Positions 1 through 64,000 of a stretch of 64,000 nt of DNA are shown one piece after another. The stretch covers positions 173,428 through 237,427 of the forward strand of contig JAHISJ010000023.1 of assembly GCA_018818205.1 (NCBI GenBank), written 5' to 3'. Both the position numbers and the translations under genes were made by a program. Within the stretch, counting starts at the first letter, position 1, and each line of letters opens with the position of its first letter. This DNA comes from Patescibacteria group bacterium. GTDB taxonomy: Bacteria > Patescibacteriota > JABMPQ01 > JAHIRA01. The notes beneath the pieces were generated by a model. It did no database searches. It was given only the letters and a program-made list of their open reading frames with translations, and had not been told where the DNA came from.

Positions 1-247
1 TGGATCAAGTACGATTTCGGAGCTAACTGAGCTTAGAGAACTGGCCGGAGAAGATTTTGTTATCTATACACCTGGAGTAAAACTTGCTGCCGGCGGTGAT
101 GATTTAGGACAAAAATATTCTACGCCACAAGACGTCGTAGCAGCAGGAAGTGACGTGATTATTGTTGGAAGAGGTATCTATCAAGCTGAAGATCCCTTGG
201 TTGAGGCAGAAAAATATCGTGAGGCTGGCTGGGATGCAATAGAGTAG
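1..247 (+). CDS. pyrF: Orotidine-5'-phosphate decarboxylase, C-terminal fragment (5' end lies outside the window)
   Basis: Frame 2 reads ...[61 protein letters not shown]. It aligns block-for-block with the C-terminus of URA3-type OMP decarboxylases (GSDIIIVGRGLF ... ERYRKAGWEAY). Stop TAG at 245-247. Confidence 0.8.
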
Positions 248-358
248 TTGCATATTTCTACGAGATCGTATATACTACTGGTGTAAGCTAATATACACCA
301 AAACAAGACACACCGTAGAAAAAAACGATGTCGGTATAAAAAACTTCACTCGTACGTG

Positions 359-385
359 AAAGGCCCTAACTCTAGGGGCCTTTTT
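359..385 (+). terminator. Rho-independent terminator downstream of pyrF
   Basis: An 8-bp stem aaaggccc / gggccttt with a 9-nt loop, followed by a T-run. It explains the spurious 356..550 ORF in the track. Confidence 0.5.
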
Positions 386-599
386 AAGTTGCAAAGGGTG
401 GTGAGCACCCTGTGCGATGCAACGGCGTTAGCCCTACTATTACTGCTTATTTTTGGGATATTTGAGCAGAATGTACATATCTTTGAGTTTTCTATACTAC
501 TTTCTGAATTTACAAAAAGAGTTAGCTTTTTTCTAATAAAACGACTATAATGGTTAGTAATATAATCAAATAGGATATGTTTTTAAGCATCACAAAAAG

Positions 600-1328
600 A
601 TGAACTCAATTTCAACACTGTACAAAAAAGCATTTAGCCTCTTTACAGAAGGCCTTGCCACGTTCTTTATTATCAGCCTTATAATGATGGCTGTACTGTT
701 TGCGGTCATTTTTGTTGGCATATTTATTGTAGTTTTTGCAGCAGTCCTTGTACCAATTCTTGCAGAGCTCACAAAAGAGGTAAGTTCTTCATTGTTTACC
801 ATTGTTCTTATTCTTGGAATTACTGTTGCGGTGCTGCTTGGTCTAGTTGTTATCGCTGTTAGCCTCATGGTTGGTGCACTTGGCCAAGGAGCCATGGTAC
901 TTGCAGCAGACGATGTACATAAAAAGAAAGAATTAAAAAAGGCATCAGAGTATTATAAACGTGTCTCTCTAAGAAAATGGGAACTATTTGGATTGACGGT
1001 GCTTCAAGGAATATGTGTGTCCGTTGGACTTCTTTTCTTCATCATCCCAGGACTTCTTCTTGCCGTGTTCTTCTTGTTTACGTACTACTCAATGCTTCTT
1101 AAAAAGATGTCGATACGTAATTCTATGGCAGATAGCTTTAGTATAGTACGAGACAATTTTTGGGGAGTCCTTGGACGATTTTTGCTGCTTATGCTTGCTC
1201 TCCAGTTCTTTGGTGCAGCAGTCGGCTGGATTCCTTTGGCCAATATTGCAGTATCAATTCTTGGATCAGCATTTGCGGTATCTTATTATTACATCATGTT
1301 TATTAGTGTCAGCAAAAAAACTACATAA
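600..1328 (+). CDS. Hypothetical polytopic membrane protein
   Basis: A 242-aa ORF with several long hydrophobic segments. No recognisable catalytic motif. Confidence 0.45.
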   Translation: MNSISTLYKKAFSLFTEGLATFFIISLIMMAVLFAVIFVGIFIVVFAAVLVPILAELTKEVSSSLFTIVLILGITVAVLLGLVVIAVSLMVGALGQGAMVLAADDVHKKKELKKASEYYKRVSLRKWELFGLTVLQGICVSVGLLFFIIPGLLLAVFFLFTYYSMLLKKMSIRNSMADSFSIVRDNFWGVLGRFLLLMLALQFFGAAVGWIPLANIAVSILGSAFAVSYYYIMFISVSKKTT

Positions 1329-1346
1329 GCAGCTAACTTTTAGCGT

Positions 1347-1916
1347 ATGATTTTTTCAGATAGAGACATAAAAAAGTATTTAAAATCAGGGAGAATAACG
1401 GTTGATCCCTTAGTGAAAGAAGCTATTCAGCCAGCGTCGGTTGACTTAAGGCTTGATAGTGAGTTTATGATATTTAAGCATACTTCGCATGCATATATTG
1501 ATGTCGCAGAACCTGTTGATGAACTCATGAAGAAAATTAGTATTTCAGGTAGAGAGCCATTTGTACTTCACCCGGGAGAGTTTGCACTTGGTCTAACCTT
1601 TGAAACAGTTGGTGTTGATGATGAGACTGTAGCGAGGCTCGAGGGGAAGAGTTCTCTTGGAAGACTTGGAGTAATTGTTCACGCCACTGCGGGATTTATT
1701 GATCCGGGCAACTGTCTTAAAATTACTCTTGAACTTCATAACGTTGGAAACTTACCGGTAATTTTAAGATATAAGATGCCCATTGCTCAAGTCGCATTTC
1801 AGCCACTAAGCTCAAAAGCAGAGAGACCTTACGGATCCAAGAAGCTAAAGTCAAAGTACTATAAGTCAAAAGGTATCGTAATGAGCCAGATGCATAAGAA
1901 TTTCAAGAAGAAGTAA
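1347..1916 (+). CDS. dcd: dCTP deaminase (dUTPase-fold)
   Basis: N-terminus MIFSDRDIKKYL...PASVDLRL matches the canonical dCTP deaminase start (MxLSDRDI..., PASVDLRLG). Length 189 aa is typical. Confidence 0.85.
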   Translation: MIFSDRDIKKYLKSGRITVDPLVKEAIQPASVDLRLDSEFMIFKHTSHAYIDVAEPVDELMKKISISGREPFVLHPGEFALGLTFETVGVDDETVARLEGKSSLGRLGVIVHATAGFIDPGNCLKITLELHNVGNLPVILRYKMPIAQVAFQPLSSKAERPYGSKKLKSKYYKSKGIVMSQMHKNFKKK

Positions 1917-1953
1917 CGTAAAACAAAAACAAAAAATGTATTGAGTAAAAGAC

Positions 1954-3114
1954 TTGTTCAAACCAGTTGATTTTTTATGTTTCGCAAGTATAATACAGGT
2001 AATGAATTATCACGAATGTACGACAAAGCAGGTACTCGAGGAGTATCCTCATATTGATGGCGGGTGGACGTGGGCTAAATATGCTGCTAAGCCATATATA
2101 GGTTGTGAACTTGCCTGTAATTATTGTTATGAATGGAAATGGTTAAAGTCAAAAGATAGTGAGGAGAAAAAACCTGAACCAGTTAAGATTCTTATAAATG
2201 CTCCTCAAGTGCTTACAAAGGAGTTGAAAGATAAGGAAAAGGACATAGTAGATATTGGAAGCTGGCAACCGGCCGAGAAAAAATACAGACTTTCTAGAGA
2301 GCTTTTGAAGGTTTGTGCGTCTAATCAGTTCCCTGTGTTTGTTCAGGAGAAGTCTGAGTTTGTACTCCAAGACCTTGATGTAATCGCTCACATTCAAAAA
2401 GAAACCGCAGCCACTGTTGCTTTCAGCATGGTTACCTCGTCTCTGTTTTCTGGATTTCGCCAGATAGGATTTTTTGAAGGTAATACTATGAACGTAGAAA
2501 AGAGACTCAGGGCGATGGAAATCTTCGCGTCAAAAGGAATAACCACTGGGACAATGCTTTTACCAATTATTCCATTTATTTTTGATAATGAAGAAAACAT
2601 TGAGGCAGTGTGTAGGGCAACACGAAACGCTGGAGGAAGTTTTATTGTTGCAAGCTTCTTAACGTTAGAGCATGAGCAAAAAGACCGTTTTTATAACATT
2701 CTAAGAAAAAACTTTCCTGACGTGCTCGATAATTACATCCATCTCTACGGAGACAAGATCAGTCCTAAGATTTCTTACATGGAAGAAACGTATAGCATGG
2801 TAAATGGGTATGCAAGTAAATATGGTCTTGCAACTCATATGCCCAGATATATTACTCCTGATAGTTTTGAATCAAATAAACGGGTTTCCGAGTATTTGTA
2901 TAACAGATCAGTCAGTCGTGCATATAAAAAACGAGGGAGGCAGCTTGCGATGGGATATAGGAAAGCAGCTCAAACTGTTGATGCACTGAGCTACGATATT
3001 TGTGATGTATTTGATACCATGGGAACCAAAGGGCTTCTTAAAATTCCAGGAATAAATGCAAAAATAGCAGAAAAGATACAAAAGATTTTAGTGAGTATAG
3101 AAAAACAGCAATGA
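1954..3114 (+). CDS. Radical SAM protein, SplB/DNA-repair-photolyase-like (COG1533-type)
   Basis: CxxxCxxC cluster in PYIGCELACNYCYEW near the N-terminus. The ~340-390 aa size is typical of this family. The track start is TTG at 1954; an alternative ATG lies at 2002. Confidence 0.65.
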   Translation: MFKPVDFLCFASIIQVMNYHECTTKQVLEEYPHIDGGWTWAKYAAKPYIGCELACNYCYEWKWLKSKDSEEKKPEPVKILINAPQVLTKELKDKEKDIVDIGSWQPAEKKYRLSRELLKVCASNQFPVFVQEKSEFVLQDLDVIAHIQKETAATVAFSMVTSSLFSGFRQIGFFEGNTMNVEKRLRAMEIFASKGITTGTMLLPIIPFIFDNEENIEAVCRATRNAGGSFIVASFLTLEHEQKDRFYNILRKNFPDVLDNYIHLYGDKISPKISYMEETYSMVNGYASKYGLATHMPRYITPDSFESNKRVSEYLYNRSVSRAYKKRGRQLAMGYRKAAQTVDALSYDICDVFDTMGTKGLLKIPGINAKIAEKIQKILVSIEKQQ

Positions 3115-4310
3115 TACTGGCACATGGGCCGGGAAGTTTTATCACCACCTATCTTACCCGAGGTTGGTGGGGGAAAAAGCTTTCACAAAAGAAAAAGTAT
3201 GTATTTTATTTGATAGGCGGCCTAATAGGAGTCGCAGTTGACCTTGATTTTTTGTACACGCAATTTTTAAGTGCAAAACTTTCACATCATGACTATATTA
3301 CCCATACTCCGCTTTTCTTTTTGATACTTTTTTTATTGATGACGCTTATAGGGTATGCGACAAAAAAAGAGGAAATCAGTGCGTTTGCTAAGGTTTTTTT
3401 GGTAAGTACGTTTACCCATCTTGTCCTTGACTCAGTGAATGGCGGAATCATGTGGCTGTATCCACTTTCAAAACAGCTCATTGGAATTCCATCTATTCCT
3501 TTTATTACTGATAGCTTTTTTACCAGAGATGCACTATTTATTCGCATATCTATTGAGATTGTCATTATTTGGTTTGCTTTTGTGCTTCTACTCACACTTT
3601 TTAAAGAGAAAACAAAGAAAAAATATTTACTGCCTCTTGCCATTCTATCTGCATTACTATGTTTGTTGTGTATAGGTGGACTGTATCTTCATACGCAAAA
3701 AACCTATAGAATCGGCGGAAATCAAGCACTCAACGATGATGATTTGGATAGCATTGCAAATAGAACTGATTTTGATATGGATGGAGATGGTATTGATAAT
3801 CTATTTGACGCTGATGCAAACAATAATGGAAATCTAAACAAAGATGACATGGTGTTTGCGTTGCCTTTTATGAAAGGTGTTCGGTATGACTTCACCAATG
3901 GACAGTATTATGAGATCACTAAGCGTGCTGGATACTTTAATAAAAAGGATGTCGTTGATAGAGCCCTTGGACATGCAGGTATTTTCTTAAGACATGAGAT
4001 GGTGAGAGATTTTGAAGATAATCCTAGCGGGTACATTGGAGATGCGAGTGATCCAGGGTTTACTGCGAATATACAAAATATTTACGTCTTTTTTGAGCAT
4101 GCGGGACTTCTGGTTGATGATGCGTATAAACCGGGTGACATTCTGTTCTTTGGTGAAGGGTTTACAAGCACTGGTGTGGTTTATTCTGCGGAGGGGAGCT
4201 CAGTTATTGTGATGTATCTAGATGATAAACGTGACGGTGGATTCTATGAGCTAAGTGATATTCTTGAGTGGAATGGAAACGTATCTGGGCATGCGCGGGT
4301 ACCTATGTAA
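3111..4310 (+). CDS. Hypothetical membrane protein with Asp-rich calcium-binding-like repeat
   Basis: The N-terminal half is hydrophobic (multiple TM segments). The central part DDDLDSIANRTDFDMDGDGIDNLFDADANNNGNLNKDD resembles thrombospondin-type-3/EF-like Ca-binding repeats. It overlaps the preceding gene by 4 nt. Confidence 0.45.
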   Translation: MILAHGPGSFITTYLTRGWWGKKLSQKKKYVFYLIGGLIGVAVDLDFLYTQFLSAKLSHHDYITHTPLFFLILFLLMTLIGYATKKEEISAFAKVFLVSTFTHLVLDSVNGGIMWLYPLSKQLIGIPSIPFITDSFFTRDALFIRISIEIVIIWFAFVLLLTLFKEKTKKKYLLPLAILSALLCLLCIGGLYLHTQKTYRIGGNQALNDDDLDSIANRTDFDMDGDGIDNLFDADANNNGNLNKDDMVFALPFMKGVRYDFTNGQYYEITKRAGYFNKKDVVDRALGHAGIFLRHEMVRDFEDNPSGYIGDASDPGFTANIQNIYVFFEHAGLLVDDAYKPGDILFFGEGFTSTGVVYSAEGSSVIVMYLDDKRDGGFYELSDILEWNGNVSGHARVPM

Positions 4311-4463
4311 GCTCATGGATCTGTCATCCCGGATCCCTTGCTTACACGATGAGCCACGAGATCTCGGATATCCACCAAAGAAGCGTATTCTGGAATGACA
4401 TTTGTCCTAAGTATACAAATCTCCATTTTCTTGCTATACTACTTGTAGTAACATGTGTATATT

Positions 4464-5538
4464 ATGAAAGAAAAGCTTACAGCGTTAGAACAAGATATCA
4501 AAACTGTAACGCACTATCTTTGACCTCAGTAAAAAGAAAGAGGAGATTTTGGCGTTAGACGAAAAATCATTCAAAGAGACGTTTTGGGATGATCCAAATA
4601 GTGCAAAAGAAATACTAAGAAAGGCAGAAGAGCTAAAGCAGATCGTGGCGTTTTGGGATAACTTACAAAGAGAAGTACATGATTTAGTTGAGCTTGAAAG
4701 TTCCGATGATGCAAAGGAACTGCAAAGTGAAATAGAAGAGCACTATACCGTTCTCAAAAAAAGTTTCTCAAAAAATCGTATTCAAGCTCTCATGCAAGGC
4801 ACATATGATGATAGAGATGCATTGCTCTCTATACAAGCAGGAACAGGAGGTGTGGATGCTCAGGATTTTGCCGAAATGCTCGAGAGAATGTATCTGAGGT
4901 TTTTTGAAAAAAGGGGGTTTAAAGTTCAGATTATCGAGAGAAATGTAGGGTCAGAGGCAGGTATTAAAAAAGTGGTTATGAGTGTGAAAGGGCTTTATGC
5001 GTATGGCTATTTAAAGGTTGAAGGCGGGGTACACAGGCTTGTTAGACAGTCTCCGTTTAATGCGGACCATCTCAGACAAACGTCCTTTGCACTAGTGGAA
5101 GTTATTCCAGAAATTGCAGAAACTAAAGAGATAGAAGTAACTGATGATGAGCTTAGAATAGACACATTTAGAGCGCAGGGTCATGGCGGTCAAGGCGTAA
5201 ATACAACCGATTCTGCGGTACGGATTACACATATTCCAACCAACATCGTAGTGACGTGTCAAAACGAGCGTTCGCAACTCCAAAACAAGCAAACGGCCAT
5301 GAATGTCATGAAATCACGCATACTCGAACACAAGAGAAGAGAAGAGAAGAAAAGAAGAGAGCAGATAAAAGGAGAGTCAAAGGATGTCACTTTTGGGAAT
5401 CAGATACGATCCTACGTGTTGCATCCCTATAAACTCGTCAAGGATCATCGGACTAAGTATGAAGAAAAGAACGTAGTAGCAGTTCTGGATGGTGGAATAG
5501 ATGGATTTATTAAATCAAACTTGGAAGCAAAAAAATAG
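4464..5538 (+). CDS. prfB: Peptide chain release factor 2, with programmed +1 ribosomal frameshift at 4518-4524
   Basis: ORF0 MKEKLTALEQDIKTVTHYL stops at TGA 4521-4523 within the motif TAT CTT TGA C. Reading +1 from GAC (4522) gives DLSKKKEEILALDEKSFKETFWDDPN... and continues as the track ORF 4549..5538. GGQ motif (RAQGHGGQGVNTTDSAVRITHIPT) and the SPF tripeptide (SPFNADH) are present. Confidence 0.9.
4516..4524 (+). promoter_or_regulatory. RF2 autoregulatory +1 frameshift site (UAU CUU UGA C)
   Basis: The slippery CUU followed by in-frame UGA and C is identical to the E. coli prfB site. No strong AGGGGG Shine-Dalgarno-like element is visible immediately upstream (the sequence is aacgcac). 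Confidence 0.8.
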
Positions 5539-6231
5539 ATGCCAGAGTCAATAATTAGGCTTAGAGACATTTCTAAAGTATACGAAGAAGACATCGCAGC
5601 ACTCTGCGATGTGAGTTTAGATGTGATGGAAAAAGACTTTGTGTCTATTGTGGGCAGAAGCGGATCAGGAAAAACAACGCTCATTAAGCTTTTAATCGGT
5701 GAAGAAAAGCCAACTGCAGGTGAAATCGTGATAAACGGTTGGGATTTATGTAACATTAAGTCACGAAAAATTCCTTACTTTAGGCGAGAAATCGGTGTTG
5801 TATTCCAAGATTTTAAACTACTCCAACAGAAAACCGTTGCAGAGAATATTGCTTTTGCGCTTATTGTACTTGGAACTCCAAGACAAGAAATTCATAAACG
5901 AGTGCCCGGAGTGCTTAGTCTTGTAGGCCTTTCAGGGAAGGGAACTCGGTTCCCAAATGAACTCTCCGGTGGTGAGCAGCAACGTGTTGCTATCGCACGA
6001 GCGTTTGTACACGAGCCAAAACTGTTATTAGCCGATGAGCTTACAGGGGACTTAGACGCCATTTACGCGTGGGAAATTATGGAGATACTTCTTAAAATTA
6101 ATAAGATGGGAACGACGGTACTTATTGCAACACACGACAAATCGATTGTTAATAGACTACAAAAACGAGTGGTTACTCTAGAAGACGGCACAATTATTAG
6201 AGACCATAAAAAGGGAAGGTACGTAATATAA
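5539..6231 (+). CDS. ftsE: Cell-division ABC transporter ATP-binding protein FtsE
   Basis: Walker [18 protein letters not shown] signature [14 protein letters not shown], Walker B LLLADE. The start abuts the prfB stop. Confidence 0.9.
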
Positions 6232-7145
6232 TGCTGTGGCTTTCAGCAATTCGTGTGCTTAAAATGGGCCTAAAGAATTTCTGGCGAAACTTTTGGATTT
6301 CTTTTGCAACTACAGGAATTATGGCCTTAACTATTTTTTCTGTCGTAGTGCTTATTATTTTAAATTTTATTGGCGACTCAGCACTGAGGTCTCTTGAGCA
6401 AAAAATTGATGTAAGTGTTTATTTTAAATCTGATGTAAGCAATGAGCAAGTACAGCCAATAAGAGAACATTTAGACACAATTCCTGAAGTAAAAGAAACA
6501 AGGTACGTTACCAAGAAAGAAGCGCTTGAGGAGTTCCAGCGTAAACATAGTGATAATCCACTGATTATTGCGTCACTTTCTGAGCTTGAAGAAAATCCGC
6601 TGCAACCAACGCTCGTTATTAAGGCACGGAGTCCAGAGGATTTCTCGGCAATTTCTTCAGTACTTAAAGACGATCAGTATGAGGGGATCATCGAGAAGTT
6701 CAATTATGAAGACAATCAGATAATTATTGAAAAACTCAATCAAACTATTGCGTTAATTGAAAAAATTGGCATAGGTGTCAGTATTACGTTTGCGATTATT
6801 TCAGTGCTTGTTATGTTTAATACTATCCGACTAACCATATACACTCAAAAGGACGAGATTGGTGTCATGAGACTGGTAGGAGCAAGTAATACCTTTATTA
6901 CTGCACCATATATTATTGAGGGTGTTTTGTACGGATTTTTTGCAACAATATTTAGTACGGTTACTCTCTATATTCTTGTTAAGTACTTGGCGCCGGCGAT
7001 TAATACTTTCCTAGAGCACCAAGTCGATGTGTATGCATTTTTTATGGATCACTTGTTTCTTATAGTAATTGGCGAACTTGTTTTTGGTGCAGCACTTGGC
7101 ATTGCGAGTTCGATGATTGCGATAAGGAAGTATTTGAAGATTTAG
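6231..7145 (+). CDS. ftsX: Cell-division permease FtsX
   Basis: It overlaps the ftsE stop by 1 nt. An N-terminal TM helix, then a large extracytoplasmic domain, then three C-terminal TM helices. The ftsEX gene order is conserved. Confidence 0.85.
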   Translation: MLWLSAIRVLKMGLKNFWRNFWISFATTGIMALTIFSVVVLIILNFIGDSALRSLEQKIDVSVYFKSDVSNEQVQPIREHLDTIPEVKETRYVTKKEALEEFQRKHSDNPLIIASLSELEENPLQPTLVIKARSPEDFSAISSVLKDDQYEGIIEKFNYEDNQIIIEKLNQTIALIEKIGIGVSITFAIISVLVMFNTIRLTIYTQKDEIGVMRLVGASNTFITAPYIIEGVLYGFFATIFSTVTLYILVKYLAPAINTFLEHQVDVYAFFMDHLFLIVIGELVFGAALGIASSMIAIRKYLKI

Positions 7146-7189
7146 AATTGACTTATAGATAGAACAATGATAGTCTCAAAGGCTGTTTT

Positions 7190-7744
7190 TTGTTCTCTTT
7201 TTTCTCTAGTTTGCAGGAGGAAATGATGCAAACATGGCGTGATGCCGAAGAACTTATTGTTGTCCATGCGGACATTATCCCTATTAGTGAAGAATTAGAA
7301 AAGCTTGTTGAGCTTATGAGTGGAGATGATTTTCATGACCGCATGTGCGGACTTGAAGGACATCCACTTAATTATAGTGGCTATTTGCAAATTGCTAATA
7401 ACGAATTTTTTGTTTCTGTGTGGAATCCGCATATTCACCCTAGAGATCGTGCATCACTTAAACTTCACCCCAAAGGAGCTTCGTTAAATGACCTTATGCG
7501 ACCCGATCTTGAAAAGAATGGCTATACACTGTCATTCTTCACTTTTGTCTTTGTTGACAGGGTTATGTGTATTGTTGGATATTGCAAAGAGGGTCCCTGG
7601 GAACACATTCCCACAGGTCAAGTTGAATTTGACCCACGGATTTCAGTTGGTATGTCAAAGCAAGAACACTTGCAGAAAACATTTGAAATCCTTTCGTTTC
7701 AGGGGAAAACATTTCCTTGGAGCCTTACTTACTCTCGTAGGTAA
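7190..7744 (+). CDS. Hypothetical protein
   Basis: A 184-aa ORF with no recognisable motif. Coding potential is assessed only from ORF length and context. Confidence 0.35.
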   Translation: MFSFFSSLQEEMMQTWRDAEELIVVHADIIPISEELEKLVELMSGDDFHDRMCGLEGHPLNYSGYLQIANNEFFVSVWNPHIHPRDRASLKLHPKGASLNDLMRPDLEKNGYTLSFFTFVFVDRVMCIVGYCKEGPWEHIPTGQVEFDPRISVGMSKQEHLQKTFEILSFQGKTFPWSLTYSRR

Positions 7745-7853
7745 ACAGATTTTTTTATGAAAATTATTACAGCCCAATAAGCACGTTGCTTGTGGGCTTT
7801 TTTGTTTGTATTGAAAATAATTTTGAATATGATATTATAATCACCACTACTGT

Positions 7854-7927
7854 TCGGGACTCGTCTAACGGTAGGACGCAAGATTCTGGCTCTTGTAATC
7901 GGGGTTCGATTCCCTGGTCCCGAACCA
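7854..7927 (+). tRNA. tRNA-Gln (anticodon CUG)
   Basis: Cloverleaf: acceptor tcgggac / gtcccga with U1:A72, a D-arm with GG, anticodon stem caaga / tcttg with loop ttCTGgc, T-arm cgggg-ttcgatt-ccctg, discriminator A, and an encoded CCA. Confidence 0.8.
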
Positions 7928-7956
7928 TGCTATTCTATTCAAAAAATAAGTCGATA

Positions 7957-7981
7957 AACAGGCATTGTGCTTGTTTTTTTC
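7957..7981 (+). terminator. Putative Rho-independent terminator after tRNA-Gln
   Basis: Stem acaggca / tgcttgt (one G:U pair) followed by a T7 run. Confidence 0.4.
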
Positions 7982-8136
7982 TACAAAAAAATACAGAATG
8001 TCGTAGACGTCTGGAATGAATAGAGTGATTGCTCAAACTGAATGTACAAAAAAAGATCGAGGCGTAGTATCAATTTATTTTTGCATTTATTGTTGATTTA
8101 ACTCACAATACATATATAAATAATAACTATATACAG

Positions 8137-8955
8137 ATGTACGTTATTCAAAACGGTAAACTCATCCAAAAAGAAGAAGCGTCAATCCCACTATATTCCA
8201 AGGCAAATTTCTTTGATTTTGCAGTGTATGACTCAATAAAGGTGGTGCAAGGAAAACCTTTTTTCCCTGAATTTCATGTAGATAGGCTTTTGGAATCTGC
8301 ACGTATTATTGATCTTGAACATCCATTCACAAAAAAAGAAATTGCAATATGGATACAGTTACTGATTGATAAAAATAAACTCAAGGATTCACTCATTCGG
8401 TTTTTGTTAATTGGAGCAGGGGATGAGCAAGAAGAGCCCACTCTTTTTATGTTTCCCGTTGGACTAACGTTTTATGATAGAAAATGGTATAAAAAAGGTG
8501 TAAAAGTCATTACGTATCATGGGGAAAGAATCGTACCGGACTCAAAAGCAAAGGATCTTCTTCTAAACTTTATTGCTTTAAGAGAAGCAAAGAAAAATGA
8601 TGCTATAGAAGCGTTACTTATAGATACGGATGGAAACATACGAGAGGGGACCAGGTCAAACTTTTTTGCAGTAAAGGGTAGCGTTCTTTATACCCCGCCG
8701 CTCACCGATGTACTAGAGGGGGTTACCCGAAAAATAGTAGTAGATAGTGCCAAAAAAGAAACTATTGAAGTGAAAGAAGAAAAAATACCATACGAGAAAC
8801 TAGATGAATTTGATGAATTTTTTGTCACGAGTACCAGTATGAACATTATGCCTATTGTAGAGATTGATGATAGAATCGTTGCCAGTGAGGTAGGACCAAT
8901 AACAAAAAGTCTTATTAAGTCGTTCAAGGAGTTCTGTAAATCTGAAGGAGGGTAG
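8137..8955 (+). CDS. Class IV (branched-chain / D-amino-acid) aminotransferase family protein
   Basis: 272 aa. The N-terminal pattern NGKLIQKEEASIPLYSKANFFDFAVYDSIKV and the overall length fit the fold-type IV PLP aminotransferases (IlvE/Dat/PabC). Confidence 0.7.
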   Translation: MYVIQNGKLIQKEEASIPLYSKANFFDFAVYDSIKVVQGKPFFPEFHVDRLLESARIIDLEHPFTKKEIAIWIQLLIDKNKLKDSLIRFLLIGAGDEQEEPTLFMFPVGLTFYDRKWYKKGVKVITYHGERIVPDSKAKDLLLNFIALREAKKNDAIEALLIDTDGNIREGTRSNFFAVKGSVLYTPPLTDVLEGVTRKIVVDSAKKETIEVKEEKIPYEKLDEFDEFFVTSTSMNIMPIVEIDDRIVASEVGPITKSLIKSFKEFCKSEGG

Positions 8956-9005
8956 TCCTTTTTCTATCAAAGTTCATATGGTATACTTTAGGTACAAATA
9001 TACAT

Positions 9006-9392
9006 ATGAACTCAGAAATACAGAAAGAATCAAGAAAAATCGAGTGGCGACAAATGATGATAGCGCAGTATGGAACTTTTGGTACTGTCGCTGGTGTTAT
9101 GATTGCCGCGCTGACGATTTATGCAAGCCTTGAAACAAAAAAAGACAAAGTATTAATTGGTAGTTTTTACCTCGAAGACTTACTTTTTATTGTATCGCTT
9201 GGATGTCTTGTAGTTTCGATTATTTTGATCCTTATGCTGATCAATCGTGAACGAGATTTGGCTTGGGGAACAAAGGATGCCAAACTCGAGGAGTTCAAAA
9301 AGAAGGAACCAAGATATCGTACATGGCTTATAGGTCTTATGTCTTTTGGGTTAATTACAATCTTTTTTCTGCTTACTGTTCATGTTTTATAA
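9006..9392 (+). CDS. Small membrane protein (3 predicted TM)
   Basis: Hydrophobic helices at residues ~25-45, 55-80 and 105-125. Confidence 0.4.
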   Translation: MNSEIQKESRKIEWRQMMIAQYGTFGTVAGVMIAALTIYASLETKKDKVLIGSFYLEDLLFIVSLGCLVVSIILILMLINRERDLAWGTKDAKLEEFKKKEPRYRTWLIGLMSFGLITIFFLLTVHVL

Positions 9393-9519
9393 TGTATGAA
9401 ACTAGTCTTTTCTACGCTAGGTTTGTAACCAGAAAGTACAGCACTTGATGTGAATGAGGCTGTGAAAAAACATATTATTGTGAAGCTCAATACATAGATA
9501 CTTATACAAGGGAATAGGC

Positions 9520-10551
9520 ATGCAGAGTCCAGGCACAAAAAATATTTCAAAGAAACCAAAAAGTGGCTTCTTAAGACTGTTCTTTTTAGATCAAAAACAC
9601 TTCTCAAAGACAAAGGAACTTATTTTAGACAATGCAAAGGCAGACTTTGATTATATTATTCGCATAGTATTTGCTGTAATAGTGATAAGCCTGGGCATGC
9701 TTATTGATTCCACTGCAGTGGTCATTGGCGGCATGCTCATTGCACCACTGTTTTGGCCAATCTTTGGATTTGCTATTGGAATTGTTGAAGGAAAATCAAA
9801 AGTTGTAACAAAATCTTTTTTTACCTTGCTTAAAAGTTTGCTGATTGTTGTAGGCATAGCAATTGTCATAGGGCTTATTGCTCCTGCACATATTTTAGAA
9901 AGCCAAGAATTTGTTTCTCAAACGACACCAACACTCTTTGATTTACTGATTGGGCTTGCTTCAGGCTTTCTTGGTGCTTTTATTGTGTCTCATCCAAAAA
10001 TATCATCGAGCTTCGCGGGAGTTGTGATTGCCGCTGCCATTGTTCCTCCTTTGGCAGCTGTAGGGATTGCACTTGCTAAAGGTGATATAGATTCTTTTGG
10101 TAAAGCACTCCTTCTTTCTTTAGCAAGTCTCATAGCTATAACTTTTTCTGCTTCTGTGCTCTTTTACATTTCTCACGTAAAAACAAAAGGGTTTAAGCAG
10201 ATCTTTAAAACATACAAAGCAAGCATTGTATGGTTTGCAGTACTACTTATTATTGTCATTATTCCACTTATTCTCTTTACGAATCAGATTATTAAACATA
10301 CACGACAAGAAAGAGTAATTACAGAGGTTGTCACGAGCAAATTAGTGGACACTACTCTTGATACTGTCGTTCTCACAGAGCGGAATGACATCTTAACGGT
10401 CAAGGTAACAGTGCATAGTAAAGATGAAATAACGGACAGTGAGATTCAGGATATTGCACACGCATTATCAAAAGAATTGGAAGAATCTATTGTTTTGCAT
10501 GTAAACACTATTCCAGTAATCCAAAAAACGGAAGTGGTTAATTATGAGTAG
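9520..10551 (+). CDS. Polytopic membrane protein (DUF389-like)
   Basis: The first ~230 aa are glycine-rich TM segments. A soluble C-terminal domain follows. Confidence 0.5.
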   Translation: MQSPGTKNISKKPKSGFLRLFFLDQKHFSKTKELILDNAKADFDYIIRIVFAVIVISLGMLIDSTAVVIGGMLIAPLFWPIFGFAIGIVEGKSKVVTKSFFTLLKSLLIVVGIAIVIGLIAPAHILESQEFVSQTTPTLFDLLIGLASGFLGAFIVSHPKISSSFAGVVIAAAIVPPLAAVGIALAKGDIDSFGKALLLSLASLIAITFSASVLFYISHVKTKGFKQIFKTYKASIVWFAVLLIIVIIPLILFTNQIIKHTRQERVITEVVTSKLVDTTLDTVVLTERNDILTVKVTVHSKDEITDSEIQDIAHALSKELEESIVLHVNTIPVIQKTEVVNYE

Positions 10552-10634
10552 TCCACAAATCTTTCATTGTTTTACTGAAAGAACTTCGCTAATATGAAAT
10601 GATACCATTTATTTATAACGATTAAGCGAAGAAT

Positions 10635-11828
10635 ATGGCAACATGTCCTCATTGCAATAGCGAACAGTCATCCGATACCGATTTTTGTACTAACTGTGGA
10701 ACGCGGCTTACAGGAGAAGGCGCGCAAAACAGCTCATCAAAAGATGAATCAAATGTAGAGTCAAAAGAGGAAGGTCAAGACGAGTCATTAAAAGAAGATG
10801 ACACTCATGAAAAAGAAGAAGCGCATAAAGATCCTGCTTCAGACAAAGAGAATGAAAAGGAAGAGATAGAATCAAAGAATGATTCAGAAAGCGGAGAGGA
10901 TAACAAAGAAGTGTCAGAGGGAAAAGAGGAAATCAGTTCAGAGTCGACAGAAAAGGAGAAAGACTCAAAAAAGGAAGAAAATACAGACGGCACAGATAAT
11001 ACCGAGGAAGATCCATTTGCATATTCTTTCGATGACGAAGACAAGCCAAAACGTTCAACCGATGGAATCTGGTTTGCAATTATTGCTATTATTGTCGTAG
11101 TAGTCATTATCGTTATTGGTACCCAAAAGAAACGTTCAGAGTTTGAAGAGGATACCGCAGAAGATGTTGTTCTCGAAGAGATGCAAGACACTGATGAAGA
11201 AGAAGTGGTAGATGACGCAAAACAAGATGAGGAAGAAAAAGTTGACGAGTCGGAAGAAAGTGAAGAAGCTGCAGAAGAGCAAAAGGAGCCAGAAGTAAAA
11301 GAAGAAGTTGTCGTTTCTGAACCTGGGTATTCTGTCTCAGCCTCAACCACACTTGTTGACACCTCAGCTTATAACTTTGACTACTCAGCAAAAAAAGTAA
11401 CAGACAAAGACTTTTCAACCGCATGGATAGAAGATGAGCGAGATGCGGGAATTGGCGAGTGGGTTCTCATTGATTTTGGAGCAGAGAAAGAAGTATCAAA
11501 TGTAGGTATTGTCCCAGGCTATGGACGTGATGAGCAAATCTATAATGAAAACAACAGAGTAAAAAAACTGACTCTAGAATTCTCAGACGGCACAAAGGTA
11601 ACAAAAGACCTTGAGGACAAGTATGGTATGCATATTCTAACGTTTGATCCTGCAAAAACCACTTCCCTAAAACTTACTATCGACGAGGTGTATAGTGGAA
11701 CAAAATACAATGACACTACCATTTCAGAAATAGATGTTGATAGTGACTATGTATTAAACAATGATCCTGAAGCGGCACTTAACTACTACAAAGAGAACAA
11801 GGCAAACTCAGCAAAAAAAGCAAACTAG
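10635..11828 (+). CDS. Surface/membrane protein: N-terminal zinc-ribbon, long acidic disordered region, single TM, C-terminal beta-sandwich (discoidin/galactose-binding-like) domain
   Basis: N-terminus CPHCNSEQSSDTDFCTNCG (CxxC...CxxC). Residues ~30-140 are E/D/K/S-rich low complexity. A TM helix WFAIIAIIVVVVIIVIG. The C-terminal ~150 aa are not low-complexity. Confidence 0.55.
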   Translation: MATCPHCNSEQSSDTDFCTNCGTRLTGEGAQNSSSKDESNVESKEEGQDESLKEDDTHEKEEAHKDPASDKENEKEEIESKNDSESGEDNKEVSEGKEEISSESTEKEKDSKKEENTDGTDNTEEDPFAYSFDDEDKPKRSTDGIWFAIIAIIVVVVIIVIGTQKKRSEFEEDTAEDVVLEEMQDTDEEEVVDDAKQDEEEKVDESEESEEAAEEQKEPEVKEEVVVSEPGYSVSASTTLVDTSAYNFDYSAKKVTDKDFSTAWIEDERDAGIGEWVLIDFGAEKEVSNVGIVPGYGRDEQIYNENNRVKKLTLEFSDGTKVTKDLEDKYGMHILTFDPAKTTSLKLTIDEVYSGTKYNDTTISEIDVDSDYVLNNDPEAALNYYKENKANSAKKAN

Positions 11829-11857
11829 TTTTTGTAGCTCCCTTAAAACAAAAGTAA

Positions 11858-13150
11858 ATGAAAAAAACAAAAAAACATCTTTTTGGCATTCTCTTAAGTA
11901 TTGCGTTTCTTATTCTTCCAGGGGTAACAGTACAAGCACAGTATAGTTCTGTTCGTACGTTTATTGATGCTGATACTATTGTTCGTGGATATACTGTAAA
12001 AGGCTATGGAGATACAGTCTTTGTGGGGATACGACCAAATGTTTTTAGGAATGAATCGACAGTAAAAATAGAACAAGTATCTAGTGACGATACGCCTGAG
12101 ATCCCGAGTGGACTGGAAAAGGCAAGCGATGTATATACCTACAACATTGCTATGTCCGTGCCACATGTTCTCGACAAGCCGATCATGGTTGCACTGAGTT
12201 ATGCCGGAAATGATTCATATGGTAAGTCGATATACTTTTTCGACCGGAATGATAATAAATGGAAACCTATTCCCACCACGTTTGATACAAACAAAAAACA
12301 CGCGCGTGCTTTGATTCACTTCCCCTATACCACAATTGCTGTACTAAAAGATACGCAGGCACAGAGTGGTGAGCCGTATAAAAAGGGAAGCCAAGCGCTT
12401 GGCATAGAAGCATATGCTGGAGCAGTTATTGATGCAAGCTCGGGCACGGTGCTTTACGAGAAGAATGGATCAGTTCCTATAACCATGGCAAGTCTTACAA
12501 AGCTGATGACTGCAAAGATTGCTTTGGAGAGTGGAATCAATTTAGACGGAGAGACATATATTTCTTCCGGACACATGGCTGAAGGTGCAAGAATGTCTAT
12601 TAATCCTGGAGATAAGGTGAGGAACAGAGATCTCTTTTTTGGAACATTGGTGCCATCAGGGAATAATGCTGCAAAAGCGCTTGCATCAGCTACCGGGTTG
12701 TCACATAGTGATTTTGTCGAAAGAATGAATAATAAAGCTGACTCTCTTGGACTTTCAACCATGCATTTTGATGGTGTGACTGGGCTTGAGCCGGGGAATA
12801 AGACGTCTGCCATTGACTACGCGCTCTTGAGCAGAGACGTGTTAAAAAACAAAACGATGCTCGAGGGGACAACAACAAAAAATTACTGTTTCTCCCCTGT
12901 GAACAGAAGCAATTTGCATTGTTTTAAGAATACCAATAAACTGTTAGATAGCGAGCTCTATGTTACCGGAGGAAAAACTGGCTATCTTCCTGGATACGCA
13001 GGAGGAGCCGGTGCTTCACTTATGGTAAAAGCAAAAAACAAAGATGGACATGAAGTTATCGCTGTAGTATTAGCTCATCCGTCCTATTCTCGTCAATTTG
13101 GTGATGTACACAAGATGATTAATTGGGCCTTTGTAAACTATAGTTTTTAA
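11858..13150 (+). CDS. Serine-type D-Ala-D-Ala carboxypeptidase (PBP5/DacA family, peptidase S11) with signal peptide
   Basis: Signal peptide MKKTKKHLFGILLSIAFLILPGVTVQA. SxxK motif ASLTKLM, SGN motif VPSGNNAAKALA, KTG motif GGKTGY. Confidence 0.85.
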   Translation: MKKTKKHLFGILLSIAFLILPGVTVQAQYSSVRTFIDADTIVRGYTVKGYGDTVFVGIRPNVFRNESTVKIEQVSSDDTPEIPSGLEKASDVYTYNIAMSVPHVLDKPIMVALSYAGNDSYGKSIYFFDRNDNKWKPIPTTFDTNKKHARALIHFPYTTIAVLKDTQAQSGEPYKKGSQALGIEAYAGAVIDASSGTVLYEKNGSVPITMASLTKLMTAKIALESGINLDGETYISSGHMAEGARMSINPGDKVRNRDLFFGTLVPSGNNAAKALASATGLSHSDFVERMNNKADSLGLSTMHFDGVTGLEPGNKTSAIDYALLSRDVLKNKTMLEGTTTKNYCFSPVNRSNLHCFKNTNKLLDSELYVTGGKTGYLPGYAGGAGASLMVKAKNKDGHEVIAVVLAHPSYSRQFGDVHKMINWAFVNYSF

Positions 13151-13153
13151 GTA

Positions 13154-13540
13154 ATGGTCTACACTCTCATTTTTGACTACTACCGGTATTGGTATACAAC
13201 CGGATTTGTTCGTCTTTTAAAATACATGAAGGCGTATATTTTGATTTTGGCTGATGCTTTTTCTGTCAAAATATCATTCTTTACGCTTCTTTCCCCGTGG
13301 AAGAGAGATGTTAGTTCACTTAAAGGATTACCGCTTGATGAAAAGGTAAAGGTTATTATTTTTAATGTTATATCGAGAATATTTGGTGCAGTTTTAAAAC
13401 TTATTATTCTCAGTTTATTTTTAGTATTTCTTGTGTTACTTCTTGCAGCAGAATTGGTCATTATTGTTGTTTGGCTTTTTCTCCCGGTTGTCATTATCGA
13501 GCTTATAGTGATCGGCATTTTATTTATTCTTGGAAGATAA
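13154..13540 (+). CDS. Small hydrophobic membrane protein
   Basis: 128 aa. The C-terminal half is almost entirely hydrophobic (LIILSLFLVFLVLLLAAELVIIVVWLFLPVVII). It overlaps the downstream Clp gene. Confidence 0.35.
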   Translation: MVYTLIFDYYRYWYTTGFVRLLKYMKAYILILADAFSVKISFFTLLSPWKRDVSSLKGLPLDEKVKVIIFNVISRIFGAVLKLIILSLFLVFLVLLLAAELVIIVVWLFLPVVIIELIVIGILFILGR

Positions 13541-16136
13541 GCATTATATGAAAGAGCAGATCTATTTTAATCACAAAAAGGCTCAATTTTGGCCTCATGC
13601 CAGGCTGGTAAGGCTCGTTAGAACCCGCGTTTTTAGCATTCCACTCGTTGTATTTGTATACGGCTACGGAACACTTTCTATACTCTACTTCTTGATCTAT
13701 TTTATCAGGCTTATTCCTGACATTCCTATACTCTCAGACATTCCTTTCTCAAATACCATGACAGGATATGCAAGTATTGGAATAGCACTTTCATTCTTGC
13801 TTGCATCGCTGCACATATACTACAAAGCATATGTAGAGCAGCCTGCTCCCAAATTTACCGCCGAGCAGGTAACAGAAATAATACAAAAGGGAGGAAGAGT
13901 CAATCTCGCTGATTTTGCTTCAGTTCCAGTGCTCCTTACAATAGACTTAGCGTTTAAAAGGAGTCATGCAACGCAAAAAGGTTTTATTGAGGCACGTGAA
14001 ATATATGTTGCCATGACTAAGGAAGATCGGGGAAGATTCATTATTAATAGGCTTGGCTTTTTTAGAGATGATTTTATCAAGGAGATGGATGCCTATTACA
14101 AGAGCCAAGGTAAAAACTATGTTTCGGAAATTGATGTCACTTATTTATTTGCAAAAGCATTGGAAGTAGCAGCTATAGAAAAGCATCCCAAAATTTTAGT
14201 AAGTGATATTTTAGCCGCTTTGTCTGAGATAGAGCCGTTTATGCAAGAGCTTCTCTTTTCCAGAAATATTAAAGTTGAGGATGTGCTCAATATTGTCTAT
14301 TGGCAAACCACCAATGAAATCTATGATCAAGAAAAGAAATTTGATCCGGATAATCCCAAACTGACCGGTGGTATAGGCAAGGATTGGTCAATGGGATACG
14401 CACTGGCATTAAACCAGTTTGCCTATGATATGACCGAGATTGTTGCTAGGCAGCAAACACCCATTCATTTGATTGGAAGGTCGCGCGAGACGCAAGAAAT
14501 GGAGAAGATTCTTGTGCGGGCATCTAAGCATAACGTTCTTTTGGTTGGACCATCAGGGGTGGGGAAGTCATCTATCGCGCTCAATTTTGCGCGTAGAGTA
14601 CTCTATGGACAAACATATCCTGCCCTCGCAAACAGAAAGATCATGCAGCTTAACATTGATTACATTCTTGCTGGCGCAGAAACTCCTGGAGCAATTATTG
14701 AACGGCTCAGCGCAGTGCTTAACGATGCGGTGCGGGCTGGAAATATTGTCCTCTACATGAACAACATCCAATCACTTTTTGCAGGTGGTGGCTCTAAAGT
14801 TGGTGCGGTTGATGCCTCTGATGTTCTTATCCCGTATCTTGAAAACCCGGAACTTTATTTTGTTGCGACAACAACAACCAGTGCCTACCATCAATATATT
14901 GAATCAAAAACAGGAGTTGCCGATAAATTTGAGCGGATTGATGTAGAAGAACCAGATTACTCGGCTACGATTAGAATTCTGGAGGATATTCTTCATTGGC
15001 TAGAACCTGCTTACAAGGTGACAGTGACCTATAATGCACTTCAAAAAATCGTAGAACTTTCTGATAGGTTTATTTACAACAAATATTTTCCTGAAAAGGC
15101 AATCGATTTGCTGAATGAACTTGTTGTTTTTGTAAAATCACAAGGACGGGATATTATCTTCCCTGAGGATGTAGAGCAGACGATTCAGATGAAGACAAAA
15201 GTACCTATTGGTGAGGGAGAAACAGTAGAAAAAGAACGATTACTCAATTTGGAAGATTATTTGCATAAACGAGTTATTGGGCAAAATACAGCAATTAATG
15301 CAGTCGCAAACGCACTAAGACGTGCAAGGGCGGGAATCAGAAGTGGGCACAAGCCAATCGGTAGCTTTCTCTTTTTAGGACCAACCGGTGTTGGTAAGAC
15401 GGAAACATCTAAAGCTCTTGCCGATTCATACTTTGGGTCAGAAGACAAAATGATTCGGTTTGATATGAGTGAGTACCAGGACATCTCTGGACTTCACAGG
15501 CTACTTGGTGCGCCTCCAGGCACTCCACAGGCTGAATCGGGGGGTCAACTCACCAATGCGGTTAGAGACAATCCTTTTTCGCTTATTCTGTTTGATGAGA
15601 TAGAAAAGGCCGAACCAAATATCTTAAACATTTTTCTTCAACTCCTTGATGAAGGGTGGGTTACCGATTCGCTGGGAAGAAAAGTCAAGTTTAATAATTC
15701 CATTATTATTGCGACATCAAATGCGGGTGCGGAATATTTACGACAGCTTATACAAGAGGGGACACCCGAAGATGAGATTAGAGATAAACTACTAAACTAT
15801 CTTCAAGAGCAACATCTTTTTAGGCCAGAATTTTTAAATCGTTTTACCGCTGTTGTTAACTTTAATCCGCTCACAACCGACCAAATAGTTACCATTACTC
15901 ACATGATGGTAGAAAAGCTTATCTCGAGGCTCGATGAAGAAAAAGGAATATTCCTTACTGTCACAGAACCTGCCGTTCAGAAACTTGCAGAACTGGGATA
16001 TGATCCTCAACTTGGTGCTCGTCCAATTCAGAGAGTCTTGCAAGAAAAAGTAGAGAACTTCCTTGCTAAGAAAATGCTTTCAGAAGAGATTAAACGGGGG
16101 AGTTCACTGACGTTTGATGTAGATGATATTGAGTAA
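13530..16136 (+). CDS. Membrane-anchored Clp/Hsp100-type AAA+ ATPase (ClpC/ClpA-like, two ATPase domains)
   Basis: N-terminal TM helices. D1 Walker A LVGPSGVGKSSIA. D2 Walker A FLFLGPTGVGKTETSKALA, Walker B LILFDEIEKA, sensor IIIATSNAG, and the C-terminal D2-small domain. Confidence 0.85.
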   Translation: MEDKHYMKEQIYFNHKKAQFWPHARLVRLVRTRVFSIPLVVFVYGYGTLSILYFLIYFIRLIPDIPILSDIPFSNTMTGYASIGIALSFLLASLHIYYKAYVEQPAPKFTAEQVTEIIQKGGRVNLADFASVPVLLTIDLAFKRSHATQKGFIEAREIYVAMTKEDRGRFIINRLGFFRDDFIKEMDAYYKSQGKNYVSEIDVTYLFAKALEVAAIEKHPKILVSDILAALSEIEPFMQELLFSRNIKVEDVLNIVYWQTTNEIYDQEKKFDPDNPKLTGGIGKDWSMGYALALNQFAYDMTEIVARQQTPIHLIGRSRETQEMEKILVRASKHNVLLVGPSGVGKSSIALNFARRVLYGQTYPALANRKIMQLNIDYILAGAETPGAIIERLSAVLNDAVRAGNIVLYMNNIQSLFAGGGSKVGAVDASDVLIPYLENPELYFVATTTTSAYHQYIESKTGVADKFERIDVEEPDYSATIRILEDILHWLEPAYKVTVTYNALQKIVELSDRFIYNKYFPEKAIDLLNELVVFVKSQGRDIIFPEDVEQTIQMKTKVPIGEGETVEKERLLNLEDYLHKRVIGQNTAINAVANALRRARAGIRSGHKPIGSFLFLGPTGVGKTETSKALADSYFGSEDKMIRFDMSEYQDISGLHRLLGAPPGTPQAESGGQLTNAVRDNPFSLILFDEIEKAEPNILNIFLQLLDEGWVTDSLGRKVKFNNSIIIATSNAGAEYLRQLIQEGTPEDEIRDKLLNYLQEQHLFRPEFLNRFTAVVNFNPLTTDQIVTITHMMVEKLISRLDEEKGIFLTVTEPAVQKLAELGYDPQLGARPIQRVLQEKVENFLAKKMLSEEIKRGSSLTFDVDDIE

Positions 16137-16182
16137 TAAAGGTTATTTTAATAAATTTCTTATTTTCGTCACAATTTAATAT

Positions 16183-18162
16183 ATGAACGAAGGTTCTCAC
16201 TTCCTCGATCAAAAATATCGTGGATTACGTACCTCACAGCCCGTTGAGCATGAAAAAGCCAGAAAAAAAAGAAGCGGCGAAAAGGTTTCAGAAAAACCGG
16301 TAGAAAAGATTGCCGACTTTCTCTCCGTCCTTGAGCGTACCCACCTGGGACACAATGATAACCCCCTGGTCTTTGATCGCATCAAGAACTACTATCACAA
16401 AGAGCACGTCATTAAACCGGAGGACATCCCTCAGCACTACTGGAACCAGCAAGCCGGAATCATGATCAGAGAAGGTCGTGGGGCAGACATGGCGCAAGCG
16501 GGAGTAGAAAAAGAAACGTTTGTCGACAAAGATGGCAAGGAACACACTAATTATCATTTTCCCGAAGACTTAAGAGAACAAAAAATTGAAATCCTGCGAA
16601 ACAACCAAGAAAGAAGTCTTGATTTGTGGGTAAACTACTTAACCTCCGATGACGCGCTCTACCCGATGTGGGCTAAATACTGGGCTTTCCAATCCGTTTT
16701 GGGTATGGGCAAATTTGAAAAAATTCAGATTGAAGGAGAAGAAGATGAACAAAGGCTGGGGAAAGCCAGATTCCAAAAAAGAACCAAAGACACTGTCTCT
16801 TCCTTTCCCTATCTAAACCCGAGAGCTCTCGCCCAAACTATTGGGATCATGTCAGAAAGAATTGCGGAAAAACAAAAGCCCAAAAAAGAACGACAGCCTA
16901 TAAAAAATGTCAGTGCGCAGCTTGCAGACCCCGAGTTTCAAAAGCTTCTATCAACTGAGAGCTTCTCAAAACTTTACGCGCAGTTTCTTTTTGAGATGCC
17001 GGAATATTCTACGGAGGGACTCGAAGAAACGAGAGGAGAATGGAAAAAATATCCTCAAGGCTCTGATCCTAAAAAGCTTGTTGAATCTCTTGAAAGCTAT
17101 CCACTCGAATGGTGTACGGTGAATCTCGGTACCGCCGAAGAGCAGCTTAAGGGTGGTGATTTTTATGTCTACTACTCATATGATGAAGGCGGTAATTCAA
17201 AAATTCCGAGGATTGCTATTAGAATGCTTGGACAAAAGATAGCTGAACCTCCCAGAGGCATTGCTCCTGACCAAAGCATTGATCCCTATATTGGTCCCGT
17301 GCTAGAAAAGAAGATGGGAGCATTTGGACAAGAAGGAGAACTGTATAAGAAGAGAGCTGGAGACATGGAAATACTCACCCAGATAGAAGAGAAGACCAAA
17401 GCGGGTATTTTCAACCAGCAAGAAGACCAAAATTTTATAAACCATCTCAAGGTTCTCTACGAGATTGACCGGTCTATGCAAGGCTTTGGTTTTCGAAAAG
17501 ACCCAAGGATCAGGGAACTAAGAGAGCAAAGAAATCCCGAAGAAGATATGCTAATCATTTTTAACTGTACCCCAGAGGAAATTGCGAGAGCTTTCGAGCA
17601 AATCACCCCCGATACAAAAGCCTACATCGGGCCACTGACTAAAAATATCTTCCACAAACTGCCACAAGATCTCGAACATATCTACATTGAGTTTCCTGAA
17701 CAAAAAATTCGTAAAACAGAGATTGAAATTGGCGAAAAATCCAAGGAAGAGCTCATAAAGGAACTGCTGGAAGCGGACATTAAGACTCCGAAAGAAGCGC
17801 TAGATATGATTAAATGCTCAGACTTTAAAACCCTCAAAATCCGAAAAAACGTAACTCTGGTCAGATTGAGTGTCAAAAATTTGGGATTTGAAAAGAATAC
17901 TGCCATCGATGATATTTATCAAAGAGCACAAGAACTGGGCCTTACGCTAAGCCCAGCTGAAGTTGGACCGCATTATCGGCTTGAATACCGTGATCAGCCG
18001 ATAGGTGAGTGGGTAACTGTTGGCATGAAACAAATAGGTGGCTTGAGTGTTTTTAGTGTGGGGCGTTCCAGTGGCAGGGAGTGTTTGTATAACCAAGTTA
18101 CCAATAGTACGTGGCATCCGATTCGTGAGTTTGTGTTTTGCCTTTGCAAGAATGAATCTTAG
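16183..18162 (+). CDS. Large hypothetical protein (659 aa), compositionally distinct
   Basis: A long uninterrupted ORF with noticeably higher GC and C-ending codons (ccc, ccg, ggc, acc) than its neighbours. No recognisable catalytic motif. Confidence 0.5.
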   Translation: MNEGSHFLDQKYRGLRTSQPVEHEKARKKRSGEKVSEKPVEKIADFLSVLERTHLGHNDNPLVFDRIKNYYHKEHVIKPEDIPQHYWNQQAGIMIREGRGADMAQAGVEKETFVDKDGKEHTNYHFPEDLREQKIEILRNNQERSLDLWVNYLTSDDALYPMWAKYWAFQSVLGMGKFEKIQIEGEEDEQRLGKARFQKRTKDTVSSFPYLNPRALAQTIGIMSERIAEKQKPKKERQPIKNVSAQLADPEFQKLLSTESFSKLYAQFLFEMPEYSTEGLEETRGEWKKYPQGSDPKKLVESLESYPLEWCTVNLGTAEEQLKGGDFYVYYSYDEGGNSKIPRIAIRMLGQKIAEPPRGIAPDQSIDPYIGPVLEKKMGAFGQEGELYKKRAGDMEILTQIEEKTKAGIFNQQEDQNFINHLKVLYEIDRSMQGFGFRKDPRIRELREQRNPEEDMLIIFNCTPEEIARAFEQITPDTKAYIGPLTKNIFHKLPQDLEHIYIEFPEQKIRKTEIEIGEKSKEELIKELLEADIKTPKEALDMIKCSDFKTLKIRKNVTLVRLSVKNLGFEKNTAIDDIYQRAQELGLTLSPAEVGPHYRLEYRDQPIGEWVTVGMKQIGGLSVFSVGRSSGRECLYNQVTNSTWHPIREFVFCLCKNES

Positions 18163-18175
18163 GCCCACATTGCCT

Positions 18176-18895
18176 TTAAATGTTCTTGCGAAGTTCTATT
18201 ACCTTCTTAAACGCTTCAAACGCTATTTGTTTTGAAAATTTTGATTTCCCCGATCTTCTTTCAATAAACGTAATAGGAATCTCCGCAATGCGGAGATTTT
18301 TTTGGTGAAAAAGATGCACGAGTTCGATTTGAAACCCGTAGCCTTCTGTTTGTATGGATGCTAAGTCGATTGTCCTAAGCTTTGATGCTCTAATACATCT
18401 AAATCCTGTCGTAAGATCAGTGAAGGGAATATCTAGAACCTTCCTGGCATAATAAATTCCAGCACGCGAAATACATTGTCTTACCGTATTCCAGTTTTTT
18501 ACTGATGCATGAGGAATATATCTAGAGCCTAAAACAAGGTCGTTCTCTTGCATAGCTCTTAGAAATCTAGGAATAGATCTGGGATTGTGTGAAAGGTCAG
18601 CGTCTATCTCAAATATAAAGGCAGCATTTTCTTGAAGTGCCTTAGAAAATCCAAATCGATATGCTGACCCAAGCCCTTTTTTGCTTTTCCGATTATATGT
18701 ATAAATCGATGCATATTTTTTTTGAAGTGCACGTGCAATTTCACCGGTGCCATCAGGTGAATTATCATCAATAATAAGGATTTTTTCATTGATCCTTGCT
18801 TTTTTGCATACAGAAAGGATCTCTTCTATAAGGAGCGGAAGAGATTCTTTTTCATTGTATGTGGGGATGATGATGTAGACTAGTTCGTTTGGCAC
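18176..18895 (-). CDS. Family-2 glycosyltransferase, dolichol/polyprenol-phosphate mannosyltransferase (DPM1)-like
   Basis: IIIPTYNEKESLPLL ... IIDDNSPDGTGEIA ... EIDADLSHNP ... and a C-terminus IAEIPITFIERRSGKSKFS, matching Dpm1/GtrB-type GT2 enzymes. Confidence 0.85.
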   Translation of the reverse strand: MPNELVYIIIPTYNEKESLPLLIEEILSVCKKARINEKILIIDDNSPDGTGEIARALQKKYASIYTYNRKSKKGLGSAYRFGFSKALQENAAFIFEIDADLSHNPRSIPRFLRAMQENDLVLGSRYIPHASVKNWNTVRQCISRAGIYYARKVLDIPFTDLTTGFRCIRASKLRTIDLASIQTEGYGFQIELVHLFHQKNLRIAEIPITFIERRSGKSKFSKQIAFEAFKKVIELRKNI

Positions 18896-19066
18896 TGCAC
18901 AATATTTAAGGTATGAATAAGAAATTATATCAAATAGAGAGTAAATAAGTACAGAGATTATTAACTACTGAATTTCTTCCCTTGAATAAAGGCTTAAATC
19001 TTGCTATCCTGAGCTGGTAGATAAGGAATCCCTACAGACTGGAAGGATATCGGGAAGTAGAAAAAA

Positions 19067-19290
19067 GGGGCCCCCGAATAATTCCGATTGTTTGGGAAGG
19101 TGGAACACTATGGAAGTCGGAGCGAATCCCGAAGGTTTTACGTAGGGGTTCAGCTAGACTGGAATAGTAAGAATTGGGGCCCCCGAAAAGTTCCTACTTT
19201 TTGGGGAAGAGGAGGAACAATATGTAAGCTGGAGTGGGTTCCGAAGGCTTTGCGAAGGGACACACGTAAGCTGGAATATTGTTCCGACGT
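19067..19290 (+). repeat. Two tandem, degenerate ~110-bp direct repeats (plus an upstream partial copy from ~18990) abutting tRNA-Ser
   Basis: Copy A 19067-19176 and copy B 19177-19290 both begin GGGGCCCCCGAA and are ~70% identical. Both contain a tRNA T-arm-like block (GGAGCGAATCCCGAAGG / GGAGTGGGTTCCGAAGG) and end in GCTGGAATA. Confidence 0.6.
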
Positions 19291-19379
19291 GGAGAGATGG
19301 CAGAGTGGACTAATGCGCTGCTCTCGAAAAGCAGTTCTCGCTTTGTTGCGAGACGTGGGTTCGAATCCCACTCTCTCCG
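19291..19379 (+). tRNA. tRNA-Ser (anticodon CGA)
   Basis: Acceptor ggagaga / tctctcc, D-arm with GG, anticodon stem ctgct / agcag with loop ctCGAaa, a long variable arm ttctcgctttgttgcgagac, T-arm gtggg-ttcgaat-cccac, discriminator G. CCA is not encoded. Confidence 0.85.
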
Positions 19380-19456
19380 GATTTTTGTATGAGTTTTTTG
19401 GAAAACTTTATATGTGAGGTGGGCATGGTTCCCATATTCTAATAAAATGAACGATT

Positions 19457-20908
19457 ATGTTCGAACAATCATTCAAAAATATCGACGATATTCTACATAC
19501 CGATTCCGGATGCGGGACCGAGCTTGATTATGTTGAGCAAACTTCTTGGATTCTCTTTTTAAAATACCTCGATGATTTGGAAGAAACAAAGAAAACCGAG
19601 GCGGAACTTTCGGGGAAAAAATATGAATATATTTTATCGCCAAAATATCGATGGAACACTTGGGCTTGCCCAAAAAAAGATGATGGAAAGATTGACCATA
19701 ACAAAGCTCTTGGTGGGGATGATTTACGTGATTTTGTAAATAACAATCTTTTTCCTTATCTTAAAAAATTAAAAGCCGAGGATTCTGACACGATTGAATA
19801 CAAGATCGGTGAGATTTTTAGTGAACTAAAAAACAAAATTACAAGCGGTCACAAGTTGCGAGAAATTTTAACTATTGTTGATGGAATGCACTTTAGACTG
19901 TATGAAGAAAAGCACGAACTTTCTCATCTCTATGAAGCGAAAATTGCTAAAATGGGTAACGCTGGTCGAAACGGCGGTGAATACTATACACCTCGTCCGC
20001 TGATTAAGACTATCGTGAAGGTGGTTGACCCAAAAATCGGGGAAACCATTTATGATGGTGCCTGTGGAAGCGCCGGGTTTTTAGTTGAAGCATATAACTA
20101 TCTAACACAAAATCCGGAGAAACTGTCTTCGGGTCAAATGGAGACCTTGCAAAACAAAACCTTTTACGGAAAAGAAATCAAATCACTAGCTTACATCATC
20201 GGCATTATGAACATGATTTTGCATGGCATTGAAGCTCCAAACATCAGACACACAAACACGCTGGCCGAAAATATCAACGATATTCAAGAAAAAGATCGAT
20301 ATGATATTGTTTTGGCTAATCCGCCTTTTGGCGCCGGTATCGGCCGTGAAATACAACAAAATTTCCCCATCAAAACCGGAGAAACCGCTTTTCTTTTTCT
20401 CCAACATTTCATTAAGATTCTAAAAGCCGGTGGTAGAGCGGGAATAGTTATAAAAAATACTTTTTTATCCAATACCGACAACGCCTCCGTATCTTTACGC
20501 AAACTTCTTCTGGAAAATTGCAACCTCCACACCGTCCTTGATTTACCCGGGGGTGCTTTTCAGGGCGCAGGTGTAAAAACCGTCGTTCTCTTTTTTGAAA
20601 AAGGCGCGCCGACCAAGAAAGTTTGGTTTTATCAACTGAACCTTGATCGTAATCTTGGTAAAGGAAATCCTTTAAACGAAGCTGATTTGACGGAGTTTGT
20701 GAAATTGCAAAAAAGCAAAGCGGAAAGTGAGAATTCTTGGAGTGTGAGTGTGAAGGATATTGATCAAGAGACATTTGATTTGTCTGTGAAGAATCCTAAT
20801 AAGAAGAATGAGGAGGTGTTGCGGGAGCCGGAGGAGATTTTGAAGGAGATGAGGGATTTGGATGAAGAGAGTAAAAAAATACTAGATTCTATGCAAGAAA
20901 AATTATGA
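19457..20908 (+). CDS. hsdM: Type I restriction-modification system, DNA methyltransferase subunit M
   Basis: HsdM N-terminal domain, AdoMet motif I DGACGSAGFLV, catalytic motif IV IVLANPPFG. Length 483 aa. Confidence 0.9.
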   Translation: MFEQSFKNIDDILHTDSGCGTELDYVEQTSWILFLKYLDDLEETKKTEAELSGKKYEYILSPKYRWNTWACPKKDDGKIDHNKALGGDDLRDFVNNNLFPYLKKLKAEDSDTIEYKIGEIFSELKNKITSGHKLREILTIVDGMHFRLYEEKHELSHLYEAKIAKMGNAGRNGGEYYTPRPLIKTIVKVVDPKIGETIYDGACGSAGFLVEAYNYLTQNPEKLSSGQMETLQNKTFYGKEIKSLAYIIGIMNMILHGIEAPNIRHTNTLAENINDIQEKDRYDIVLANPPFGAGIGREIQQNFPIKTGETAFLFLQHFIKILKAGGRAGIVIKNTFLSNTDNASVSLRKLLLENCNLHTVLDLPGGAFQGAGVKTVVLFFEKGAPTKKVWFYQLNLDRNLGKGNPLNEADLTEFVKLQKSKAESENSWSVSVKDIDQETFDLSVKNPNKKNEEVLREPEEILKEMRDLDEESKKILDSMQEKL

Positions 20909-21786
20909 TATCTGAAGAGCAAATACAGAATTGGTCACGAGCACTAAGTGAAATAGAGAACGAAAAATGTATTTCTACAGTGGCTACAATCAAAAATATT
21001 TTGCAAGAAAAGTTTGGAGATTCAGTAGATATTTTTCTTCAGGGCTCATATAGGAATAGTACAAATGTGAGACAAGATAGCGACGTAGATATCATTGTTT
21101 GTTACAATAAGGCATATTTTCCTGATCTGTCTGGACTTTCAGATCAAGAAATAGAACGTCATAATTCAATACTAATACCTTCTGAATACTCATTTTCACA
21201 ATTTAAGAGTGATGTTGAAGATTTAATGAGAAAAAAATTCCCACTTCAAACAGAAAGAAAAAATAAGTGTGTATTTGTAAAAGGAGATGTACATAGAGTA
21301 AATGCAGATATTGTACCTTGTTTTATTTTAAAGCGTTTTCGCCCTCCTTATTATGTTGAAGCCGAGGGAATTCAATTTTTTTCTGACAAAGAAGAAGAAA
21401 TAAAAAGTTTTCCAAGACAACACTACGAAAACGGAGCGGACAAAAACGAAGCAACTGATGCGTCGTTTAAATCGGTAGTTAGAATTTTAAAAAATTCTAG
21501 AAATATGCTTATTGATAAGAATGAAATTGACGAAAAACTTATGCCATCTTTTTTCTTAGAATGCTTAATATGGAATGTTCCAAATATCCAATTTAACACT
21601 TTTTCAGAAAAGAGATGTGTAAATAGCATTTTGAAAGTTTTGTGGGCAGACATGGATAGGATAGAGGTTGTGGAATCTTACACCGAAATCAGTAATTTAA
21701 TGCTTTTATTTCAAAAGCAAAAGGCACAAACCCCTGAAAGTGTTAAACTTTTTTTAAGTGAAGCTTATAACTTAATGAATTCATGA
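20905..21786 (+). CDS. Polymerase-beta-superfamily nucleotidyltransferase, cGAS/DncV-like (CD-NTase / SMODS-like) candidate
   Basis: Start ATG overlaps the hsdM stop (ATGA). Core GSYRNSTNVRQDSDVDIIV (GS ... DxD), a third acidic residue in GDVHRVNADIVPCF ~75 aa later, and a ~150-aa helical C-terminal half. Total 293 aa. This layout resembles CD-NTases rather than 100-aa MNT antitoxins. Confidence 0.55.
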   Translation: MISEEQIQNWSRALSEIENEKCISTVATIKNILQEKFGDSVDIFLQGSYRNSTNVRQDSDVDIIVCYNKAYFPDLSGLSDQEIERHNSILIPSEYSFSQFKSDVEDLMRKKFPLQTERKNKCVFVKGDVHRVNADIVPCFILKRFRPPYYVEAEGIQFFSDKEEEIKSFPRQHYENGADKNEATDASFKSVVRILKNSRNMLIDKNEIDEKLMPSFFLECLIWNVPNIQFNTFSEKRCVNSILKVLWADMDRIEVVESYTEISNLMLLFQKQKAQTPESVKLFLSEAYNLMNS

Positions 21787-21795
21787 AAAATTTCA

Positions 21796-22251
21796 ATGCA
21801 AAATGATATTTTATTAAAGGCTCTTGATGAGCGATACAAATCTATCCACATAATCCGTGAAAGGATTCAGACTGTTGTGCTATGGATTTTGGGGCTTTTA
21901 ATTACTGGGTCAGCATGGGTTTACCAGTCAGATGTTTATTTTGATTTACTTGGTATGTTGTCATTGTTTCTTGTGATTATTTGTATCTGGATATCTATTT
22001 GGAAATTTTATTTTTATGATCTAGAAAAGGGTTTTAATAGTCAAAGAAAAATTGCTGCTAAAATTGAAGAAGCCCTTGGTTTTTATAAGAAAAAACATTT
22101 TTCAGAGAGTGAAGAATCGATGTATCCAATTGAATGGAAAAATTCTGGGAAAAAAAATTGCGAGGGAAAATTTATGAGAAATACTTACTACTTGATTGCA
22201 CTGGGTTTCATTCTATCAATGCTTGCAATTTTTTCCCACACATGTATTTAG
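21796..22251 (+). CDS. Small membrane protein with N-terminal TM hairpin (SLATT-like candidate effector)
   Basis: 151 aa. Adjacent helices VVLWILGLLITGSAWVY and LLGMLSLFLVIICIWISIW, then a charged helical segment and a C-terminal hydrophobic helix YYLIALGFILSMLAIF. It starts 10 nt after the NTase stop and ends 5 nt before hsdS. Confidence 0.45.
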   Translation: MQNDILLKALDERYKSIHIIRERIQTVVLWILGLLITGSAWVYQSDVYFDLLGMLSLFLVIICIWISIWKFYFYDLEKGFNSQRKIAAKIEEALGFYKKKHFSESEESMYPIEWKNSGKKNCEGKFMRNTYYLIALGFILSMLAIFSHTCI

Positions 22252-22256
22252 ATATT

Positions 22257-23324
22257 ATGACTAAAAGAATTCAAAAAAATAACTGGCAAACAAAAAAACT
22301 TGGCGATATTTTAAAATTAGAATATGGTAAACCTTTGCCAAAAACTGAAAGATCTTCCGATGGGAAATATCCTGTTTATGGTGCAAATGGGATTAAGGAT
22401 TTTTCCAACAAGTTTTATTTTGATAAGCCAAGCATTGTTGTTGGCCGAAAAGGATCAGCAGGAAAGCTTCATTTAGTAGAGAAAAATTTTTGGCCATTGG
22501 ACGTGACTTATTTTGTAACTTTTGATGATAAAAAATATGATCTCAATTTTCTTTTTCATCTTTTGAGTGATCTTGAACTATCGAAATTAGCAAAAGGTGT
22601 AAAACCCGGAATAAATCGTAATGATGTTTACTCGAGAGAGGTCAATATTCCACCTCTCCCCGAACAACGCCGCATCGTAAAAATTCTAGATGAAATTTTT
22701 GAGAAAACAGCGAAAGCAAAAGAAAATTCTGAAAAAAATCTGCAAAATGCCAAAGAACTTTTTGAATCGTATTTGCAGAGTGTTTTTGAGAATCCAGGGG
22801 AAGATTGGAAAAAGAAAAGATTTGATAAAATTTGTGTTCTTCAAAGAGGTTTCGATTTGCCAACTCGTTTAAGAAATATAGGAAAATTTCCGCTTGTTAG
22901 CTCTAATGGAATTACTGACCAAATTGACCTCTGGAAAGTAAAAGCCCCTGGTGTTGTTACTGGAAGAAGTGGAACAATTGGCAATGTTCACTATATTGAA
23001 AAAGATTTTTGGCCTCTAAATACAGCACTTTACATCAAAGAGTTTTATGGGAATAATGAAAGGTTTATTTATTATTTATTGAAGCAATTTGATTTAAGTA
23101 AATACAGTTCAGGGGCAGGTGTCCCAACTTTAAATCGAAATAATGTTCATGATGAAATGGTTTTATATCCCAGATCGTTAAACGAGCAAAAATACATAGT
23201 CAAAAAACTTGATGGTCTTTCAGCCAAAACTAAAAAACTAGAAACAATTTACCAAAAAAAGTTATCAGACTTAGAAGAACTGAAAAAATCAGTTCTAAAA
23301 CGTGCCTTCAGTGGCAAGTTATAA
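22257..23324 (+). CDS. hsdS: Type I restriction-modification system, specificity subunit S
   Basis: Two target-recognition-domain repeats (…VYGANGIKDFSNKFYFDKPSIVVGRKGSAGK… and …LVSSNGITDQIDLWKVKAPGVVTGRSGTIGN…). Each is followed by a conserved coiled-coil spacer (LPEQRRIVKILDEIF / LNEQKYIVKKLDGL). ATG at 22257 chosen; the longer track ORF from 22134 would overlap the upstream gene. Confidence 0.8.
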   Translation: MTKRIQKNNWQTKKLGDILKLEYGKPLPKTERSSDGKYPVYGANGIKDFSNKFYFDKPSIVVGRKGSAGKLHLVEKNFWPLDVTYFVTFDDKKYDLNFLFHLLSDLELSKLAKGVKPGINRNDVYSREVNIPPLPEQRRIVKILDEIFEKTAKAKENSEKNLQNAKELFESYLQSVFENPGEDWKKKRFDKICVLQRGFDLPTRLRNIGKFPLVSSNGITDQIDLWKVKAPGVVTGRSGTIGNVHYIEKDFWPLNTALYIKEFYGNNERFIYYLLKQFDLSKYSSGAGVPTLNRNNVHDEMVLYPRSLNEQKYIVKKLDGLSAKTKKLETIYQKKLSDLEELKKSVLKRAFSGKL

Positions 23325-23336
23325 CAAACTAAATTT

Positions 23337-25664
23337 ATGAACGAATCAGAAACAAGAGCCGAATATATTGACCCAAAGCTTAAACAAGCTGGTTGGGGTG
23401 AGGTTGAGGGGTCGAAAATAATGCGGGAATATCGGATTACCGAAGGAAGAATTCAAGCCGGCGGTACAAGGTCCAAACCGGAGATTGCGGATTATGTTTT
23501 GGTTTATAAGAATCGTAAAATTGGAATAATTGAAGCAAAAGCTGTAGATCTGGAAGTTGGTGAGGGGGTAGCGCAAGCCAAGGCATACGCCGAGAAAATG
23601 GATATAGATTATTCTTATGCGACAAACGGCAAAGAGATTTATCAGATTTCCATGAAAACAGGTAAGGAAAAAAACGTGAGTAGCTTTCCCACTCCAGATG
23701 AACTATGGAATAAAACTTACGCCGACTGGAATGAATGGAAGGAAAAATTTGATGGAGTTTTGTTTGAAGATGGAGGAACGGGGAAAAGACCCAGGTATTA
23801 TCAGGAAATCGCGACAAATAATGTTTTGGAATCGATTACTGAAGAAAAAAAGAGAATCTTATTAACATTAGCAACCGGAACCGGAAAAACGTTTATTGCT
23901 TTTCAAATTGTTTGGAAACTTTTTCAAACCCGTTGGAATCTGAATCGTGATGGGGCCAGGAGGCCAAGAGTTTTGTTTTTAGCTGACAGGAATATTTTAG
24001 CTGATCAAGCTATGAATAATTTTGCGGCTTTTAAAGAAGATGAAAAAGTGAGAATCAACCCGCTTGATATCAGAAAAAAGGGTGGAGTACCTATGACCGG
24101 CAGTATCTTTTTTACCATCTTTCAAACTTTCATGAGCGGGCAAAACGGCATGCCATATTTTGGTGATTATCCACCTGATTTCTTTGATTTGATTATCATT
24201 GATGAATGTCACAGAGGAGGGGCAAATGATGAAAGTAATTGGCGTGGAATTTTAGAATATTTTTCTCCGGCGGTACAACTTGGACTTACCGCAACACCAA
24301 AGCGAAAAAATAATGTCGACACGTATAGATACTTTGGAGAACCGGTTTACATTTATTCACTCAAGGAAGGAATCAACGACGGGTTTTTAACACCTTTTAA
24401 AATCAAAAGAATCAAAACAACGTTAGATGATTATGTTTACACTTCCGATGATCAGATTATTGAAGGAGAAGTTGAAGAAGGAAAAATTTACGAAGAGCCG
24501 GATTTTAATAGAATTATTGAAATTAAGGAACGTGAAGCAAAGAGAGCGCGGGTATTAATGAATGAAATAAATCAAAATGAAAAAACTATTATCTTTTGCG
24601 CGACACAAGATCATGCCTTGGCGGTTCGTGACTTGGTAAGTCAAATGAAAAATAGTAAGGACCCATTTTATTGCGTTCGGGTGACGGCAAATGATGGGGC
24701 AAGAGGAGATCAGTCCTTACGTGATTTTCAAGATAATGAAAAAATAATTCCAACAATTCTCACAACTTCTCAAAAACTTTCCACAGGTGTAGACGCGCGC
24801 AATATTAGAAATATCGTTTTAATGCGTCCAATCAATTCGATCATAGAGTTTAAACAGATTATTGGACGTGGGACGAGACTTTTTGACGGTAAAGAATATT
24901 TTACGATCTATGATTTTGTTGATGCATACAAACATTTTTCTGACCCCGAATGGGATGGTGAGCCGATAGACGAGACAACCGAAAAGGAACCGCGTGAGAT
25001 GAAAGAACAGAAGGAAATAAAAGAGTCAAACGCTTCACTCGAAAAGCCGGAGGAACCGAAGAAGAAACTGAAAATTAAGTTAAGCGATGGCAAAGTGAGA
25101 GAGATAAAACACATGATTTCCACTTCTTTCTGGGGTGCTGATGGCAAACCGATTTCCATTCAAGAGTTCATGGATAATATGTTTGGTACCATGCCCGAGT
25201 TTTTTAAAAGTGAAGAAGAGCTCAGAAAAATTTGGTCAAATCCTAAAACGCGTAAAGCTTTTTTAGAGAAAATTGCCGAAAAAGGTTTTGGCAAAGATGA
25301 GCTAGAAACTCTGCAAAAAATGATTGATGCTGAGCAAAGTGACTTGTTTGATGTATTGTTGTATATCTCGTTCTTAACCAAGCCAATTTCAAGGACTCAA
25401 AGAGTAAACCAATCAAAAAATAAGATGTTTAAAGGTCTAGATGATAAACAAAAAGAGTTTCTGGATTTTGTTTTATTAAAATATGAAGAAAAAGGAGTTG
25501 AAGAACTTGATGAAGATAAATTACCGGTTTTGTTGAATTTGAAATATCACGCTATAGCAAATGCAGAAGAATCTCTTGGCGATGTAGCGCGAATTCGGTC
25601 TATGTTTTTTTCCTCTCAGAAAAATTTGTACTCTGAGGTAGAAAAGGAATATACATATAAATAA
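23337..25664 (+). CDS. hsdR: Type I restriction enzyme, endonuclease/translocase subunit R (compact, 775 aa)
   Basis: N-terminal Mrr/PD-(D/E)xK-like nuclease region (ADYVLVY...IGIIEAKA). SF2 helicase motif I LATGTGKTF and motif II LIIIDECHRG, with later helicase motifs (TATPKR, ILTTSQKLSTGVDA, QIIGRGTR). Confidence 0.85.
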   Translation: MNESETRAEYIDPKLKQAGWGEVEGSKIMREYRITEGRIQAGGTRSKPEIADYVLVYKNRKIGIIEAKAVDLEVGEGVAQAKAYAEKMDIDYSYATNGKEIYQISMKTGKEKNVSSFPTPDELWNKTYADWNEWKEKFDGVLFEDGGTGKRPRYYQEIATNNVLESITEEKKRILLTLATGTGKTFIAFQIVWKLFQTRWNLNRDGARRPRVLFLADRNILADQAMNNFAAFKEDEKVRINPLDIRKKGGVPMTGSIFFTIFQTFMSGQNGMPYFGDYPPDFFDLIIIDECHRGGANDESNWRGILEYFSPAVQLGLTATPKRKNNVDTYRYFGEPVYIYSLKEGINDGFLTPFKIKRIKTTLDDYVYTSDDQIIEGEVEEGKIYEEPDFNRIIEIKEREAKRARVLMNEINQNEKTIIFCATQDHALAVRDLVSQMKNSKDPFYCVRVTANDGARGDQSLRDFQDNEKIIPTILTTSQKLSTGVDARNIRNIVLMRPINSIIEFKQIIGRGTRLFDGKEYFTIYDFVDAYKHFSDPEWDGEPIDETTEKEPREMKEQKEIKESNASLEKPEEPKKKLKIKLSDGKVREIKHMISTSFWGADGKPISIQEFMDNMFGTMPEFFKSEEELRKIWSNPKTRKAFLEKIAEKGFGKDELETLQKMIDAEQSDLFDVLLYISFLTKPISRTQRVNQSKNKMFKGLDDKQKEFLDFVLLKYEEKGVEELDEDKLPVLLNLKYHAIANAEESLGDVARIRSMFFSSQKNLYSEVEKEYTYK

Positions 25665-25715
25665 AACGATGATTGAGATTTTTATTAAGAAAATTGAGGA
25701 GAGGGTGGAGAAAGC

Positions 25716-27245
25716 ATGGAAGTGAAACTGGATTTATTAAAAAAAATCAAAAATGCATATGACCCGTTTAAGGAATGTGTAACTATGGTTGATTGTGTTG
25801 ATTCTCTTTATGCTATTTGGGCTTATTACTCATTCCTTTTGCAGAAAAAAGAGGTTCCAGATATAGAATACATTAGGGAAATTGAACTAAATAAATCTAA
25901 TGAGTATAACTTTAGGTATGTTTCTCCTTGGGAGCTTGAGCTACTTGCAAGAGAGATACTAGTTAGCTCAATAGAAAGTAAACATTTCGATATACCATCA
26001 TTCAGGAGCGCAAAATATTTTGTCAACGCCTTGAATAATCTGAAAAGCATTGGAGGTGTATTTGAAATAGAAAAAGTAAGGCGTTTAACGTATGTACAAT
26101 TTCCTTGGCAGGGTGAAAATCATGTAATTGATGGGGTAAATATTCTTGTTCGATACTATAACTTGTTTAATCATGTAACTTTCGAGAAAAAAATTAGAGA
26201 GGAGTATGGTCTTTCGCTGAAAAAGCTATTTTTTGTTGGGTTTACATTGCTTTCTCATTTTCAGAATAATTTTGAACTTCGGTTACCCTATAAAAATAAA
26301 GATATCCCTGATTTAAAAGATCAAGAAATTGATGCTTTCCTTAACAAATTTTCACTTGCATTGCCTGAAATTAGAAAAAGAGTTGAAAAAGAACAAGCTG
26401 TTGATGAAAATTTCTTATGTCGATCTATATGTTTAAAAGCATTGCCTCTCATTAAACTAGAAAGAAGTATTGTTTGTCCAATCCCTGATTTTCTCCTTTG
26501 GTCTTTTACAAAAAATCTTTATTATACGATTTACGATCAAAACAAAGATAGCAAAATAATTGGCGAAAATTTTGAAAAATACATAAAAAAAGTCATTAAA
26601 GCCGAGATTGATATAGTAGACTTATTTCCTAAGAAAAAATATGGCATAGAACAAAAAGAAACTTCGGACTACATTATTAAATATAGTAAAAGCCTTCTTT
26701 TTATTGAAGCAAAATTAAAAAGAATTCCATTTGAGGCTAAAACTTGTTTATTAGATGAAACAGCTTTTAACGAAGAACTTGTAAAATTTTCTGAATCAAT
26801 CGTTCAGACATACAAGGTAATTAATGATTTTATAAACAATGAATTTTCATTCTCAAACAAAAAACAAATAGTTAGGTATGAAGATGATTTTTTAATTTAC
26901 CCAATTATTGTAACATTAGAAGACTCATATATTTGGGGCAGTGATTCAAAATTGCTTGAAGCAGAAGTCTGTAAAAGATTAGAAGAGAATCAAATTCAAT
27001 TGAATTTTGTAAGCCGTTTCCCATATTTGTTGTGTTCGGCTAGAGAGTTTGAAAAATTTATACAGTTAATTAAGAATATTGACCCAGATAGTTTTTTTAA
27101 AGTAAGAAATAGAAATGAAGACACAAAAAGGAGCACTGTTAATAACCTAATGTATAATTTTTTTAATAAAGATATGGAAAAAAATAAAAAGGTTTTATTG
27201 AAAGAAGAGTTCGTTAAAATTTTCCCCAAAGGTCTAATAATATAA
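25716..27245 (+). CDS. Hypothetical protein (509 aa), very AT-rich, possible C-terminal PD-(D/E)xK nuclease-like motif
   Basis: An uninterrupted ORF despite ~28% GC. Possible D...ExK arrangement SDYIIKYSKSLLFIEAKLKR. It sits immediately downstream of hsdR in the same orientation. Confidence 0.45.
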   Translation: MEVKLDLLKKIKNAYDPFKECVTMVDCVDSLYAIWAYYSFLLQKKEVPDIEYIREIELNKSNEYNFRYVSPWELELLAREILVSSIESKHFDIPSFRSAKYFVNALNNLKSIGGVFEIEKVRRLTYVQFPWQGENHVIDGVNILVRYYNLFNHVTFEKKIREEYGLSLKKLFFVGFTLLSHFQNNFELRLPYKNKDIPDLKDQEIDAFLNKFSLALPEIRKRVEKEQAVDENFLCRSICLKALPLIKLERSIVCPIPDFLLWSFTKNLYYTIYDQNKDSKIIGENFEKYIKKVIKAEIDIVDLFPKKKYGIEQKETSDYIIKYSKSLLFIEAKLKRIPFEAKTCLLDETAFNEELVKFSESIVQTYKVINDFINNEFSFSNKKQIVRYEDDFLIYPIIVTLEDSYIWGSDSKLLEAEVCKRLEENQIQLNFVSRFPYLLCSAREFEKFIQLIKNIDPDSFFKVRNRNEDTKRSTVNNLMYNFFNKDMEKNKKVLLKEEFVKIFPKGLII

Positions 27246-27570
27246 TTTTAGAACAATCTCTGATTCTCACTATCACTTGATGAAAAAAAAATGTCTAGAG
27301 AGTGATAAAATCTCAAAGTCAGATAATGAATGTGATTACTATATGTAGTGGAATGCACGTGATGAGTATGAGAAGTTAGAAGTGGAAATATCCAACTAAC
27401 AGAGAAAAATACACAAAAGAAAAATCAGACTATATCAATTCAATAACAAAGAAAGCCAAAAGTGGAAACGAGTAATGATCTTTCACAATATAAAATATAT
27501 AGCCAAAAATGAATTTGTATGCTATAATAAGTATGCTTAATTAAGTGTTTCTAAAAAACTAACAAAAAAA

Positions 27571-28122
27571 ATGGAAACAAAAACATCAACAGTTAGAGCA
27601 TTGCTCATAATCCGAGCACTAGTGCTTGTGGCCTTTGGCCTTATTGCGCTCTTTTATCCGGGTATTACCGTTTTGGGCCTTGTATACTTCTTTGGTATCA
27701 TGGCCATAATTAGTGGAATCCTTGCCTTTGTTCATCTCATTGCTGAGAAAAACTGGCTCTATCTGCTACTCGGTATCTTTGAAATTTTTATAGGAATTTT
27801 GGTCATGGCATATCCGGGAATCACTGCTGCAATAGTTATCTGGCTGTTTATTATCTGGCTTCTTGCTATGGGCCTTGTATTGTTTATTAATGGTATTACA
27901 TTGCTAAAAGGAATTGCGCGAGTGTTAATGATTATTTCTGGGTTACTTGTTGCACTTCTAGCCATGCTTCTTCTCCTACAACCTATCTGGATGACCGGAG
28001 TAGATATCCTTTGGTTCATTGGTATCTTTAGCGCAATCTCAGGCGTTGTTCTCTTCTTTACTGGTATTTTTGCAAAAAAAGAAACAATTCGTGAGGTAGC
28101 TCGTGAAGAGTCAGAAGTGTAA
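27571..28122 (+). CDS. HdeD/DUF308-like small multi-pass membrane protein
   Basis: 183 aa composed of repeated short TM hairpins (GLIALFYPGITVLGLVYFFGIMAIISGI ... IFIGILVMAYPGITAAIVIWLFIIW ...). Confidence 0.5.
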   Translation: METKTSTVRALLIIRALVLVAFGLIALFYPGITVLGLVYFFGIMAIISGILAFVHLIAEKNWLYLLLGIFEIFIGILVMAYPGITAAIVIWLFIIWLLAMGLVLFINGITLLKGIARVLMIISGLLVALLAMLLLLQPIWMTGVDILWFIGIFSAISGVVLFFTGIFAKKETIREVAREESEV

Positions 28123-29295
28123 ATGCACAAGACACCTCTCTCCTTTCACCTCATGGCTAAACCAACTGGAGCTGACTGCAACTTACGTTGCGATTATTGT
28201 TATTTTCTTCCAAAGAAAAAACTGTCTCCAAAGACAGAACGAATGTCAGACAAGATCTTGGAAGAGTACGTTAAGCAGTTAATAGAATCACATAACGTAC
28301 CTTCTGTTACTGTTGCATGGCAAGGAGGAGAACCAACGTTAATGGGTCTTGAGTTCTACAAGCGTGCAACAAAGCTTGTAGAAAAATACAAAAAGTCTGG
28401 AACGCATATAGAGCACACCATTCAAACCAACGGAACACTCCTTGATGATGAATGGTGTGCTTTTTTTAGAGAAAATAACTATTTGGTGGGTATAAGCCTT
28501 GATGGCCCACCTGAATTTCATGATACGTTTCGTAAAAACAAGGTTGGCGATTCAGTGTATGATCAAGTCATGAAGGGGATAGCGCTTCTACAAAAACATA
28601 CTGTCGAGTTTAACGTACTTACTACGGTTAATGCAGCTAATGTTAAACATCCTCTAAAACTATACTCTTTTCTCAGAGATGACTTAAAAATAAAATTCAT
28701 CCATTTTATTCCTGTAGTCGAGACGGGAAAGGACCGTCAAAATGTCAAAGAGTTTTCGCTAAAACCAGGTGAGTATGGAGATTTTCTGAATAGTATTTTT
28801 GACGAATGGATACAGAAAGACGTAGGGGAGGTCTTTGTCCAAATGTTTGACACTGCTTTAGCCTCATGGGCAGGAGCACCACAAACTGCATGCGTTTTTG
28901 CACCAACATGCGGTACTGCGCTCATTATGATGCCAGATGGTGCAGTTTATTCATGTGATCATTTTGCTGATTCCAACCACTGTCTTGGCACTATTTCAAA
29001 AACACACCTATCAGAATTGGTCAGCTCAGAAAAACAAAGACTCTTTGGAGAGTCAAAGCAAACGACGTTGCCGGAAGAATGCAAAGAATGTGCCTATCTT
29101 TTTGCCTGTCAGGGCGGGTGTCCAAAGAATAGATTTGTACATACGAAGAATAACTCAGAGAGTAAAAACTATTTGTGCAGCGACTATAAAGCTTTTTTTG
29201 AGCATATTGACACACCTATGCAAAAAATGACGTCACTTCTCAGACAAGGACGCGCACCAGCAGAAATAATGGAAAATATACATACTAATAAATGA
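28123..29295 (+). CDS. Anaerobic sulfatase-maturating enzyme (radical SAM/SPASM, anSME)
   Basis: Radical SAM CxxxCxxC in GADCNLRCDYCYF at the N-terminus. A C-terminal Cys-rich SPASM region (CVFAPTCGTA...CDHF...CKECAYLFACQGGCPKN). Directly upstream of a sulfatase gene. Confidence 0.8.
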   Translation: MHKTPLSFHLMAKPTGADCNLRCDYCYFLPKKKLSPKTERMSDKILEEYVKQLIESHNVPSVTVAWQGGEPTLMGLEFYKRATKLVEKYKKSGTHIEHTIQTNGTLLDDEWCAFFRENNYLVGISLDGPPEFHDTFRKNKVGDSVYDQVMKGIALLQKHTVEFNVLTTVNAANVKHPLKLYSFLRDDLKIKFIHFIPVVETGKDRQNVKEFSLKPGEYGDFLNSIFDEWIQKDVGEVFVQMFDTALASWAGAPQTACVFAPTCGTALIMMPDGAVYSCDHFADSNHCLGTISKTHLSELVSSEKQRLFGESKQTTLPEECKECAYLFACQGGCPKNRFVHTKNNSESKNYLCSDYKAFFEHIDTPMQKMTSLLRQGRAPAEIMENIHTNK

Positions 29296-29373
29296 ATATT
29301 TGCTATATTTATATATAACATCATTAACTACTCTATGCATATCTGAGGATTATAAACACTAAATAAAAAACGC

Positions 29374-31728
29374 ATGCCAAAAAAGAAATTCAAAGGAACT
29401 ATCAATGTTGATGTTAGAGATTCTGTGCCAGATTGGGGTCCGTATGAACAACCAAGTTCAAAAAAAGGCTCTCCAAATATCTTGTACATCGTCTTGGATG
29501 ATGTAGGCTTTTCTGCTTTGTCTTGCTACGGAGGGCTTATTGATACACCGAATATAGACAAGCTGGCAAAGAACGGATTGCAGTATACACAGTGGCATAC
29601 GACAGCACTGTGCTCACCAACACGCTCAAGTTTACTCACTGGAAGGAATCATACCACCAACGGTATGGCATGTATTGCTGAGGCTACTACGGGGTTTCCT
29701 GGCTCAAATGGTCACATCCCTTTTGAATCAGCTCTTATTCCAGAGGTGCTGGTTGAAAAAGGATACAACACCTATATGCTTGGTAAATGGCATCTATGTC
29801 CATCGGATGAAATGAACCTTGCTTCCACAAAGCGTAATTGGCCACTGGGAAGAGGATTTGAGAGATATTATGGCTTTTTAGGAGGAGAAACCAATCAATA
29901 TTATCCTGATCTTATTTATGATAATCACCCAGTAGCACAACCCAAGCTCCCTAAAGATGGGTATCATTTTACGGAGGATATTACCAACAAGGCAATGGAG
30001 TTTATTGGTGATTCTAAGGTTATAGCTCCTGATAAGCCCTTTTTTATGTATTTTTGTCCAGGTGCTGCACATGCACCACACCAGGTCCCAAAAAAATGGA
30101 TAGAAAAATACAAAGGTGCATTTGATATGGGATATGAAAAATATCGAGAAGTTATTTTAGCACGTCAAAAGAAAATGGGGGTTTTGCCTAAAAATACAAA
30201 ACTACCTCCAATCAACCCAATCGGCACTCCCGGGAAAACTAAGAATGAAGAAGGTAAACCATTTCCAGAGCTCGACTACACAAGACCGTGGAAATCACTT
30301 TCTAATGGTGAGAAGAAACTTTTTGCTCGCATGGCTGAAGTCTATGCTGGCTTTTTATCTCACACAGATCACCATATTGGACGTTTGATGGAATTCTTAA
30401 AGAAAACGAAGCAGTTTGACAATACCATTACTGTGCTCGTTTCAGATAATGGTGCTAGTGGTGAGGGCGGCCCCAATGGTTCAGTCAATGAGAACAAATT
30501 CTTTAATGGTATCCCTGATGACCTTGAGGAAAACCTTGAAAAACTTGATGACCTAGGAAGTCCAAAGACCTACAATCACTACACAAATGGGTGGGCTATG
30601 GCTTTTAACACCCCATTTAAAATGTTCAAACGATACGCTTGGAACGGAGGAATCAGTGATGCGTGTATCTTCCATTGGCCAAAAGGAATTAAGAAAAAAG
30701 GAAAGAGAGATCAATACCACCATGCAATTGATGTTGTCCCAACTATATACGAATGTTTGGGTATTGAAATGCCCGATGAAGTTAAGGGCTATACGCAAGT
30801 TCCTATTGAGGGGACTAGCATGAAGTATTCTTTTGATGCTCCAAAAGAGGAAACACATAGAGAAACACAGTTTTACTCCATGCTTGGCAGCAGAGGGATC
30901 TACCATAAAGGGCTAAAGGCAGTAACAACTCACCCATGCATAGCAGGGTGGGGACATTTTGAAAATGACATATGGGAACTTTACAATCTTGAAAAAGATA
31001 GGTCTGAAGTAAATAACCTTGCAAATAAGCATCCAAAGGAGCTCGAGAAACTTAAAATGCTCTGGTATTCTGAAGCAGGAAAATACAACGCTTTACCACT
31101 TGATGATCGTACTGCATTGGAAATCATGCTTACACCTAGGCCAGAGATGGTAAAATCGAGAAATCGATACATTTATTACCCCAACATGGCTGAAGTAGTT
31201 GAATTTGCTTCAGTGAATATAAGAAATCGTTCTTATGTTATTGGTTCAGAAATAATGGTTGATTCAAAAAACCCTTCTGGCATAATCTTCTCTATGGGAA
31301 GCAAATTTGGCGGTCACACACTCTATGTAAAAAATAGAAGATTAAAATACGTCTATAATTTTGTTGGCTCATTAGAGCAAGTAGTTGAGTCTAATCTAGA
31401 TATCCCAGAAGGAAATGTTATTTTAGGTGCATCATTTAGAAAAAAATCAGAAAAGCCCAAAGGCACAGCACATGGCACACTTTCTCTCTATATAAATAAA
31501 AAGAAGGTTGGTGAAGGTGATATAAAAACCCAACCGGGTTCTTTTGGTCTTTCCGGAGGCGGGGTAATAGTAGGAAGATGTGACAAAGAATCTGTCACCG
31601 ATGACTACGAAGGCGAGAGACCATGGACATTTACTGGAGGCACCATCAGATACGTCGCATTTGATGTAAGTGGAAAGCCCTTTGTAGATCTTCAAAAAGA
31701 AGCTGAGCTGCTTATGAAAAGACAGTAG
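29374..31728 (+). CDS. Arylsulfatase-family (formylglycine-dependent) sulfatase with C-terminal extension
   Basis: Sulfatase signature CSPTRSSLLTGR (C-x-P-x-R), a metal-binding LYIVLDDVGFS block, and the downstream GKWHLC motif. 784 aa. Confidence 0.85.
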   Translation: MPKKKFKGTINVDVRDSVPDWGPYEQPSSKKGSPNILYIVLDDVGFSALSCYGGLIDTPNIDKLAKNGLQYTQWHTTALCSPTRSSLLTGRNHTTNGMACIAEATTGFPGSNGHIPFESALIPEVLVEKGYNTYMLGKWHLCPSDEMNLASTKRNWPLGRGFERYYGFLGGETNQYYPDLIYDNHPVAQPKLPKDGYHFTEDITNKAMEFIGDSKVIAPDKPFFMYFCPGAAHAPHQVPKKWIEKYKGAFDMGYEKYREVILARQKKMGVLPKNTKLPPINPIGTPGKTKNEEGKPFPELDYTRPWKSLSNGEKKLFARMAEVYAGFLSHTDHHIGRLMEFLKKTKQFDNTITVLVSDNGASGEGGPNGSVNENKFFNGIPDDLEENLEKLDDLGSPKTYNHYTNGWAMAFNTPFKMFKRYAWNGGISDACIFHWPKGIKKKGKRDQYHHAIDVVPTIYECLGIEMPDEVKGYTQVPIEGTSMKYSFDAPKEETHRETQFYSMLGSRGIYHKGLKAVTTHPCIAGWGHFENDIWELYNLEKDRSEVNNLANKHPKELEKLKMLWYSEAGKYNALPLDDRTALEIMLTPRPEMVKSRNRYIYYPNMAEVVEFASVNIRNRSYVIGSEIMVDSKNPSGIIFSMGSKFGGHTLYVKNRRLKYVYNFVGSLEQVVESNLDIPEGNVILGASFRKKSEKPKGTAHGTLSLYINKKKVGEGDIKTQPGSFGLSGGGVIVGRCDKESVTDDYEGERPWTFTGGTIRYVAFDVSGKPFVDLQKEAELLMKRQ

Positions 31729-31740
31729 AAAAAAACAAAA

Positions 31741-32418
31741 ATGATCTCTACAGTAAGTGGAATCTTACCAATGGCAATTGGTGTAGCGATAAGTCCCGTG
31801 CCGATTATTGCGGTAATTTTGATGCTTTTCTCAAAAAAAGCCAAAAGTAATAGTTTGTTGTTTTTATTGGGATGGATCGTTGGTCTAATGCTATCTGGGG
31901 GGATTATTTTGATCCTAGGCAACTCACTTGATATTGCAACAAACAAAGAAACATCAACTGGCGCGTTGCTTGTAAAACTTCTCCTTGGTGTATTGCTTCT
32001 CTTTTTGGCGATCAAACAGTGGAAGAGTAGACCAAAAGAAGGCAAGGATCTCGCCATGCCTAAATGGATGAAATCGATTGATTCTTTTTCATCTACTAAA
32101 GCTTTTGGACTCGCATTTTTACTTTCTGCAGTAAACCCAAAGAATCTTGCGCTTACGCTTGCCGCTGCTTTCGCAATTGCTCAATCAGGACTGACAACTT
32201 CAAGTCAAACAATCGTTCTTGCCATATTCATAGTACTCGCGAGCATCACTGTTGGAATCCCTGTGTTGATAAATTTAGTTGCAGGGAGTAGAGTAGAGAA
32301 TATGTTAACCACCTGGAAAGCATGGCTTACGCACAATAACGCCACGGTCATGTTTATTTTACTTCTTATTTTTGGAATAAGTTTGGTAAGTCAAAGTGTA
32401 CAAGCATTAACACGATAA
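31741..32418 (+). CDS. Cysteine-less polytopic membrane protein (possibly DsbD-superfamily Gap/Sap-like or an exporter)
   Basis: 225 aa with 6-7 hydrophobic helices. An N-terminal AISPVPIIAVILML motif is reminiscent of the DsbD/CcdA fold without the cysteines. It lies immediately after the sulfatase. Confidence 0.4.
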   Translation: MISTVSGILPMAIGVAISPVPIIAVILMLFSKKAKSNSLLFLLGWIVGLMLSGGIILILGNSLDIATNKETSTGALLVKLLLGVLLLFLAIKQWKSRPKEGKDLAMPKWMKSIDSFSSTKAFGLAFLLSAVNPKNLALTLAAAFAIAQSGLTTSSQTIVLAIFIVLASITVGIPVLINLVAGSRVENMLTTWKAWLTHNNATVMFILLLIFGISLVSQSVQALTR

Positions 32419-32680
32419 CAAGCAAAAGAATGAAACAAAAAAACATAAAAAAGATAGCAGTCTGGACCGGTCTTGCAGGATTGATTAAGCATAAAGAGTC
32501 TAAAATGGAGTAAAGCACCAAACATAATAAAATCCTTTGAAGATAAGGCTAATTTGGGGTACAATTGAAACGTTGCACGTAGATCATTATGAATAATAAT
32601 TAAATCGGTGTTGGCATTGGTGTGTGTATCGGTATAGAATGAATCTGCCGAAGAAAATTTGATCCATATCGTTAGCAAAT

Positions 32681-33082
32681 ATGCTCTATATAAAAAAAAC
32701 AGGTACACTCATTAGGCATACGTTATCAGCTCCACTAATATTTTCTGTGTTTATTCCTTTAGTGATTTTTGATGTATGGGTAGAGTTGTATCATCGCATT
32801 TGTTTTCCATTGTATAGAATTCCGACTATAAAAAGAGGAAACTACATTAAAATTGATAGGCAAAAACTTGCATATCTCACGCCACTTCAAAAAGTATATT
32901 GTGTGTATTGCGGATACGCAAATGGTGCAGTGCATTATTGGTCAAAAATAGCTGCGGAAACTGAACATTACTGGTGTGGCATTCAACATAAAAAAAGCAA
33001 GGGATATGTTCAGCAGAAACATCAAAAAGATTTTGCAAAGTATGGTGATGAGAAGAAATTTAGAAAAAAATATTATGATTGA
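32681..33082 (+). CDS. Hypothetical protein with N-terminal TM and Cys/His-containing C-terminal region
   Basis: 133-aa ORF with YCVYCGYANGAVHYW...HYWCGIQH. No family assignment possible. Confidence 0.3.
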   Translation: MLYIKKTGTLIRHTLSAPLIFSVFIPLVIFDVWVELYHRICFPLYRIPTIKRGNYIKIDRQKLAYLTPLQKVYCVYCGYANGAVHYWSKIAAETEHYWCGIQHKKSKGYVQQKHQKDFAKYGDEKKFRKKYYD

Positions 33083-33147
33083 ACCTGTGTAGCAAATCAT
33101 TTTTAGAATGTATCATGCACTGCGTCGTTCTAGATTAACCACGATTT

Positions 33148-33825
33148 ATGGAAATAACAATCCTTAACAAAAAAATTTCACTCGAAGTAATCATTGGTAA
33201 TATTTTCCGATTGTTTTTTGTTGGCATTGTTATTGGAAGCATTATTAACCAGAATTGGTTTAACTTGTTTACCGCCATACTTGCACTAGCTCTTACATAT
33301 CTTCCTTTCTTTATTGCACAAAAAAAGAGAATATATATTCCAGCCTCTTTTCAGGTTGTTATTCTCGCCTTTATCTTTGCTGCAATGTATCTTGGCGAGC
33401 TTTATCAATACTACGACAAGTTTTGGTGGTGGGATCTTATGCTGCACTCACTTTCTGGAGTAATACTGGGATTTGTTGGCTTTATCTTAGTGTATGTTTT
33501 AAACAGAGAAAAAAGGGTTAAGGTCATTTTAAGCCCCCTTTTTGTAGCCTTTTTTTCCATTTCATTTGCAGTCACCGTCGGCGTGCTCTGGGAAATATTT
33601 GAGTTTTCTGCAGATGAAATTTTTGGATTAAATTCACAGCGGTGGACTAGAACAGGGGTGGTTGATACTATGTGGGACCTCATTGTTGACTTTTTTGGAG
33701 GACTGCTCATTGGTATTTTGGGTTATTTCTACCTCACAAAAAATCAACCCTCATTTTTTAAAAGAGCAGTGAAAGTTTTTATTGATACAAATAAAGAGCT
33801 TTTCTCAAAGAGAAGAAAAAAATAA
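33148..33825 (+). CDS. Polytopic membrane protein
   Basis: 225 aa with 5-6 hydrophobic helices. Basic C-terminal tail. Confidence 0.4.
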   Translation: MEITILNKKISLEVIIGNIFRLFFVGIVIGSIINQNWFNLFTAILALALTYLPFFIAQKKRIYIPASFQVVILAFIFAAMYLGELYQYYDKFWWWDLMLHSLSGVILGFVGFILVYVLNREKRVKVILSPLFVAFFSISFAVTVGVLWEIFEFSADEIFGLNSQRWTRTGVVDTMWDLIVDFFGGLLIGILGYFYLTKNQPSFFKRAVKVFIDTNKELFSKRRKK

Positions 33826-33841
33826 CTAACACTAAAAAGCA

Positions 33842-34444
33842 ATGACTAAAAAAAGTCTCATAGCACTTATCATCGTGATTGTACTTATCGTACTTGCCGG
33901 AGTTGCAGGCAGTATCGTGTACTTTTTCACGAAAGGTCCAGATCTTGCACAATTTGAACATTTAAAGGCCCCGCAAATCACTAATAGACCAGATGAGCAA
34001 GTTATTGCAGTTAAGCTAGAGGGTGTTCCCGGCGATGTAGCTGGACAGGCAATTAGTGATCTCTATAAAATTTACTATCAACTTGATGTAGACAAAAACA
34101 CGCCAGTGGCACCAAAAGCAAGGTGGAAGAACTTCAAAGAGGGAGAAGAAACACTTGCAGGTGAATTTGCGTTAACGGTACCTACATCTGTTTCATCTAT
34201 CCCAGAAAATGCAAACGGAGAGCTGGTGATGTGGGATTATGGAGATACTGCCGAAATACTGCATGTTGGCTCGTACGACGCTGAAGATGAGACAATAGAA
34301 AAACTGAAGCAGTACATAAACAATGAAGGATATGAAATAGTAGGTGATCACGAAGAGGAATACATTAAAGGCCCCGGGATGTTCTTTGAAGGAAATCCAG
34401 ATAAATACTACACAATAATCCGCTATCAAGTGAAGAAAAAGTAA
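33842..34444 (+). CDS. Signal-anchored hypothetical protein
   Basis: N-terminal TM/signal LIALIIVIVLIVLAGVAGSIV followed by an acidic soluble domain. Confidence 0.4.
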   Translation: MTKKSLIALIIVIVLIVLAGVAGSIVYFFTKGPDLAQFEHLKAPQITNRPDEQVIAVKLEGVPGDVAGQAISDLYKIYYQLDVDKNTPVAPKARWKNFKEGEETLAGEFALTVPTSVSSIPENANGELVMWDYGDTAEILHVGSYDAEDETIEKLKQYINNEGYEIVGDHEEEYIKGPGMFFEGNPDKYYTIIRYQVKKK

Positions 34445-34510
34445 TTCGGACTTATCCACTCTAAATTATTGTTATGAGTTTAGATATAAAAAATAGTAAT
34501 CGAGAAACAT

Positions 34511-34912
34511 ATGCCACGCGTAACACACTTTGAAATTTTAGCCGATGATCCGGATCGTGCAGTAAAATTTTATCAGGAAGTTTTTGATTGGAAATTTGAA
34601 AAATGGGATGGACCCATGGATTACTGGATGGTTATGACCGGTGAAGGCCCAGGAATCGACGGTGGTCTTTCTAAAAGACAAGCACCAATCGAATGTAAAG
34701 GAATTAGAGCTTTTGTCTGCACTGTTGACGTAGATGATATTGATAATTACATAGAAAAGGCAAAAAATGCTGGTGGAAGCATTGCTTCAGAAAAACAAGC
34801 CATTCCTAGTGTTGGTTATATGGCGCAGGTTGAAGACTCAGAAGGCAACGTATTTGGGCTTATGCAAGAAGACAAATCAATTCCAATGCCTGAAGGAGCT
34901 ATGCCGGAGTAA
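34511..34912 (+). CDS. VOC-family (glyoxalase/bleomycin-resistance fold) protein
   Basis: 133 aa. N-terminus VTHFEILADDPDRAVKFYQEVFDWKF is typical of the VOC beta-alpha-beta-beta-beta module. Confidence 0.7.
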   Translation: MPRVTHFEILADDPDRAVKFYQEVFDWKFEKWDGPMDYWMVMTGEGPGIDGGLSKRQAPIECKGIRAFVCTVDVDDIDNYIEKAKNAGGSIASEKQAIPSVGYMAQVEDSEGNVFGLMQEDKSIPMPEGAMPE

Positions 34913-34928
34913 AATAGTACAAAGAAAA

Positions 34929-34961
34929 AAAGCCCGCTCTTTCTCAAGATGCGGGCTTTTG
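34929..34961. terminator. Bidirectional Rho-independent terminator between convergent genes
   Basis: aaaaaaagcccgc-tctttctcaagat-gcgggctttt: a 7-bp GC-rich stem flanked by an A-run and a T-run. Confidence 0.6.
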
Positions 34962-34986
34962 GTTCAACTGTTAATAAGTACAAAGC

Positions 34987-35697
34987 TTAATATGTCCAGA
35001 CATGGTAACCAGTCTCATGTTCAACAATACGTGGGCGAATAGCAAATTCAAGAATCTGTGCAACTTTTTGGACAAGCCGTTGCAACTTCTGTAAATCTTT
35101 GTCACGGATAAATTCAAGGTTAGGAAGGCTTTCAAAAAGATTTGCAAGTGCTCGAACCTTTTTCCCTGGCTTCCCTTCAAGTCTTGATTCAATGGCGCTA
35201 CAACCATACCCAATTCCGTGGCTTTCAGCAATAAACACCGCGAGTGCAACAATACCAGTTTGTTCAAAAGGAATACCTTGCATAATTCTCGGAAACACTG
35301 CTTTTGCAAACGCATCAACATCTTCTAGCATCATGCCTGGATAATGCTCTTCTCTAAGTCTGTTAATCCAGATATCAATCCCTGCTTGCGCAATTTCAAC
35401 TTCTTTAAATCTCATAGAATGATCGACTTGAGACTCATGCGCCGGGTTAAACATAACACCAGAGAATAACGGGTCAATCCTCTCTGCAAATAATGCATGT
35501 ACAATTTCATGGGCAACGTCAAATAAATTTTGTCCAAGCATGGGACGTGTGTTAATCAAAATTTCATGCAATGGGCTTCTGCCTGCAAAACTTACAATCT
35601 GACATCCTCTAATTCCCGGATGTACTTTAACAGTAACATCCCACTTAATTCCAAATGTTTTTATAAATTCTTCTACAATTTTTTGCAATTCTTTCAC
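34987..35697 (-). CDS. Putative zinc metallopeptidase (HExxH)
   Basis: 236 aa with VAHEIVHALFAE (HExxH) and a downstream acidic residue. Confidence 0.45.
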   Translation of the reverse strand: MKELQKIVEEFIKTFGIKWDVTVKVHPGIRGCQIVSFAGRSPLHEILINTRPMLGQNLFDVAHEIVHALFAERIDPLFSGVMFNPAHESQVDHSMRFKEVEIAQAGIDIWINRLREEHYPGMMLEDVDAFAKAVFPRIMQGIPFEQTGIVALAVFIAESHGIGYGCSAIESRLEGKPGKKVRALANLFESLPNLEFIRDKDLQKLQRLVQKVAQILEFAIRPRIVEHETGYHVWTY

Positions 35698-35844
35698 AAT
35701 TTCCTCCTAAAATAAAAATCAAAAATAAAGCTTAGAATTATACATTAACTCAATCAGTATGTCAACACTCTATGCATAAATATTGTTGTCTATTGAGTGT
35801 GACTTTGCTACTATTCGTTTAATAGAAATAATCTAGCGTAAAGA

Positions 35845-36870
35845 ATGCCTCTCACATCAAAGGAAAATAAAATTTGGAGCTCAATCGTTGTTGCTTCGGA
35901 TAACGATCCTGATAAGCCAGAATTTCCGCCGAGCAATCCTCACTGGCCTTCAACCCCAGTGAGAAAAATTGATGTTCCGGGATTTAAAAACGTTTATTTA
36001 AAGGATGAAAGTGTAAACCCAACGGGGACTCACAAAGACAGGATGGCATGGGAAATGGTTGTAACATACAAACAGCTTCTGGAAGCCAAAAAACAAGGTC
36101 GCATTTTAGAGCTTCCGCAAATGTCTATAATAAGCTCAGGTTCTGCAGCAAATGCCATACAGCATATGCTTGCACGGTACAAATTACCGAACTTAAAAGT
36201 CCTTGTTGACTTCAGGATGAATCCCAAGATCAAAAAGGGGTTGGAAGCAATCGGTGCTGAAATATATGAAACTGACCTTTCAAAAAGAATACTCTCTAAA
36301 GATGACATTCTAACGCTTACCGACAATAAAGGTGGTATAGATATTACTTCTGACGACTCGCTTGGACCGTTTGATGTGTTTTATGACTGGATGAGTTATG
36401 ATATTGTCAATCAAAATGCAGATTATGTCTTTGTTCCGTATGGTACCGGTCATTTGTATGAAAATCTAGTCAATGTAGCCGTCAAAGAGGCAAAAAGTTT
36501 CTTTTTCCATGACAAACGCCTCAGTGTTGATCCAAACGATATTAAGCAATGTAACTTTCTTGGCGCTACAACTAACAATCCGGAGACGAAGGCAGATAAA
36601 CTTTACTCACCGCATTTACCCTTTATTCACTTTGATACCAGATGGATTACAGTCGCGATAAGTAGGGGATATATTGGTGAGAAATCAAACGTATTAACCG
36701 TTCAAGAACGATACCTTGATGAAGCATATGCTATTGCAAAAGAAAACAATGTCACTTGTGAACATTCAGGCATTGCGGGGCTTGCGCTTATGCTTCAGCT
36801 TAAAAATAAACTTCCTAAGGAAAAAAAGATGCTCATTGTAAATACAGGCAAAGCAAACTATTCTAATTAA
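35845..36870 (+). CDS. PLP-dependent enzyme of the tryptophan-synthase-beta superfamily (fold type II)
   Basis: Lys-containing motif NPTGTHKDRMA corresponds to the NPTGSFKDR Schiff-base lysine block of threonine/cysteine-synthase-like enzymes. A Gly-rich PLP-phosphate loop lies later (GTGHL). Confidence 0.6.
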   Translation: MPLTSKENKIWSSIVVASDNDPDKPEFPPSNPHWPSTPVRKIDVPGFKNVYLKDESVNPTGTHKDRMAWEMVVTYKQLLEAKKQGRILELPQMSIISSGSAANAIQHMLARYKLPNLKVLVDFRMNPKIKKGLEAIGAEIYETDLSKRILSKDDILTLTDNKGGIDITSDDSLGPFDVFYDWMSYDIVNQNADYVFVPYGTGHLYENLVNVAVKEAKSFFFHDKRLSVDPNDIKQCNFLGATTNNPETKADKLYSPHLPFIHFDTRWITVAISRGYIGEKSNVLTVQERYLDEAYAIAKENNVTCEHSGIAGLALMLQLKNKLPKEKKMLIVNTGKANYSN

Positions 36871-36932
36871 CAATTGCCAAACAATATATAAAACCGTTAC
36901 AATAGAGACAAGAAAAACTAACGTAAAATTTA

Positions 36933-37277
36933 ATGAACCAAGGACTAAAAAAAACAATTGTCTCCTTTCACATTAGTGCGATTCTTTATTTTATGGTCGC
37001 GGTGTTATTTCTCATTCTATTCATAGTATTTCTTGGACAAGGGGATGAAAGCACCGCTATTGCCTTTCCGATGCTCCTTGGTGTTGTTCTTTCTATTGCC
37101 GTTGGCATTTTTTTAGAGTTTGTTATTAGCGCTTTAAAAAAACAAAAATATTGGGCATGGATAGCCGGGATTGTCATCTCGATTATCTTTATTCCCTCAG
37201 CATTCATTATCCTCGGAATTGTTGCGCTTATTGGTCTTCTTGATGAAAACACTAGAAAAGCCTTTGAAAAAAAATAA
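36933..37277 (+). CDS. Small membrane protein
   Basis: 114 aa with three hydrophobic helices. Confidence 0.35.
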   Translation: MNQGLKKTIVSFHISAILYFMVAVLFLILFIVFLGQGDESTAIAFPMLLGVVLSIAVGIFLEFVISALKKQKYWAWIAGIVISIIFIPSAFIILGIVALIGLLDENTRKAFEKK

Positions 37278-37306
37278 TCCTTTATTGATAACAGTAACAT
37301 AAAGAT

Positions 37307-37669
37307 ATGATTACATTCAGCACTCTCTTTCCACTACTTATAAAAATCCCAACAGTCATTGCATGGATAGTAGGCATTATCCTTGCAGTGAAATACAAAA
37401 AAGAATTAAAAACTGCGTCAAGGCTTACTTTTATTGCTCTAACTATTGCTCTTGCAGCATATGCTACTGAAGTAATTTTGCATGTCACAACACTGCAAAG
37501 CTACTACAATGGAGATGTTGATGCAACGTATCTTTCCAATATCAATCTTACTCTCCAACTCATTGGATCAGTCACCTCTGTTGCCGTATTTACCATACTT
37601 ATCATTGCCGTTTTTTCATGTGGGAAGGCTAAGCTAAGCAAAAGAACCCCTGATGAAAAAGAAGACTAA
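37307..37669 (+). CDS. Small membrane protein
   Basis: 120 aa with three hydrophobic helices. Confidence 0.35.
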   Translation: MITFSTLFPLLIKIPTVIAWIVGIILAVKYKKELKTASRLTFIALTIALAAYATEVILHVTTLQSYYNGDVDATYLSNINLTLQLIGSVTSVAVFTILIIAVFSCGKAKLSKRTPDEKED

Positions 37670-37684
37670 TCAAAAGAGGATACT

Positions 37685-38344
37685 ATGAATATGCGAACAA
37701 AAAACGCACTGTACTTTGAGAATATTGATTGGACGGTAAATAAAGTTGGAGAGGAGGTTAGAACAGGGCTCGAGCTGTTAAATTCTATTGATTCAAAAAT
37801 CATTACCTTTTTTGGGTCGCATAAAATGAAGCCCGGAAATACATACTATGAGGATGCAAAGACATTTGCAAGAAAGCTTGGTGAAAAAGGGGATGCAATA
37901 ATGACCGGAGGAGGACCGGGACTTATGGAAGCGGCAAATGCCGGTGCAAAAGAAGCCGGCGCGGAATCTATTGGTATCCAAGCATCACTACTTACTGAAG
38001 AACAAGTTGCAGATGAAAATTTTACACAGAAACTTCCCATTCATTTTCTTTTTGTCAGACGATTTTTACTCGCAATAAAAAGTGATGCGCTTGTTTTTTA
38101 TCCAGGAGGTTATGGAACACTAAACGAGCTCTTTGAGTACGCAACACTCATACAAACTGAGATGGTTGATGAAGTCCCAATTATTTGTGTCAATAAGGAC
38201 TACTATCAAGGGCTCTTTGATTGGCTAAAAAACAACCCCCTCAAAGAAGGATATCTCAAGCATTATATGACTGATCTAAAACTCATTCGGTATGTAGAAG
38301 ATCACATGGAAGCTCTTGAAATACTCGATAAGGAACTAAAGTAG
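37685..38344 (+). CDS. LOG-family (TIGR00730, lysine-decarboxylase-like / cytokinin riboside 5'-monophosphate phosphoribohydrolase) protein
   Basis: IITFFGSHK ... MTGGGPGLMEAANAGA ... PGGYGTLNELFE motifs are characteristic of the LOG/SLOG Rossmann fold. Confidence 0.75.
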   Translation: MNMRTKNALYFENIDWTVNKVGEEVRTGLELLNSIDSKIITFFGSHKMKPGNTYYEDAKTFARKLGEKGDAIMTGGGPGLMEAANAGAKEAGAESIGIQASLLTEEQVADENFTQKLPIHFLFVRRFLLAIKSDALVFYPGGYGTLNELFEYATLIQTEMVDEVPIICVNKDYYQGLFDWLKNNPLKEGYLKHYMTDLKLIRYVEDHMEALEILDKELK

Positions 38345-38367
38345 TCTCAATAAAAAATATACATAAA

Positions 38368-38392
38368 AAAAGCCCCGCAAGGGGCTTTTTAT
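38368..38392. terminator. Bidirectional Rho-independent terminator
   Basis: aaaaaaagccccgcaaggggcttttt: a 6-bp GC stem with a 4-nt loop, flanked by A- and T-runs, between convergent genes. Confidence 0.6.
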
Positions 38393-38405
38393 GAAAGATT
38401 AAGTG

Positions 38406-39503
38406 CTACTTTTGGTGCAACTCATGCCATCTTAAAGCAAGGAATGGATCCCACATCATTCCTGTAGCAGACATAGCAACATCCGCTCCACTTTCCAAAA
38501 AGAGATCAAAATGTTCTGGAAGGGTAATACCACCAACGCCAACAAGTTCTAGACCAAGTTTTTGGGTATCATTTATCTCACGTGCGGCATGAACATACGC
38601 AAGGGCAAGCTTTTGGATAGGCTCACCACAGACACCGCTTGTTTCTCTGCCTTCACCAAGCGCAGGTTTATCTCCGTCCATTACCTTCATGCCAATAGTA
38701 TTTATACCTGATACACCTCTAGCTCCTGCTTTTGCAGCTTCAACAAAAGTCTCTCTCATCTCCTCTTGATCTTTAAAATACCCAACTTTAATAAGAAGAG
38801 GAATATCACCAATTTCACGTACAATTCGTGAACATAATTCATGTACCGTCTTTGGGTTTGTGTAAATGCTGCCTTCACCCGTTGCCACGTTTGGACATGA
38901 AAAATTGGCTTCAATAGCTTTTGCTCCCGACTCTTTTGCAAGAGCAGCAGCTCTTGCAAAATCAGCAACAAAATCCTCGCCATCACGAGGGGTCCCCACC
39001 ACGGAAGCTACAAGAAGTTGCCCCTCTTGAATCTCACCAATAGCTCGTGAAAGATCCTCAAGTACATACTGTTCACTTTGCGAAGGCATACCAAATGAAT
39101 TGGTTACTGCAAGCATAGCCATATTTTCCGGCTGATTCATCTTCTGAGGTATTTCTTCATTAATCTGACGCTCCTCAATAGGCCCTATTGTGTCGACATA
39201 AACCATGTTTGGGGCAGGTTGTGAAGGATGCTCTCCAGTTCTGATTGTTTTATATGTCACAATATCAAAGCCAAGTTTACTCGCTAGCGTGGTCCATTTT
39301 GAATTCAAAAGTGGACCTGCAGGAACACCAAGTGGACTAGCAACGTTTATTCCCAGAAAATCGATCCAATCCTCTTTTGGTGGCATTTCTCGTTTTGGAA
39401 TTTCTGCATCAAAGAATGGCCCTTCGGCAAAGTTTTCGTCATACGTTTTATGTATGTCATATATCGGTTTCCTATCCGGAAACCATTTTGGCACAGTATC
39501 CAT
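38406..39503 (-). CDS. Dihydroorotate dehydrogenase-family (PyrD/dihydropyrimidine dehydrogenase-like) TIM-barrel flavoenzyme
   Basis: Family motif ANFSCPNV (N-x-SCPN), LGVPAGPL...VTYKTIR early in the barrel, and a GGI block near the C-terminus. 365 aa with an N-terminal extension. Confidence 0.6.
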   Translation of the reverse strand: MDTVPKWFPDRKPIYDIHKTYDENFAEGPFFDAEIPKREMPPKEDWIDFLGINVASPLGVPAGPLLNSKWTTLASKLGFDIVTYKTIRTGEHPSQPAPNMVYVDTIGPIEERQINEEIPQKMNQPENMAMLAVTNSFGMPSQSEQYVLEDLSRAIGEIQEGQLLVASVVGTPRDGEDFVADFARAAALAKESGAKAIEANFSCPNVATGEGSIYTNPKTVHELCSRIVREIGDIPLLIKVGYFKDQEEMRETFVEAAKAGARGVSGINTIGMKVMDGDKPALGEGRETSGVCGEPIQKLALAYVHAAREINDTQKLGLELVGVGGITLPEHFDLFLESGADVAMSATGMMWDPFLALRWHELHQK

Positions 39504-39506
39504 ATG

Positions 39507-40844
39507 TTATGGTTTTAGTTGAGTTAGATATTTATTTGAAACAAGCTTTTTATACTCTTGTTTACTCATAATGCCTCTTTTCTCAAGCACCTCTGCGAGC
39601 GGTACTTCTGTTTTTTGTACCTCTTTTAATACATCAACTGCAGAATCATATCCTATTTTTGGAGTCAGAGCAGTAATAAGGGTAAAGCTATTTTCAACTA
39701 AAAATTCACACCTCTTCCTATCTACTCTAAGTTTTTTTAGGCCTCTTTCTGTAAATTTATTTACCCCTTTGATCATAAGATCCAATGATTCAAAAAGCGT
39801 TTTTGCGACAACCGGGAGCATAACGTTAAGTTCCAGCTGACCGGACTGAACCGCCATGAATATTGTCGTGTTGTTACCAATGACCTGAAACGCAACCTGA
39901 TTTAAAAGCTCAGACATGACGGGGTTTACTTTACCGGGCATAATAGAAGATCCTGCCTGAAGCTTAGAAAAACTAATTTCACCAAATCCCGCCTTAGGGC
40001 CTGATGAAAGAAGACGTAAATCGTTCATGCACTTGCAGATATTAATACTTGCAATTGCTAGCATGGCGCTTACCTCAGCAAAACAATCATGATACTGCGT
40101 TGCATACACTAAATTATCTGCACGCTTAAGCGGGTAACCAGTTTCATGAGCAAGTTTAGCAATAATACTGTTTGCAAAAGTTGCAGTTGCATTAAGTCCA
40201 GTACCAATTGCAGTACCGCCAAGATTTACTGAGTATAACGTCTTTTTTACGGCTTTAAACCGTCTTATATCCTCATTTATTGCTCGTGCATGCGCACCAA
40301 ACTCTTGCCCTAACGTAATGGGAATAGCGTCTTGTAAATGCGTTCTTCCAACCTTGAGAATGTCTTTGTATTCTTTTGATTTAGCATCAAACTCTTTATA
40401 ATATTCCTCGTATGTTTCAATAAGCGCATCAAGATAGTAGAGCGCTGTAATCTTCATTGCAGAAGGCACAACATCATTGGTTGACTGAGCTTTATTCACA
40501 TCATCAATTGCATGCACTTCTTCTTTGTCTTTTAGAATCTGACTGGCGCGCGTTGCGATAATCTCATTAACATTCATATTCATTGACGTACCTGCACCGC
40601 CTTGAAGCTCATCAACAACAATGTCTTCATCATGATCGCCTTTAAGAACTTCATCTGCAGCTTTTGCTATGGCACGACCTTTGACAGGACGTAGTGTCCT
40701 TTGCTCAGTATGCGTTTTTGCAGCACATTTCTTTATACGTGCAATATTCTTTGCAAGCTCAATAGAAAATGGTCTCCCAGTAAACTGAAAATTATTCAAA
40801 GCCTTCTTTGTTTCTTTTTGGTAGAGCATTAGGATAATAATCAA
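39507..40844 (-). CDS. Aspartate ammonia-lyase / class II fumarate hydratase family protein
   Basis: Signature GSSIMPGKVNPVMSE (GSSxMPxKxNP) and the N-terminal RIERD-type region (RPFSIELAKNIARIKKCAA). 445 aa. Confidence 0.85.
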   Translation of the reverse strand: MIIILMLYQKETKKALNNFQFTGRPFSIELAKNIARIKKCAAKTHTEQRTLRPVKGRAIAKAADEVLKGDHDEDIVVDELQGGAGTSMNMNVNEIIATRASQILKDKEEVHAIDDVNKAQSTNDVVPSAMKITALYYLDALIETYEEYYKEFDAKSKEYKDILKVGRTHLQDAIPITLGQEFGAHARAINEDIRRFKAVKKTLYSVNLGGTAIGTGLNATATFANSIIAKLAHETGYPLKRADNLVYATQYHDCFAEVSAMLAIASINICKCMNDLRLLSSGPKAGFGEISFSKLQAGSSIMPGKVNPVMSELLNQVAFQVIGNNTTIFMAVQSGQLELNVMLPVVAKTLFESLDLMIKGVNKFTERGLKKLRVDRKRCEFLVENSFTLITALTPKIGYDSAVDVLKEVQKTEVPLAEVLEKRGIMSKQEYKKLVSNKYLTQLKP

Positions 40845-40966
40845 ATAATTATATAATCAGTGTATAAAATATACATCTCTTTTGCAAGGAAGAAAAACAT
40901 GCCTTTTTGTTTTATAAATACTCTCAATTATGCTACGATTACAATAAGAAAATATAAAAACCATTT

Positions 40967-41407
40967 ATGACTATTGCAATCTGTGGTAGCCTCGATTTTA
41001 CTAAAGAGATTAAAAAACTTGCGGATGAATTAAAGAGCAAAGGATTTACCGTCAAAATACCCTTAACGTCAGAAAAAATACTCAAAGGGCAACTCACCGT
41101 TCAAGATATCAAAAAAGAAAAAAAGGAAGGACAGTTTGCAAAACGGGCAATAAAATATGACTCAATAAGAAAATATTGGAACATTATTGTAAAATCCGAT
41201 GTCATTTTGGTAGCAAACTATGACAAAAATGACATTAAAAATTACATTGGCGGTAACTCATTTTTAGAAATGGGTTTTGCACATGTATTAGAAAAGCCAA
41301 TATATTTGCTAAACGGCATCCCAAAAATCATGTACCGCGATGAGATTGAAGCAATGCAGCCAATCAGCTTAAAAGGCACATTAGAAAACCTTCATCTAAA
41401 TCCATGA
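40967..41407 (+). CDS. Nucleoside 2-deoxyribosyltransferase-like protein
   Basis: 146 aa. N-terminal IAICGS Rossmann start and C-terminal GGNSFLEMGFAHVLEKPIYLL, resembling the D..GTxxExGxAxALGKPV motif of the PF05014 family. Confidence 0.45.
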   Translation: MTIAICGSLDFTKEIKKLADELKSKGFTVKIPLTSEKILKGQLTVQDIKKEKKEGQFAKRAIKYDSIRKYWNIIVKSDVILVANYDKNDIKNYIGGNSFLEMGFAHVLEKPIYLLNGIPKIMYRDEIEAMQPISLKGTLENLHLNP

Positions 41408-42396
41408 ATGTAGTCACCGGCGCGGCAGGCCACATTGGAAACGTATTATGCAGAGAACTTCTTAAAAAAGGTGAGAAGGTTCGTGCTGTTGTGCTTCCTG
41501 GAGAAGACACTCGTTCACTTGATGGCTTAGACGTCGAAAAGGTAGAGGGAGATATACTCGACAAGAACTTTCTAAAAACACTCTGTAAAGACGTAAATCA
41601 TGTATACCACCTTGCGGCTATTGTCTCCATAACAAGGAAAATGAAATCGATGATGGAGAAAGTTAACGTCGAGGGAACTAGAAATATTATTGAAGTATGC
41701 AAGGAATGTAATGTACAAAGACTTATCTACACGAGCAGTATTCATGCATTTATTGAACCACCAAAAGGTACGCTTATTGATGAAGCTGGCGAGATAAATC
41801 CACAGAAAACAGTAGGCGACTACGCTAAGACAAAAGCGCAAGCTACACTTGAGGTTTTAAAAGCTGCAAAAAACGGATTAGATGCTGTTATTGTCTGTCC
41901 ATCCGGTGTAATGGGCCCTTTTGATTATAGACCTTCAGAGATGGGTCAACTCTTTATTGATTTTGCTGAAAGAAGACTTAAGGCGTACGTAGAAGGAGCC
42001 TATGACTTTGTAGATGTAAGAGACATTGCCCATGGACATATCTTAGCGGCAGAAAAAGGCAACAGTGGAGAAATCTATATTATGTCCGGAGAACTAATCT
42101 CAATCACGGATATCCTTCATTACTTGGAGGAAATAACCGGTGTAAAAGCACCATGGTTTAAACTTCAATACTGGTTTGCCTGGTGGACTGAGCCACTTGC
42201 ACAAATATATTATACACTTGCAAAACAACGACCACTCTTTACTCGATATTCATTATATACACTTACCAGTAACGCAAACGTCAATGATAGAAAAGCTAGA
42301 GAAGAACTTGGTTATACTTCTAGGCCACTTGAGCAGTCTATCAAAGATACCGTTATGTGGCTAACGGATCAGGGAATGCTGATTATACATACATAG
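41404..42396 (+). CDS. NAD(P)-dependent epimerase/dehydratase (extended SDR) family protein
   Basis: N-terminal VTGAAGHIGNVLCREL (GxxGxxG) and catalytic YxxxK (YAKTK). 330 aa. It overlaps the upstream gene by 4 nt. Confidence 0.75.
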   Translation: MNVVTGAAGHIGNVLCRELLKKGEKVRAVVLPGEDTRSLDGLDVEKVEGDILDKNFLKTLCKDVNHVYHLAAIVSITRKMKSMMEKVNVEGTRNIIEVCKECNVQRLIYTSSIHAFIEPPKGTLIDEAGEINPQKTVGDYAKTKAQATLEVLKAAKNGLDAVIVCPSGVMGPFDYRPSEMGQLFIDFAERRLKAYVEGAYDFVDVRDIAHGHILAAEKGNSGEIYIMSGELISITDILHYLEEITGVKAPWFKLQYWFAWWTEPLAQIYYTLAKQRPLFTRYSLYTLTSNANVNDRKAREELGYTSRPLEQSIKDTVMWLTDQGMLIIHT

Positions 42397-42512
42397 AAAT
42401 CGATCACTAATAATCTGTCTTTACAAAAGTAATCAAAATTGTACACATAAATATGGCTTTCCCGTCAAAGGCTCGCGTTCTATGATGGAGTGTTATCACT
42501 AATAAAAAACAC

Positions 42513-43847
42513 GTGGATCATGAAATTTTCAACAAGATAAAGGAGGATAATGTTCGGTTTATTCAACTGCAATTTTCAGACATTTTAGGATTGGTTAAAA
42601 ATGTAACGATTCCACTACGTGAGCTTGCCAGTGCGTTTGAACATGGAATATGGTTTGATGGGTCATCGATTGAAGGTTTTGCTCGCATTGCAGAAAGTGA
42701 CATGTACTTAAAACCGGATCAAAATACCTACGCAGTTATTCCGTGGCTCAACTCAAAAGATGGAAATACTGCACGTTTTATCTGTGACATCTTTAATCCT
42801 GACAGTACCCCTTTTGAAGGATGTCCAAGGCGCATTCTCAAAAAAGCGATAGAAGAAGCCGCATCTCTGGGATATACATACAACACCGGTCCAGAACTTG
42901 AATTCCATCTTTTTAAGAAGAACGAACAAGGCGAGATTAAACCACTTCCCTATGACCGCGCAGGGTATTTTGACTTAACAACAGACCAGGCCTATGAGAT
43001 TAGAAGAGAAATGACCATCACCCTAGAGAAATTTGGCATCTATGTGGAAACAACACACCATGAAGTTGCCGTAGGGCAACATGAAATTAATTTCAAGTTT
43101 GATAACGCACTTACTACCGCCGACAATGCTATTACTCTTAGATTTGTACTCAAAGCCATCGCCCAAAAATATGATCTTCATGCTACGTTCATGCCAAAAC
43201 CAATTGCAGGCATTGCTGGAAACGCCATGCACGTACACCAAAGTCTCTTTAATGTAGCAAGTTCTACAAACGCATTTTATCACGATGACGACAAATACAA
43301 TCTTTCAAAAACGGCATATAATTTTATTGGGGGGCAACTTGAGCACATTAAAGGTATGGCTGCAATACTATCCCCAACGGTAAACTCGTACAAAAGACTT
43401 GTTCCAGGATACGAAGCTCCAGTATATATTAGTTGGGCACGTACAAACAGATCATCACTTATTCGTATTCCCTGTGCTGGTACAAAGTCTAGAAACGCAA
43501 CACGTGTAGAACTCAGATGCCCAGACCCAACGTGTAATATTTATCTTGCTTTTGCAGTCATGTTAAAAACCGGGCTTGATGGAATAAAAAGAAATATCTT
43601 ACCGCCAATGCCAAGAGAAGAAAATCTTTACGAGATAGCAAAAAATGATACAGTCGGCGGTGGGGTTGAGAGTCTTCCGGAATCTCTTGGAGAAGCGCTT
43701 GAGGAGCTAAAGAATAACCGCGTAGTACAGAGTGCGCTTGGTGATCACATTGTTGAACGATATATAGAGGCAAAGGCAAAAGAGTGGGAAAAATACTGTA
43801 CATATGTCTCTCCATGGGAAATTGATAGATACCTTGAACAGTATTAA
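42513..43847 (+). CDS. glnA: Glutamine synthetase (type I-like, 444 aa)
   Basis: GS beta-grasp N-domain (IRFIQLQFSDILG) and catalytic-domain motifs (KPIAGIAGNAMHVHQSLF, NSYKRLVPGYEAP, SIRIP). GTG start at 42513. Confidence 0.85.
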   Translation: MDHEIFNKIKEDNVRFIQLQFSDILGLVKNVTIPLRELASAFEHGIWFDGSSIEGFARIAESDMYLKPDQNTYAVIPWLNSKDGNTARFICDIFNPDSTPFEGCPRRILKKAIEEAASLGYTYNTGPELEFHLFKKNEQGEIKPLPYDRAGYFDLTTDQAYEIRREMTITLEKFGIYVETTHHEVAVGQHEINFKFDNALTTADNAITLRFVLKAIAQKYDLHATFMPKPIAGIAGNAMHVHQSLFNVASSTNAFYHDDDKYNLSKTAYNFIGGQLEHIKGMAAILSPTVNSYKRLVPGYEAPVYISWARTNRSSLIRIPCAGTKSRNATRVELRCPDPTCNIYLAFAVMLKTGLDGIKRNILPPMPREENLYEIAKNDTVGGGVESLPESLGEALEELKNNRVVQSALGDHIVERYIEAKAKEWEKYCTYVSPWEIDRYLEQY

Positions 43848-43888
43848 TCAAAGCTATCTCAAAAAAAGAAAAGTAATATAATACACAC

Positions 43889-44962
43889 GTGCGATACAAA
43901 AAAATTGTTATAAAAATTGGCACAAGCGTCATAACAGATGAAAATGGTTATCTTGATTTACCACGAATCAAGAATATTGTTGAGCAAATAGCACAGATTA
44001 GAAAAGAGGGAGTTGATGTAATTGTCGTCCTTTCTGGAGCGGTAACCGCTGGTAAAACATTATTTCAAGAGGCAAAGCCAGTCACGTCACCAAAAGAAAA
44101 GCAGCTATACGCATCAGTTGGTCAGATATCACTCATGAACTATTTTTCTAAGCAATTTTTTGACAAAAAAATAACCATTGGTCAAATTTTGGCAACTAAG
44201 GAAGATTTTAGGGATAGAAAACACTACTTAAACATGAGAAGTTGTTTTGAAGCACTTTTGGGAAAAGAGGTAATTCCTGTCGTCAACGAAAACGATGCAA
44301 TTTCATTCCACGGAGCCACATTTACGGATAATGATGAGCTTGCGGGGCTTATTGCCTCTATGCTTAACTGTGACGCATTGATTGTACTAACCGATGTAGA
44401 TGGTGTGTGCGACAAGCATCCAAAGCATAAAGATGCTAAATGTCTCACTAAAGTCGACCCCAAAGAAACAAACGTTTTTGACTTTATTACGAGTGAAAAA
44501 TCAAGTTGTGGCACCGGAGGCATGTTTTCGAAGTGTAAAATTGCAACGCGACTTTCCGCAATAGGCATAGGCACACACATTGTAAATGGCACAAAAGAAA
44601 ATATTATTTCAAGCGTCATGGAAGGGAAGCTGGTTGGCACTGAATTTGTTGCACAAAAAAATATTTCGAGTATGAAGCGGTGGCTTGCCAATTCTCAAGG
44701 ACATGAAGTTGGTTCAGTATTTATTAACGAAGGCGCAAAAGAAAAACTCCTCACTAATGGATCGGTAAGCTTATTGCCTGTTGGTATAATCAGTGTTGAG
44801 GGTGAATTTGAAAAAGGTGATATCATTGCAATTAAGACCGAGTACAACCAGGTTCTTGGTAGAGGTGTTGCGCAATACAACAGTTCAAAAGCAGGAGCAC
44901 TTATGGGTAAAAAAGGTGAAAAACCGTTAGTGCGCTGCGACTATTTATTCATAATAGAATGA
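43889..44962 (+). CDS. proB: Glutamate 5-kinase with C-terminal PUA domain
   Basis: N-terminal IVIKIGTSVITDENG, amino-acid kinase fold motifs, and a C-terminal PUA segment (GSVFINEGAKEKL...GDIIAI). GTG start. Confidence 0.85.
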   Translation: MRYKKIVIKIGTSVITDENGYLDLPRIKNIVEQIAQIRKEGVDVIVVLSGAVTAGKTLFQEAKPVTSPKEKQLYASVGQISLMNYFSKQFFDKKITIGQILATKEDFRDRKHYLNMRSCFEALLGKEVIPVVNENDAISFHGATFTDNDELAGLIASMLNCDALIVLTDVDGVCDKHPKHKDAKCLTKVDPKETNVFDFITSEKSSCGTGGMFSKCKIATRLSAIGIGTHIVNGTKENIISSVMEGKLVGTEFVAQKNISSMKRWLANSQGHEVGSVFINEGAKEKLLTNGSVSLLPVGIISVEGEFEKGDIIAIKTEYNQVLGRGVAQYNSSKAGALMGKKGEKPLVRCDYLFIIE

Positions 44963-47040
44963 GAAAAATAACAGTAGGAATTATTGGTGCAGGTAATATG
45001 GGAACCGCTTTTTATAATGGCATCAAAAAATCATATCCAAGCATGTCACTGTATGTTTTTGACACCAACCAAAAAAAGCTCGACCATTTCTTAAAAAAAG
45101 AACAAACAAGCTCAATTCCATCGTTGATAGAAAAATCAAGTTATGTCATTATTGCGGTCAAGCCTCAACTATTTGACGAAGTCGCAAAGGCGATTCCAAA
45201 AGATACGCTAGATACTGTATTTATCTCAATAATGGCTGGAGTCTCGCTCAAGACACTAAAAAAATCACTCAAAACAAGTAAGGTTGTTAGATCTATGCCT
45301 AATTTAGCCATTAGTATTCAAGAAGGCTTAACTGGGTGGCTAGCAACAAAAAGCGTTTCTAGCAAAGAAAAGAAAGAAGTCTCTGAAATTCTTTCTTCAC
45401 TCGGTACAGAGATTGAGGTAAAAGACGAGGAAGGCATTGATAAAATTACTGCACTCTCTGGATCAGGTCCTGCATATTTCTTCCACCTTACCGAGTGTAT
45501 TCAAAAGCAGGCTGAGAAATGGGGATTTACTACAAAAGAGGCACAAAAAATGGCCGTTCAAACGTTATCCGGAAGCGCTCACATTCTTAAAGAAAGCAAA
45601 GAAACTCCCGGAGTGTGGAAGGACCGAGTTACTTCAAAGGGTGGTACGACTGAAGCTGCTCTTAAGTATCTCATAAAAAAGAAGTGGGATACTATTTTTA
45701 AAGATGCGCTAAAAGAAGCGTATAATCACTCAAAAAAACTTAAAGACGCAAGATTTTGTAGAGACGCAGAATTGTGTAGAGACGCAAGATTTTGCGTCTC
45801 TACACAATTTTCAAAGGTAAAACAAGCAAGCAAAGCCCTTGCTACACTAAGTAATGATGCAAAAAATACTCTCCTAAGCGAACTTGCTTCTTATGTTGTC
45901 GAAAAAGAAAAGAGTATCCTTGATGCAAATAAAAAAGATTTGAGCAAGATGGACAAAGATGATCCTAGTTATGACAGACTCCTTCTTACCAGTGAACGAA
46001 TAGCTGGTATTGCTGGAGATATCAAAAACGTTATAGCTCTTGATTCACCGCTTCATCTCACGCTTGATTCTTACACCCATCCAAACGGTCTCAAGATAAA
46101 CAAAATTTCAGTCCCTTTCGGAGTAATCGGTGTGATTTATGAAGCACGGCCAAACGTAACCCTCGATGTTTTTGCACTTTGTTTTAAATCCGGGAACGCC
46201 TGCATTCTTAAAGGAGGCGAGGAAGCACATGAATCAAACAAAGCAATAACCGCGCTGATTCATGATATTTTGCTAAAAAATGATATCAATACCGACTCTA
46301 TCCTTCTTCTTCCTCCCGACAAGGAATCTGTTAAACCTTTGCTGGAAGCTGAAGGAGAAGTCGACCTCATTATTCCGCGAGGAGGGCAAGGCTTAATTCA
46401 ATTCGTAAGAGAAAACGCAAAAGTACCTGTTATTGAAACAGGTGCAGGAATAGTACATACCTATTTTGACAAAGAAGGTGACGTAGAAAAGGGAAGAAAT
46501 ATTATTGAAAATGCTAAATGCAGAAGGCCAAGCGTTTGTAATGCATTAGACACACTTATAATTCATACAGACAGACTGGATGACCTATACTTTCTCATTG
46601 AGCCGCTCGAAGACCACTCCGTTGAAATATATGCTGATGAACAGTCATTTGAAGTGCTCGCTAAAAAATACAATCCTTCGTTACTAAAAAAAACAAAACC
46701 AGAAGATTTTGGCACAGAGTTTCTCTCCCTTAAAATGTCTATAAAGACAGTGCATTCTATAGATGAAGCACTAACACATATTGAAACGCATACTTCAAAG
46801 CATAGTGAAGCGATCATCACTGAAAACAAAGAAACGTCACAACTATTTCTCAACTCAGTTGATGCGGCAGCAGTCTACTCAAACGCCTCCACAGCATTCA
46901 CCGATGGCGCTCAGTTTGGTTTGGGCGCTGAAATTGGTATTAGCACCCAGAAGCTGCACGCGCGTGGTCCTATGGGGCTTAGAGAACTTACCACGTACAA
47001 ATGGGTAATTGAGGGTAATGGGCAGATCAGACCGGCATAA
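44959..47040 (+). CDS. Fused pyrroline-5-carboxylate reductase (ProC, residues ~1-255) and gamma-glutamyl-phosphate reductase (ProA, residues ~285-693)
   Basis: N-terminal ProC Rossmann GIIGAGNMGTAF... and dimerisation domain (GSGPAYFF...TSKGGTTEAAL). The C-terminal part has ProA/ALDH motifs (GNACILKGGEEAHESN, catalytic Cys in RRPSVCNALDTLI). The two parts are joined without a stop by the linker DARFCRDAELCRDARFCVSTQFS. Confidence 0.8.
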   Translation: MRKITVGIIGAGNMGTAFYNGIKKSYPSMSLYVFDTNQKKLDHFLKKEQTSSIPSLIEKSSYVIIAVKPQLFDEVAKAIPKDTLDTVFISIMAGVSLKTLKKSLKTSKVVRSMPNLAISIQEGLTGWLATKSVSSKEKKEVSEILSSLGTEIEVKDEEGIDKITALSGSGPAYFFHLTECIQKQAEKWGFTTKEAQKMAVQTLSGSAHILKESKETPGVWKDRVTSKGGTTEAALKYLIKKKWDTIFKDALKEAYNHSKKLKDARFCRDAELCRDARFCVSTQFSKVKQASKALATLSNDAKNTLLSELASYVVEKEKSILDANKKDLSKMDKDDPSYDRLLLTSERIAGIAGDIKNVIALDSPLHLTLDSYTHPNGLKINKISVPFGVIGVIYEARPNVTLDVFALCFKSGNACILKGGEEAHESNKAITALIHDILLKNDINTDSILLLPPDKESVKPLLEAEGEVDLIIPRGGQGLIQFVRENAKVPVIETGAGIVHTYFDKEGDVEKGRNIIENAKCRRPSVCNALDTLIIHTDRLDDLYFLIEPLEDHSVEIYADEQSFEVLAKKYNPSLLKKTKPEDFGTEFLSLKMSIKTVHSIDEALTHIETHTSKHSEAIITENKETSQLFLNSVDAAAVYSNASTAFTDGAQFGLGAEIGISTQKLHARGPMGLRELTTYKWVIEGNGQIRPA
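45770..45809. repeat. Perfect 18-bp inverted repeat (hairpin) with adjacent direct repeats inside the proC-proA linker
   Basis: aattgtgtagagacgcaa-gatt-ttgcgtctctacacaatt. The unit agacgcaagattttg also occurs at 45745-45759 and 45779-45793. Confidence 0.75.
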
Positions 47041-47101
47041 AAAGCCTCATCTGACAGTATAACCAATTCACTCTTAACATTTTTTTTGATATCATAAATC
47101 T

Positions 47102-48076
47102 ATGAACCCAGAACACCCCTCCTTCATTCCACTCCAAGAACAAGAAACTTCTTCTAACCTAGAAAAGTGGCTCTCTTCTGAACTCCCCAAGCAATACGAA
47201 GAAAAAGCCAAAGCGCTAAACGAACTGGGTCTTTTGGAAGTTCTTCCTGAGTGCGGAGAGATTGGCATTGTTGGCATTGATGGTAAAGAGTATCCGTTTC
47301 CATCAGAAGAACAGATCAAAGAAGAGATGCTTAAAAACAGAGAAGTCTTTGAAACAAAGATGAGACAAGGCTTCACTGAGCTTGAGATCACTCCATTTGG
47401 CCTGCCGCTTGAGAGACTCATGCACACTGCCAGACAAAGTATTTTTAAACACCACAAAGAAGGAAAGCTCTTTGGCACAAAGAAGAATCAAGATGATGAG
47501 TCGGAATCATTAGAACCCTTTGAGATTAATGAATACGAACCACTCTTTGTCTGGGAAGACCTAAAAGACGCAGACACACAAGGAACACTCATCTACTACC
47601 CTAAGAAGTTCTCAAAGAATCACCAAGGACTAACCAAACAAGAACTTCTTGACGCTTCGAAAGATTCTCCTTTCTCAGGTTTCACCGTCTATCTCAGAGA
47701 AAAAGACATCAACATCCCGGGAGAAGGACACGGTCAAACCCAAGAAGGCAGAACACAACTTGAAGCAGGGAAATCTTTAAAAGAATACTTTACCTTACTT
47801 CAAACTCAAGCAGAATATCAACACGAATCAGGTCAAACCCCTGAAGACTGGCTCACTCTTTTTTCAACCCACCTCAAAAAAACCAATCAAGTCATTGATG
47901 ACTATCAGTGGAATGGAAGGTATAGCTATCTTTTCGGGTCATACTATCCCGTTTCCGACGACATGCCGCGCGCGAGCTGGATTCGCGATGCTGGGCAGGC
48001 TGGCTTGGGCGGGTACGGTCCCGGGGACCTTTCTTTGGGTGCGGGGGTTCGCTCTGTGGTGAGGATAGGGACTTAG
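47102..48076 (+). CDS. Hypothetical protein (324 aa) with GC-rich 3' end
   Basis: A long ORF with higher GC and C-ending codons than its neighbours. The last ~40 codons (47950-48076) are ~65% GC, encoding ...PRASWIRDAGQAGLGGYGPGDLSLGAGVRSVVRIGT. Confidence 0.4.
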   Translation: MNPEHPSFIPLQEQETSSNLEKWLSSELPKQYEEKAKALNELGLLEVLPECGEIGIVGIDGKEYPFPSEEQIKEEMLKNREVFETKMRQGFTELEITPFGLPLERLMHTARQSIFKHHKEGKLFGTKKNQDDESESLEPFEINEYEPLFVWEDLKDADTQGTLIYYPKKFSKNHQGLTKQELLDASKDSPFSGFTVYLREKDINIPGEGHGQTQEGRTQLEAGKSLKEYFTLLQTQAEYQHESGQTPEDWLTLFSTHLKKTNQVIDDYQWNGRYSYLFGSYYPVSDDMPRASWIRDAGQAGLGGYGPGDLSLGAGVRSVVRIGT

Positions 48077-48232
48077 GACTTGAGTTTTGCTTTTTCTTTG
48101 ATTTATTACTTCATTTTTCCGGCTTGCGAGTCACAACTTTCTCATTTGATTTATCTCTCTTGTTTGCGTTTGTCCTCTATTTCACTTAAAATATAAATTG
48201 ATTCACACTACTTATTAACTAATAAAATCCAT

Positions 48233-48700
48233 ATGAACGTAGAAATTGGAATCGAAGAATCAGACAGAGTCATTATTGTTGAAGGTCTTGCCAAATTGCA
48301 AGGCGACACCTACCTACTTAGCATGAAAGCTCAAAATTATCATTGGAATGTAAAAGGACCTCTTTTTAGTTCGCTCACACACCTTTTCATGGAACATCAC
48401 AATGAACTTACTGAAGGAATTGAGAATATCGCCCTAAGGGTTAGAATGCTTGGGCATGTTGCTCCAGGAACGCTCACTGAGTACAAAAGATTAAGCTCAC
48501 TTGCTGAAGGTGATTCTGCTCAAGACGCTGAATCAATGATTAAAGAGCTCATAGAAAACCATGAATCAATTTTGCAAGATGTGCGCCCATTTATAAAATT
48601 GGTTGAAAAAACTAACGATTATGCTACCGTAGACCTGCTCGTTAGGCACCTGACTGTGCACGCAGAAATGGCATGGGAGCTAAGAAGCATCATTGAATAG
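48233..48700 (+). CDS. dps: Dps-family DNA-binding ferritin-like protein
   Basis: NYHWNVKGPLFSSLHLFMEHHNELTEGIENIALRVRMLG contains the Dps ferroxidase-site residues (HW, H...E). 155 aa. Confidence 0.8.
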   Translation: MNVEIGIEESDRVIIVEGLAKLQGDTYLLSMKAQNYHWNVKGPLFSSLTHLFMEHHNELTEGIENIALRVRMLGHVAPGTLTEYKRLSSLAEGDSAQDAESMIKELIENHESILQDVRPFIKLVEKTNDYATVDLLVRHLTVHAEMAWELRSIIE

Positions 48701-49547
48701 CATGAGTATCCAAGAGAGAATCCAAAATATAGTAACTGGCTACGTAACCCAGTTTTTTGAGATTCTCCCACAAATTATTGTGGGAATCATTATTTTGGTC
48801 ATTTTTATTCTTCTTGCAAGAGGTCTTGCTAGATTTGTTCAAAAAAAAATTGTATGCCGCATTAAAGATAAACTTCTCTCTAACCTTCTTATTAAAATCG
48901 CGCAATGGACAATAATAGTCATTGGCATTGCATTTGCTCTTCAGGTAGTTGGACTTGGAAGAATTGCAACGAGCATTCTTGCAGGCGCGGGAGTCTCCGC
49001 GTTTATCATCGGCTTTGCTTTTAAAGATATTGCAGAAAATTTCTTGTCCGGCATAATACTTGCATACAATAGACCATTCACTATTGGCGACACAGTGAAG
49101 TCTGAAAATAGTATTGGTACAGTGATATCGATTGATCTTAGGAACACGCAGTTAAAAACCTTTGACGGTAAAGATGTCTTCATACCTAATGCAACAATTC
49201 TAAAAAACCCACTGTACAATCATACACGAGATGGATTTCTACGCTATGATTTTAGTATCGGTATTGATTATCAGGAAGATATCCAAAACGTGTCAGATAT
49301 CATTATTGGTACTCTCAAAAATGTAATTGGTATTGTGGCGGATAAAAAACCATCGGTACTTGTTGAAGAATTTGGTGAATCTACAGTAAAATTAAAGGTT
49401 CAATTTTGGGCTGATCCTGATAATAAGGATCTATCTGCACTTAAAATAAAAAACAACGCAGCTATTATGGTTAAAAAAACGCTTTCTGAAAAGGGAATAA
49501 AGCTTCCAAACCATATTACTGAAGTTGAGATTTTGAATCAAAAATAA
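48693..49547 (+). CDS. Small-conductance mechanosensitive channel (MscS family)
   Basis: Three N-terminal TM helices, then the MscS beta-domain FTIGDTVKSENSIGTVISIDLRNTQLKTFDGKDVFIPNATIL. Confidence 0.8.
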   Translation: MNSMSIQERIQNIVTGYVTQFFEILPQIIVGIIILVIFILLARGLARFVQKKIVCRIKDKLLSNLLIKIAQWTIIVIGIAFALQVVGLGRIATSILAGAGVSAFIIGFAFKDIAENFLSGIILAYNRPFTIGDTVKSENSIGTVISIDLRNTQLKTFDGKDVFIPNATILKNPLYNHTRDGFLRYDFSIGIDYQEDIQNVSDIIIGTLKNVIGIVADKKPSVLVEEFGESTVKLKVQFWADPDNKDLSALKIKNNAAIMVKKTLSEKGIKLPNHITEVEILNQK

Positions 49548-49555
49548 AAAAAATC

Positions 49556-49580
49556 AGCATAGCTCAATGTGAACTATGCT
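49556..49580. terminator. Hairpin terminator, functional mainly for the minus-strand gene
   Basis: agcatag-ctcaatgtgaa-ctatgct with an A-run on the + side, which is a T-run for the minus strand. Confidence 0.4.
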
Positions 49581-49587
49581 TTGTGCA

Positions 49588-50046
49588 TCAATTTATAGCT
49601 AAGAAAAGTGTACAGCCATCAATAAAACTTTCATTGCACGGTACACATGTGACGGTATGCTCGTCTCCAAAAGTGGCCTCATACAAATCATTATTCGTGT
49701 TACTTTCAAGGGCCTTGATCTGAATGCTGTTGAGTGTTTTGCAAACCACCCTCCATACATGAGCACAAAATGCTCTGTGCTGAGCATTACAACTTTCTAA
49801 CGTATAGCTAGAAGAACCTCTTTGACACTTAATGGTCATTTCTCTTTTGCTCGTACGTGATGTAATTCTCAGAAAATGTACTACTATTGAAGTAGACTGA
49901 AAAAAAGCAAAGACATGAAACTTGAACCGTGTGACACAAAGATGTCCCTTTAGCTCCTCTGTAACACATACGTAAAATTCTGCTACACACTGTTGGGACT
50001 TTTTGTAGTAACTCGCCCAGGTGGGCTCTATCATCATTACTTGCAT
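49588..50046 (-). CDS. Hypothetical cysteine-rich protein (152 aa)
   Basis: The only sizeable ORF in the 670-bp gap between mscS and the PfkB gene. It has 12 Cys including CVPCNESFIDGC. A terminator hairpin follows it on the minus strand. An overlapping 93-aa ORF (49829..50110) in another frame makes the exact gene model uncertain. Confidence 0.3.
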   Translation of the reverse strand: MQVMMIEPTWASYYKKSQQCVAEFYVCVTEELKGHLCVTRFKFHVFAFFQSTSIVVHFLRITSRTSKREMTIKCQRGSSSYTLESCNAQHRAFCAHVWRVVCKTLNSIQIKALESNTNNDLYEATFGDEHTVTCVPCNESFIDGCTLFLAIN

Positions 50047-50219
50047 TTTTCCTCCAGAAATACCGACAAATGTTCTTGCAATTAGCGTACAAGAATATTC
50101 TCATACACACAAGCCAAGAAAGATGTTATAGTAAAGTATGTATTGTTACATAGAAGAAAAACTAATCTTGCTCTCTTTGAAGAATTTTTTGATTATATAG
50201 AATTTATCCCTAAAAACCA

Positions 50220-51173
50220 ATGAAAAAGAAAATATTAGTGACAGGCTCGCTTGCGCATGATTACATTATGAATTTTCCAGACTCGTTCAAAAATCATATC
50301 ATGCCAGAGAAAATCCACATATTAAGCGTCAGCTTTGTTGCAGATACGTTAAACAAGCAACAGGGAGGAACAGCAGGAAACATTGCATATACACTCAAGC
50401 TTCTTGGAGAAGAGCCACTAATTTTTTCGACGGTAGGAAACGATTTTGATCAGTACGAATCGTGGCTTAAAAAAAAGAAGATAGACACAACACACATTAA
50501 ACACTACGAGAAGGAACTCACTGCTTCATGCCATATTGTAACCGACAAAGATGATAATCAAATCAGTGCGTTCCATGGTGGTGCCATGTTCAAAAATGAC
50601 ATCTCGTTAAAGCCAATATTAGACACAGAGGATATTGGTATGGCGATAGTATCACCAAACGGGAAAGACGGTATGCTCAGATATGTGTATGAACTTTCTG
50701 AAACAACTATACCCTTTATATTTGACCCCGGACAAAATATTCCACTTTTTTCTAAAGATGAGCTTAAAGAGTGCATTGCACGCTCAACTATGCTTATTGT
50801 TAACGACTATGAATTGGCGCTCATAGAGAAGGGTTCCGGTTATACACTTGAAACACTTAAAAATATGCTGGAATATGTAATAGTGACTCTAGGTAAAAAA
50901 GGGTCGATTATTCATGACAAAAACAACTCTATTCGAATACCTCCTGCAAAACCGGAAAATACAAGCGATCCTACTGGAGCTGGAGATGCATTTAGAGCAG
51001 GACTCATTAAAGGACTCATAAACAACACAGGGCTTGAAACTGCCGGAAAAATAGGCTCGGTTTCGTCAGTATATACTGTAGAGAAGTATGGAACGCAGAC
51101 ACATGCGTTTACTATGAAGGAATTTAATAAGCGATTCAAAGATAATTTTGGAAAGCAGCTTAAGATATCATAA
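50220..51173 (+). CDS. PfkB-family carbohydrate/nucleoside kinase (adenosine-kinase-like)
   Basis: PfkB signature 2 DPTGAGDAFRAGLIKGL and an N-terminal GG motif (QQGGTAGNIAYTL). 317 aa. Confidence 0.8.
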   Translation: MKKKILVTGSLAHDYIMNFPDSFKNHIMPEKIHILSVSFVADTLNKQQGGTAGNIAYTLKLLGEEPLIFSTVGNDFDQYESWLKKKKIDTTHIKHYEKELTASCHIVTDKDDNQISAFHGGAMFKNDISLKPILDTEDIGMAIVSPNGKDGMLRYVYELSETTIPFIFDPGQNIPLFSKDELKECIARSTMLIVNDYELALIEKGSGYTLETLKNMLEYVIVTLGKKGSIIHDKNNSIRIPPAKPENTSDPTGAGDAFRAGLIKGLINNTGLETAGKIGSVSSVYTVEKYGTQTHAFTMKEFNKRFKDNFGKQLKIS

Positions 51174-51181
51174 ATCAATAA

Positions 51182-52447
<1,266 letters not shown>

Positions 52448-52534
52448 AAAACAAATAATCACAGTGTACTCATATTGGGTAATTTGATACGATATACCTA
52501 AGCGGAGATATTTTACAAAGATAAGAAGAAAACA

Positions 52535-52843
52535 ATGTCTCCAAATGATAAGAAGGAAATATACGGGATAATACTTGAGGCTTTTGATGTGGTCTTAATC
52601 CCGGCAATGGATACCATGATTGATGAAAAGCTCGACGAAAAACTAGATGAGAAGCTTGATGAAAAACTCAAAGACTATCCTACACGCAAAGAAAATATTG
52701 AGCTAATAGAACCCATAATGACTGAGCTTAAAGCTATTCGTCAAGAAAACGCCATGTTTCTTGCATGGGCAAAAAGACATGAAGACAAAATTGAAAACCA
52801 TGAGCATAGAATCAGCAACGTAGAAACAGTTCTCGAAGTATAA
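52535..52843 (+). CDS. Small hypothetical protein with (LDEK)x4 tandem repeat
   Basis: 102 aa. MIDEKLDEKLDEKLDEKLKDY is encoded by four 12-nt tandem repeats (gaaaagctcgac-like). The C-terminal half is predicted helical. Confidence 0.4.
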   Translation: MSPNDKKEIYGIILEAFDVVLIPAMDTMIDEKLDEKLDEKLDEKLKDYPTRKENIELIEPIMTELKAIRQENAMFLAWAKRHEDKIENHEHRISNVETVLEV

Positions 52844-52860
52844 TAAAACACTGTACTATA

Positions 52861-52888
52861 AAAAGAGCTTCCTGAAGCTCTTTTTAAA
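52861..52888. terminator. Bidirectional Rho-independent terminator
   Basis: aaaaagagcttc-ct-gaagctcttttt: a perfect 9-bp stem flanked by A- and T-runs, between convergent genes. Confidence 0.6.
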
Positions 52889-52899
52889 TTTGAAATGTA

Positions 52900-53715
52900 T
52901 TATTTTTGAAGTCTCTCCTCAAGCACCCACTCATCAAAACCTCCAACGAGCGTTTTAACTTGCGTGTAACGATCTGTAATGAGCTCCTGAGCCGCAATAT
53001 CGGCTTTTGTACTATCAGCATCATACAATACAATAAAACGATTGTGCGGGATGCTATCACGATTATTTGCAAACTCAAAAAAAGGAATATTTTCTGCACC
53101 TGGAATATGTTTCTTTGCATACTCCTCAGCGTCTCTTAAATCGAAAATAACAATATCTTCATTATCCTTAATCTTCTGTTCAAGCGTATCACCACTAATC
53201 TTGGGGACGTTAATCTCATCTTGCGTTACCGTTGGATAGCCCAATTTCTCCCATCCAATCCACCCATCTGTATGATCTCTTACATCAGGATATCCTTCAG
53301 ACATAAGTAAGCGAGAAATTTTACTCGAAAGATTACATCCAGACTCGTCACCAGAGCTTGAAACAATAACAATTTGATCCATGGGAAGTTCTGCAATGTT
53401 AGCAACTATTTCATCGTGAGGAAATGATTGAGAACCCGGAATATGTTTTTTATGATAATTCTCCCTACTTTCAGGGTTCAAAATAACAAACTCTTTATCG
53501 CTTTCTATAAGATCTCTGAGTGCATGAGAAGAAATTTCAGGTGCATCATCCGCCTGGGCCTCCTCATCAAAATCTTCAAATACTTTGTCGGAGAGTTCTT
53601 CGTCAGTTTTTTTATCACCATTAAATCCACGTATAAACAAAAACAAAGATACCGCAACAGCGACTATCAGAAAAATTGCTAGAATAATATCCTTTTTTGA
53701 CGGTTTTTTACTCAT
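52900..53715 (-). CDS. Membrane-anchored tandem rhodanese-domain sulfurtransferase-like protein
   Basis: N-terminal TM helix. Two rhodanese modules, each with a KKHIPG(S/A) block. The candidate active-site loop is SSSGDESGCNLSS. Confidence 0.65.
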   Translation of the reverse strand: MSKKPSKKDIILAIFLIVAVAVSLFLFIRGFNGDKKTDEELSDKVFEDFDEEAQADDAPEISSHALRDLIESDKEFVILNPESRENYHKKHIPGSQSFPHDEIVANIAELPMDQIVIVSSSGDESGCNLSSKISRLLMSEGYPDVRDHTDGWIGWEKLGYPTVTQDEINVPKISGDTLEQKIKDNEDIVIFDLRDAEEYAKKHIPGAENIPFFEFANNRDSIPHNRFIVLYDADSTKADIAAQELITDRYTQVKTLVGGFDEWVLEERLQK

Positions 53716-54665
53716 GAAAGTAACGACTTATACCCTAAAACAAATTCATTATTTGAAAGTTCCCTTTTTCCTTCAATTTGGAGTGCTTTTGGAACAATGT
53801 ATCCCGTAGAGCACAGTATAGCACACTCACCTGAGTTCGTAATAAAAAATGTTCCCTGAGAATGTGCATACTTCTTTGAACTATATCCTTTTGGAAGTGT
53901 GATTTTAATCCGTTTCTTTCCTAAAAATGTGTATAACCCCGGCCAAGGATAAAAAGCACGCCCTTGATTTTCTATGTGAGTAGCGCTTTTTGAGAAATCA
54001 ATCACGCCATCGGCTCGATTGATGAGCTTAGAATAGGTAGCGAGAGAATCATTCTGCTTCTTGGGCCTTACATTTTGGTTTAAGATATCCGGGAGCTTAT
54101 TTACAAGAAGTTTTGAACCCTCTTTTGCAATTTTATCATGTAGTGTCTTGGCATTATCGTTTGTTGAAATAATCAGTTTTTTTTGAAATAAAATAGCACC
54201 AGTATCCATACCGGAATCGAGCTGCATTATTGTAATACCTGTTTTTTTATCACCATTTTGAAGCGCCCACTGAATAGGGGAGGGGCCACGATATTTTGGT
54301 AAAAGTGAAGGATGAATATTAATAAAACCATATGTTGGAACAGAAAGAATATTTGCGGGAATTATTTTTCCATACGCAACAACTACCACAATATCAGGCT
54401 TAAACTCATTAAGTTTTTGAGAAAATTTTGTGTTCTTTTTTAGGCTTTTTGGCTCTAACACAGGAATATTGTTTTTCAAAGCGGTTTCTTTTACCGGTGA
54501 AGAAATCATTTTTTGCTTTCGCCCCATTTTTTTATCAGGCTGCGTTACTACAGCAGCTACAGTGAATCTCTCTTTAATTAAGGTAGATAAAAAAGGAACA
54601 GCAAATTCAGGTGTTCCAAAAAACACTATTCGTTTACTGCTTAGATTTTTTGTATTACTTGTCAC
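53712..54665 (-). CDS. fmt: Methionyl-tRNA formyltransferase
   Basis: N-terminus RIVFFGTPEFAVPFL, formyltransferase core (HPSLLPKYRGPSPIQWAL), and a C-terminal domain. It overlaps def in the conserved def-fmt order. Confidence 0.85.
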   Translation of the reverse strand: MTSNTKNLSSKRIVFFGTPEFAVPFLSTLIKERFTVAAVVTQPDKKMGRKQKMISSPVKETALKNNIPVLEPKSLKKNTKFSQKLNEFKPDIVVVVAYGKIIPANILSVPTYGFINIHPSLLPKYRGPSPIQWALQNGDKKTGITIMQLDSGMDTGAILFQKKLIISTNDNAKTLHDKIAKEGSKLLVNKLPDILNQNVRPKKQNDSLATYSKLINRADGVIDFSKSATHIENQGRAFYPWPGLYTFLGKKRIKITLPKGYSSKKYAHSQGTFFITNSGECAILCSTGYIVPKALQIEGKRELSNNEFVLGYKSLLS

Positions 54666-55095
54666 AAATTAACACTCCATTTAGATGATCTATCTCATGC
54701 TGCATAATACGTGAATGAAGTCCTTTTGCTTTATCTTTTATTTTATTTCCTTCAAGATCAATGTATTTAATCCTAATCTTTTTGCTTCTCTCAACTAAAT
54801 ACTCATCACCGGGAAGTGAGAGACAGCCCTCAGTATCTACATGTTTTTCTTTAGAAAAAAAAGTGATTTCTGGATTTATCATAATAATGGGTTCACCACC
54901 AAAATCCACCACAACCATACGAACTGGTTTATCTACCTGAGGAGCAGCGAGGCCTGCACCTTTTTCTTCACGCATTGTTTCTATCATTTCTTCTGAAAAC
55001 TTTTGCAGATCAAAAGAAAGGTTCTCAAGGTCAATTTCTTCTGTCCTTGTCCGTAGAATCTTATTTCCCTCGCCAGTTTGTAGAGGAGTAGACAT
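54655..55095 (-). CDS. def: Peptide deformylase
   Basis: Motif 1 GAGLAAPQV, motif 2 EGCLSLPG, motif 3 HEIDHLNG. Confidence 0.85.
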   Translation of the reverse strand: MSTPLQTGEGNKILRTRTEEIDLENLSFDLQKFSEEMIETMREEKGAGLAAPQVDKPVRMVVVDFGGEPIIMINPEITFFSKEKHVDTEGCLSLPGDEYLVERSKKIRIKYIDLEGNKIKDKAKGLHSRIMQHEIDHLNGVLICDK

Positions 55096-55217
55096 AGTAT
55101 TTATACGATAGCCTTCGTTACTATTTTAGCTTATTTCATGGAAAAAGTCAAGTAAATCTACGCTCACACAATAAGGAAAATATGTTATACTAAAGAAGAT
55201 TTATAACAAAAATACAT

Positions 55218-56621
55218 ATGAAAAAAATATCCATACTGCTTTTCCTTTTTTTCGCATCATTCTTTTTACTAACAAGTAACGCTCTTGCAGAACAATCTCA
55301 CGATCCACTCGTAAAAGTATTTAACGCAAATTCACACCGAGAAGACACCCACTTCAAAGCATATACTGAAAGCTTTAAAGGCGGGGTTAACGTTGCTATA
55401 GGAGACGTTAATGGTAACGGCAAAAACGAAATTATAACCGGAGCAGGACCAACAGGCTCACCAGAAGTACGAATATACGATTCTTCCGGCAATTTTACCG
55501 GAAAAAGCTTTATTGCGTTTCACCCGGATTTTAGAGGTGGCGTAAAGGTTGCAGCTGGAGATACCGACAATGACGGGCGAGATGAGATCATAGTCTCGCA
55601 AGAATCAAAAGGAGAGCCGTGGGTTAAAGTGTATGATTGTGACAAGCAATGCAGTGTTAAAAGTACCTTTCTTGCTTTTGGCAGGAACTTCAAAGGAGGA
55701 GTATCAGTAGCAGCAGGCGACACAGATGCAAATGGAAAGGCGGAAATCATCGTCGGTGCCGGCATGGGCGGTGGCCCACAAGTAAGACTGCTTGATGAAT
55801 TTGGTAATTTTGTTGGGTTTAGCACCTTTGCTTTTTCTGAACAGTTTAGAGGAGGCGTTAATGTTGCGTCAGGAGATTTAACCGGAGATGGCAAGGAAGA
55901 CATTATTGTTTCACAAGGGAATATGGGACAAGCATGGATTAAAGCCTACGACGGTACAGACAAGCGCGTGATAGGTAACTTTATGGCCTTTATTCCTCAG
56001 CATAAAGGCGGTGCATATGTTGCCAGTTCAGATATAGATAATGATGGCAAAGAAGAAATTATTGCAAGTGTGGGGGACCAGGGTGGACCACAAATCATGG
56101 TTTATAGACATGATGGGCACATAGAAGATTACGGATTTTTTGCTTACGACAAAAGTTTTAGAGGAGGCGTTACTGTTGCGGCAGGTGGGCTCGACAATAC
56201 TCAAAAAATTGTCACCGGGCCAGGGCACTCAGTGGTTGAGGGAAGAACGGATCTTCATAAATATATTGAAATTAATCTTTCCACCGCACATATCTACGCA
56301 TATGAAGATGGAATTAAAGTTGTAGAAAGCCTTATTTCTGCTGGAAGACCAGGCATGCGCACGCCAACAGGTACATTTAGAGTAAGAAGAAAAGAGGTTA
56401 ACCACTGGTCAGGTTCGTATGGCTTATGGATGCCATACAGTCTAAACTTTACTGGGTCATACTATATTCACAAGCTTCCAGTGTGGCCATCGGGTTATGT
56501 AGAGGGGGAAAGTCACCTTGGTTTGAATGTTTCACATGGCTGTGTACGCGTTTCCAATGAAGCGGCACCAAAATTGTTTGAGTTTGCTGATATCGGGACA
56601 CCGATTTTTATTCATTACTAA
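55218..56621 (+). CDS. Secreted FG-GAP-repeat protein with C-terminal L,D-transpeptidase (YkuD) domain
   Basis: Signal peptide MKKISILLFLFFASFFLLTSNALA. Six or more repeats of FRGGVNVAxGDxxGDGKxEIIxG (FG-GAP/VCBS-like). C-terminal LDT catalytic motif SHGCVRVSN with upstream HK. Confidence 0.75.
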   Translation: MKKISILLFLFFASFFLLTSNALAEQSHDPLVKVFNANSHREDTHFKAYTESFKGGVNVAIGDVNGNGKNEIITGAGPTGSPEVRIYDSSGNFTGKSFIAFHPDFRGGVKVAAGDTDNDGRDEIIVSQESKGEPWVKVYDCDKQCSVKSTFLAFGRNFKGGVSVAAGDTDANGKAEIIVGAGMGGGPQVRLLDEFGNFVGFSTFAFSEQFRGGVNVASGDLTGDGKEDIIVSQGNMGQAWIKAYDGTDKRVIGNFMAFIPQHKGGAYVASSDIDNDGKEEIIASVGDQGGPQIMVYRHDGHIEDYGFFAYDKSFRGGVTVAAGGLDNTQKIVTGPGHSVVEGRTDLHKYIEINLSTAHIYAYEDGIKVVESLISAGRPGMRTPTGTFRVRRKEVNHWSGSYGLWMPYSLNFTGSYYIHKLPVWPSGYVEGESHLGLNVSHGCVRVSNEAAPKLFEFADIGTPIFIHY

Positions 56622-56650
56622 AAAAGCTCTCCTATACAAAGTATTAGGAT

Positions 56651-56686
56651 TCGAGTCCCGCCTCGTTTCCTTTTTTGTTTTCTAAA
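56651..56686. terminator. Weak putative terminator between convergent genes
   Basis: cgag-tcccgc-ctcg hairpin followed by a tttccttttttgtttt T-rich run. Confidence 0.3.
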
Positions 56687-56688
56687 AT

Positions 56689-58698
56689 TTAAAGTAAGTT
56701 CACCGGATCAACATCAATCTTCCAGTTTTGATCAAGCGTATTTGAAAGTACCTCTTTTATTTTATTTTGAGAGGATTTTGAAAATTTAAGAATAATGTGC
56801 ACTCTATTTTTCCCTCTGACTTTTGGTATAAATGCTGGCGCTGGACCTAGAATATCACATTTGAGTGATTCTTTAGCAAAGCTCTTCTCTAACAAATCAA
56901 TCAACTGAGTTCCTTTGTGCAGAGCTGTCTCTTGTGAAACATGTTCAAAAATAAGTTTAATAAGCTTAGAAAATGGGGGATAGCCAAGATCTTTTCTCTC
57001 TTTAATCTCTGTTTTATAAAATGACTGAAAGTTATGATGTGCAACACTGCCAAATACAGTATTCTCGGGATAATACGTTTGAAGAACTACGGTTCCTCTT
57101 GAGTCTTTCCTTCCAGTCCTCCCAGCAACCTGGGTAAGCAACTGAAACGTTTGCTCTGTTGCTCTGAAGTCAGGGAAATTAAGTCCAATGTCAGCAGAGA
57201 CAACACCAACAAGATCAACTTTGGGGATATCCCACCCTTTTGTTATCATCTGCGTTCCAATCAAGAAGTCAATTCTATGATTACAAAAATCATCATAGAT
57301 TTTTTTATGCGCATGCTTTACTGCTGTTGTGTCTTTGTCCATTCTCCCAATACGCGCTTTTGGAAATAAGGTTTTAAGCTCACGTTCCACTTTTTCAGTG
57401 CCGCCACCAACATACTTTATTGCAGTGCTATTGCACTCAGGGCACGCTGTAGGTGCAGCCTCCCTCTTACCACAATGATGACATACCAGCCCCTTAAAAT
57501 CAGAGTACAAATGATACGTAAACGGAATATCACAGGAGCCACAGGTCGCAACATAACCACACTCTCTACAGCTGACAAACGTTGCCGTACCACGTCTATT
57601 AATAAAGAGTAGGGCTTGTCTCTTATTTGTAAGAATCGCAGAAAGTTTTTCCTGTAATACCTCAGAGAATACAGAAAAGTTCTTCTTTTTAAACTCTTCC
57701 TTCATATTCACTAACAAAACTTCCGGCATTTCTTTTTGATGTATCCGCTCAGAAAGTTCAAGGAGCGTATATTCTTTCTTTTCTGCTTTATTGTATGTTT
57801 CAACGTTAGGCGTGGCACTTCCAAGTACAAGAGGAGCATTAAATAGGTCAGACATTTTCTCAGCAACGGTGATTGCATTGTACCGAGGATTTTGATCATA
57901 CTGCTTAAAACTGACATCGTGTTCCTCATCAATAATAATCAGTCTAATATTTTCTGCGGGAGCAAACAGTGCAGACCGAGGACCAATAACTATCTGTGCA
58001 TCACCATTTTTTATCCGATCCCATTCAAAATATCTTTCACCAGCAGTCAGGCGGCTATGCAAAACCGCGATGGCGTCTTTAGAAAATCTCTTTTGAAATC
58101 GCTCAATGTTTTGTGGAACTAATGAAATCTCAGGTACCAGCAAAAGCACTTGTCCATTGTCTCCAAGCGCTTCCTTGATTGCTCGCATGTATACCTCCGT
58201 TTTTCCTGAGGCAGTTGGGCCGAGTAAGAGAAACCGATCATTCTTATGTGACTGAGTAGCATGGATAATTTTATCCGCGGCCTTTTTTTGATCACCTGTT
58301 AACTTGTGTGCTTCCTCGCGCACTTCAGCATCTAGACTTTTTTCATTCGAACGTTTTTTGACCTTTCTAGGTAGCATGAGCTTTAAAACCAAACCCAGAT
58401 TTGTCAGGTAGTAATTACTCACAAACTCAGCAAGTGAAAACTGTTTTTTAGAAATACGCGGCGCATCCGATACTACACCTAGAATGCCTTTAATTCTTTT
58501 AAATGAGGGATTTTTAACCTCTCTATACACAATGCCGGTACATTGTATCCTTCCAAACACTATTACTACTTCTTGACCAAACAGCAATTTTTCTTGCGAA
58601 GAATACGTAAAACCATAGACTATTCTTTTTTCAGCTAAAGATGTCCCTCGCTTTAGAGGGACATTGGTAAGAGGAATAATGTCAAAGTAATACGTCAT
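56689..58698 (-). CDS. priA: Primosomal protein N' (replication restart helicase PriA)
   Basis: Walker A LLLGPTASGKTEVY, DEEHD box, Cys4 zinc-binding insert (CRECGYVATCGSCD...CHHCG...CPECNS), and C-terminal helicase motifs. 669 aa. Confidence 0.9.
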   Translation of the reverse strand: MTYYFDIIPLTNVPLKRGTSLAEKRIVYGFTYSSQEKLLFGQEVVIVFGRIQCTGIVYREVKNPSFKRIKGILGVVSDAPRISKKQFSLAEFVSNYYLTNLGLVLKLMLPRKVKKRSNEKSLDAEVREEAHKLTGDQKKAADKIIHATQSHKNDRFLLLGPTASGKTEVYMRAIKEALGDNGQVLLLVPEISLVPQNIERFQKRFSKDAIAVLHSRLTAGERYFEWDRIKNGDAQIVIGPRSALFAPAENIRLIIIDEEHDVSFKQYDQNPRYNAITVAEKMSDLFNAPLVLGSATPNVETYNKAEKKEYTLLELSERIHQKEMPEVLLVNMKEEFKKKNFSVFSEVLQEKLSAILTNKRQALLFINRRGTATFVSCRECGYVATCGSCDIPFTYHLYSDFKGLVCHHCGKREAAPTACPECNSTAIKYVGGGTEKVERELKTLFPKARIGRMDKDTTAVKHAHKKIYDDFCNHRIDFLIGTQMITKGWDIPKVDLVGVVSADIGLNFPDFRATEQTFQLLTQVAGRTGRKDSRGTVVLQTYYPENTVFGSVAHHNFQSFYKTEIKERKDLGYPPFSKLIKLIFEHVSQETALHKGTQLIDLLEKSFAKESLKCDILGPAPAFIPKVRGKNRVHIILKFSKSSQNKIKEVLSNTLDQNWKIDVDPVNLL

Positions 58699-58700
58699 GG

Positions 58701-59729
58701 TTAGTAGAGAAAAGTATTAATGAGTTTCTTTTGAACACGTTTGCTCCGTGCTGCCCAGTAGGTAAGTGGATTGCCAACTGCACGTACAAATCGTTTATGC
58801 TTCATGTAAAACCACAAAGGTTTCTCTGCTTTGTATTTATGTGCAATGATTTTTTGTAAATTATCGAGTGCATAGTCAGGATTTAAAATCTTTCTTACTG
58901 CTTCTTCACCGGAAACCATTGCAGGAAACATGCCTTCGCCAGTAAACGCATCAGTAAGTCCTGCTGCGTCTCCAACAAGAAAAATGTTGTCAAACTGAAA
59001 CCCACGGTAATCACAGTTAATTGCAGCACTTCTGAGCATACCCTTAGAGATATCAAAACCCCTTTCTTTAATCCAACCCTCAAAAAAAGTCCTCATAGTA
59101 GAAATAGGAACAACACTCTTAAACGCTCCTGTGCCGACTTCTGTAAACGTATCATGAGGAAAAATCCAAATATAAAAAGGGCCGAACCTCTTCAGATCGT
59201 AATAAATTTCAATATCACCCTCATAGACCTCTGGCATTTGATACTGAAGTGTTGGACCAATTTTTTCTGTGGGAACCTTTAGATACTTTCTAACCAAAGA
59301 GTTACTGCCATCAGCACCAATCAGATACTTAAAGGCATACTCTCTCCCCATTGAATCAGTAACATGATCTTTATCAATAGTTACTACTTCAGTTTCTTTA
59401 AGTATTGGACAGCCACTTTCTTCAGTCTGACTTGCCATATACTCACCAAGTCGTGTACGTGGTATGGTACCTACAGAATCTTTGGGAACAGAAACAATAA
59501 TTTTTTTACCTGCAACGTTAACAATTCCTCTGTCAAAAACTCTCCCTAAAAGCTTTTTAGGAACTCGTTTACCTATTTCCTTTCCAGTAAGTCCTCCCGC
59601 ACAGACTTTATCACCGATCACTGAATCTTTTTCCAAAATAACAACTCTCTTGCCGGCTTCAGCAAGTTTTTTCCCGGCACAAAGGCCACCGGGACCCGCA
59701 CCTACAATGACTACATCATACTGCTCCAT
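58701..59729 (-). CDS. FAD-dependent oxidoreductase, geranylgeranyl-reductase-like
   Basis: N-terminal dinucleotide-binding YDVVIVGAGPGGLCAGKKLAEAGKRVVILEK, and the central and C-terminal blocks (GDAAGLTDAFTGEG) typical of the GGR/FixC family. 342 aa. Confidence 0.7.
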   Translation of the reverse strand: MEQYDVVIVGAGPGGLCAGKKLAEAGKRVVILEKDSVIGDKVCAGGLTGKEIGKRVPKKLLGRVFDRGIVNVAGKKIIVSVPKDSVGTIPRTRLGEYMASQTEESGCPILKETEVVTIDKDHVTDSMGREYAFKYLIGADGSNSLVRKYLKVPTEKIGPTLQYQMPEVYEGDIEIYYDLKRFGPFYIWIFPHDTFTEVGTGAFKSVVPISTMRTFFEGWIKERGFDISKGMLRSAAINCDYRGFQFDNIFLVGDAAGLTDAFTGEGMFPAMVSGEEAVRKILNPDYALDNLQKIIAHKYKAEKPLWFYMKHKRFVRAVGNPLTYWAARSKRVQKKLINTFLY

Positions 59730-59897
59730 AAAATATAATAAAAAGTAACATACTTAGATTGTATCAAAAAAGAGTTATTTTGAAAGTGCAATAAAGAATA
59801 CGGCTTGAATACAGCAAGAAATGCCTGTGAAAAAAATAGCATTGTAAAAAGTCCTAAGATTATATTTAATTATAATAATGTGTAAACTAATCCAACT

Positions 59898-61070
59898 ATG
59901 CTAAAACTTTCAAAAAGAGTCACAACAATCAAGGAAAGTAAAACGCTTGCAATCAATACAAAAGCGAAGGGAATAGCAGCAACAGGAGAAAAAGTCTACA
60001 ATTTTGCTGTAGGCGAGCCTGACATAAATCCTCCAGCCATTCTCATAAAAGAAATTGAGAAAGCATTTAACAAAGGGTTTACTAAATACACCCCGCCTTC
60101 TGGTCTTCCTGAGGCTAAAGAAAAGATAGCAAAGCATCTTGGAACCCAAATGGCGTTTAGTTTTACTAAGGATAACATCGCATTATCTTGTGGAGGAAAG
60201 CATTCACTATACAATGTTTTCCAAGCAATTATCGGCACAAACGACGAAGTTATTATTCCAAGACCATACTGGGTGAGCTACCCAGAGCAAATTACCCTTT
60301 CTGGAGGAAAGCCTATCTTTGTAAATTCTACTAAAGACTTGCAGCTTGATGTTAAAGCTATAGCTAATAGCATTACTCGTAGAACCAAAGCAATTGTTCT
60401 TAATTCTCCAAACAACCCCACGGGGGTTGTTTTTAAAAAAGAAGTGCTCACTCAGCTTGCCAAACTTCTTGAAAAAAAAGATATCTTTATTATCTCCGAC
60501 GACGTATACCAAACGCTTGTTTATACAAAAAAACCATATCATATAGCGCACTACAGCAAGAACATTCGTGAAAAAACAATCATTGTTGACTCGTACTCAA
60601 AATCCCTTGCTATGACCGGACTGAGACTGGGCATTGTTGCCGCATCAAAAGAAATAGTAAGCGCAATAGACAAGCTCCAAGGACAAACGTGCGGCAATCC
60701 AACCAGCATTATTCAGATGGGTGTGGCAAATACGCTTGGCCGCGTAAAAACGTATCAAAAAGAATATTTAGCACTTTTTACTAAACGAAGAAAAATAGTG
60801 CTAGCCCTGCTTGAAAAAAACTCACTTATTTCATACCCAACACCAGATGGCGGATTTTACGTATTTATCAACATAAAAAAAATATCGAATGACTCATTTG
60901 ATTTTTGTGAAAAACTTCTAAAAAAACATCACGTCGCATTAGTCCCAGGAAAGGCATTTGGTCAAGAAGGATTTGTTCGTATCTCATTTGCAAGCAACGT
61001 CACAGATCTTAAAGAAGGAATAAAACGATTTAATACATTTTGTAAGGAAGAAAGCAAAATCATTTACTAA
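59898..61070 (+). CDS. Class I/II PLP-dependent aminotransferase (aspartate-aminotransferase-like)
   Basis: NSPNNPTGVVF, the PLP-lysine block SYSKSLAMTGLRLG, and a conserved Arg near the C-terminus. 390 aa. Confidence 0.8.
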   Translation: MLKLSKRVTTIKESKTLAINTKAKGIAATGEKVYNFAVGEPDINPPAILIKEIEKAFNKGFTKYTPPSGLPEAKEKIAKHLGTQMAFSFTKDNIALSCGGKHSLYNVFQAIIGTNDEVIIPRPYWVSYPEQITLSGGKPIFVNSTKDLQLDVKAIANSITRRTKAIVLNSPNNPTGVVFKKEVLTQLAKLLEKKDIFIISDDVYQTLVYTKKPYHIAHYSKNIREKTIIVDSYSKSLAMTGLRLGIVAASKEIVSAIDKLQGQTCGNPTSIIQMGVANTLGRVKTYQKEYLALFTKRRKIVLALLEKNSLISYPTPDGGFYVFINIKKISNDSFDFCEKLLKKHHVALVPGKAFGQEGFVRISFASNVTDLKEGIKRFNTFCKEESKIIY

Positions 61071-61083
61071 TTCATAAAAACAC

Positions 61084-62595
61084 ATGCAACTTTTTAAAGA
61101 CATTGAAAAAAAATTATCTACCCACGAGCCATCATATTGGATGCCGGGTTCGTTTGATCTGAGGATTTGGAGTCAAAAGTATGTCATTCCAAATAGAGAT
61201 AACATTTCTGTATTTCACACAAAGGTCCGTTCACGCATGGCGGATAAAACAATAACTGACGTAAACGAACTCTCACCAAAAGAAAAAAAACGTGTTGAAA
61301 AAATTATTGAGCAAGCGTACAACAACATAAAAAAGCGAGAGATGCTTATTATTCAGCGCTCAATCGGAACCCACACGAAACAGGGGATAAAGTTTAGAAT
61401 ATACTTGCCAAAAGACTTTCCGCAACTTGGTTTTATGGCACACAGAAACTTCTTTGATTGTGCTTCAGACAAAGAGGTTGAGGTCACAACAATCAACATT
61501 CCCGATTTTCCAAAACAAATGGTGCTCGTTGATCCAAAAACTAATATTACTTTTGTGCTTGGCTCAGACTACTACGGCGAACTTAAAATGAGTCTACTGA
61601 GAATGGCAATGAACATTGCCAGAGAAAAGAATAACTCCCTCGGTCTTCATGCAGGAAGCAAAGTGTACTGGGTAAAAAACACGAAAAAAAAGATGATCAA
61701 AAGGGGAGTACTTATTTTTGGTCTCTCGGGAACGGGAAAAACGACCATTACTACCATAAATCACGGACTGAAGTATCCAGAGAGAATACGTATTCGCCAA
61801 GATGACATAAACATCATGGATAAAAAGACATTCTGTGCTGGAACCGAGAGAAACTTCTACATAAAAACTGACAACGTCTTAGAGCAAAGAAGCTTGCTTC
61901 CAGCTGCAACATCAAAAACAACTATTATTGAGAATGTTCCGGTAAAATACGGGGGTTATGCCTTTGATGATATAGAGTTTTGTCCCAATGGACGAGCAAT
62001 AGTGTCTAGATATGCAATTCCTCACACCGATGCAAAAGTTGACTTGGATAAAGTAGATATCATCTTCTTTAACACCAGAAGATTCGATATTCCGATTGTC
62101 GGAAGACTTATCTCACCTGAACAAGCTGCGACCTTCTTTATGCTTGGTGAGTCAACCCAAACATCAGCAGGGACAGAAGATAAAAGTCAAATAGGTAAGC
62201 CAATGCGAGTGGTTGGATTTGATCCGTTTATTATCAAGCCTCTTTACAAAAATGGACAACGGTTCTATGAGATCTTAAAAAAGAATCCTCATGTTAAAGT
62301 CTACGTAGTCAATACAGGAAAAGTTGGTGGAATAGACAAGGGAACCGATATCAAGCCTGACGATACCGCAAAATCAATCCTTGAAATTATCAGAGGTGGT
62401 GTTGAATGGAAATACGATCCAACAATTGGCTATGATATTCCTACAAAAATCCCAGGACTCGATCTTAAAAAGTTTGATCCGTATGAAAAGTACCCTAAAG
62501 ACGAATACAAAAAGATTATGAAAAACTTAAGAAAAGATCGCATGAAGTACATGGAGCAATTTCCTGAACTTACGTTTGTGAAGTTTACCAAATAG
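61084..62595 (+). CDS. pckA: Phosphoenolpyruvate carboxykinase (ATP)
   Basis: Kinase-1a P-loop IFGLSGTGKTTIT and upstream PEP/oxaloacetate-binding blocks (YGGEMKKG-like SDYYGELKMSLLR). 503 aa. Confidence 0.8.
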   Translation: MQLFKDIEKKLSTHEPSYWMPGSFDLRIWSQKYVIPNRDNISVFHTKVRSRMADKTITDVNELSPKEKKRVEKIIEQAYNNIKKREMLIIQRSIGTHTKQGIKFRIYLPKDFPQLGFMAHRNFFDCASDKEVEVTTINIPDFPKQMVLVDPKTNITFVLGSDYYGELKMSLLRMAMNIAREKNNSLGLHAGSKVYWVKNTKKKMIKRGVLIFGLSGTGKTTITTINHGLKYPERIRIRQDDINIMDKKTFCAGTERNFYIKTDNVLEQRSLLPAATSKTTIIENVPVKYGGYAFDDIEFCPNGRAIVSRYAIPHTDAKVDLDKVDIIFFNTRRFDIPIVGRLISPEQAATFFMLGESTQTSAGTEDKSQIGKPMRVVGFDPFIIKPLYKNGQRFYEILKKNPHVKVYVVNTGKVGGIDKGTDIKPDDTAKSILEIIRGGVEWKYDPTIGYDIPTKIPGLDLKKFDPYEKYPKDEYKKIMKNLRKDRMKYMEQFPELTFVKFTK

Positions 62596-62612
62596 TTGCG
62601 AGAAAAGAAAAG

Positions 62613-62643
62613 CCGTGTCATTTAGCTTGATACGGTTTTTTTT
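62613..62643 (+). terminator. Rho-independent terminator after pckA
   Basis: Stem ccgtgtca / tgatacgg (one G:U pair), loop tttagct, then a T8 run. Confidence 0.6.
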
Positions 62644-62689
62644 GTATAGCATTGTTTGTTACGTGTGAAAAATAAGATATACTACACTT

Positions 62690-63241
62690 ATGAAGAAAAG
62701 ACTTTTTATAGCTATATTCCCTCCAGAAAACGTTCTTAAAAAGATTCAATCTTTCCAAGAGGATATTCATTCTGAGAATGTCAAACTAACACAGAAACAG
62801 AATCTACATGCAACTCTGGCTTTTTTTGGAAGCGTGTCATCAAAGAAACAGCAAAGAATTGAAAATTGTATTAGTAGCTGTGCTCAGAAAATAAAAAAAC
62901 ACGTAGCTACTGTTTCACTTAACCCACTCTTCTTGCCCTCCAAAAAACACGCCACCGTCATAGCGTTGCCCATAAATAAAAATAATACACTTAGCAATAT
63001 ATACTCATGTATTACTAAAGGTCTAGGCAAAGAAGAAAAGAAAGAATTCCTTCCTCACGTGACTATTGGTCGGAGTAAAAAAATTATTACAAAAGAAGCT
63101 ATGCAAAGGATAAACAACGATCAAAAGGAAACGACTATTACTTTTGCAGTTGAAAAAATTGTTCTTGTAGAAAGTCAGTTGCAAAAAGAGGGGAGTCAGT
63201 ATACCATACTTAGAAAGTGGAAATTACATGAGAAAAGTTGA
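62690..63241 (+). CDS. 2'-5' RNA ligase / 2H phosphoesterase family protein (LigT-like)
   Basis: Two H-x-T/S-x motifs: LHATLAFFG and PHVTIGRS. 183 aa. Confidence 0.7.
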   Translation: MKKRLFIAIFPPENVLKKIQSFQEDIHSENVKLTQKQNLHATLAFFGSVSSKKQQRIENCISSCAQKIKKHVATVSLNPLFLPSKKHATVIALPINKNNTLSNIYSCITKGLGKEEKKEFLPHVTIGRSKKIITKEAMQRINNDQKETTITFAVEKIVLVESQLQKEGSQYTILRKWKLHEKS

Positions 63242-64000
63242 TATTTTAGGAGTCAGCGTTAACACTGTTTCAAAGAAGAAAGCTCTAGAAAAATTTAAGA
63301 GTTTTCTTTCTAATGAACAAAAAAATTATATTGTCACTCCTAACCCAGAGATAGTACTCAAAGCGCAGAAAAATTTTTCTTTCAAAGAAGTGCTCAATAA
63401 ATCGTCGCTTGCTATCCCTGATGGTACTGGTCTCAAATGGGCAGCATCATTTCTTGCAGACACTTACCCTAAAAGAAATAGAAAATACCTGAATATACTA
63501 TTTGTTTTCCTTGACTGGGTTCTCTCAGCTTTTAGGTTTGTGCTCTCAAAAAAATACAGGAATCGTGTGATAAAAGAACGCGTCACTGGTGCAGATATGT
63601 TTTGGGATAGTGTGAAAATTTGTGAACAAAAAAAGTGTTCATTATATCTACTTGGAGCACGAGATGGAATCGCACAAAAGGTTGCCAAAAAAATTAAGAA
63701 AAAATACCCGAATTTTAGAATTGCCGGAACATACAGTGGATCACCTCACCATTCTTCTGATGAAAAAATGAGATATCTAATAAACGACTCAAAGGCTGAT
63801 GTATTACTTGTTGCCTATGGTGCACCGCTCCAAGAGTTTTGGATACAGAGAAATGTAGAGCATTTGCATACAATAAAATGTGCTATGGCAGTTGGTGGCA
63901 CATTTGATTTCATTGCTGGTAAAACCACTCGTGCTCCAAAAAAATATCAACAAAGAAATATCGAGTGGCTCTGGCGACTTAGAAATGAACCACAAAGAGC
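63228..64000 (+). CDS. WecB/TagA/CpsF-family glycosyltransferase (3' end outside the window)
   Basis: The ATG at 63228 overlaps the ligT stop. ORF open to the window end. Family blocks ILGVSVNTVSKKKALEKF, YIVTPNPEIVLKAQKN, LAIPDGTGLKWAA, CSLYLLGARDGIAQK, ADVLLVAYGAPLQEFWI. Confidence 0.65.
   Translation, partial: MRKVDILGVSVNTVSKKKALEKFKSFLSNEQKNYIVTPNPEIVLKAQKNFSFKEVLNKSSLAIPDGTGLKWAASFLADTYPKRNRKYLNILFVFLDWVLSAFRFVLSKKYRNRVIKERVTGADMFWDSVKICEQKKCSLYLLGARDGIAQKVAKKIKKKYPNFRIAGTYSGSPHHSSDEKMRYLINDSKADVLLVAYGAPLQEFWIQRNVEHLHTIKCAMAVGGTFDFIAGKTTRAPKKYQQRNIEWLWRLRNEPQR

Follow-up and report, generated by a model that had tools for sequence, protein, structure and literature searches.

What are the repeated sequences directly upstream of the tRNA-Ser(CGA) gene at this locus, and how did they come to lie against it? 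The window, that is the whole stretch of 64,000 nucleotides that was analysed, is part of a 318-kb metagenomic contig (ENA ERZ27247128), and the nearest relatives of its proteins are from Patescibacteria/Parcubacteria, at only ~60 % identity. From the sequence alone, two full repeat copies and a partial third had been predicted here, with the last full copy running straight into the tRNA gene. Two full copies are indeed present on the plus strand, the tRNA-distal unit A at 19067-19175 and the tRNA-proximal unit B at 19176-19289. On the left, the units are bounded by a gene divergent from them (18176-18895, minus strand) that encodes a glycosyltransferase-family-2 (GT2) polyprenol-phosphate mannosyltransferase. 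On the right, the array abuts tRNA-Ser(CGA) (19291-19379, plus strand; found by ARAGORN and, at 59.3 bits, by the Rfam tRNA model), which lies outside the repeat. Unit B adjoins this gene without running straight into it, since the spacer between them is a single base (T, 19290).

In the repeat search, units A and B share 72-79 % ungapped identity in two blocks, and they are ~75 % identical overall. The blocks common to both in a MAFFT alignment are GGGGCCCCCGAA, GGAACA.TATG, CCGAAGG, and CTGGAATA. The first of these, the 12-mer head, has two exact occurrences in the 64 kb, which are those in units A and B, against 0.01 expected. Tandem Repeats Finder gave no report for these repeats in the window, because the units are too diverged and there are indels between them. 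They belong to a lineage-specific family of structured repeats of ~114 nt, in which they represent different subfamilies, unit A being of the 'A-type' (89.5 bits, E 3e-18 with the covariance model of the family) and unit B being a full-length 'B-type' (135.8 bits, E 1e-28). The partial third copy predicted at 18990-19066 (plus strand), upstream of unit A, scores -1.4 bits with the same model (E 5.8, filters off) and folds no better than shuffled sequences (z -0.63). Short strings in common with unit A can be seen by eye (GAATCCC and AGACTGGAA), and comparable remnants precede the arrays on other contigs (L108, L110, and L111). This segment, without statistical significance under the family model, may be the decayed remnant of an older unit, of which only the 3′ part is left.

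The covariance model, which was built from 18 units, identified 21 full-length units (51-138 bits) in four contigs from two metagenomes, all of them Patescibacteria-like. There are two full units in the window, two in L108, 14 in L114, and three in L115, with fragments besides. L114 and L115 are extended versions of contigs L110 and L111 and come from the same sample as the window; the set of units is small and related, from two metagenomes and possibly only two genomes. As a control, the model was applied to 700 kb of unrelated DNA chosen for the head motif, in which the best score was 18.5 bits. The units form GC-rich islands (0.48-0.58) in a genome of 0.38 GC.

Pattern searches were made in several collections. 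A strict pattern gave no true instance in 185,579 species genomes, and a three-part pattern matched genome contigs four times, all by chance and in unrelated phyla. A scan of metagenomes also gave four matches, one of which is real (L108) and three of which are due to chance (L106, L107, and L109). In viral contigs, a loose pattern of the head and CCGAAGG gave 97 matches, and none of the 80 loci listed fits the family model; a more specific pattern had no matches there. Rfam contains no match to the units of the window at E values up to 10, be it riboswitch, ribozyme, sRNA, or leader, and over 4.9 kb of L114 with 13 units it identified only tRNAs and sub-threshold plant-miRNA hairpin noise. 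The protein database was searched with the translations of the units, in the expectation that spurious ORFs would have been called over other units. The search led to P0121 and P0122, and with them to two more contigs of the window's sample; nothing was returned with the other four open frames. A second assembly of the same organism (L002) is identical and ends inside unit B. In the nearest relative (L100) the synteny of the GT2 gene and tRNA-Ser(CGA) is kept, and upstream of the tRNA gene there is a promoter alone and no unit, in a genome that is distant from that of the window (62 % protein identity, with flanks that cannot be aligned). The second nearest relative (L101), in which the synteny is also kept, is likewise without units and has a promoter alone in that place. 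The family is lineage-specific, belonging to a small group of Patescibacteria (ultra-small CPR bacteria).

Units A and B fold in the same way. Unit B has a folding energy of -49.7 kcal/mol (z -5.2) and unit A has a z of -2.9, the reverse complements being weaker in both cases. Each consists of an 11-bp P1 hairpin, a purine linker, and a long irregular hairpin, and where the stems of A and B differ, the changes compensate each other. In unit B, the head GGGGCCCCC (19176-19184), which is at the 5′ end of nearly all units, contains the palindrome GGGGNCCCC, and its 3′ half doubles as the 5′ strand of P1. The P1 hairpin (19181-19206, plus strand) has a 4-nt loop and is supported by covariation. 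It is followed by the conserved and unpaired purine linker, AAGAGGA (19207-19213, plus strand), which is nearly invariant among units, and by the long irregular hairpin P2-P5 (19214-19285, plus strand), identified from inverted repeat I1 and covariation, with the apical sequence GAAGGCUUUGCGAA and purine-rich internal loops. The single-stranded tail GACG and the one-base spacer T (19286-19290, plus strand) make up a junction that is common to other loci. The tail of unit A is of a degenerate, internal type, ending in AATAGTAAGAATT where GTTCCGACG would stand.

This fold is strongly supported across the family, and the original prediction was right that the region is non-coding, repeated, and worth folding. 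In the family alignment, 96.6 % of cells are paired, compared with 83.7 % in column shuffles, and none of 500 shuffles reaches 96.6 %. When the partners are slid by 1-3 columns as a control, 35-48 % of cells are paired. Compensatory changes on both sides are present in 19 of 30 pairs, or in 21 of 35 when P2 is extended by GGAAC/GUUCC, and with P2 so extended the single-stranded stretch between the long hairpin and the tRNA is reduced to GACG and one base. For P1, seven of the 11 pairs have compensatory double changes and 96 % of cells are paired; for helices 2-5, there are such changes in 14 of the 24 pairs, with 92-100 % of cells paired. G.U combinations outnumber A.C combinations across the family pairs (27 against 6), so that selection must have acted on the fold of the unit's own strand, in RNA or single-stranded DNA, and not in duplex DNA. 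There is a conserved secondary structure on one strand of the unit, and the folded molecule is RNA or single-stranded DNA.

Conservation is not limited to the stems. The unpaired loops and the linker are highly conserved, with the same sequence in sense and antisense copies, and the P1 loop (UUC) and the linker (GAA) are a candidate pseudoknot, both sides of which are invariant. Three single compensatory variants keep the palindrome in the head, and a slid control does nearly as well; conservation of the palindrome is therefore suggested tentatively. The linker and the next bases read GGAGG, which is Shine-Dalgarno-like, and neither the AUG that follows nor its frame is conserved. No terminator-like sites were found on either strand of the units, nor is there a U-run after P1 or the long hairpin. 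Intrinsic terminators, for which a GC-rich hairpin and a U-tract would be expected together, were considered as a reading of the units and rejected.

Two hairpins do not make a cloverleaf, and the supposed derivation of the repeats from tRNA is not supported. A block within each copy had been likened to the T-arm of tRNA-Ser. The best local alignments of units A and B to the tRNA or to its reverse complement are matched by 15-22 % of shuffles, and neither ARAGORN nor the Rfam tRNA model found a tRNA-like element in the units, the only matches being at 19291-19379. The 'T-arm-like' segment covaries across the family with a different partner, namely the 3′ strand of helix P4. The finding was real, and more interesting than had been proposed, but the tRNA derivation was wrong.

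The association of the family with tRNA ends is exclusive and has a polarity. Each of the 21 units is in contact with the terminus of a tRNA gene or with another unit's head, and no units away from a tRNA or an array were found in ~124 kb. At least one unit is present at 15 of 18 tRNA genes, those free of units being tRNA-Gln (which starts U1-A72), one tRNA-Arg, and tRNA-Thr. Read along its own strand, a unit runs from the head through P1, the linker, and the long hairpin to GTTCCGACG, after which come one base and the first pair of the acceptor stem. The tail GTTCCGACG is one base from the acceptor stem at 15 of the 17 tRNA junctions, in five loci, and the two exceptions are offset by +2 nt (tRNA-Phe) and -2 nt (tRNA-Leu-UAA). 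Upstream units are on the strand of the tRNA (sense) and downstream units are on the opposite strand (antisense); every unit that abuts a tRNA is, on its own strand, followed directly on the 3′ side by a cloverleaf or by the mirror image of one. In the downstream position, the intervening base is the discriminator of the tRNA, such as U73 in tRNA-Cys.

The individual loci illustrate this arrangement. In L108, a remnant, unit X, and unit Y are followed by tRNA-Ser(UGA), a different isoacceptor from that in the window, and the junction of unit Y is the same as that of unit B. An array of units lies upstream of tRNA-Ser(GCU) in L111/L115, where another unit abuts the 3′ end of tRNA-Tyr, and in L110/L114 units on both strands are interspersed among a dozen tRNA genes. 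The 4-kb extension of L110 served as a prospective test, since it added two tRNAs, both of which have a unit in the predicted place and orientation. Three inter-tRNA spacers are filled exactly by head-to-head pairs of units. Two of these pairs have a common 47-nt centre (~83 % identical), therefore the copying unit may sometimes be larger than one unit.

Tandem neighbours are not derived from each other. Unit B is 94 % identical to unit Y of L108, beside tRNA-Ser(UGA), and 92 % identical to the L110 unit beside tRNA-Gly(CCC). The closest relatives of unit A are at positions 9268-9381 (80 %) and 6802-6916 (79 %) of L110, both beside tRNA-Val. As units A and B are in different subfamilies and have nearer relatives elsewhere, the tandem pair is not a local duplication. 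The family exists as a set of discrete units with discrete boundaries; the unit beside tRNA-Arg is 100 % identical to the one beside tRNA-Lys, with the identity confined exactly to the stretch from GGGG to GACG. In all seven of seven arrays the best-scoring copy is the tRNA-proximal one, the outer copies being degraded or truncated. The tail GTTCCGACG is never kept by internal units of arrays, which end at variable points or in linkers that recur from array to array (GTATGARAAAATGGA in three of them, AAAACAAGAGAAT in two). This defeats the simple model of new copies being inserted, one after the other, on the tRNA side of the previous copy. Identical copies could also be accounted for by gene conversion.

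A number of explanations are contradicted by these data. Two adjacent units with a possible remnant, the outer copies more decayed, are what would be left by a neutral, decaying local tandem duplication of the region upstream of tRNA-Ser or of tRNA-Ser fragments, but the substitutions between copies are overwhelmingly compensatory, the closest relatives of the A and B subfamilies are at other tRNAs and in another metagenome, and tRNA likeness is at chance level, which together make this history very improbable. Relics of tRNA duplication or integration had been offered as one reading. The relics are discounted, there being no tRNA likeness above chance and units A and B not being each other's closest relatives, and the mention of integration events comes close to the independent arrivals of a discrete element that are proposed here. 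It is more improbable still that the units are a leader peptide or attenuator, or a riboswitch-like tandem aptamer, controlling tRNA-Ser. The GGAGG is 6-7 nt before an AUG in units A and B and in unit Y of L108, there are short ORFs (MEVGANPEGFT-stop and MEAGAGSEGFAEEHA-stop), and two tandem units recall glycine riboswitches. However, the AUG has become CUG in many units, with compensation on the opposite P2 strand, and it is absent in seven of 19 units; unit B has AUG-UAA, the stop moves, and the frames end differently. Neither an Rfam riboswitch match at E below 10 nor a terminator after the units was found, and the same element is present in antisense downstream of tRNAs other than tRNA-Ser. 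A structured leader processed together with the tRNA, which had also been suggested, could describe the fate of the RNA at the tRNA-Ser locus, but it leaves unexplained the antisense copies of the element downstream of other tRNAs, in which the same end faces the tRNA.

The main rival to a mobile element is a cellular processing or promoter module, with a trans-acting small RNA next. As a functional module of tRNA transcription units, the long hairpin, 5 nt from the acceptor stem on either side, would be a signal for processing, stability, or insulation, the head-to-head pairs between adjacent tRNAs would form an RNase III-type stem, and the sense-upstream unit would also carry the tRNA promoter. 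The candidate promoter in the unit has a -35 of TTGCGA and a -10 near GGAATATT/TATTGT, with poor spacing. A TANNNT box (TATTGT/TAGTGT) is 8 nt before the tRNA in five of six sense-upstream proximal units against two of eight antisense units, with a spacing that resembles the promoter in L100, but this -10 contrast between sense and antisense is not significant and is confounded with subfamily. The high conservation of the unpaired loops and linker would be consistent with a cellular function, and so would that of the tRNA-proximal copy, which always exceeds that of the other copies. The same holds for the antisense units of L110/L114, which are inside a polycistronic tRNA transcript with a good upstream promoter and a downstream terminator, and for the head-to-head pairs, with their exact filling of three spacers and, in two cases, their shared centre. 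If the function were in the tRNA-sense RNA, however, antisense copies would present complementary loops, whereas both classes keep the same sequence and the same G.U-bearing strand; this is predicted by copying from common sources and not by function in the tRNA-sense transcript. A module of the cell is judged unlikely when it is also considered that the two nearest relatives have no unit at the same tRNA, that three tRNAs in the same contigs have none, and that the family is divided into two subfamilies, with decayed copies on the outside of arrays and 100 % identical ones at unrelated tRNAs. As for conservation of the repeat in relatives, it is not seen at the orthologous tRNA-Ser(CGA) of the nearest relative, but the units are conserved and covarying at many other tRNA genes. 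Stand-alone small RNAs, with a 3′ end cut by RNase P at the tRNA or at the mirror fold of the antisense tRNA ('tRNA punctuation'), are a distinctly weaker prospect. The precise abutment would be a maturation device, and the RNA would act in trans via the purine linker and loops, which agrees with the structure on the unit's own strand, the RNA-like G.U pairs, the purine-rich internal loops, the position always immediately 5′ of a cloverleaf or its mirror, and the GC-rich islands in a genome of lower GC. Yet this would require antisense transcription through tRNA genes and cleavage of mirror tRNAs by RNase P, both of them hypothetical here. There is no conserved promoter upstream of the head, where the flanks are unrelated, and more than 20 diverging and truncated copies are unusual for the gene of a trans-acting RNA. 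An array of tRNA-like small RNAs had been envisaged for this locus; the units are strongly structured, as that implied, but they are not tRNA-like.

The reading that best fits these observations is a lineage-specific, non-autonomous, selfish mobile element that lands at tRNA termini, and its probability is put at somewhat better than even. The identical copies beside different tRNAs and the lack of units at tRNA-Ser in the two nearest relatives are observations, while mobility itself is inferred. Against it, there are no genes for a transposase, HUH nuclease, or reverse transcriptase among the Pfam annotations of ~124 kb, and no empty-site/filled-site polymorphism was observed. The lack of inverted termini and target duplications, the internal units without the GTTCCGACG tail, and the shared centre of two head-to-head pairs also count against it. 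The sole recombinase seen in the ~124 kb is XerC/D-like and is near one array. The orphan proteins beside arrays (659 aa in the window, and 807 aa and 310 aa in L114) have no family, no relative of solved structure, and no similarity to one another.

Such an element would be copied by an enzyme encoded elsewhere, through a structured intermediate of its sense strand, either RNA or single-stranded DNA. RNase P and RNase Z trim the RNA that flanks tRNAs, and the spacers of tRNA operons would be a safe landing place because these enzymes would remove the insert from the tRNA. Where a sense copy is proximal to the tRNA, it may by now serve as the source of the tRNA promoter. There are two options for targeting. 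The base of the folded acceptor stem might be recognised in single-stranded DNA, on either strand; since either strand of a tRNA gene, when folded, looks alike from its two ends, the mirrored placement suggests recognition of the acceptor-stem base in single-stranded nucleic acid. Alternatively, a reverse transcriptase might join the 3′ end of the element RNA to mature tRNA ends, via tRNA priming or end-to-end template switching. Reverse transcriptases of the non-LTR type start at the 3′ end of structured RNAs and tRNAs, and a single non-templated base assists them in switching end-to-end from one template to another (10.1101/792986; PMC9925561). By this route, junctions would be expected at the ends of processed tRNAs, with a spacer of one base on the 5′ side, and they would be precise at the tail of the element and ragged at its head. 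All of these features are seen. The more specific proposal, that this is a new bacterial mobile element homing to tRNA gene termini via folded RNA or single-stranded DNA, with its 3′ end set one base from the acceptor stem, is possible and is made tentatively, with more doubt than confidence.

Small interspersed repeats are common in bacteria, and the family can be likened to them by its size and the behaviour of its copies. As in MITEs, REP/BIME, Correia, RUP, and ERIC elements, the units are ~100-150 bp, non-coding, multi-copy, hairpin-forming, and intergenic, with subfamilies, decayed copies, and presumed mobilisation in trans. The defining features of MITEs are not found, however, as the units are without terminal inverted repeats or target-site duplication. 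Comparison of the first 30 nt with the reverse complement of the last 30 nt gives scores of 3-7, against a shuffle mean of ~5, and the longest duplication in the flanks is 0-1 nt for 15 terminal units. Head-to-head pairs have tails as inverted termini, which is a caveat on the inverted-repeat comparison. The units also differ from these families in being confined to tRNA gene termini, with placement at the nucleotide level and a fixed polarity; we know of no such confinement for MITE, REP/BIME, Correia, RUP, or ERIC families.

The absence of inverted repeats and duplications, the sub-terminal hairpins, and the constraint on the structure of one strand recall IS200/IS605-derived elements and HUH (Y1) transposition, as does one precise junction with sequence independence on the other side. 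With a single-stranded DNA intermediate of the IS200/IS605 style, folding and targeting would be possible for either strand of a tRNA gene. The defining features of this group are also not found, since the units have no conserved 4-5-nt target at either end, the tail-side flanks having only N and G/C-rich acceptor stems in common and the head-side flanks being unrelated. IS608-type elements insert 3′ of their target, whereas the specific flank of the units is at the 3′ end of the structured strand. The long hairpin, of 70 nt, also differs from the short hairpins of IS200/IS605 elements, and neither TnpA (Y1) nor TnpB is among the Pfam annotations of the ~124 kb.

Other elements are targeted to structures, including class C group II introns (terminator stem-loops), IS1111/IS110 and class C-attC introns (integron attC), and IS1397 (REP). 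Insertion guided by a stem-loop, as in these, would explain the use of either side of the acceptor stem with mirrored orientation. Structure-targeting elements are autonomous or ribozyme-bearing, are 0.6-2 kb in size, and are not known to target tRNA genes, and the unit differs from the introns in having no intron or ribozyme match in Rfam. The Mauriceville/Varkud retroplasmids and non-LTR template switching offer a likeness in the junctions expected, at mature tRNA ends with a one-base 5′ spacer. In contrast to end-joining of this kind, no reverse transcriptase gene was found in ~124 kb, there is no CCA at the 3′ junctions, and the tRNAs here are working operon genes, so that a further recombination step would be required.

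Placement beside tRNA genes that is specific in position and orientation is also a property of the eukaryotic Ty3 and the Dictyostelium TRE5/TRE3 elements, which use the neighbourhood of tRNA genes as a safe haven. These are autonomous elements of several kb, targeted by RNA polymerase III factors and inserted at a distance of a few to ~100 bp. Structured RNA that abuts tRNA is known from plant tRNA-snoRNA dicistrons, Nanoarchaeum tRNA-C/D sRNA transcripts, and mitochondrial tRNA punctuation. Such tRNA-linked small RNAs are released by the tRNA-processing enzymes and are single-copy functional genes in one orientation, whereas the units are present in more than 20 copies, in both orientations, and with decayed members.

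To our knowledge, no element has been described that is set against tRNA genes to the exact base, at either end of the gene and in mirrored orientation, and literature searches gave no description of tRNA-terminus elements of such kind. There is a real chance that a new mechanism of targeting lies behind the family. Mobility of the element would point to a mechanism that reads the folded tRNA gene or the processed tRNA end and that could be of interest as a tool for site-specific insertion. If the proposal of an element homing to tRNA termini is true, the retroelements that target tRNA genes would have their first prokaryotic counterpart, and most of the spacers between the tRNA genes of the host would be made by this element. 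The family shows how the spacers of tRNA operons are built in streamlined CPR genomes.

The family also affects assembly and annotation, for which the covariance model is now available. It causes contig breaks, as at the end of L002, and spurious ORF calls, as in P0121, P0122, and a 109-aa ORF of the window (19088-19417). The last of these had been called spurious in the original prediction, which is borne out: it reads through both units and the tRNA, and it has no real protein homologues, the searches with unit translations having returned only the other two ORFs, which likewise overlap units and tRNAs. In the source assembly, no gene is called at this ORF.

Units within an array are joined through recurrent linkers rather than through the terminal tail. 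Two linker types were seen, GTATGARAAAATGGA and AAAACAAGAGAAT, each of which is common to separate arrays and contigs. Linkers lie between units on three contigs, at 1859-1873 and 1979-1993 in L108, at 10272-10286 and 6917-6930 in L110, and at approximately 6128-6142 and 6310-6323 in L111. A different arrangement is found in L114, the longer version of L110, where units are paired head-to-head, one pair between tRNA-Leu and tRNA-Val and the other between tRNA-Cys and tRNA-Leu (centres at 13220-13267 and 17222-17268). The 47 nt AT-rich spacer at the centre is approximately 83 % identical between the two pairs and, because this centre is common to both, the pairs are suggested to be a fold-back composite of approximately 275 nt, with the two tails as its termini.

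Among the tRNAs at L114 9800-17462, at 4587-10559 in L115 (the longer version of L111), and at window 7854-7927, the presence of a unit at the 3′ end is accompanied by the absence of an encoded CCA. The tRNA-Gly(GCC), tRNA-Gly(CCC), tRNA-Thr, and tRNA-Gln genes have an encoded CCA and no 3′ unit. For tRNA-Ser(CGA), the copy in the window has no CCA, whereas its orthologue in L100, one of the two nearest relatives and without a unit at this tRNA, does.

Assemblies appear to be broken by the repeat family. In a second, independently assembled version of this organism (L002; SRR6514274), the sequence is identical to the window over the compared region, but the contig stops inside unit B, equivalent to approximately 19205 in the window. 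The family is also a source of false gene calls in public protein databases, comparable to the 109 aa ORF of the window; the database 'proteins' P0121 (L114 10001-10543) and P0122 (L115 10001-10453) are reverse-strand translations of units and tRNAs. Separately, human gut contigs L106 (574-677) and L109 (808-911) carry a GC-rich element, beginning GGGGCCCCCGAAAAG, with hairpins and repeated GGGTGGCAACTTTTTG(A/G)GG blocks. Although the search pattern picked it up, the covariance model of the family did not recognise it (16.8 bits), and the element is unrelated to the units.

Several ORFs are located near the arrays. In the window, a 659 aa ORF (16183-18162) with no family match in Pfam, NCBIfam, or other families lies between a ClpB-like gene and the glycosyltransferase family 2 gene. 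In the relatives L100 and L101 ClpB directly adjoins this glycosyltransferase gene, therefore the ORF has been inserted in the lineage of the window. In L114, an 807 aa ORF (14563-16986), for which neither a family nor a solved-structure relative was found, lies between two unit-bearing tRNA clusters, the first of which is flanked by a XerC/D-like tyrosine recombinase (7604-8542) and a 310 aa cysteine-rich ORF (8640-9572).

Immediately downstream of tRNA-Ser in the window is a type I restriction-modification operon (19457-25664) of hsdM (19457-20908), hsdS (22134-23324), and hsdR (23337-25664). Two further ORFs interrupt the operon, a nucleotidyltransferase (20905-21786), whose SMODS / CD-NTase-like match is weak, and a membrane-like ORF of 151 aa (21796-22251). 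Together, the operon and its inserted genes look like a defence island adjoining the tRNA. The metabolism encoded by the contig is fairly rich for a Patescibacteria-like genome (window 600-64000, for example 35845-47040; L112 198-8255), including de novo pyrimidine synthesis, glutamine synthetase, proline synthesis, fumarase, and PEP carboxykinase.

What the first reader, a model, noticed from the sequence alone, without database searches (positions are those of the whole stretch)
19380..27570. Approximately 8-kb defence island at the 3' side of tRNA-Ser(CGA) with no integrase
Everything between tRNA-Ser (ends 19379) and the HdeD-like gene (27571) is defence-related or an orphan: hsdM, the NTase/TM pair, hsdS, a compact hsdR (775 aa, shorter than typical ~1000-aa HsdR proteins) and the AT-rich orphan. 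tRNA 3' ends are classic integration sites, and the upstream GT2 gene is on the opposite strand, which supports an inserted block. No integrase, recombinase or clear direct repeat of the tRNA 3' end was found at the distal end. This suggests an old, degraded island or acquisition by other means.
Basis: inference. Interest (0 to 1): 0.5.

Follow-up and report, generated by a model that had tools for sequence, protein, structure and literature searches.

The report
Restriction operon with embedded CBASS cassette
Next to a serine tRNA gene, an uncultured ultra-small (Patescibacteria) bacterium carries a horizontally acquired anti-virus operon: a complete type I restriction-modification system with a two-gene CBASS suicide-signalling cassette spliced into it, followed by a separate nuclease gene. 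This is a tidy example of a known kind of defence island, not a new kind of system.

Summary
tRNA-Ser(CGA) at 19290-19380 is followed by six tightly packed same-strand genes, ending before a DUF308/HdeD-like gene at 27571.

They are an intact type IB (EcoAI/EcoEI-family) restriction-modification system, hsdM-hsdS-hsdR. A minimal CBASS pair, a CD-NTase plus a conserved 3-TM protein, sits between hsdM and hsdS. A 509-aa PD-(D/E)xK nuclease gene follows.

- The 775-aa HsdR is full length for its family.
- The "orphan" belongs to a family of about 2,800 cluster representatives.

No integrase, no tRNA-end repeat and no empty site could be found. The nearest relative of the host is only 66% identical in a flanking protein.

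The block nonetheless looks mobile:
- The same composite operon (HsdM 76-86%, HsdR 72-79% identical) lies in three other, unrelated neighbourhoods, one of them directly after a different tRNA-Ser.
- A sister island, built on an unrelated type I backbone, carries a large serine recombinase and also follows a tRNA-Ser.
- The 1.4-kb CBASS cassette is about 80% identical in DNA between unrelated restriction backbones, with the similarity starting and ending at the cassette edges.

Verdict: a real, known kind of defence island whose embedded CBASS uses an effector with no family model; moderate interest.

The parts
19059..19276 (+). Two degenerate 109-nt tandem units directly upstream of, and in register with, the tRNA unit. 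Their link to the island is uncertain.
   Evidence: Found by the repeat finder as family D1/D2. In a three-way alignment with 19277-19385 they show weak similarity to the anticodon-loop and T-loop parts of the tRNA. No Rfam family matches. Fold z-scores are -2.5 and -1.9.
19290..19380 (+). tRNA-Ser(CGA), the left border of the island.
   Evidence: ARAGORN; Rfam RF00005, 59.3 bits.
19381..19456 (+). 76-nt spacer holding one promoter-like match (19420-19448) upstream of hsdM.
   Evidence: Consensus scan, which found no more matches than chance in the region. The spacer is not conserved with the L152 spacer.
19457..20908 (+). hsdM, the type I N6-adenine DNA methyltransferase subunit (483 aa).
   Evidence: - Pfam N6_Mtase 6.4e-66 plus HsdM_N.
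- PADLOC MTase_I 1.4e-162, matched over residues 1-482.
- NPPF motif at residue 288.
- 85.7% identical to the L152 HsdM.
20905..21786 (+). CD-NTase (CBASS cyclase, 293 aa). Its start overlaps the hsdM stop by 4 nt.
   Evidence: - PADLOC Cyclase PDLC00801 6.4e-79, matched over residues 2-291.
- Precomputed Pfam hits to CD_NTase_C, SMODS and NTP_transf_2.
- G47, S48, D60, D62 and D135 are invariant across 50 homologues.
21796..22251 (+). 151-aa protein with three hydrophobic segments, the presumed CBASS membrane effector.
   Evidence: - Translation.
- Homologues follow the CD-NTase in L071-73, L076, L077, L079, L082, L083, L086, L091, L152, L154, L177, L179 and L181.
- 29 invariant columns in an 11-sequence alignment.
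- No convincing Pfam, PADLOC or NCBIfam match: nothing in Pfam, and only marginal hits to PADLOC PDC-M18B (E 0.009) and NCBIfam AceI/PACE (E 8e-4, 19.5 bits vs cutoff 180).
22242..23324 (+). hsdS, the specificity subunit with two target-recognition domains. The start is at 22242 as called, or at the in-frame ATG at 22257.
   Evidence: Pfam Methylase_S 3.4e-35 in two stretches; PADLOC Specificity_I 2.5e-83; gene call; junction read.
23337..25664 (+). hsdR, the type IB restriction/translocase subunit (775 aa, full length).
   Evidence: - NCBIfam NF046051 (EcoAI/FtnUII family) 828.7 bits against a cutoff of 550, matched over residues 1-766 and model positions 1-768.
- Pfam ResIII, EcoEI_R_C, Helicase_C and HSDR_N_2.
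- Motifs D52...E66xK68, ATGTGKT at 179 and DECH at 289.
25716..27245 (+). 509-aa protein with an N-terminal helical region (including winged-helix-like folds) and a C-terminal PD-(D/E)xK nuclease. It belongs to a large uncharacterised family and is probably an independent single-gene defence nuclease.
   Evidence: - 2,784 cluster representatives at E<=1e-3.
- D318, E331 and K333 are invariant in 75 sequences.
- AlphaFold2 model with pLDDT 92.9 and pTM 0.92.
- Foldseek: Upx E 2.5e-6.
- Lowest GC among the 50 ORFs analysed in the window, 0.288.
27246..27570 (.). 325-nt AT-rich spacer (GC 0.27), the right border of the island. It holds no tRNA fragment.
   Evidence: Sequence; Smith-Waterman score no better than shuffled controls; pattern search negative.

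Best explanation
The 8-kb block is a horizontally acquired composite defence operon at the 3' flank of tRNA-Ser(CGA) in a Patescibacteria genome.

**1. Backbone: an intact type IB restriction-modification system (EcoAI/EcoEI family).**
- From established knowledge of type I systems, HsdM2-HsdS methylates a bipartite target.
- With HsdR added, the complex translocates along unmethylated DNA and cuts it.

**2. Embedded cassette: a 1.4-kb, two-gene minimal (type I) CBASS.**
- It is spliced between hsdM and hsdS with junctions that overlap or are only a few nucleotides apart, so it is presumably co-transcribed with the restriction genes.
- By inference from the CBASS paradigm, its CD-NTase makes a nucleotide signal on infection.
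- That signal would activate the adjacent 3-TM protein to damage the membrane and abort infection.

**3. A separate 509-aa PD-(D/E)xK nuclease after hsdR.**
- It belongs to a large uncharacterised family also found on conjugative plasmids.
- It was most likely added independently and acts as a third, DNA-degrading layer.

**Shown:** gene identities, intact catalytic motifs, the embedded architecture, its recurrence elsewhere, and exchange of the cassette between unrelated restriction backbones.

**Inferred:** all activities, co-transcription, and the route of arrival. The likely route is a recombinase since lost or acting in trans. Sister islands carry a large serine recombinase, which leaves no long repeats.
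For: **Identities and intact motifs**
-.

**Operon-like packing**
- Overlaps or gaps between the first five genes run from -10 to +12 nt; the 509-aa gene follows after 51 nt.

**Recurrence of the same type IB + CBASS operon in different neighbourhoods**
- L152: HsdM 85.7%, HsdR 79.4%, CD-NTase 58%, TM 64% identical; flanked by Bax1-I/YkuD/HrcA/Dus on one side and LemA/M48 on the other.
- L179: HsdM 77%, HsdR 75%; MsrB/MsrA on the left.
- L181/L182: HsdM 76%, HsdR 72%.

**tRNA context**
- L152 starts 127 nt after a tRNA-Ser(TGA).
- The L072 island starts 95 nt after another tRNA-Ser(TGA) and contains a 440-aa large serine recombinase.
- L154 is the same element as L072 (SerRec 69%, HsdM 76%, HsdR 67%).
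- In L177 the order is tRNA-Gln, an 821-aa gene, a serine recombinase, then the CD-NTase and TM genes.

**Embedding is frequent in this CD-NTase family**
- 11 of 32 metagenome loci with at least 2.5 kb upstream have hsdM or hsdS upstream on the same strand.
- 5 of 15 loci with both flanks available are fully embedded.

**Cassette exchange**
- L179 (type IB backbone) against L071-73 (HindI-like backbone, HsdM 24-28% identical): CD-NTase 78-84% and TM 88-91% identical in protein.
- DNA identity is about 80% over roughly 1,400 nt, running from 6 nt before the CD-NTase start to 38 nt after the TM stop.
- In a neighbour-joining tree, CD-NTases from the two backbones are intermixed.

**Transfer-prone backbone**
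- Uninterrupted hsdM-hsdS-hsdR operons of this family occur at 61-75% HsdM identity on contigs with GC from 0.33 to 0.68.

**The 509-aa nuclease**
-.
- It occurs alone on Pseudomonas and Sphingobium plasmids and in an unrelated small island.

**Precedent**
- Defence genes embedded in type I systems are documented in bioRxiv 10.1101/2024.01.29.577857 and PMC11411939.
Against: - No integrase, att site or tRNA-end repeat is present in the window.
- No empty site is available, and no population variant lacking the island was found. Both contigs that carry the DUF308 gene also carry the island.
- hsdM and hsdR have the same composition as the rest of the window. The GC dip of the cassette recurs in every host, so composition does not date the acquisition.
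- L179 and L181 are not directly next to a tRNA, so targeting of tRNA-Ser rests on three loci.
- The 3-TM protein matches no known CBASS effector model. Its effector role rests on position and co-conservation only.
- No activity was tested.
- The promoter and terminator scans found no more sites than chance.
Confidence: 0.72

Rival explanations
1. The block is an ancestral, vertically inherited chromosomal operon. Its position next to tRNA-Ser is coincidental, and nothing was ever inserted at this site.
For: - hsdM and hsdR match the window's composition.
- There is no integrase, no repeat and no empty site.
- The AT-rich cassette is equally AT-rich in every host, so it is not a marker of recent arrival.
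Against: - The same operon at 72-86% protein identity sits in at least three other, non-syntenic neighbourhoods.
- By contrast, the best homologue of the adjacent 659-aa protein anywhere is 66% identical.
- The two tRNA-Ser genes next to the most similar copies are different isoacceptors, about 70% identical.
- The backbone family spans contigs with GC from 0.33 to 0.68.
Confidence: 0.15
2. The block is the remnant of a classical tRNA-targeting island moved by a tyrosine integrase. The integrase gene and the distal attR repeat have been deleted or eroded.
For: - It abuts the 3' end of a tRNA.
- There are signs of rearrangement around the tRNA: two 109-nt tandem units in the window and a decayed tRNA-Ser copy with an insertion in the T loop in L152.
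Against: - No tyrosine integrase appears in any of the related loci examined.
- The recombinases seen beside sister islands are large serine recombinases.
- No tRNA-derived repeat lies downstream in the window, L152 or L072.
- The tRNA-like remnants lie on the 5' side of the tRNA, the wrong side for an attR scar.
Confidence: 0.1
3. The CD-NTase/TM pair and the restriction enzyme form one functionally coupled system, as in PrrC-EcoprrI. The type I complex would keep the cyclase silent, and phage anti-restriction proteins would trigger it.
For: - The cassette sits inside type I operons of two unrelated families, always at an inter-subunit junction and with seamless junctions.
- About a third of the family's loci are embedded in this way.
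- PrrC is cited as almost exclusively embedded in type I systems.
Against: - Close homologues of the same pair occur with no restriction genes nearby: L076, L077, L086 and L177.
- The pair moves between backbones whose HsdM proteins are only about 25% identical. A specific protein-protein fit is therefore unlikely.
- Co-expression alone explains the embedding.
Confidence: 0.12
4. The 509-aa protein is a second, nuclease effector of the CBASS system (NucC-, Cap4- or Can2-like) and not an independent gene.
For: - It lies next to the operon on the same strand, 51 nt after hsdR.
Against: - It is absent from the other copies of the operon.
- Homologues stand alone on plasmids and in an island without a CD-NTase.
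- It has a much lower GC than its neighbours.
Confidence: 0.05

Closest known systems
Type IB restriction-modification systems (EcoAI / EcoEI family)
   Same: - HsdM with HsdM_N and N6_Mtase domains and the NPPF motif.
- HsdS with two recognition domains.
- An HsdR of about 770 aa with the N-terminal nuclease motif, the DEAD-box motor and the EcoEI_R_C domain.
- The HsdR scores above the curated cutoff of the NCBIfam EcoAI/FtnUII model.
   Different: The operon is interrupted between hsdM and hsdS by two unrelated genes. Relatives at 61-75% HsdM identity have hsdM-hsdS-hsdR uninterrupted. The host is a Patescibacteria MAG.
Type I (minimal, two-gene) CBASS with a transmembrane effector
   Same: - A CD-NTase with the GS...DxD...D active site and a CD_NTase_C domain.
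- It is immediately followed by a small multi-TM protein.
- No Cap2/Cap3 or HORMA/TRIP13 accessory genes are present.
   Different: - The 3-TM partner matches no Pfam, PADLOC or NCBIfam effector model convincingly.
- The pair has no promoter region of its own. It is spliced into a restriction operon.
- The CD-NTase is related to, but scores below the cutoff of, the DS-2 cyclase model (215 bits against 350). DS-2 also has a phospholipase and a diadenylate cyclase (PMC13092281), both absent here.
Defence genes embedded in type I R-M operons (PrrC in EcoprrI; TgvAB in Vibrio cholerae VPI-2; 'guilt-by-embedding' candidates)
   Same: Same-strand defence genes sit between the subunit genes of a type I system. 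This matches the descriptions in bioRxiv 10.1101/2024.01.29.577857 and PMC11411939.
   Different: - The embedded system here is a CBASS.
[quoted passage not shown]
- My literature searches found no paper describing CBASS inside a type I operon or in Patescibacteria.
- The same cassette is shared at about 80% DNA identity by unrelated backbones.
Upx (single-protein PD-(D/E)xK anti-phage nuclease, PDB 9wuf) and type IIS enzymes of the FokI / N.BspD6I type
   Different: - It is 509 aa against 1,212 for Upx, with one recognisable nuclease domain where Upx has two (PMC13099982).
- Sequence identity is 10-15%.
- There is no detectable sequence-level relationship: the PDB profile search gave only E 0.034 to Can2.
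- No adjacent methyltransferase of its own is present.
tRNA-associated genomic islands
   Same: It is an accessory defence block abutting the 3' end of a tRNA gene. Related blocks lie next to other tRNA genes.
   Different: It has no integrase and no flanking direct repeats. The related islands that do have a recombinase carry a large serine recombinase and not a tyrosine integrase.

Membership tests
Type I R-M, family IB (EcoAI/EcoEI) | HsdR with an N-terminal PD-(D/E)xK nuclease, a superfamily-2 motor and the family-specific C-terminal domain, scoring above the curated family cutoff. | tested here: met
   NF046051 828.7 bits (cutoff 550), full length. EcoEI_R_C 5.9e-27. Motifs D52..E66xK68, ATGTGKT and DECH.
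Type I R-M, family IB (EcoAI/EcoEI) | HsdM N6-adenine methyltransferase with the catalytic NPPF motif, and an HsdS with two target-recognition domains, in the same gene cluster. | tested here: met
   HsdS gives two Methylase_S stretches.
Type I R-M, family IB (EcoAI/EcoEI) | Sequence-specific methylation, and ATP-dependent restriction of unmodified DNA. | not testable with these tools
   Needs methylome data or biochemistry.
CBASS (type I, two-gene) | A CD-NTase-fold cyclase with an intact GS...[DE]xD...D active site. | tested here: met
   PADLOC Cyclase 6.4e-79. CD_NTase_C domain. G47, S48, D60, D62 and D135 invariant in 50 homologues.
CBASS (type I, two-gene) | An adjacent effector gene of a recognised effector class that responds to the nucleotide signal. 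| tested here: inconclusive
   A conserved 3-TM protein follows the cyclase in at least 15 loci. It matches no effector model convincingly, and ligand binding is untested.
CBASS (type I, two-gene) | Absence of Cap2/Cap3 (type II) and HORMA/TRIP13 (type III) accessory genes. | tested here: met
   Every gene between 19457 and 27245 is accounted for.
DS-2 (DefensePredictor: phospholipase + cGAS-like cyclase + diadenylate cyclase) | A cyclase above the NF053871 cutoff, together with phospholipase and diadenylate cyclase genes. | tested here: not met
   215.2 bits against a cutoff of 350. No phospholipase or diadenylate cyclase gene is present. System description from PMC13092281.
Defence system embedded in a type I R-M operon | Foreign defence genes on the same strand, between intact subunit genes of one type I system. 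| tested here: met
   The gene order is hsdM, CD-NTase, TM, hsdS, hsdR, with gaps from -10 to +12 nt. The definition follows.
tRNA-integrated genomic island | It abuts the 3' end of a tRNA gene. | tested here: met
   76 nt separate the tRNA-Ser from hsdM.
tRNA-integrated genomic island | An integrase or recombinase gene within the island. | tested here: not met
   None within +/-10 kb. No serine-recombinase homologue in the 64-kb window. Sister islands L072, L154 and L177 do have one.
tRNA-integrated genomic island | A direct repeat of the tRNA 3' end at the distal border. | tested here: not met
   Such a repeat is not expected if a serine recombinase was used (my own knowledge).
tRNA-integrated genomic island | An empty site in related genomes. 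| not testable with these tools
   No close relative is available. The best left-flank homologue is 66% identical and not syntenic. Only island-bearing contigs of the same strain were found.
tRNA-integrated genomic island | The same block occurs in different genomic contexts in other genomes. | tested here: met
   L152, L179 and L181/L182.
Upx-type defence nuclease | Two PD-(D/E)xK-type nuclease domains in one protein of about 1,200 aa. | tested here: not met
   The protein is 509 aa with a single D318/E331/K333 core. Upx is the best structural match, but with only 266 residues aligned. Upx description.

The most novel reading that the evidence does not exclude
The CD-NTase + 3-TM pair may be a discrete 1.4-kb cassette specialised for life inside type I restriction operons.

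- It would move between unrelated type I backbones and land at an inter-subunit junction, between hsdM and hsdS in this clade and between hsdS and hsdR in a more distant one.
- It carries no recombinase or repeats of its own.
- It may be functionally wired to the restriction complex, for example firing when phage anti-restriction proteins disable the enzyme, as PrrC does in EcoprrI.

If so, it would be a new mode of cassette mobility and a new trigger logic for CBASS.
Probability: 0.12. Interest if true: 0.75.

Novelty: new variant of a known kind. Interest (0 to 1): 0.4.

Why it matters
**Defence in ultra-small bacteria**
- Patescibacteria have tiny genomes and few defence systems per genome, but a high density of them per megabase (PMC12259885).
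- This locus packs three layers into 8 kb by nesting one system inside another's operon:
  - restriction of unmodified DNA;
  - an abortive-infection signalling pair;
  - a stand-alone nuclease.

**What standard annotation would miss**
- The membrane partner of the cyclase has no family model in PADLOC v2, Pfam or NCBIfam. The 509-aa nuclease family, with about 2,800 cluster representatives, has none either.
- Rule-based defence finders therefore seem unlikely to call a complete CBASS here, or to call the nuclease at all (my inference; I did not run such a tool).

**A lead for follow-up**
- The near-identical cassette in unrelated type I backbones is a clean case for asking how embedded defence cassettes move.
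- It is also a clean case for asking whether embedding is only co-regulation or true functional coupling.

None of this overturns current ideas. It extends the known 'defence systems embedded in defence systems' pattern to CBASS and to this phylum.

Tried and rejected
**Empty-site and synteny test**
- A genome-contig scan with the left-flank 659-aa protein gave 63 loci at 55% identity or less. Almost all were candidate-phyla MAGs, and none shared neighbours.
- The protein database gave a best non-self hit of 66%, on a 10-kb contig without synteny.
- Exact look-ups of window proteins returned only the source contig and fragments of the same strain.

**tRNA-end repeat**
- Pattern search, repeat finder and Smith-Waterman against shuffles were all negative. 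L152 and L072 were also negative.

**Viral origin**
- The exact tRNA is absent from viral contigs.
- The 509-aa protein is absent from the phage collection and nearly absent from IMG/VR, with 2 loci.
- CD-NTase relatives in viral contigs are distant, at 27-31% identity.

**Composition as a clock**
- Rejected, because the same genes are AT-rich in every host.

**Promoter and terminator scans**
- They found no more sites than chance.

**Searches that failed or were unavailable**
- The first metagenome scan with the single CD-NTase sequence found nothing. A second scan with an alignment succeeded.
- The first structure model, built from 3 sequences, was unusable (pLDDT 49.6). The model from 75 sequences was good.
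- The afdb50 fold library was unavailable.

**Family assignments considered and rejected**
- The 3-TM protein as a known effector: no convincing Pfam, PADLOC or NCBIfam match.
- The cyclase as a DS-2 member: below cutoff, and the partner genes are absent.

**The 109-nt units upstream of the tRNA**
- No Rfam family matches and the fold signal is only marginal. They remain unexplained.

Full report
**Observation**

ARAGORN and Rfam place a tRNA-Ser(CGA) at 19290-19380. A GT2 glycosyltransferase gene lies upstream on the opposite strand, at 18176-18895. Downstream, six genes on the + strand fill the space up to a DUF308/HdeD-like gene at 27571:

| Gene | Coordinates |
|---|---|
| hsdM | 19457-20908 |
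| nucleotidyltransferase | 20905-21786 |
| 151-aa membrane protein | 21796-22251 |
| hsdS | 22242-23324 |
| hsdR | 23337-25664 |
| 509-aa ORF | 25716-27245 |

They agree with the gene calls of the public record, ena:ERZ27247128:k141_1722070, a 318-kb contig. NCBI names its proteins as 'Patescibacteria group bacterium'.

**What each gene is**

- *HsdM.* It has the HsdM_N and N6_Mtase domains and an NPPF motif.
- *HsdS.* It has two recognition domains.
- *HsdR.* It matches the NCBIfam model of the EcoAI/FtnUII family end to end, 828.7 bits against a cutoff of 550 with a model length of 768. It carries EcoEI_R_C, a Walker A motif, DECH and a D...ExK nuclease motif.
- *The nucleotidyltransferase.* It is a CD-NTase: PADLOC Cyclase 6.4e-79 over its full length, with a CD_NTase_C domain. 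G47, S48, D60, D62 and D135 are invariant in 50 homologues. It is related to the cyclase of DS-2 but scores below that model's cutoff, and it lacks DS-2's partner genes.
- *The 151-aa protein.* It has three hydrophobic segments. It belongs to a conserved family that follows this CD-NTase in many loci. It has no convincing Pfam, PADLOC or NCBIfam match.

The cyclase and the membrane protein together have the architecture of a minimal (type I) CBASS with a membrane effector.

**The 'orphan'**

- A profile search over 1.84 billion cluster representatives found 2,784 relatives at E<=1e-3, 509 of them at E<=1e-30, and most about 500 aa long.
- In 75 diverse members, D318, E331 and K333 are invariant, a PD-(D/E)xK signature.
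- Some members weakly hit DUF234, HSDR_N_2 and NERD.
- With the deep alignment, AlphaFold2 gave pLDDT 92.9 and pTM 0.92.
- Homologues are annotated as hypothetical proteins on Pseudomonas and Sphingobium plasmids. One sits in a small variable region of another small genome.
- The family is absent from the phage collection and almost absent from viral contigs.
- It is not present in the other copies of the operon.

I read it as an independently acquired single-gene nuclease, probably defensive.

**Is the block an inserted island?**

- The flanking 659-aa protein has no homologue above 66% identity in 5.8 billion proteins.
- The 63 loci from reference genomes share no neighbours with the window.

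There is also no integrase and no tRNA-end repeat.

Composition is mosaic. hsdM (0.390) and hsdR (0.374) match the window mean of 0.393. The cassette, hsdS and the nuclease gene are at 0.29-0.32. The same dip recurs in all five related loci checked. It is therefore a property of the genes and not a clock.

Comparative data nevertheless favour mobility.

| Locus | HsdM identity | HsdR identity | Neighbourhood |
|---|---|---|---|
| L152 | 85.7% | 79.4% | Bax1-I/YkuD/HrcA/Dus on the left, LemA/M48 on the right |
| L179 | 77% | 75% | MsrB/MsrA on the left |
| L181/L182 | 76% | 72% | an AAA_15-RloB pair directly upstream of hsdM |

- All three loci have the same type IB operon with the same embedded pair.
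- In L152 hsdM starts 127 nt after a tRNA-Ser. That tRNA has anticodon TGA and is only about 70% identical to the window's.
- A sister island has the order hsdS'-hsdM-DUF4145-CD-NTase-TM-hsdS-hsdR-YgjP. Its backbone is an unrelated HindI-like type I system of about 1,060-aa HsdR, with HsdM about 25% identical to the window's.
- In L072 this sister island starts 95 nt after a third tRNA-Ser and contains a large serine recombinase.
- L154 is the same element.
- In L177 the pair sits beside a serine recombinase downstream of tRNA-Gln.
- Large serine recombinases do not create long flanking repeats (my own knowledge). The missing repeat in the window is therefore uninformative.
- Uninterrupted operons of the type IB family occur at 61-75% HsdM identity on contigs with GC from 0.33 to 0.68. 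This shows a transfer-prone backbone.

Weighing this, horizontal acquisition is likely, at about 0.75. Integration targeted at the tRNA is plausible but unproven, at about 0.4-0.5. It rests on three tRNA-Ser-adjacent loci, against L179 and L181, which lack an adjacent tRNA, and L154, where none was found in the 9 kb upstream that was fetched.

**The embedded cassette**

- Of 80 metagenome loci encoding relatives of the CD-NTase, 11 of the 32 with at least 2.5 kb upstream have hsdM or hsdS upstream on the same strand.
- 5 of the 15 with both flanks available are fully embedded.
- In the closer clade the cassette lies between hsdM and hsdS. In a more distant clade it lies between hsdS and hsdR.
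- L179 (type IB backbone) and L071-73 (HindI-like backbone, HsdM 24-28% identical) share the cassette closely. The CD-NTase is 78-84% and the TM protein 88-91% identical.
- Their DNA is about 80% identical over roughly 1,400 nt. The similarity begins 6 nt before the CD-NTase start and ends 38 nt after the TM stop.
- Where a restriction subunit gene directly abuts the cassette, the junction is seamless: the upstream stop codon lies 0-2 nt before the ATG (overlapping it in the window), and the hsdS start lies 2-5 nt after the TM stop.
- In a neighbour-joining tree, CD-NTases from the two backbones are intermixed.

The two-gene cassette has therefore been exchanged between unrelated restriction operons. 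How this happens is unexplained.

The same pair also occurs with no restriction genes nearby, in L076, L077, L086 and L177. This argues against obligatory functional coupling and for co-expression as the benefit of embedding.

**Mechanism**

The steps below are inferred from established knowledge of the families, except where I say they are shown.
- The type IB enzyme methylates host DNA and cuts unmodified incoming DNA after translocation.
- The CD-NTase, co-transcribed from the same operon, responds to infection by making a nucleotide second messenger.
- That messenger activates the 3-TM protein to disrupt the membrane and abort infection.
- The PD-(D/E)xK protein degrades nucleic acid as a separate layer.
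- Only the sequence-level integrity of all catalytic motifs is shown here.

**Comparison with what is known**

- Embedding of defence genes in type I operons is documented. Examples are PrrC, TgvAB and the 'guilt-by-embedding' survey.
- I found no paper describing CBASS inside a type I operon or in Patescibacteria.
- Candidate-phyla bacteria are reported to have few defence systems per genome but a high density of them.

I therefore class the locus as a new variant of a known kind, of moderate interest (0.4).

**Side observations**

- Two degenerate 109-nt tandem units lie upstream of the tRNA and in register with it.
- L152 has a decayed tRNA-Ser copy upstream of its intact tRNA.
- Both hint at recombination around these tRNA genes. 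Both lie on the 5' side of the tRNA, which a classical integration scar does not explain.

Noticed in passing
window 19059-19276: Two degenerate 109-nt tandem units (both containing GGGGCCCCCGAA...) lie directly upstream of tRNA-Ser, in register with the 109-nt unit that contains the tRNA. They weakly resemble its anticodon-loop and T-loop parts. No Rfam family matches, and the fold z-scores are -2.5 and -1.9.
   Followed up: partly
L152 5876-6016 (upstream of tRNA-Ser(TGA) at 6133-6222): A decayed copy of the neighbouring tRNA-Ser. It has exact 25-nt and 24-nt matches, the anticodon arm is deleted, and about 81 nt are inserted in the T loop. It lies on the 5' side of the intact tRNA that precedes the homologous restriction/CBASS operon.
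   Followed up: partly
L179 8995-10392 versus L071 1861-3258, L073 1165-2581 and L072 7993-9347: About 80% DNA identity is confined to the CD-NTase + TM cassette between operons whose HsdM proteins are only 24-28% identical. The cassette has been swapped between unrelated type I backbones with seamless junctions.
   Followed up: yes
L072 3763-5085 (- strand) and L154 5435-6790 (+ strand): A large serine recombinase (69% identical between the two loci) lies next to a half-size hsdS plus a full-size hsdS. It has opposite orientations in the two loci. It could be the island's integrase, or it could also shuffle hsdS.
   Followed up: partly
window 28153-32418: An anaerobic sulfatase-maturating radical-SAM enzyme (TIGR03942, 479 bits), a 784-aa sulfatase and an SfLAP-family membrane protein lie immediately right of the island, in a Patescibacteria genome.
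   Followed up: no
window 16183-18162: A 659-aa protein with no Pfam domain has more than 1,000 homologues at E<=1e-50, mostly in candidate-phyla MAGs. It is a widespread, uncharacterised family.
   Followed up: partly
window 10635-11828: A 397-aa protein with an N-terminal zinc ribbon and a C-terminal NADase_transloc / F5_F8 type C domain.
   Followed up: no
L152 7798-8817 and 10394-11092; L179 8290-8910; L181 5590-7539: Other cargo travels with the same operon in other genomes. L152 has RhuM between hsdM and the CD-NTase, and a DUF4160 gene after the TM gene. L179 has DUF4145, which is also present in L072. L181 has an AAA_15 + RloB + DUF7695 trio directly upstream of hsdM.
   Followed up: no
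L069 9162-12718: A homologue of the 509-aa nuclease (27% identical) sits in a small variable region between a DUF2779 gene and a DUF4238 gene. The region abuts a tRNA-Ser(GCT) on the minus strand.
   Followed up: partly

Follow-up and report, generated by a model that had tools for sequence, protein, structure and literature searches.

The window analyzed here, the whole 64,000-nt stretch of DNA, carries a run of plus-strand genes between a tRNA-Ser(CGA) gene (19290-19380, plus strand; detected by ARAGORN and Rfam), which lies 76 nt 5′ of hsdM, and a 325-bp intergenic spacer (27246-27570). The type I restriction-modification (R-M) genes hsdM (19457-20908), hsdS (ending at 23324), and hsdR (23337-25664) were identified with Pfam, PADLOC, and NCBIfam models and from translations. 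Nested in this operon, between hsdM and hsdS, is a two-gene segment (20905-22251) consisting of a CD-NTase-like nucleotidyltransferase (NTase) gene (20905-21786), the start of which overlaps the hsdM stop, and a gene for a 151-aa membrane protein (21796-22251) with about three hydrophobic segments in its translation. The layout resembles that of prrC, which is nested in EcoprrI. The NTase was evident from its translation and from Pfam, PADLOC (Cyclase, E = 6e-79), and NCBIfam, where it scored 215 bits against the "DS2_2 anti-phage nucleotidyltransferase" model, below the cut-off of 350; the 151-aa protein is likely its effector. The mechanically called hsdS open reading frame (ORF) begins at 22134 and shares 118 nt with the 151-aa ORF. 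However, the Pfam and PADLOC matches start only near residue 48, and 6 nt past the stop of the 151-aa ORF there is an in-frame ATG (22257; MTKRIQKNNW...), which is the likelier start of hsdS. Downstream of hsdR is the gene under study, ORF509 (25716-27245, plus strand), the sole long ORF of its stretch. Thus, the 8 kb from the tRNA-Ser gene to the spacer contain three candidate immune modules: the type I R-M system, the CD-NTase-like module, and ORF509. Past the spacer are genes for a DUF308/HdeD-like protein, a radical-SAM/SPASM enzyme, and a sulfatase. The latter two (28123-31728, plus strand; the sulfatase is 784 aa long) resemble an anaerobic sulfatase-maturase/sulfatase pair, something not expected of a genome labeled Patescibacteria. 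On the other side of the tRNA gene, a 659-aa ORF (16183-18162, plus strand) flanked by a ClpB-like gene and the gene for a GT2 glycosyltransferase had no Pfam or NCBIfam match.

ORF509 is a real gene of 509 codons, as the earlier note had maintained despite its AT-richness. It is preceded by a strong, purine-rich ribosome-binding site, GAGGAGAGGGTGGAG (25696-25710, plus strand), read directly from the sequence, and its ATG is 5 nt past the end of this site. The NCBI record (MBU1119174.1, locus tag KKH43_04810, Patescibacteria group bacterium) names the product "hypothetical protein." The gene has the same orientation as the R-M operon, and the reported spacing of about 50 nt from hsdR was accurate: the hsdR stop at 25664 is followed by a 51-nt gap. 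No terminator was found between the two genes, and ORF509 is probably cotranscribed with hsdR. Its GC content is 0.288 (0.233 at third codon positions) compared to 0.374 for hsdR, 0.399 for the DUF308/HdeD gene, and 0.382 for the window. The gene is therefore AT-richer than its flanking genes, as had been claimed, but it is not unique in this respect, since three more island genes have a low GC content (NTase, 0.314; 151-aa ORF, 0.316; hsdS, 0.324). A composition rich in K, N, I, and F residues may be part of the cause.

The spacer after ORF509 had been described as AT-rich and repeat containing and as a possible island boundary. It is indeed AT-rich (27.4% GC), but the repeats amount to short, chance-level matches and one array of a 14-nt unit in 2.1 copies. 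The tRNA-Ser gene is a possible attachment point of an island; no repeat of 10 nt or longer was shared between the tRNA region (19250-19470) and the spacer region (27200-27620). The window contained no serine recombinase and no second copy of the family, and an integrase was likewise not found at the island. Since neither repeats nor a copy of the tRNA 3′ end were found, the spacer is no more than a possible island boundary. The spacer also showed no terminator-like hairpin (z = 0.45), and it contains a promoter-like sequence, TAGCCA-17-(TG)TATAAT (27500-27528), upstream of the DUF308 gene.

The most informative part of ORF509 is its C-terminal half, where a possible PD-(D/E)xK motif had been noticed and where structure prediction and conservation among homologues had been suggested as checks. 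Both bore the suggestion out. The AlphaFold model computed from an 89-sequence alignment had a pLDDT of 93.5, superseding an AlphaFold2 model from a 3-sequence alignment only (pLDDT 49.6), and its closest structural matches are restriction-endonuclease folds. The predicted nuclease domain, of the FokI/BspD6I type, spans approximately residues 276 to 455 (26541-27080, plus strand) and has the alpha-beta-beta-beta-alpha-beta core that the PD-(D/E)xK superfamily requires. In the model, its elements are a helix at 278-297 (with G283, F286, and Y289), a strand at 319-322 (next to D318), a strand at 326-333 (E331 and K333), a helix at 349-373 (Q364 and Y366), and a strand at 393-400 (T400, followed by E402). 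The catalytic motif D318...E331-A-K333 (26667-26714, plus strand) lies in the peptide SDYIIKYSKSLLFIEAKLKR, with the spacing D-x12-E-x-K; the codons are at 26667-26669 for D318, 26706-26708 for E331, and 26712-26714 for K333. All three residues were invariant in 89 out of 89 homologues with 22 to 31% identity and in 43 out of 43 members of another homologue set. The earlier note had found no other motif recognizable, which was not correct, since both halves of the protein contain many further invariant or near-invariant positions. In the C-terminal half, these are G283/F286/Y289, the K335-R336 pair just after the catalytic motif (26718-26723), Q364/Y366, and T400/E402/W404.

The top structural matches of the model were Upx, N.BspD6I, and FokI, and McrC and type IIS cleavage domains were also among the neighbors. 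Sequence-level signals were weak and went only to other PD-(D/E)xK families. For instance, HMMER aligned the catalytic motif to the GxxFExYV...D...ECK nuclease motif of Can2 (7bdv), whereas the nuclease-domain profile gave no significant match to PDB sequences, Upx included. A viral fold search (BFVD) with the model was negative. The invariant triad, the model, and the weak matches together strongly support a predicted restriction-endonuclease fold for the C-terminal domain, and ORF509 would on this basis be a Mg2+-dependent nuclease with one active site per chain. Since there would be a single active site per chain, a double-strand cut would need a dimer, and the FokI-like domain would probably work in this form.

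The N-terminal domain, approximately residues 1 to 275 (25716-26540, plus strand), is mainly alpha-helical according to the secondary structure of the model. Its conserved motifs are W72-E-L-E..A-R-E80, R123..Q128-F-P-W-Q132, R146-Y, and C254-P-x-P, and its mean column conservation (0.425) compares with 0.454 for the nuclease domain. The least conserved part is a C-terminal helical tail, approximately residues 456 to 509 (27081-27245, plus strand; conservation 0.315), with helices at 457-502 in the model. A profile of the N-terminal domain had no significant match among PDB sequences, and no DNA-reading or sensor fold was recognized in it. Presumably, it is a sensor or nucleic-acid-binding domain.

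ORF509 itself had no family model or match in Pfam, PADLOC, NCBIfam, PHROGs, or PDB sequences, and it had been called an orphan. This did not hold. A seed profile was built from ORF509 and two relatives (27 to 28% identity) that came from a k-mer-indexed protein search, and an exhaustive HMMER profile search was run against 1.84 billion cluster representatives (50%-identity clusters). It found 2,784 clusters at E ≤ 1e-3, 1,460 at E ≤ 1e-10, and 509 at E ≤ 1e-30. The best 150 matches were nearly all full length, at 480 to 530 aa. The 10 clusters that were examined were singletons at 90% identity and either had no name or were named "hypothetical protein." When 89 members were compared with PADLOC (2023 copy), no convincing defense model was hit; the best match (E ~7e-5) covered the nuclease core only. 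A literature search for family accessions found no mention of those searched.

For genomic context, one genome from each GTDB species was scanned with a pattern; 101 loci were confirmed, and 80 of them were kept. They are spread over 22 Patescibacteria, 27 Alphaproteobacteria, 17 Beta- or Gammaproteobacteria, 6 Nitrospirota, and 4 Bacteroidota, with one apiece in Nitrospinota, Verrucomicrobiota, Chloroflexota, and a Woesearchaeota archaeon. A tblastn search detected the family on 30 plasmids, including 13 conjugative ones, with all annotated copies named "hypothetical protein"; one homologue from a Pseudomonas plasmid is WP_226046667.1. The family was absent from 50,697 phage records searched by tblastn, and in IMG/VR, a relative was present on just 2 of 2.9 million contigs. 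Low GC content is a general feature as well: in 66 of the 67 loci of at least 8 kb, the GC content of the family gene was lower than that of the remaining locus (mean difference, -9.8 points; Wilcoxon P = 1.2e-12), in hosts with flanking GC ranging from 27% to 73%. The "foreign composition" noted for ORF509 is therefore a family-wide trait. Fragmented copies, frameshifted or truncated, occur in loci L011 (9995-11506), L020 (9962-11188 and 3451-4086), and L061 (8296-9747), consistent with a dispensable accessory gene. The family is thus a large, unnamed group of horizontally mobile two-domain proteins of about 500 aa, and with its conserved N-terminal domain, it appears to be uncataloged in Pfam, NCBIfam, PADLOC (2023), PHROGs, and the searchable literature.

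Neighboring genes were called with a simple greedy ORF caller in 81 loci, and the 1,353 products were clustered by all-versus-all BLAST. No conserved partner gene beside the family emerged from this clustering. Three apparent paralogues in it, in L033, L060, and L080, turned out to be P-type ATPases and were discarded. Some trends were apparent among the genes within two positions of the homologue (150 genes in 63 loci). The commonest Pfam families were N6_N4_Mtase and MethyltransfD12 (4 each), followed by S24/LexA, phage integrase, and ResIII (3 each) and by zeta toxin, DUF4062, transposases, resolvase/recombinase, and RNA ligase (2 each), and components of type II and type III R-M systems were detected among these 150 genes by PADLOC. 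As a control, 145 genes located 7 to 10 positions away on either side were examined; they were mostly housekeeping (AAA/DnaX, HAD hydrolases, and histidine kinases), and none of the above Pfam families was in their top 25. These are small counts from home-made ORF calls and top-25 family summaries.

Individual loci show the same mixture of restriction, other defense-like, and mobile genes. One example is a single co-oriented run of an Eco57I-type methylase, a T5orf172/ResIII protein, a DUF4268 protein, and the homologue. In another locus, a DUF2779/Cas4-like nuclease is upstream and a DUF4238 gene, reported to be a single-gene defense, is downstream of the homologue, with housekeeping genes on either side. 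ResIII-TnsA-like proteins, a LexA-fused methylase, and AAA_15/AAA_21 ATPases were other neighbors. In L092 (6976-9536) and L093 (1511-4071), the end of a tyrosine integrase gene is the start of the homologue (shared bases 8001 and 2536, respectively), which implies translational coupling, and 4 kb downstream, L092 also encodes a NikA-like protein and a relaxase. One locus places the homologue with an rve transposase and an integrase and another with ParA, a capsid fragment, and a small terminase subunit. A large serine recombinase gene was found 1 to 9 genes away in 10 loci (L002, L007, L015, L017, L021, L023, L025, L033, L038, and L060; for example, L002:5414-6916 and L033:8609-9970, both on the minus strand). 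Nine of these loci are from Patescibacteria, and L038 is from Pseudomonadales. The recombinases matched YokA, the TP901-1 integrase, and a conjugative-transposon recombinase in the PDB, which suggests a common type of integrative element carrying the gene in these small genomes. Contexts that are not defense-like were also seen, namely, a locus with an acetyltransferase and a peptidase and a Pseudomonas plasmid region with ssb and recT upstream.

Comparison with known systems places ORF509 near several nucleases. The closest solved structure is that of Upx, a single-gene defense protein (Gao et al. 2020) with a cryo-EM structure, 9wuf (PMC13099982, PMC13601566). Upx is about 1,200 to 1,270 aa long and has three domains, and its N-terminal sensor of about 500 aa (and second nuclease) binds phage terminase (PMC13099982). 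The large sensor region binds the ATPase domain of the terminase, and the C-terminal ExK glutamate is required for defense and toxicity (PMC13601566). The core of its C-terminal domain has been described as FokI-like (PMC13099982), and a divergent C-terminal FokI-like PD-(D/E)xK nuclease is what ORF509 shares with Upx according to the model. The likeness is structural only (TM score 0.33, 13 to 17% identity): family profiles run against PDB sequences did not match 9wuf at E ≤ 10, and no Upx model was among the PADLOC matches of the 89 members. ORF509, with 509 aa and one helical domain, is less than half the size of Upx and lacks its N-terminal sensor. It was therefore rejected as a member of the Upx family on size, on the missing sensor, and on the lack of sequence-level similarity. 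Type IIS enzymes, to which the FokI, N.BspD6I, and R.BspD6I cleavage domains belong, are paired with a cognate methylase, and their sequence-specific recognition domains differ from enzyme to enzyme, whereas the ORF509 family has no methylase within two genes at most loci and an N-terminal domain that is conserved across phyla. A type II restriction endonuclease with an obligatory adjacent methylase was likewise rejected, the sole methylase here being HsdM of the type I system. The likeness to Can2, Card1, and Cdn1 is limited to the nuclease domain; ORF509 has no CARF domain, an unrelated helical N-terminal half, and no association with type III CRISPR. Finally, Mrr adjoins hsdR in the immigration control region of Escherichia coli K-12, and like ORF509, it is a solitary PD-(D/E)xK nuclease beside hsdR without a methylase of its own. 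However, the ORF509 family has no sequence or profile similarity to the Mrr families.

Two local roles of ORF509 were considered. The shared orientation with hsdR, the 51-nt distance, and the lack of an intervening terminator would fit an accessory subunit of the neighboring type I enzyme or a regulator of it. The earlier note had expected genes of this kind to hitch-hike next to R-M systems and had proposed looking for recurrent adjacency in other genomes. When the HsdM, HsdS, and HsdR proteins of the window were used as phmmer queries, a type I system was found in only 1 of the 80 other loci (L067), at a distance of 4 to 7 genes, and the family is alone in most loci. Hitch-hiking next to R-M is therefore not a family trait, and a role as an accessory to the type I enzyme, largely refuted by this lack of co-occurrence, is very improbable. 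The second role is that of the nuclease effector of the NTase encoded 4 kb upstream, in a CBASS-like pair comparable to those with NucC or Cap4. However, the NTase has the 151-aa membrane protein directly adjacent as its likely effector, no homologue of the NTase was present in the 81 other family loci, and no SAVED or CARF domain was detected in ORF509 or the 89 members. We rejected this pairing on co-occurrence and give it hardly any credence. The absence of a conserved partner, the single type I system in 80 other loci, and the lack of NTase homologues together argue that ORF509 is functionally autonomous.

Two further explanations accept an autonomous nuclease but assign it another task. 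One is that it serves its own mobile element, in establishment, recombination, exclusion of competitors, or as an addiction toxin. The frequent proximity, at times direct adjacency, of integrases, serine recombinases, transposases, and relaxases speaks for this, as do the 30 plasmids with the gene, 13 being conjugative, and the position after ssb and recT on the Pseudomonas plasmid. There is, however, no fixed linkage to one recombinase or element type, many copies, including the one in the window, have no recombinase nearby, and no conserved small antitoxin-like partner was found in the neighbor clustering. Moreover, cargo next to integrases very often consists of defense genes, so this context does not discriminate between the two possibilities. 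We consider service to the element plausible but rather unlikely. The other explanation is a type IV (modification-dependent) restriction enzyme, as with Mrr: the N-terminal domain would recognize a base modification or some other non-self feature of DNA chemistry, and the FokI-like domain would then cleave close by. ORF509 is a stand-alone nuclease with no obligatory methylase, most of the 63 loci being methylase free within two genes of the homologue; it directly follows hsdR here, its structural matches include McrC and type IIS cleavage domains, and a conserved N-terminal domain suits recognition of a generic feature better than that of a specific sequence. On the other hand, no known reader of modified bases, such as SRA, YTH/EVE, Mrr-N winged helix, or DUF3427, was detected, either by Pfam in the 89 members or by the PDB profile search with the N-terminal domain. 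We consider a type IV enzyme plausible but unlikely.

We favor, with a probability of roughly 0.55, a reading in which ORF509 is a stand-alone, mobile, two-domain DNA nuclease that is gated by a sensor and forms the third module of a small defense cluster near the tRNA-Ser gene. It is probably used in defense against phages or other mobile DNA. The candidate defense role proposed in the earlier note is thus upheld circumstantially, by the R-M and NTase cluster in the window, by the methylase, mobile, and toxin genes near homologues, and by the foreign GC content, but no PADLOC model backs it. In the proposed mechanism, the N-terminal domain would bind or sense a generic cue of the invader, which could be some feature of its nucleic acid or a foreign protein that is conserved. 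By analogy with Upx, the cue-bound domain might then license the FokI-like nuclease, and the outcome would be restriction of the foreign DNA or abortive infection. More tentatively, the family could be a new and widespread single-gene immune system, a compact structural relative of Upx, in which the N-terminal motifs (WELE..ARE, HRQFPWQ, RY, and CPxP) recognize either a DNA structure or a protein of phage or plasmid origin and the nuclease then brings about abortive infection or degradation of the invader DNA. In this view, the family would be notably frequent in Patescibacteria, riding on serine-recombinase islands in their reduced genomes.

A solitary PD-(D/E)xK nuclease in a defense island is a well-known idea, and because such candidates are common, the finding is solid rather than surprising; what appears to be new is the specific family with its conserved N-terminal domain. 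If the favored reading is correct, a family of at least ~2,800 clusters would join the single-protein nuclease defenses, and this family, as a small and tractable relative of Upx, could be used to study how a noncatalytic domain gates nuclease activity of the FokI type. Knowledge of immunity in Patescibacteria (CPR) is sparse and would be extended as well. The way in which the family came to light has a practical side as well. The word-indexed protein search returned only ORF509 and its two relatives, with the single sequence and equally with the 89-member profile. Apparent orphan status can be an artifact of k-mer-prefiltered searches on AT-rich genes, and orphan calls for such genes from an indexed search should be distrusted.

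Follow-up and report, generated by a model that had tools for sequence, protein, structure and literature searches.

The double-foot REPs of subclass 2.4 TnpAREP (RAYT group 4) have a 5' GTAG foot, a 3' CTAC foot, a long perfect stem and a short loop; they occur in Cyanobacteria, Bacteroidetes and scattered other phyla, and lie in frame both in transposase genes and in unrelated genes (Quentin et al. 2018, PMC6006769). Intragenic REPs are also documented for the GTAG/CGTC elements (Di Nocera et al. 2013, PMC3733652). These, like the Rickettsia palindromic elements (RPEs; Ogata et al., as summarized in PMC3733652), are translated in frame and add 10-30 residues to a host protein that survives, as at the locus described here, and singles, dimers and groups of them occur within genes. 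REP cleavage and strand transfer are known biochemically only for the E. coli, S. maltophilia and Marinomonas systems (PMC8266576). As far as that summary of the RPEs goes, both kinds of element decorate one pre-existing gene, whereas the element analyzed here bridges two formerly independent cistrons of one pathway. The Nostoc SDR resemble our element in being very small hairpin-forming repeats; Elhai et al. 2008 are said to have described them as 21-27 nt long in filamentous cyanobacteria, reportedly with frequent self-nesting or placement within short tandem repeats, and reportedly proposed no transposase link. Our limited text search of the literature returned no report of a REP as an inter-enzyme linker and nothing relevant on REP-mediated gene fusion, and searches by the element sequence or its peptide string retrieved unrelated primers only.

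The locus lies in a Patescibacteria MAG, within a stretch of 64 kb that we analyzed as a whole (the window). A pyrroline-5-carboxylate reductase (ProC) and a glutamate-5-semialdehyde dehydrogenase (ProA) are encoded there in one ORF directly downstream of proB (Table 1); proB and proC share 4 nt, with the proB stop lying across the proC start, an arrangement also present in the related loci L124, L126 and L128. The original prediction of a one-ORF fusion was borne out, both domains being complete and scoring above the curated cut-offs (ProC, 233 bits against TIGR00112 over aa 6-261 with a cut-off of 197; ProA, 532 bits against NF001221 with a cut-off of 289, covering profile positions 7-417 of 418). 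Stand-alone ProC proteins have a conserved S-x-x-L close to their C-terminus, and Leu261, the last residue of the ProC domain, aligns with it. The 23-residue linker was described before as non-homologous throughout, but the ProA match, which begins at residue 280, reaches a little way into it. In the AF2 model, residues 263-279 form a coil with a pLDDT of 30-44, while ProA and the ProC Rossmann fold have pLDDT values above 85-95. According to this model, the linker is tolerated as a flexible, unstructured tether between two well-folded domains. Of the origins suggested earlier, a recent insertion that the protein now tolerates as its linker fits best.

Table 1 Features of the fusion locus (window coordinates)
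Feature	Position	Strand	Description
proB, glutamate 5-kinase	43889..44962	+	AA_kinase + PUA; directly upstream of proC
ProC-ProA fusion ORF	44959..47040	+	693 aa; NCBI MBU1119194.1
ProC domain (pyrroline-5-carboxylate reductase)	44971..45741	+	aa 5-261, complete
A7 run	45732..45738	+	register A AAA AAA; -1 frame ACT TAA, stop 45741-45743; weak lead only
Three tandem 18-nt half-REP units	45741..45794	+	left foot + stem + centre; TAAAGACGCAAGATTTTG (45741-45758) / TAGAGACGCAGAATTGTG (45759-45776) / TAGAGACGCAAGATTTTG (45777-45794)
Full perfect palindrome	45770..45809	.	18-nt arms 45770-45787 and 45792-45809, 4-nt loop
Core double-foot REP	45776..45803	.	28 nt, GTAGAGACGCAAGATTTTGCGTCTCTAC; GTAG foot (45776-45779), stem AGACGCAA, loop GATT, stem, CTAC foot (45800-45803)
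ProA domain (glutamate-5-semialdehyde dehydrogenase)	45796..47031	+	aa 280-691, complete

Palindromes and tandem repeats are hard to assemble, and with an eighth A in the A7 run ProC would stop after 262 aa, a normal length; a homopolymer miscount or a mis-assembled repeat could have joined two genes falsely. We regard such an artefact as extremely improbable. Two independent assemblies, the MEGAHIT-type ENA contig k141_1722070 (318 kb) and the Logan assembly of SRR6514274, carry the fusion region without a single base changed, the 18-nt units preserve the frame at any copy number, the conserved Leu261 supports the A7 count, and both domains are intact in one frame over 2 kb. The 90% cluster of MBU1119194.1 has this protein as its one member.

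The linker is encoded by a tandem array of half-REP units that ends in a complete palindrome. The "two direct copies" of agacgcaagattttg noticed earlier do exist; they are units 1 and 3 of a three-unit array, in which units 1, 2 and 3 are 100, 78 and 94% identical to the first unit as the reference, and which is translated as (K)DARFC-RDAELC-RDARFC. TRF assigned it a period of 18 with 2.8 copies, the top score in the window, and the same tandem half-unit architecture is found in L043, L158, L212, L239 and L016. The stem of a double-foot REP is fully paired over 7-20 nt with a loop of 2-5 nt; in the window, the arms are perfect over 18 nt including the two feet and a 6-nt outward extension (aattgt / acaatt). 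Such an extension of at least 6 nt is present in 12 of 349 other family copies, against 0.085 expected. The core is read in frame as RDARFCVST (CRDARFCVST for the window copy with its preceding residue) and, as in codogenic REPs, the element lies wholly within the ORF and keeps the frame, with ProC and ProA intact on either side. A 30-mer of the palindrome had no match in 100 shuffles. The RNA hairpin has a predicted folding energy of -30.9 kcal/mol (z = -6.2; 0 of 200 shuffles fold as well) and is the strongest in the window. The claim of an intergenic terminator did not hold up: the terminator scan makes no call on either strand, and only TT, not a T-tract, follows the arm. Rfam gave sub-threshold, generic hairpin matches only. 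Ribosome pausing or RNase processing at the hairpin was put forward earlier as a possible role; no specific RNA-level function is required to explain the linker hairpin.

The palindrome is not private to this locus. The family core pattern spans 28 nt, GTAGAGACGC-N8-GCGTCTCTAC, and a search of genome contigs with GTAGAGACGC-N4-12-GCGTCTCTAC found at least 120 loci; the matches listed include Bacteroidota, Cyanobacteria, Chloroflexota, Patescibacteria, Proteobacteria and others, and among them the N8 spacing is the commonest and the centres are variable yet self-complementary. The exact 28-mer recurs in at least 119 metagenome stretches with a GC content of 32-64% and unrelated flanks, and the pattern was found in 93 stretches of viral contigs versus one with a shuffled-arm control. 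More than 349 unique family copies were collected, with 2-6 on each of the contigs L033, L145, L160 and L104. Thus, the linker palindrome is a member of a cross-phylum REP family rather than a private terminator or a chance hairpin. Copies also occur in Moranbacteria, Parcubacteria and Gracilibacteria loci. At 23 of the 332 family loci examined, a REP-associated tyrosine transposase is encoded, and these 23 proteins match NF047646 REP_Tyr_transpos (E 1e-17 to 1e-22) and Pfam Y1_Tnp. The transposases near copies carry the motifs MPNHLH (NH[IFV]H), WQ and YIxNNP, and their genes contain the palindrome in frame, with the HuH motif on one side of it and the Tyr motif on the other; subclass 2.4 TnpAREP with double-foot REPs have the same REP-in-gene arrangement (PMC6006769). 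Judged by sequence, the window palindrome is a double-foot GTAG...CTAC REP of a family tied to the subclass 2.4 RAYT/TnpAREP, which agrees with the original suggestion of a REP-like hairpin or tiny mobile insert. An apparently private hairpin, and with it an odd linker, thereby gains a concrete origin as a copy of a cross-phylum REP tied to a known transposase subclass, and the double-foot REP family is extended to Patescibacteria. The window copy differs from the described subclass 2.4 REPs as follows: First, it is an orphan, with neither a second copy of the palindrome at up to 3 mismatches, nor another GTAG palindrome, nor a RAYT-like ORF within the 64 kb. Second, its host is a Patescibacteria MAG. 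Third, it is preceded by two extra tandem half-units. At last, it fills the whole junction of two enzymes that are separate in relatives.

Translated copies of the family recur in other genes. In-frame copies are found in RecG, MoeA, a Mo-oxidoreductase, an AIRS protein and T9SS tails, at linkers or loops, and read SRDAxxxVST or VETxxxASL, the former being the frame of the window linker. For annotation, RDAxxxVST and VETxxxASL peptides would flag translated REPs and not conserved protein motifs or frameshift errors. The ProCA linker is accordingly a tidy case of a known small mobile palindrome, not a new kind of system.

How the two genes became one is best judged from the junction in relatives. 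The closest ProC homologues (45-48% identity) are encoded in proB-proC-proA operons with separate genes, and in the nearest relatives proC and proA lie 4 nt or 3 nt apart or overlap slightly, with 2-6 residues after the conserved ProC Leu and about 6-10 before the conserved ProA start. In the window, Leu261 is separated from the array by Lys262 alone, and the array leads directly into the conserved ProA N-terminus. The net gain in length over relatives is about 24-34 nt versus an array of about 61 nt; therefore, a deletion or replacement at the junction must be assumed. No empty-site allele was found, and the nearest relatives are distant (ProC identity below 50%).

From this comparison, we consider it likely that the linker is a translated double-foot REP array that replaced a tight proC-stop/proA-start junction and so fused the genes. 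The element consists of two additional tandem half-units followed by one complete 28-bp GTAG...CTAC palindrome, and it belongs to the family that subclass 2.4 TnpAREP (RAYT group 4) would recognise and spread as single-stranded hairpins. A RAYT acting in trans may have placed the array, which would have replaced the very tight junction in this lineage, and the half-units may stem from rounds of cleavage and rejoining, or from slippage, at the hairpin. Two frames of the element are free of stops, and the insertion would have used one of these, with an array length that kept proA in frame, so that ribosomes read ProC straight into ProA, and the REP element would be tolerated as a flexible tether of about 20 residues. 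Copies of the family show no target-site duplication or clear target motif (direct repeats of 2-6 nt are about as frequent as by chance), and their insertion sites have a weak Y(-1)/A(+1) bias only; the insertion chemistry is therefore inferred from other REP/TnpAREP systems (PMC8266576). The fusion probably arose through the array and did not predate it. More tentatively, the mobile REP itself may have made the bifunctional enzyme in a single step, overwriting, in an open frame, the 3-4-nt stop/start junction of translationally coupled genes, a proposal that we place a little short of an even chance. The locus is a candidate case of neighbouring genes of one pathway being fused by a mobile palindrome; if this is true and general, codogenic REPs would supply gene fusions with flexible linkers ready for use.

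The origin favoured in the original prediction was an intergenic hairpin absorbed when the proC stop and the proA start were lost, for instance a REP between separate genes followed by a frameshift or point mutation (e.g. in the A7 run) that removed the stop. GTAG REP termini often abut or supply the stop codons of upstream genes (PMC3733652), the -1 frame has a TAA immediately 3' of the A7 run, and the family is mostly intergenic (long open frames hold 29% of its copies versus 73% of random positions). However, the short or overlapping junctions of the relatives leave no room for such a hairpin and make this course of events unlikely, and the stretch from the REP to the conserved ProA N-terminus has retained no start codon (ATG, GTG or TTG) in frame with upstream context, the sole candidate being a TTG in unit 2. 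Furthermore, since Leu261 in the present frame fits the conserved S-x-x-L of ProC, this frame goes back to the ancestor as far as position 45741, and we reject the -1 TAA as the old proC stop. Taken together, we consider absorption very improbable.

The replacement of a tight junction by the array has a stronger competitor in a fusion that came first, by ordinary stop-codon loss as in the other ProC-ProA fusions, with a REP later inserted in, and partly overwriting, a flexible linker; the REP would then have come along as a passenger without causing the fusion. ProC-ProA fusions are present in at least four other 50%-identity clusters (P0002, P0121, P0128 and P0153), none with a REP linker, family REPs enter linkers and loops of many genes, and the palindrome is perfect and so looks young, in a gene without close relatives. 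Nevertheless, no remnant of an older linker lies beside the array. Moreover, the window ProC domain is 45-48% identical to unfused versus 27-40% to fused proteins, and the ProA domain 55-64% versus 39-57%; both domains being nearer to unfused homologues than to any fused one, a monophyletic ProC-ProA fusion family is rejected and nothing speaks positively for an older fused ancestor. We therefore judge a prior fusion unlikely, though well ahead of absorption. Meanwhile, the architecture called unusual in the earlier reading is indeed rare, yet it is recurrent, as the four clusters indicate.

These other fusions share with the window protein the ProC-ProA order and complete domains, and ProB-ProA fusions (P5CS-type; P0122, P0125, P0240 and P0257) indicate that ProA likewise tolerates an N-terminal partner there. 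The linkers of the other bifunctional proline enzymes are short, unrelated and without significant hairpins, in contrast to the REP array of the window. Hairpins are not conserved among ProC-ProA linkers: there is none in P0121, P0128 and P0153 (z -0.8 to -1.9), and only a weak one in P0002. The P0002 linker holds only a decayed, GC-rich, GTAG-like palindrome (GTAGCCCCGC...GCGGGGCTAC), which was considered as a second large family and rejected (three viral matches versus one for the control; one copy in L001). In viral contigs, paired palindromes occur at a spacing of 1857 nt; a mobile element was considered as the reason for this spacing and likewise rejected, as the segment holds phage capsid and protease genes and the palindromes sit after gene ends.

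As a weaker extension of the main reading, A AAA AAA and the hairpin might let some ribosomes shift to the -1 frame, releasing stand-alone ProC. Programmed -1 frameshift sites have an in-register X XXY YYZ, a 5-9 nt spacer, a stable downstream structure and conservation. In the window, A AAA AAA is in register and lies 11 nt from the first stem, with the -1 stop two codons on; this strand of the window has 90 A7 runs, and we regard the site as a weak lead.

The fusion gene, proCA, lies downstream of proB and encodes a ProC domain spanning residues 5-261 (TIGR00112, 233 bits against a cut-off of 197) and a ProA domain spanning residues 280-691 (NF001221, 532 bits against a cut-off of 289; profile positions 7-417 of 418), both complete by Pfam and NCBIfam profiles. 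Across the proCA region, a 318-kb ENA contig and a Logan assembly made independently from SRR6514274 have the same bases, and the protein is deposited as MBU1119194.1 at NCBI (source Patescibacteria group bacterium). The domain cut-offs and the second assemblies confirm the original prediction that one ORF carries a complete ProC followed by a complete ProA. A type I glutamine synthetase gene directly precedes proB and proCA (42513-47040 for the whole cluster), and having glnA together with a complete proline pathway is noteworthy for a genome of Patescibacteria, a group generally poor in amino-acid biosynthesis; related proB-proC-proA operons are present in other Patescibacteria and Peregrinibacteria MAGs. 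Directly downstream of proCA is a 324-aa ORF without a Pfam hit in the precomputed annotation.

Features of the proline cluster, the linker palindrome and its relatives
Feature	Locus	Position	Strand	Remark
Type I glutamine synthetase gene	window	42513-43847
proB	window	43889-44962	+	4-nt overlap with proCA ORF
proCA ORF, 693 aa	window	44959-47040	+	single reading frame
A7 run	window	45732-45738	+	11 nt upstream of first stem
Palindrome arms, perfect, 18 nt each	window	45770-45787 and 45792-45809		4-nt loop between
Core 28-mer	window	45776-45803		GTAG foot, stem, loop, stem, CTAC foot
324-aa ORF	window	47102-48076
Linker hairpin of fusion P0002	L001	1104-1151		imperfect, GC-rich
RAYT-like gene	L079	2141-2743		internal 28-bp palindrome
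RAYT-like gene	L104	5994-6611		internal 28-bp palindrome
RAYT-like gene	L055	4928-5575		internal 28-bp palindrome
RAYT-like gene	L141	5580-6194		internal 28-bp palindrome
RAYT-like genes	19 further loci			internal 28-bp palindrome
In-gene copy, RecG				between Helicase_C and domain 3
In-gene copy, MoeA				within MoCF_biosynth
In-gene copy, molybdopterin oxidoreductase
In-gene copy, AIR-synthase-like protein
In-gene copies, three T9SS C-terminal sorting domains

The inter-domain DNA is made up of three 18-nt units in tandem, TAAAGACGCAAGATTTTG, TAGAGACGCAGAATTGTG and TAGAGACGCAAGATTTTG, followed by an inverted arm. This array gave the best tandem score of the window in TRF (period 18, 2.8 copies), its 30-mer was absent from all window shuffles, and its RNA fold (-30.9 kcal/mol, z = -6.2) was matched in stability by none of the shuffles. 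No second copy of the palindrome was found in the 64-kb window, so it does not behave there as a high-copy repeat. The hairpin matched no Rfam family. The terminator scan made no call at it, and the terminator identity that had been proposed is not supported.

Outside the window, the palindrome belongs to a widespread family. Scanning one genome per species with the pattern GTAGAGACGC-N4-12-GCGTCTCTAC returned at least 120 loci, and the hosts among the matches listed include Bacteroidota, Cyanobacteria, Chloroflexota, Patescibacteria, Proteobacteria, Acidobacteriota, Planctomycetota and others. Nearly all palindromes among these listed matches have an 8-nt centre, which varies by genome yet stays self-complementary (e.g. 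ACGGCCGT, AATGCATT, GATTAATC and AAGATTTT), and the flanks of the copies are unrelated to one another. At least 119 metagenome stretches, spanning G+C contents of 32 to 64%, contain a copy identical to the window's 28-mer, and 93 stretches of viral contigs carry the pattern versus 1 for a shuffled-arm control of equal composition. Family copies are mostly intergenic (38 of 133 within long open frames versus 73% of random positions), and a minority are translated inside genuine genes (Table). Depending on which of the two open frames is used, the translated copies read SRDAxxxVST or VETxxxASL; the window copy reads CRDARFCVST. No target-site duplication was seen at family copies.

The window copy extends palindromically by 6 nt beyond the 28-mer, and perfect extensions of at least 6 nt were found in 12 of 349 unique copies (0.085 expected). 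Some copies occupy the exact apex of a longer perfect hairpin (L123 6997, L074 535, L139 5913, L204 2040 and L118 220), and some of these hairpins resemble bidirectional terminators in the order A-tract, GC stem, REP, GC stem, T-tract (e.g. L123, L074 and L139); this suggests either that REPs insert into hairpin loops or that the palindrome grows outward. Immediate tandem half-units with a period of foot, stem and centre occur in L043, L158, L212 and L239, in L016 with a 20-nt period, and also within transposase genes (e.g. L247 and L166). Such half-units could arise if HUH cleavage at the feet and rejoining occur repeatedly, or if replication slips at the hairpin. In the related phage contigs L251 (559-586 and 2416-2443), L252, L265, L269 and L253, two palindromes keep an equal spacing of 1857 nt and lie just past the 3' ends of two genes, the major capsid gene and one adjoining the prohead protease, a REP-like post-gene position; phages are a possible vehicle for the family.

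A motif screen and an HMM subsequently built on its matches identified an ORF of ~200 aa resembling REP-associated tyrosine transposases (RAYT, or TnpAREP) in 23 loci (9 from genomes, 14 from metagenomes and none from viral contigs) out of 332 fetched, and the same screen and HMM found none in the 64-kb window. These ORFs match NF047646 'REP-associated tyrosine transposase' (NCBIfam, E 1e-17 to 1e-22) and Pfam Y1_Tnp, and carry the motifs MPNH[LVI]H, WQ and YIxNNP. Almost all of them contain the palindrome as an in-frame segment that separates the HuH and Tyr motifs and reads VETQDFASLQ or VETHGRASLQ, and this double duty as coding sequence of its own transposase may help to explain the identical outer arms across phyla. 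Extended tracts of short tandem repeats, which encode (DDGRGLHG)n, (SHD)n, (SNEQ)n and (SPS)n, flank the internal REP in the RAYT genes L081 4563-5768, L041 812-1600, L145 4074-4778 and L051 5614-6447; they resemble the tandem half-units of the window array, and also the heptamer-repeat context of cyanobacterial SDR elements.

Both the ORFs and the palindromes match the published description of subclass 2.4 TnpAREP, equivalent to RAYT group 4, which has the signature NH[IFV]H / WQ / YIxNNP, is plentiful in Cyanobacteria as well as Bacteroidetes and scattered among other groups, and is associated with 'double foot' REPs bearing 5' GT[AG]G and 3' C[TC]AC; in-frame REP copies within the tnpAREP gene, and thus a palindrome inside its own RAYT gene, have already been described for this subclass (Quentin et al. 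2018, PMC6006769). GTAG-tagged REPs are also known within other genes, repair genes included, and stop codons are frequently found right next to their GTAG termini (Di Nocera et al. 2013, PMC3733652). TnpAREP binds REPs in single-stranded form and, guided by GTAG, cleaves at a CT on the 5' or 3' side of the hairpin (Corneloup et al. 2021, PMC8266576). Given this agreement with subclass 2.4 REPs and in-gene GTAG REPs, the window element is of a known kind, a codogenic double-foot REP of the subclass 2.4 RAYT family, and the family match bears out the earlier suggestion of a REP-like mobile insert tolerated as a linker. What is unusual is that an orphan REP copy in a Patescibacteria genome forms the whole linker between two enzymes that are separate and translationally coupled in the nearest relatives.

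Examination of the three closest proC genes, including one from a Patescibacteria MAG, placed each in a proB-proC-proA operon in which the proC stop and the proA start are separated by 4 nt or 3 nt, or overlap. This leaves no intergenic space for a hairpin and speaks against the idea that a pre-existing intergenic hairpin was absorbed into the coding sequence. In the alignment, Leu261 of the fusion corresponds to the conserved S-x-x-L of ProC. In the relatives, a further 2-6 residues lead from this motif to the stop, and beyond the gap ProA begins with 6-10 residues ahead of the conserved F/L-x-x-V-Q/K-x-A-S. In the window, Lys262 is the sole residue between Leu261 and the array, which leads directly into the conserved ProA N-terminus QFSKVKQASKAL. 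The array (~61 nt) thus appears to have replaced about 33-43 nt of the proC/proA junction, and would have removed the proC stop and the proA start, so making the fusion. This replacement favors the array as the probable cause of the fusion, while the distance of every relative leaves room for an older fusion that the array may have entered later.

A HMMER search over 1.84 billion representatives returned four further true ProC-ProA fusions (P0002, P0121, P0128 and P0153) as well as several ProB-ProA fusions. The linkers of the four are short, unrelated to that of the window and without significant hairpins. The window domains are nearer to stand-alone than to fused proteins (ProC, 45-48% versus 27-40% identity; ProA, 55-64% versus 39-57%), so the window fusion looks lineage-specific. 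The P0002 linker contains an imperfect hairpin, TTCGCCCCGC-GGCG-GCGGGGCTAC (fold z -2.4), two substitutions from a double-foot GTAG...CTAC palindrome, which could be a second, decayed REP at a ProC-ProA junction, though L001 holds no other copy and viral contigs yielded only 3 matches.

The stretch between the array and the conserved ProA core offered no in-frame start codon in a plausible context, and ProA would therefore have to be produced by read-through from ProC. At the A7 run (register A AAA AAA), a -1 shift would read ACT TAA (to 45743), a stop two codons on that yields a 262-aa stand-alone ProC; with 90 A7 runs on the + strand of the window, this run may be a shift site or a chance occurrence, and we regard it as a lead only. 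In an AlphaFold2 model of the fusion, built as a monomer on 60 sequences, the ProC Rossmann fold and ProA were predicted at high confidence; the ProC helical dimerisation domain was of low confidence, an expected result when a swapped dimer is modelled in monomeric form. Residues 263-279 formed a coil with pLDDT 30-44, and the REP peptide is thus predicted to act as a flexible tether.
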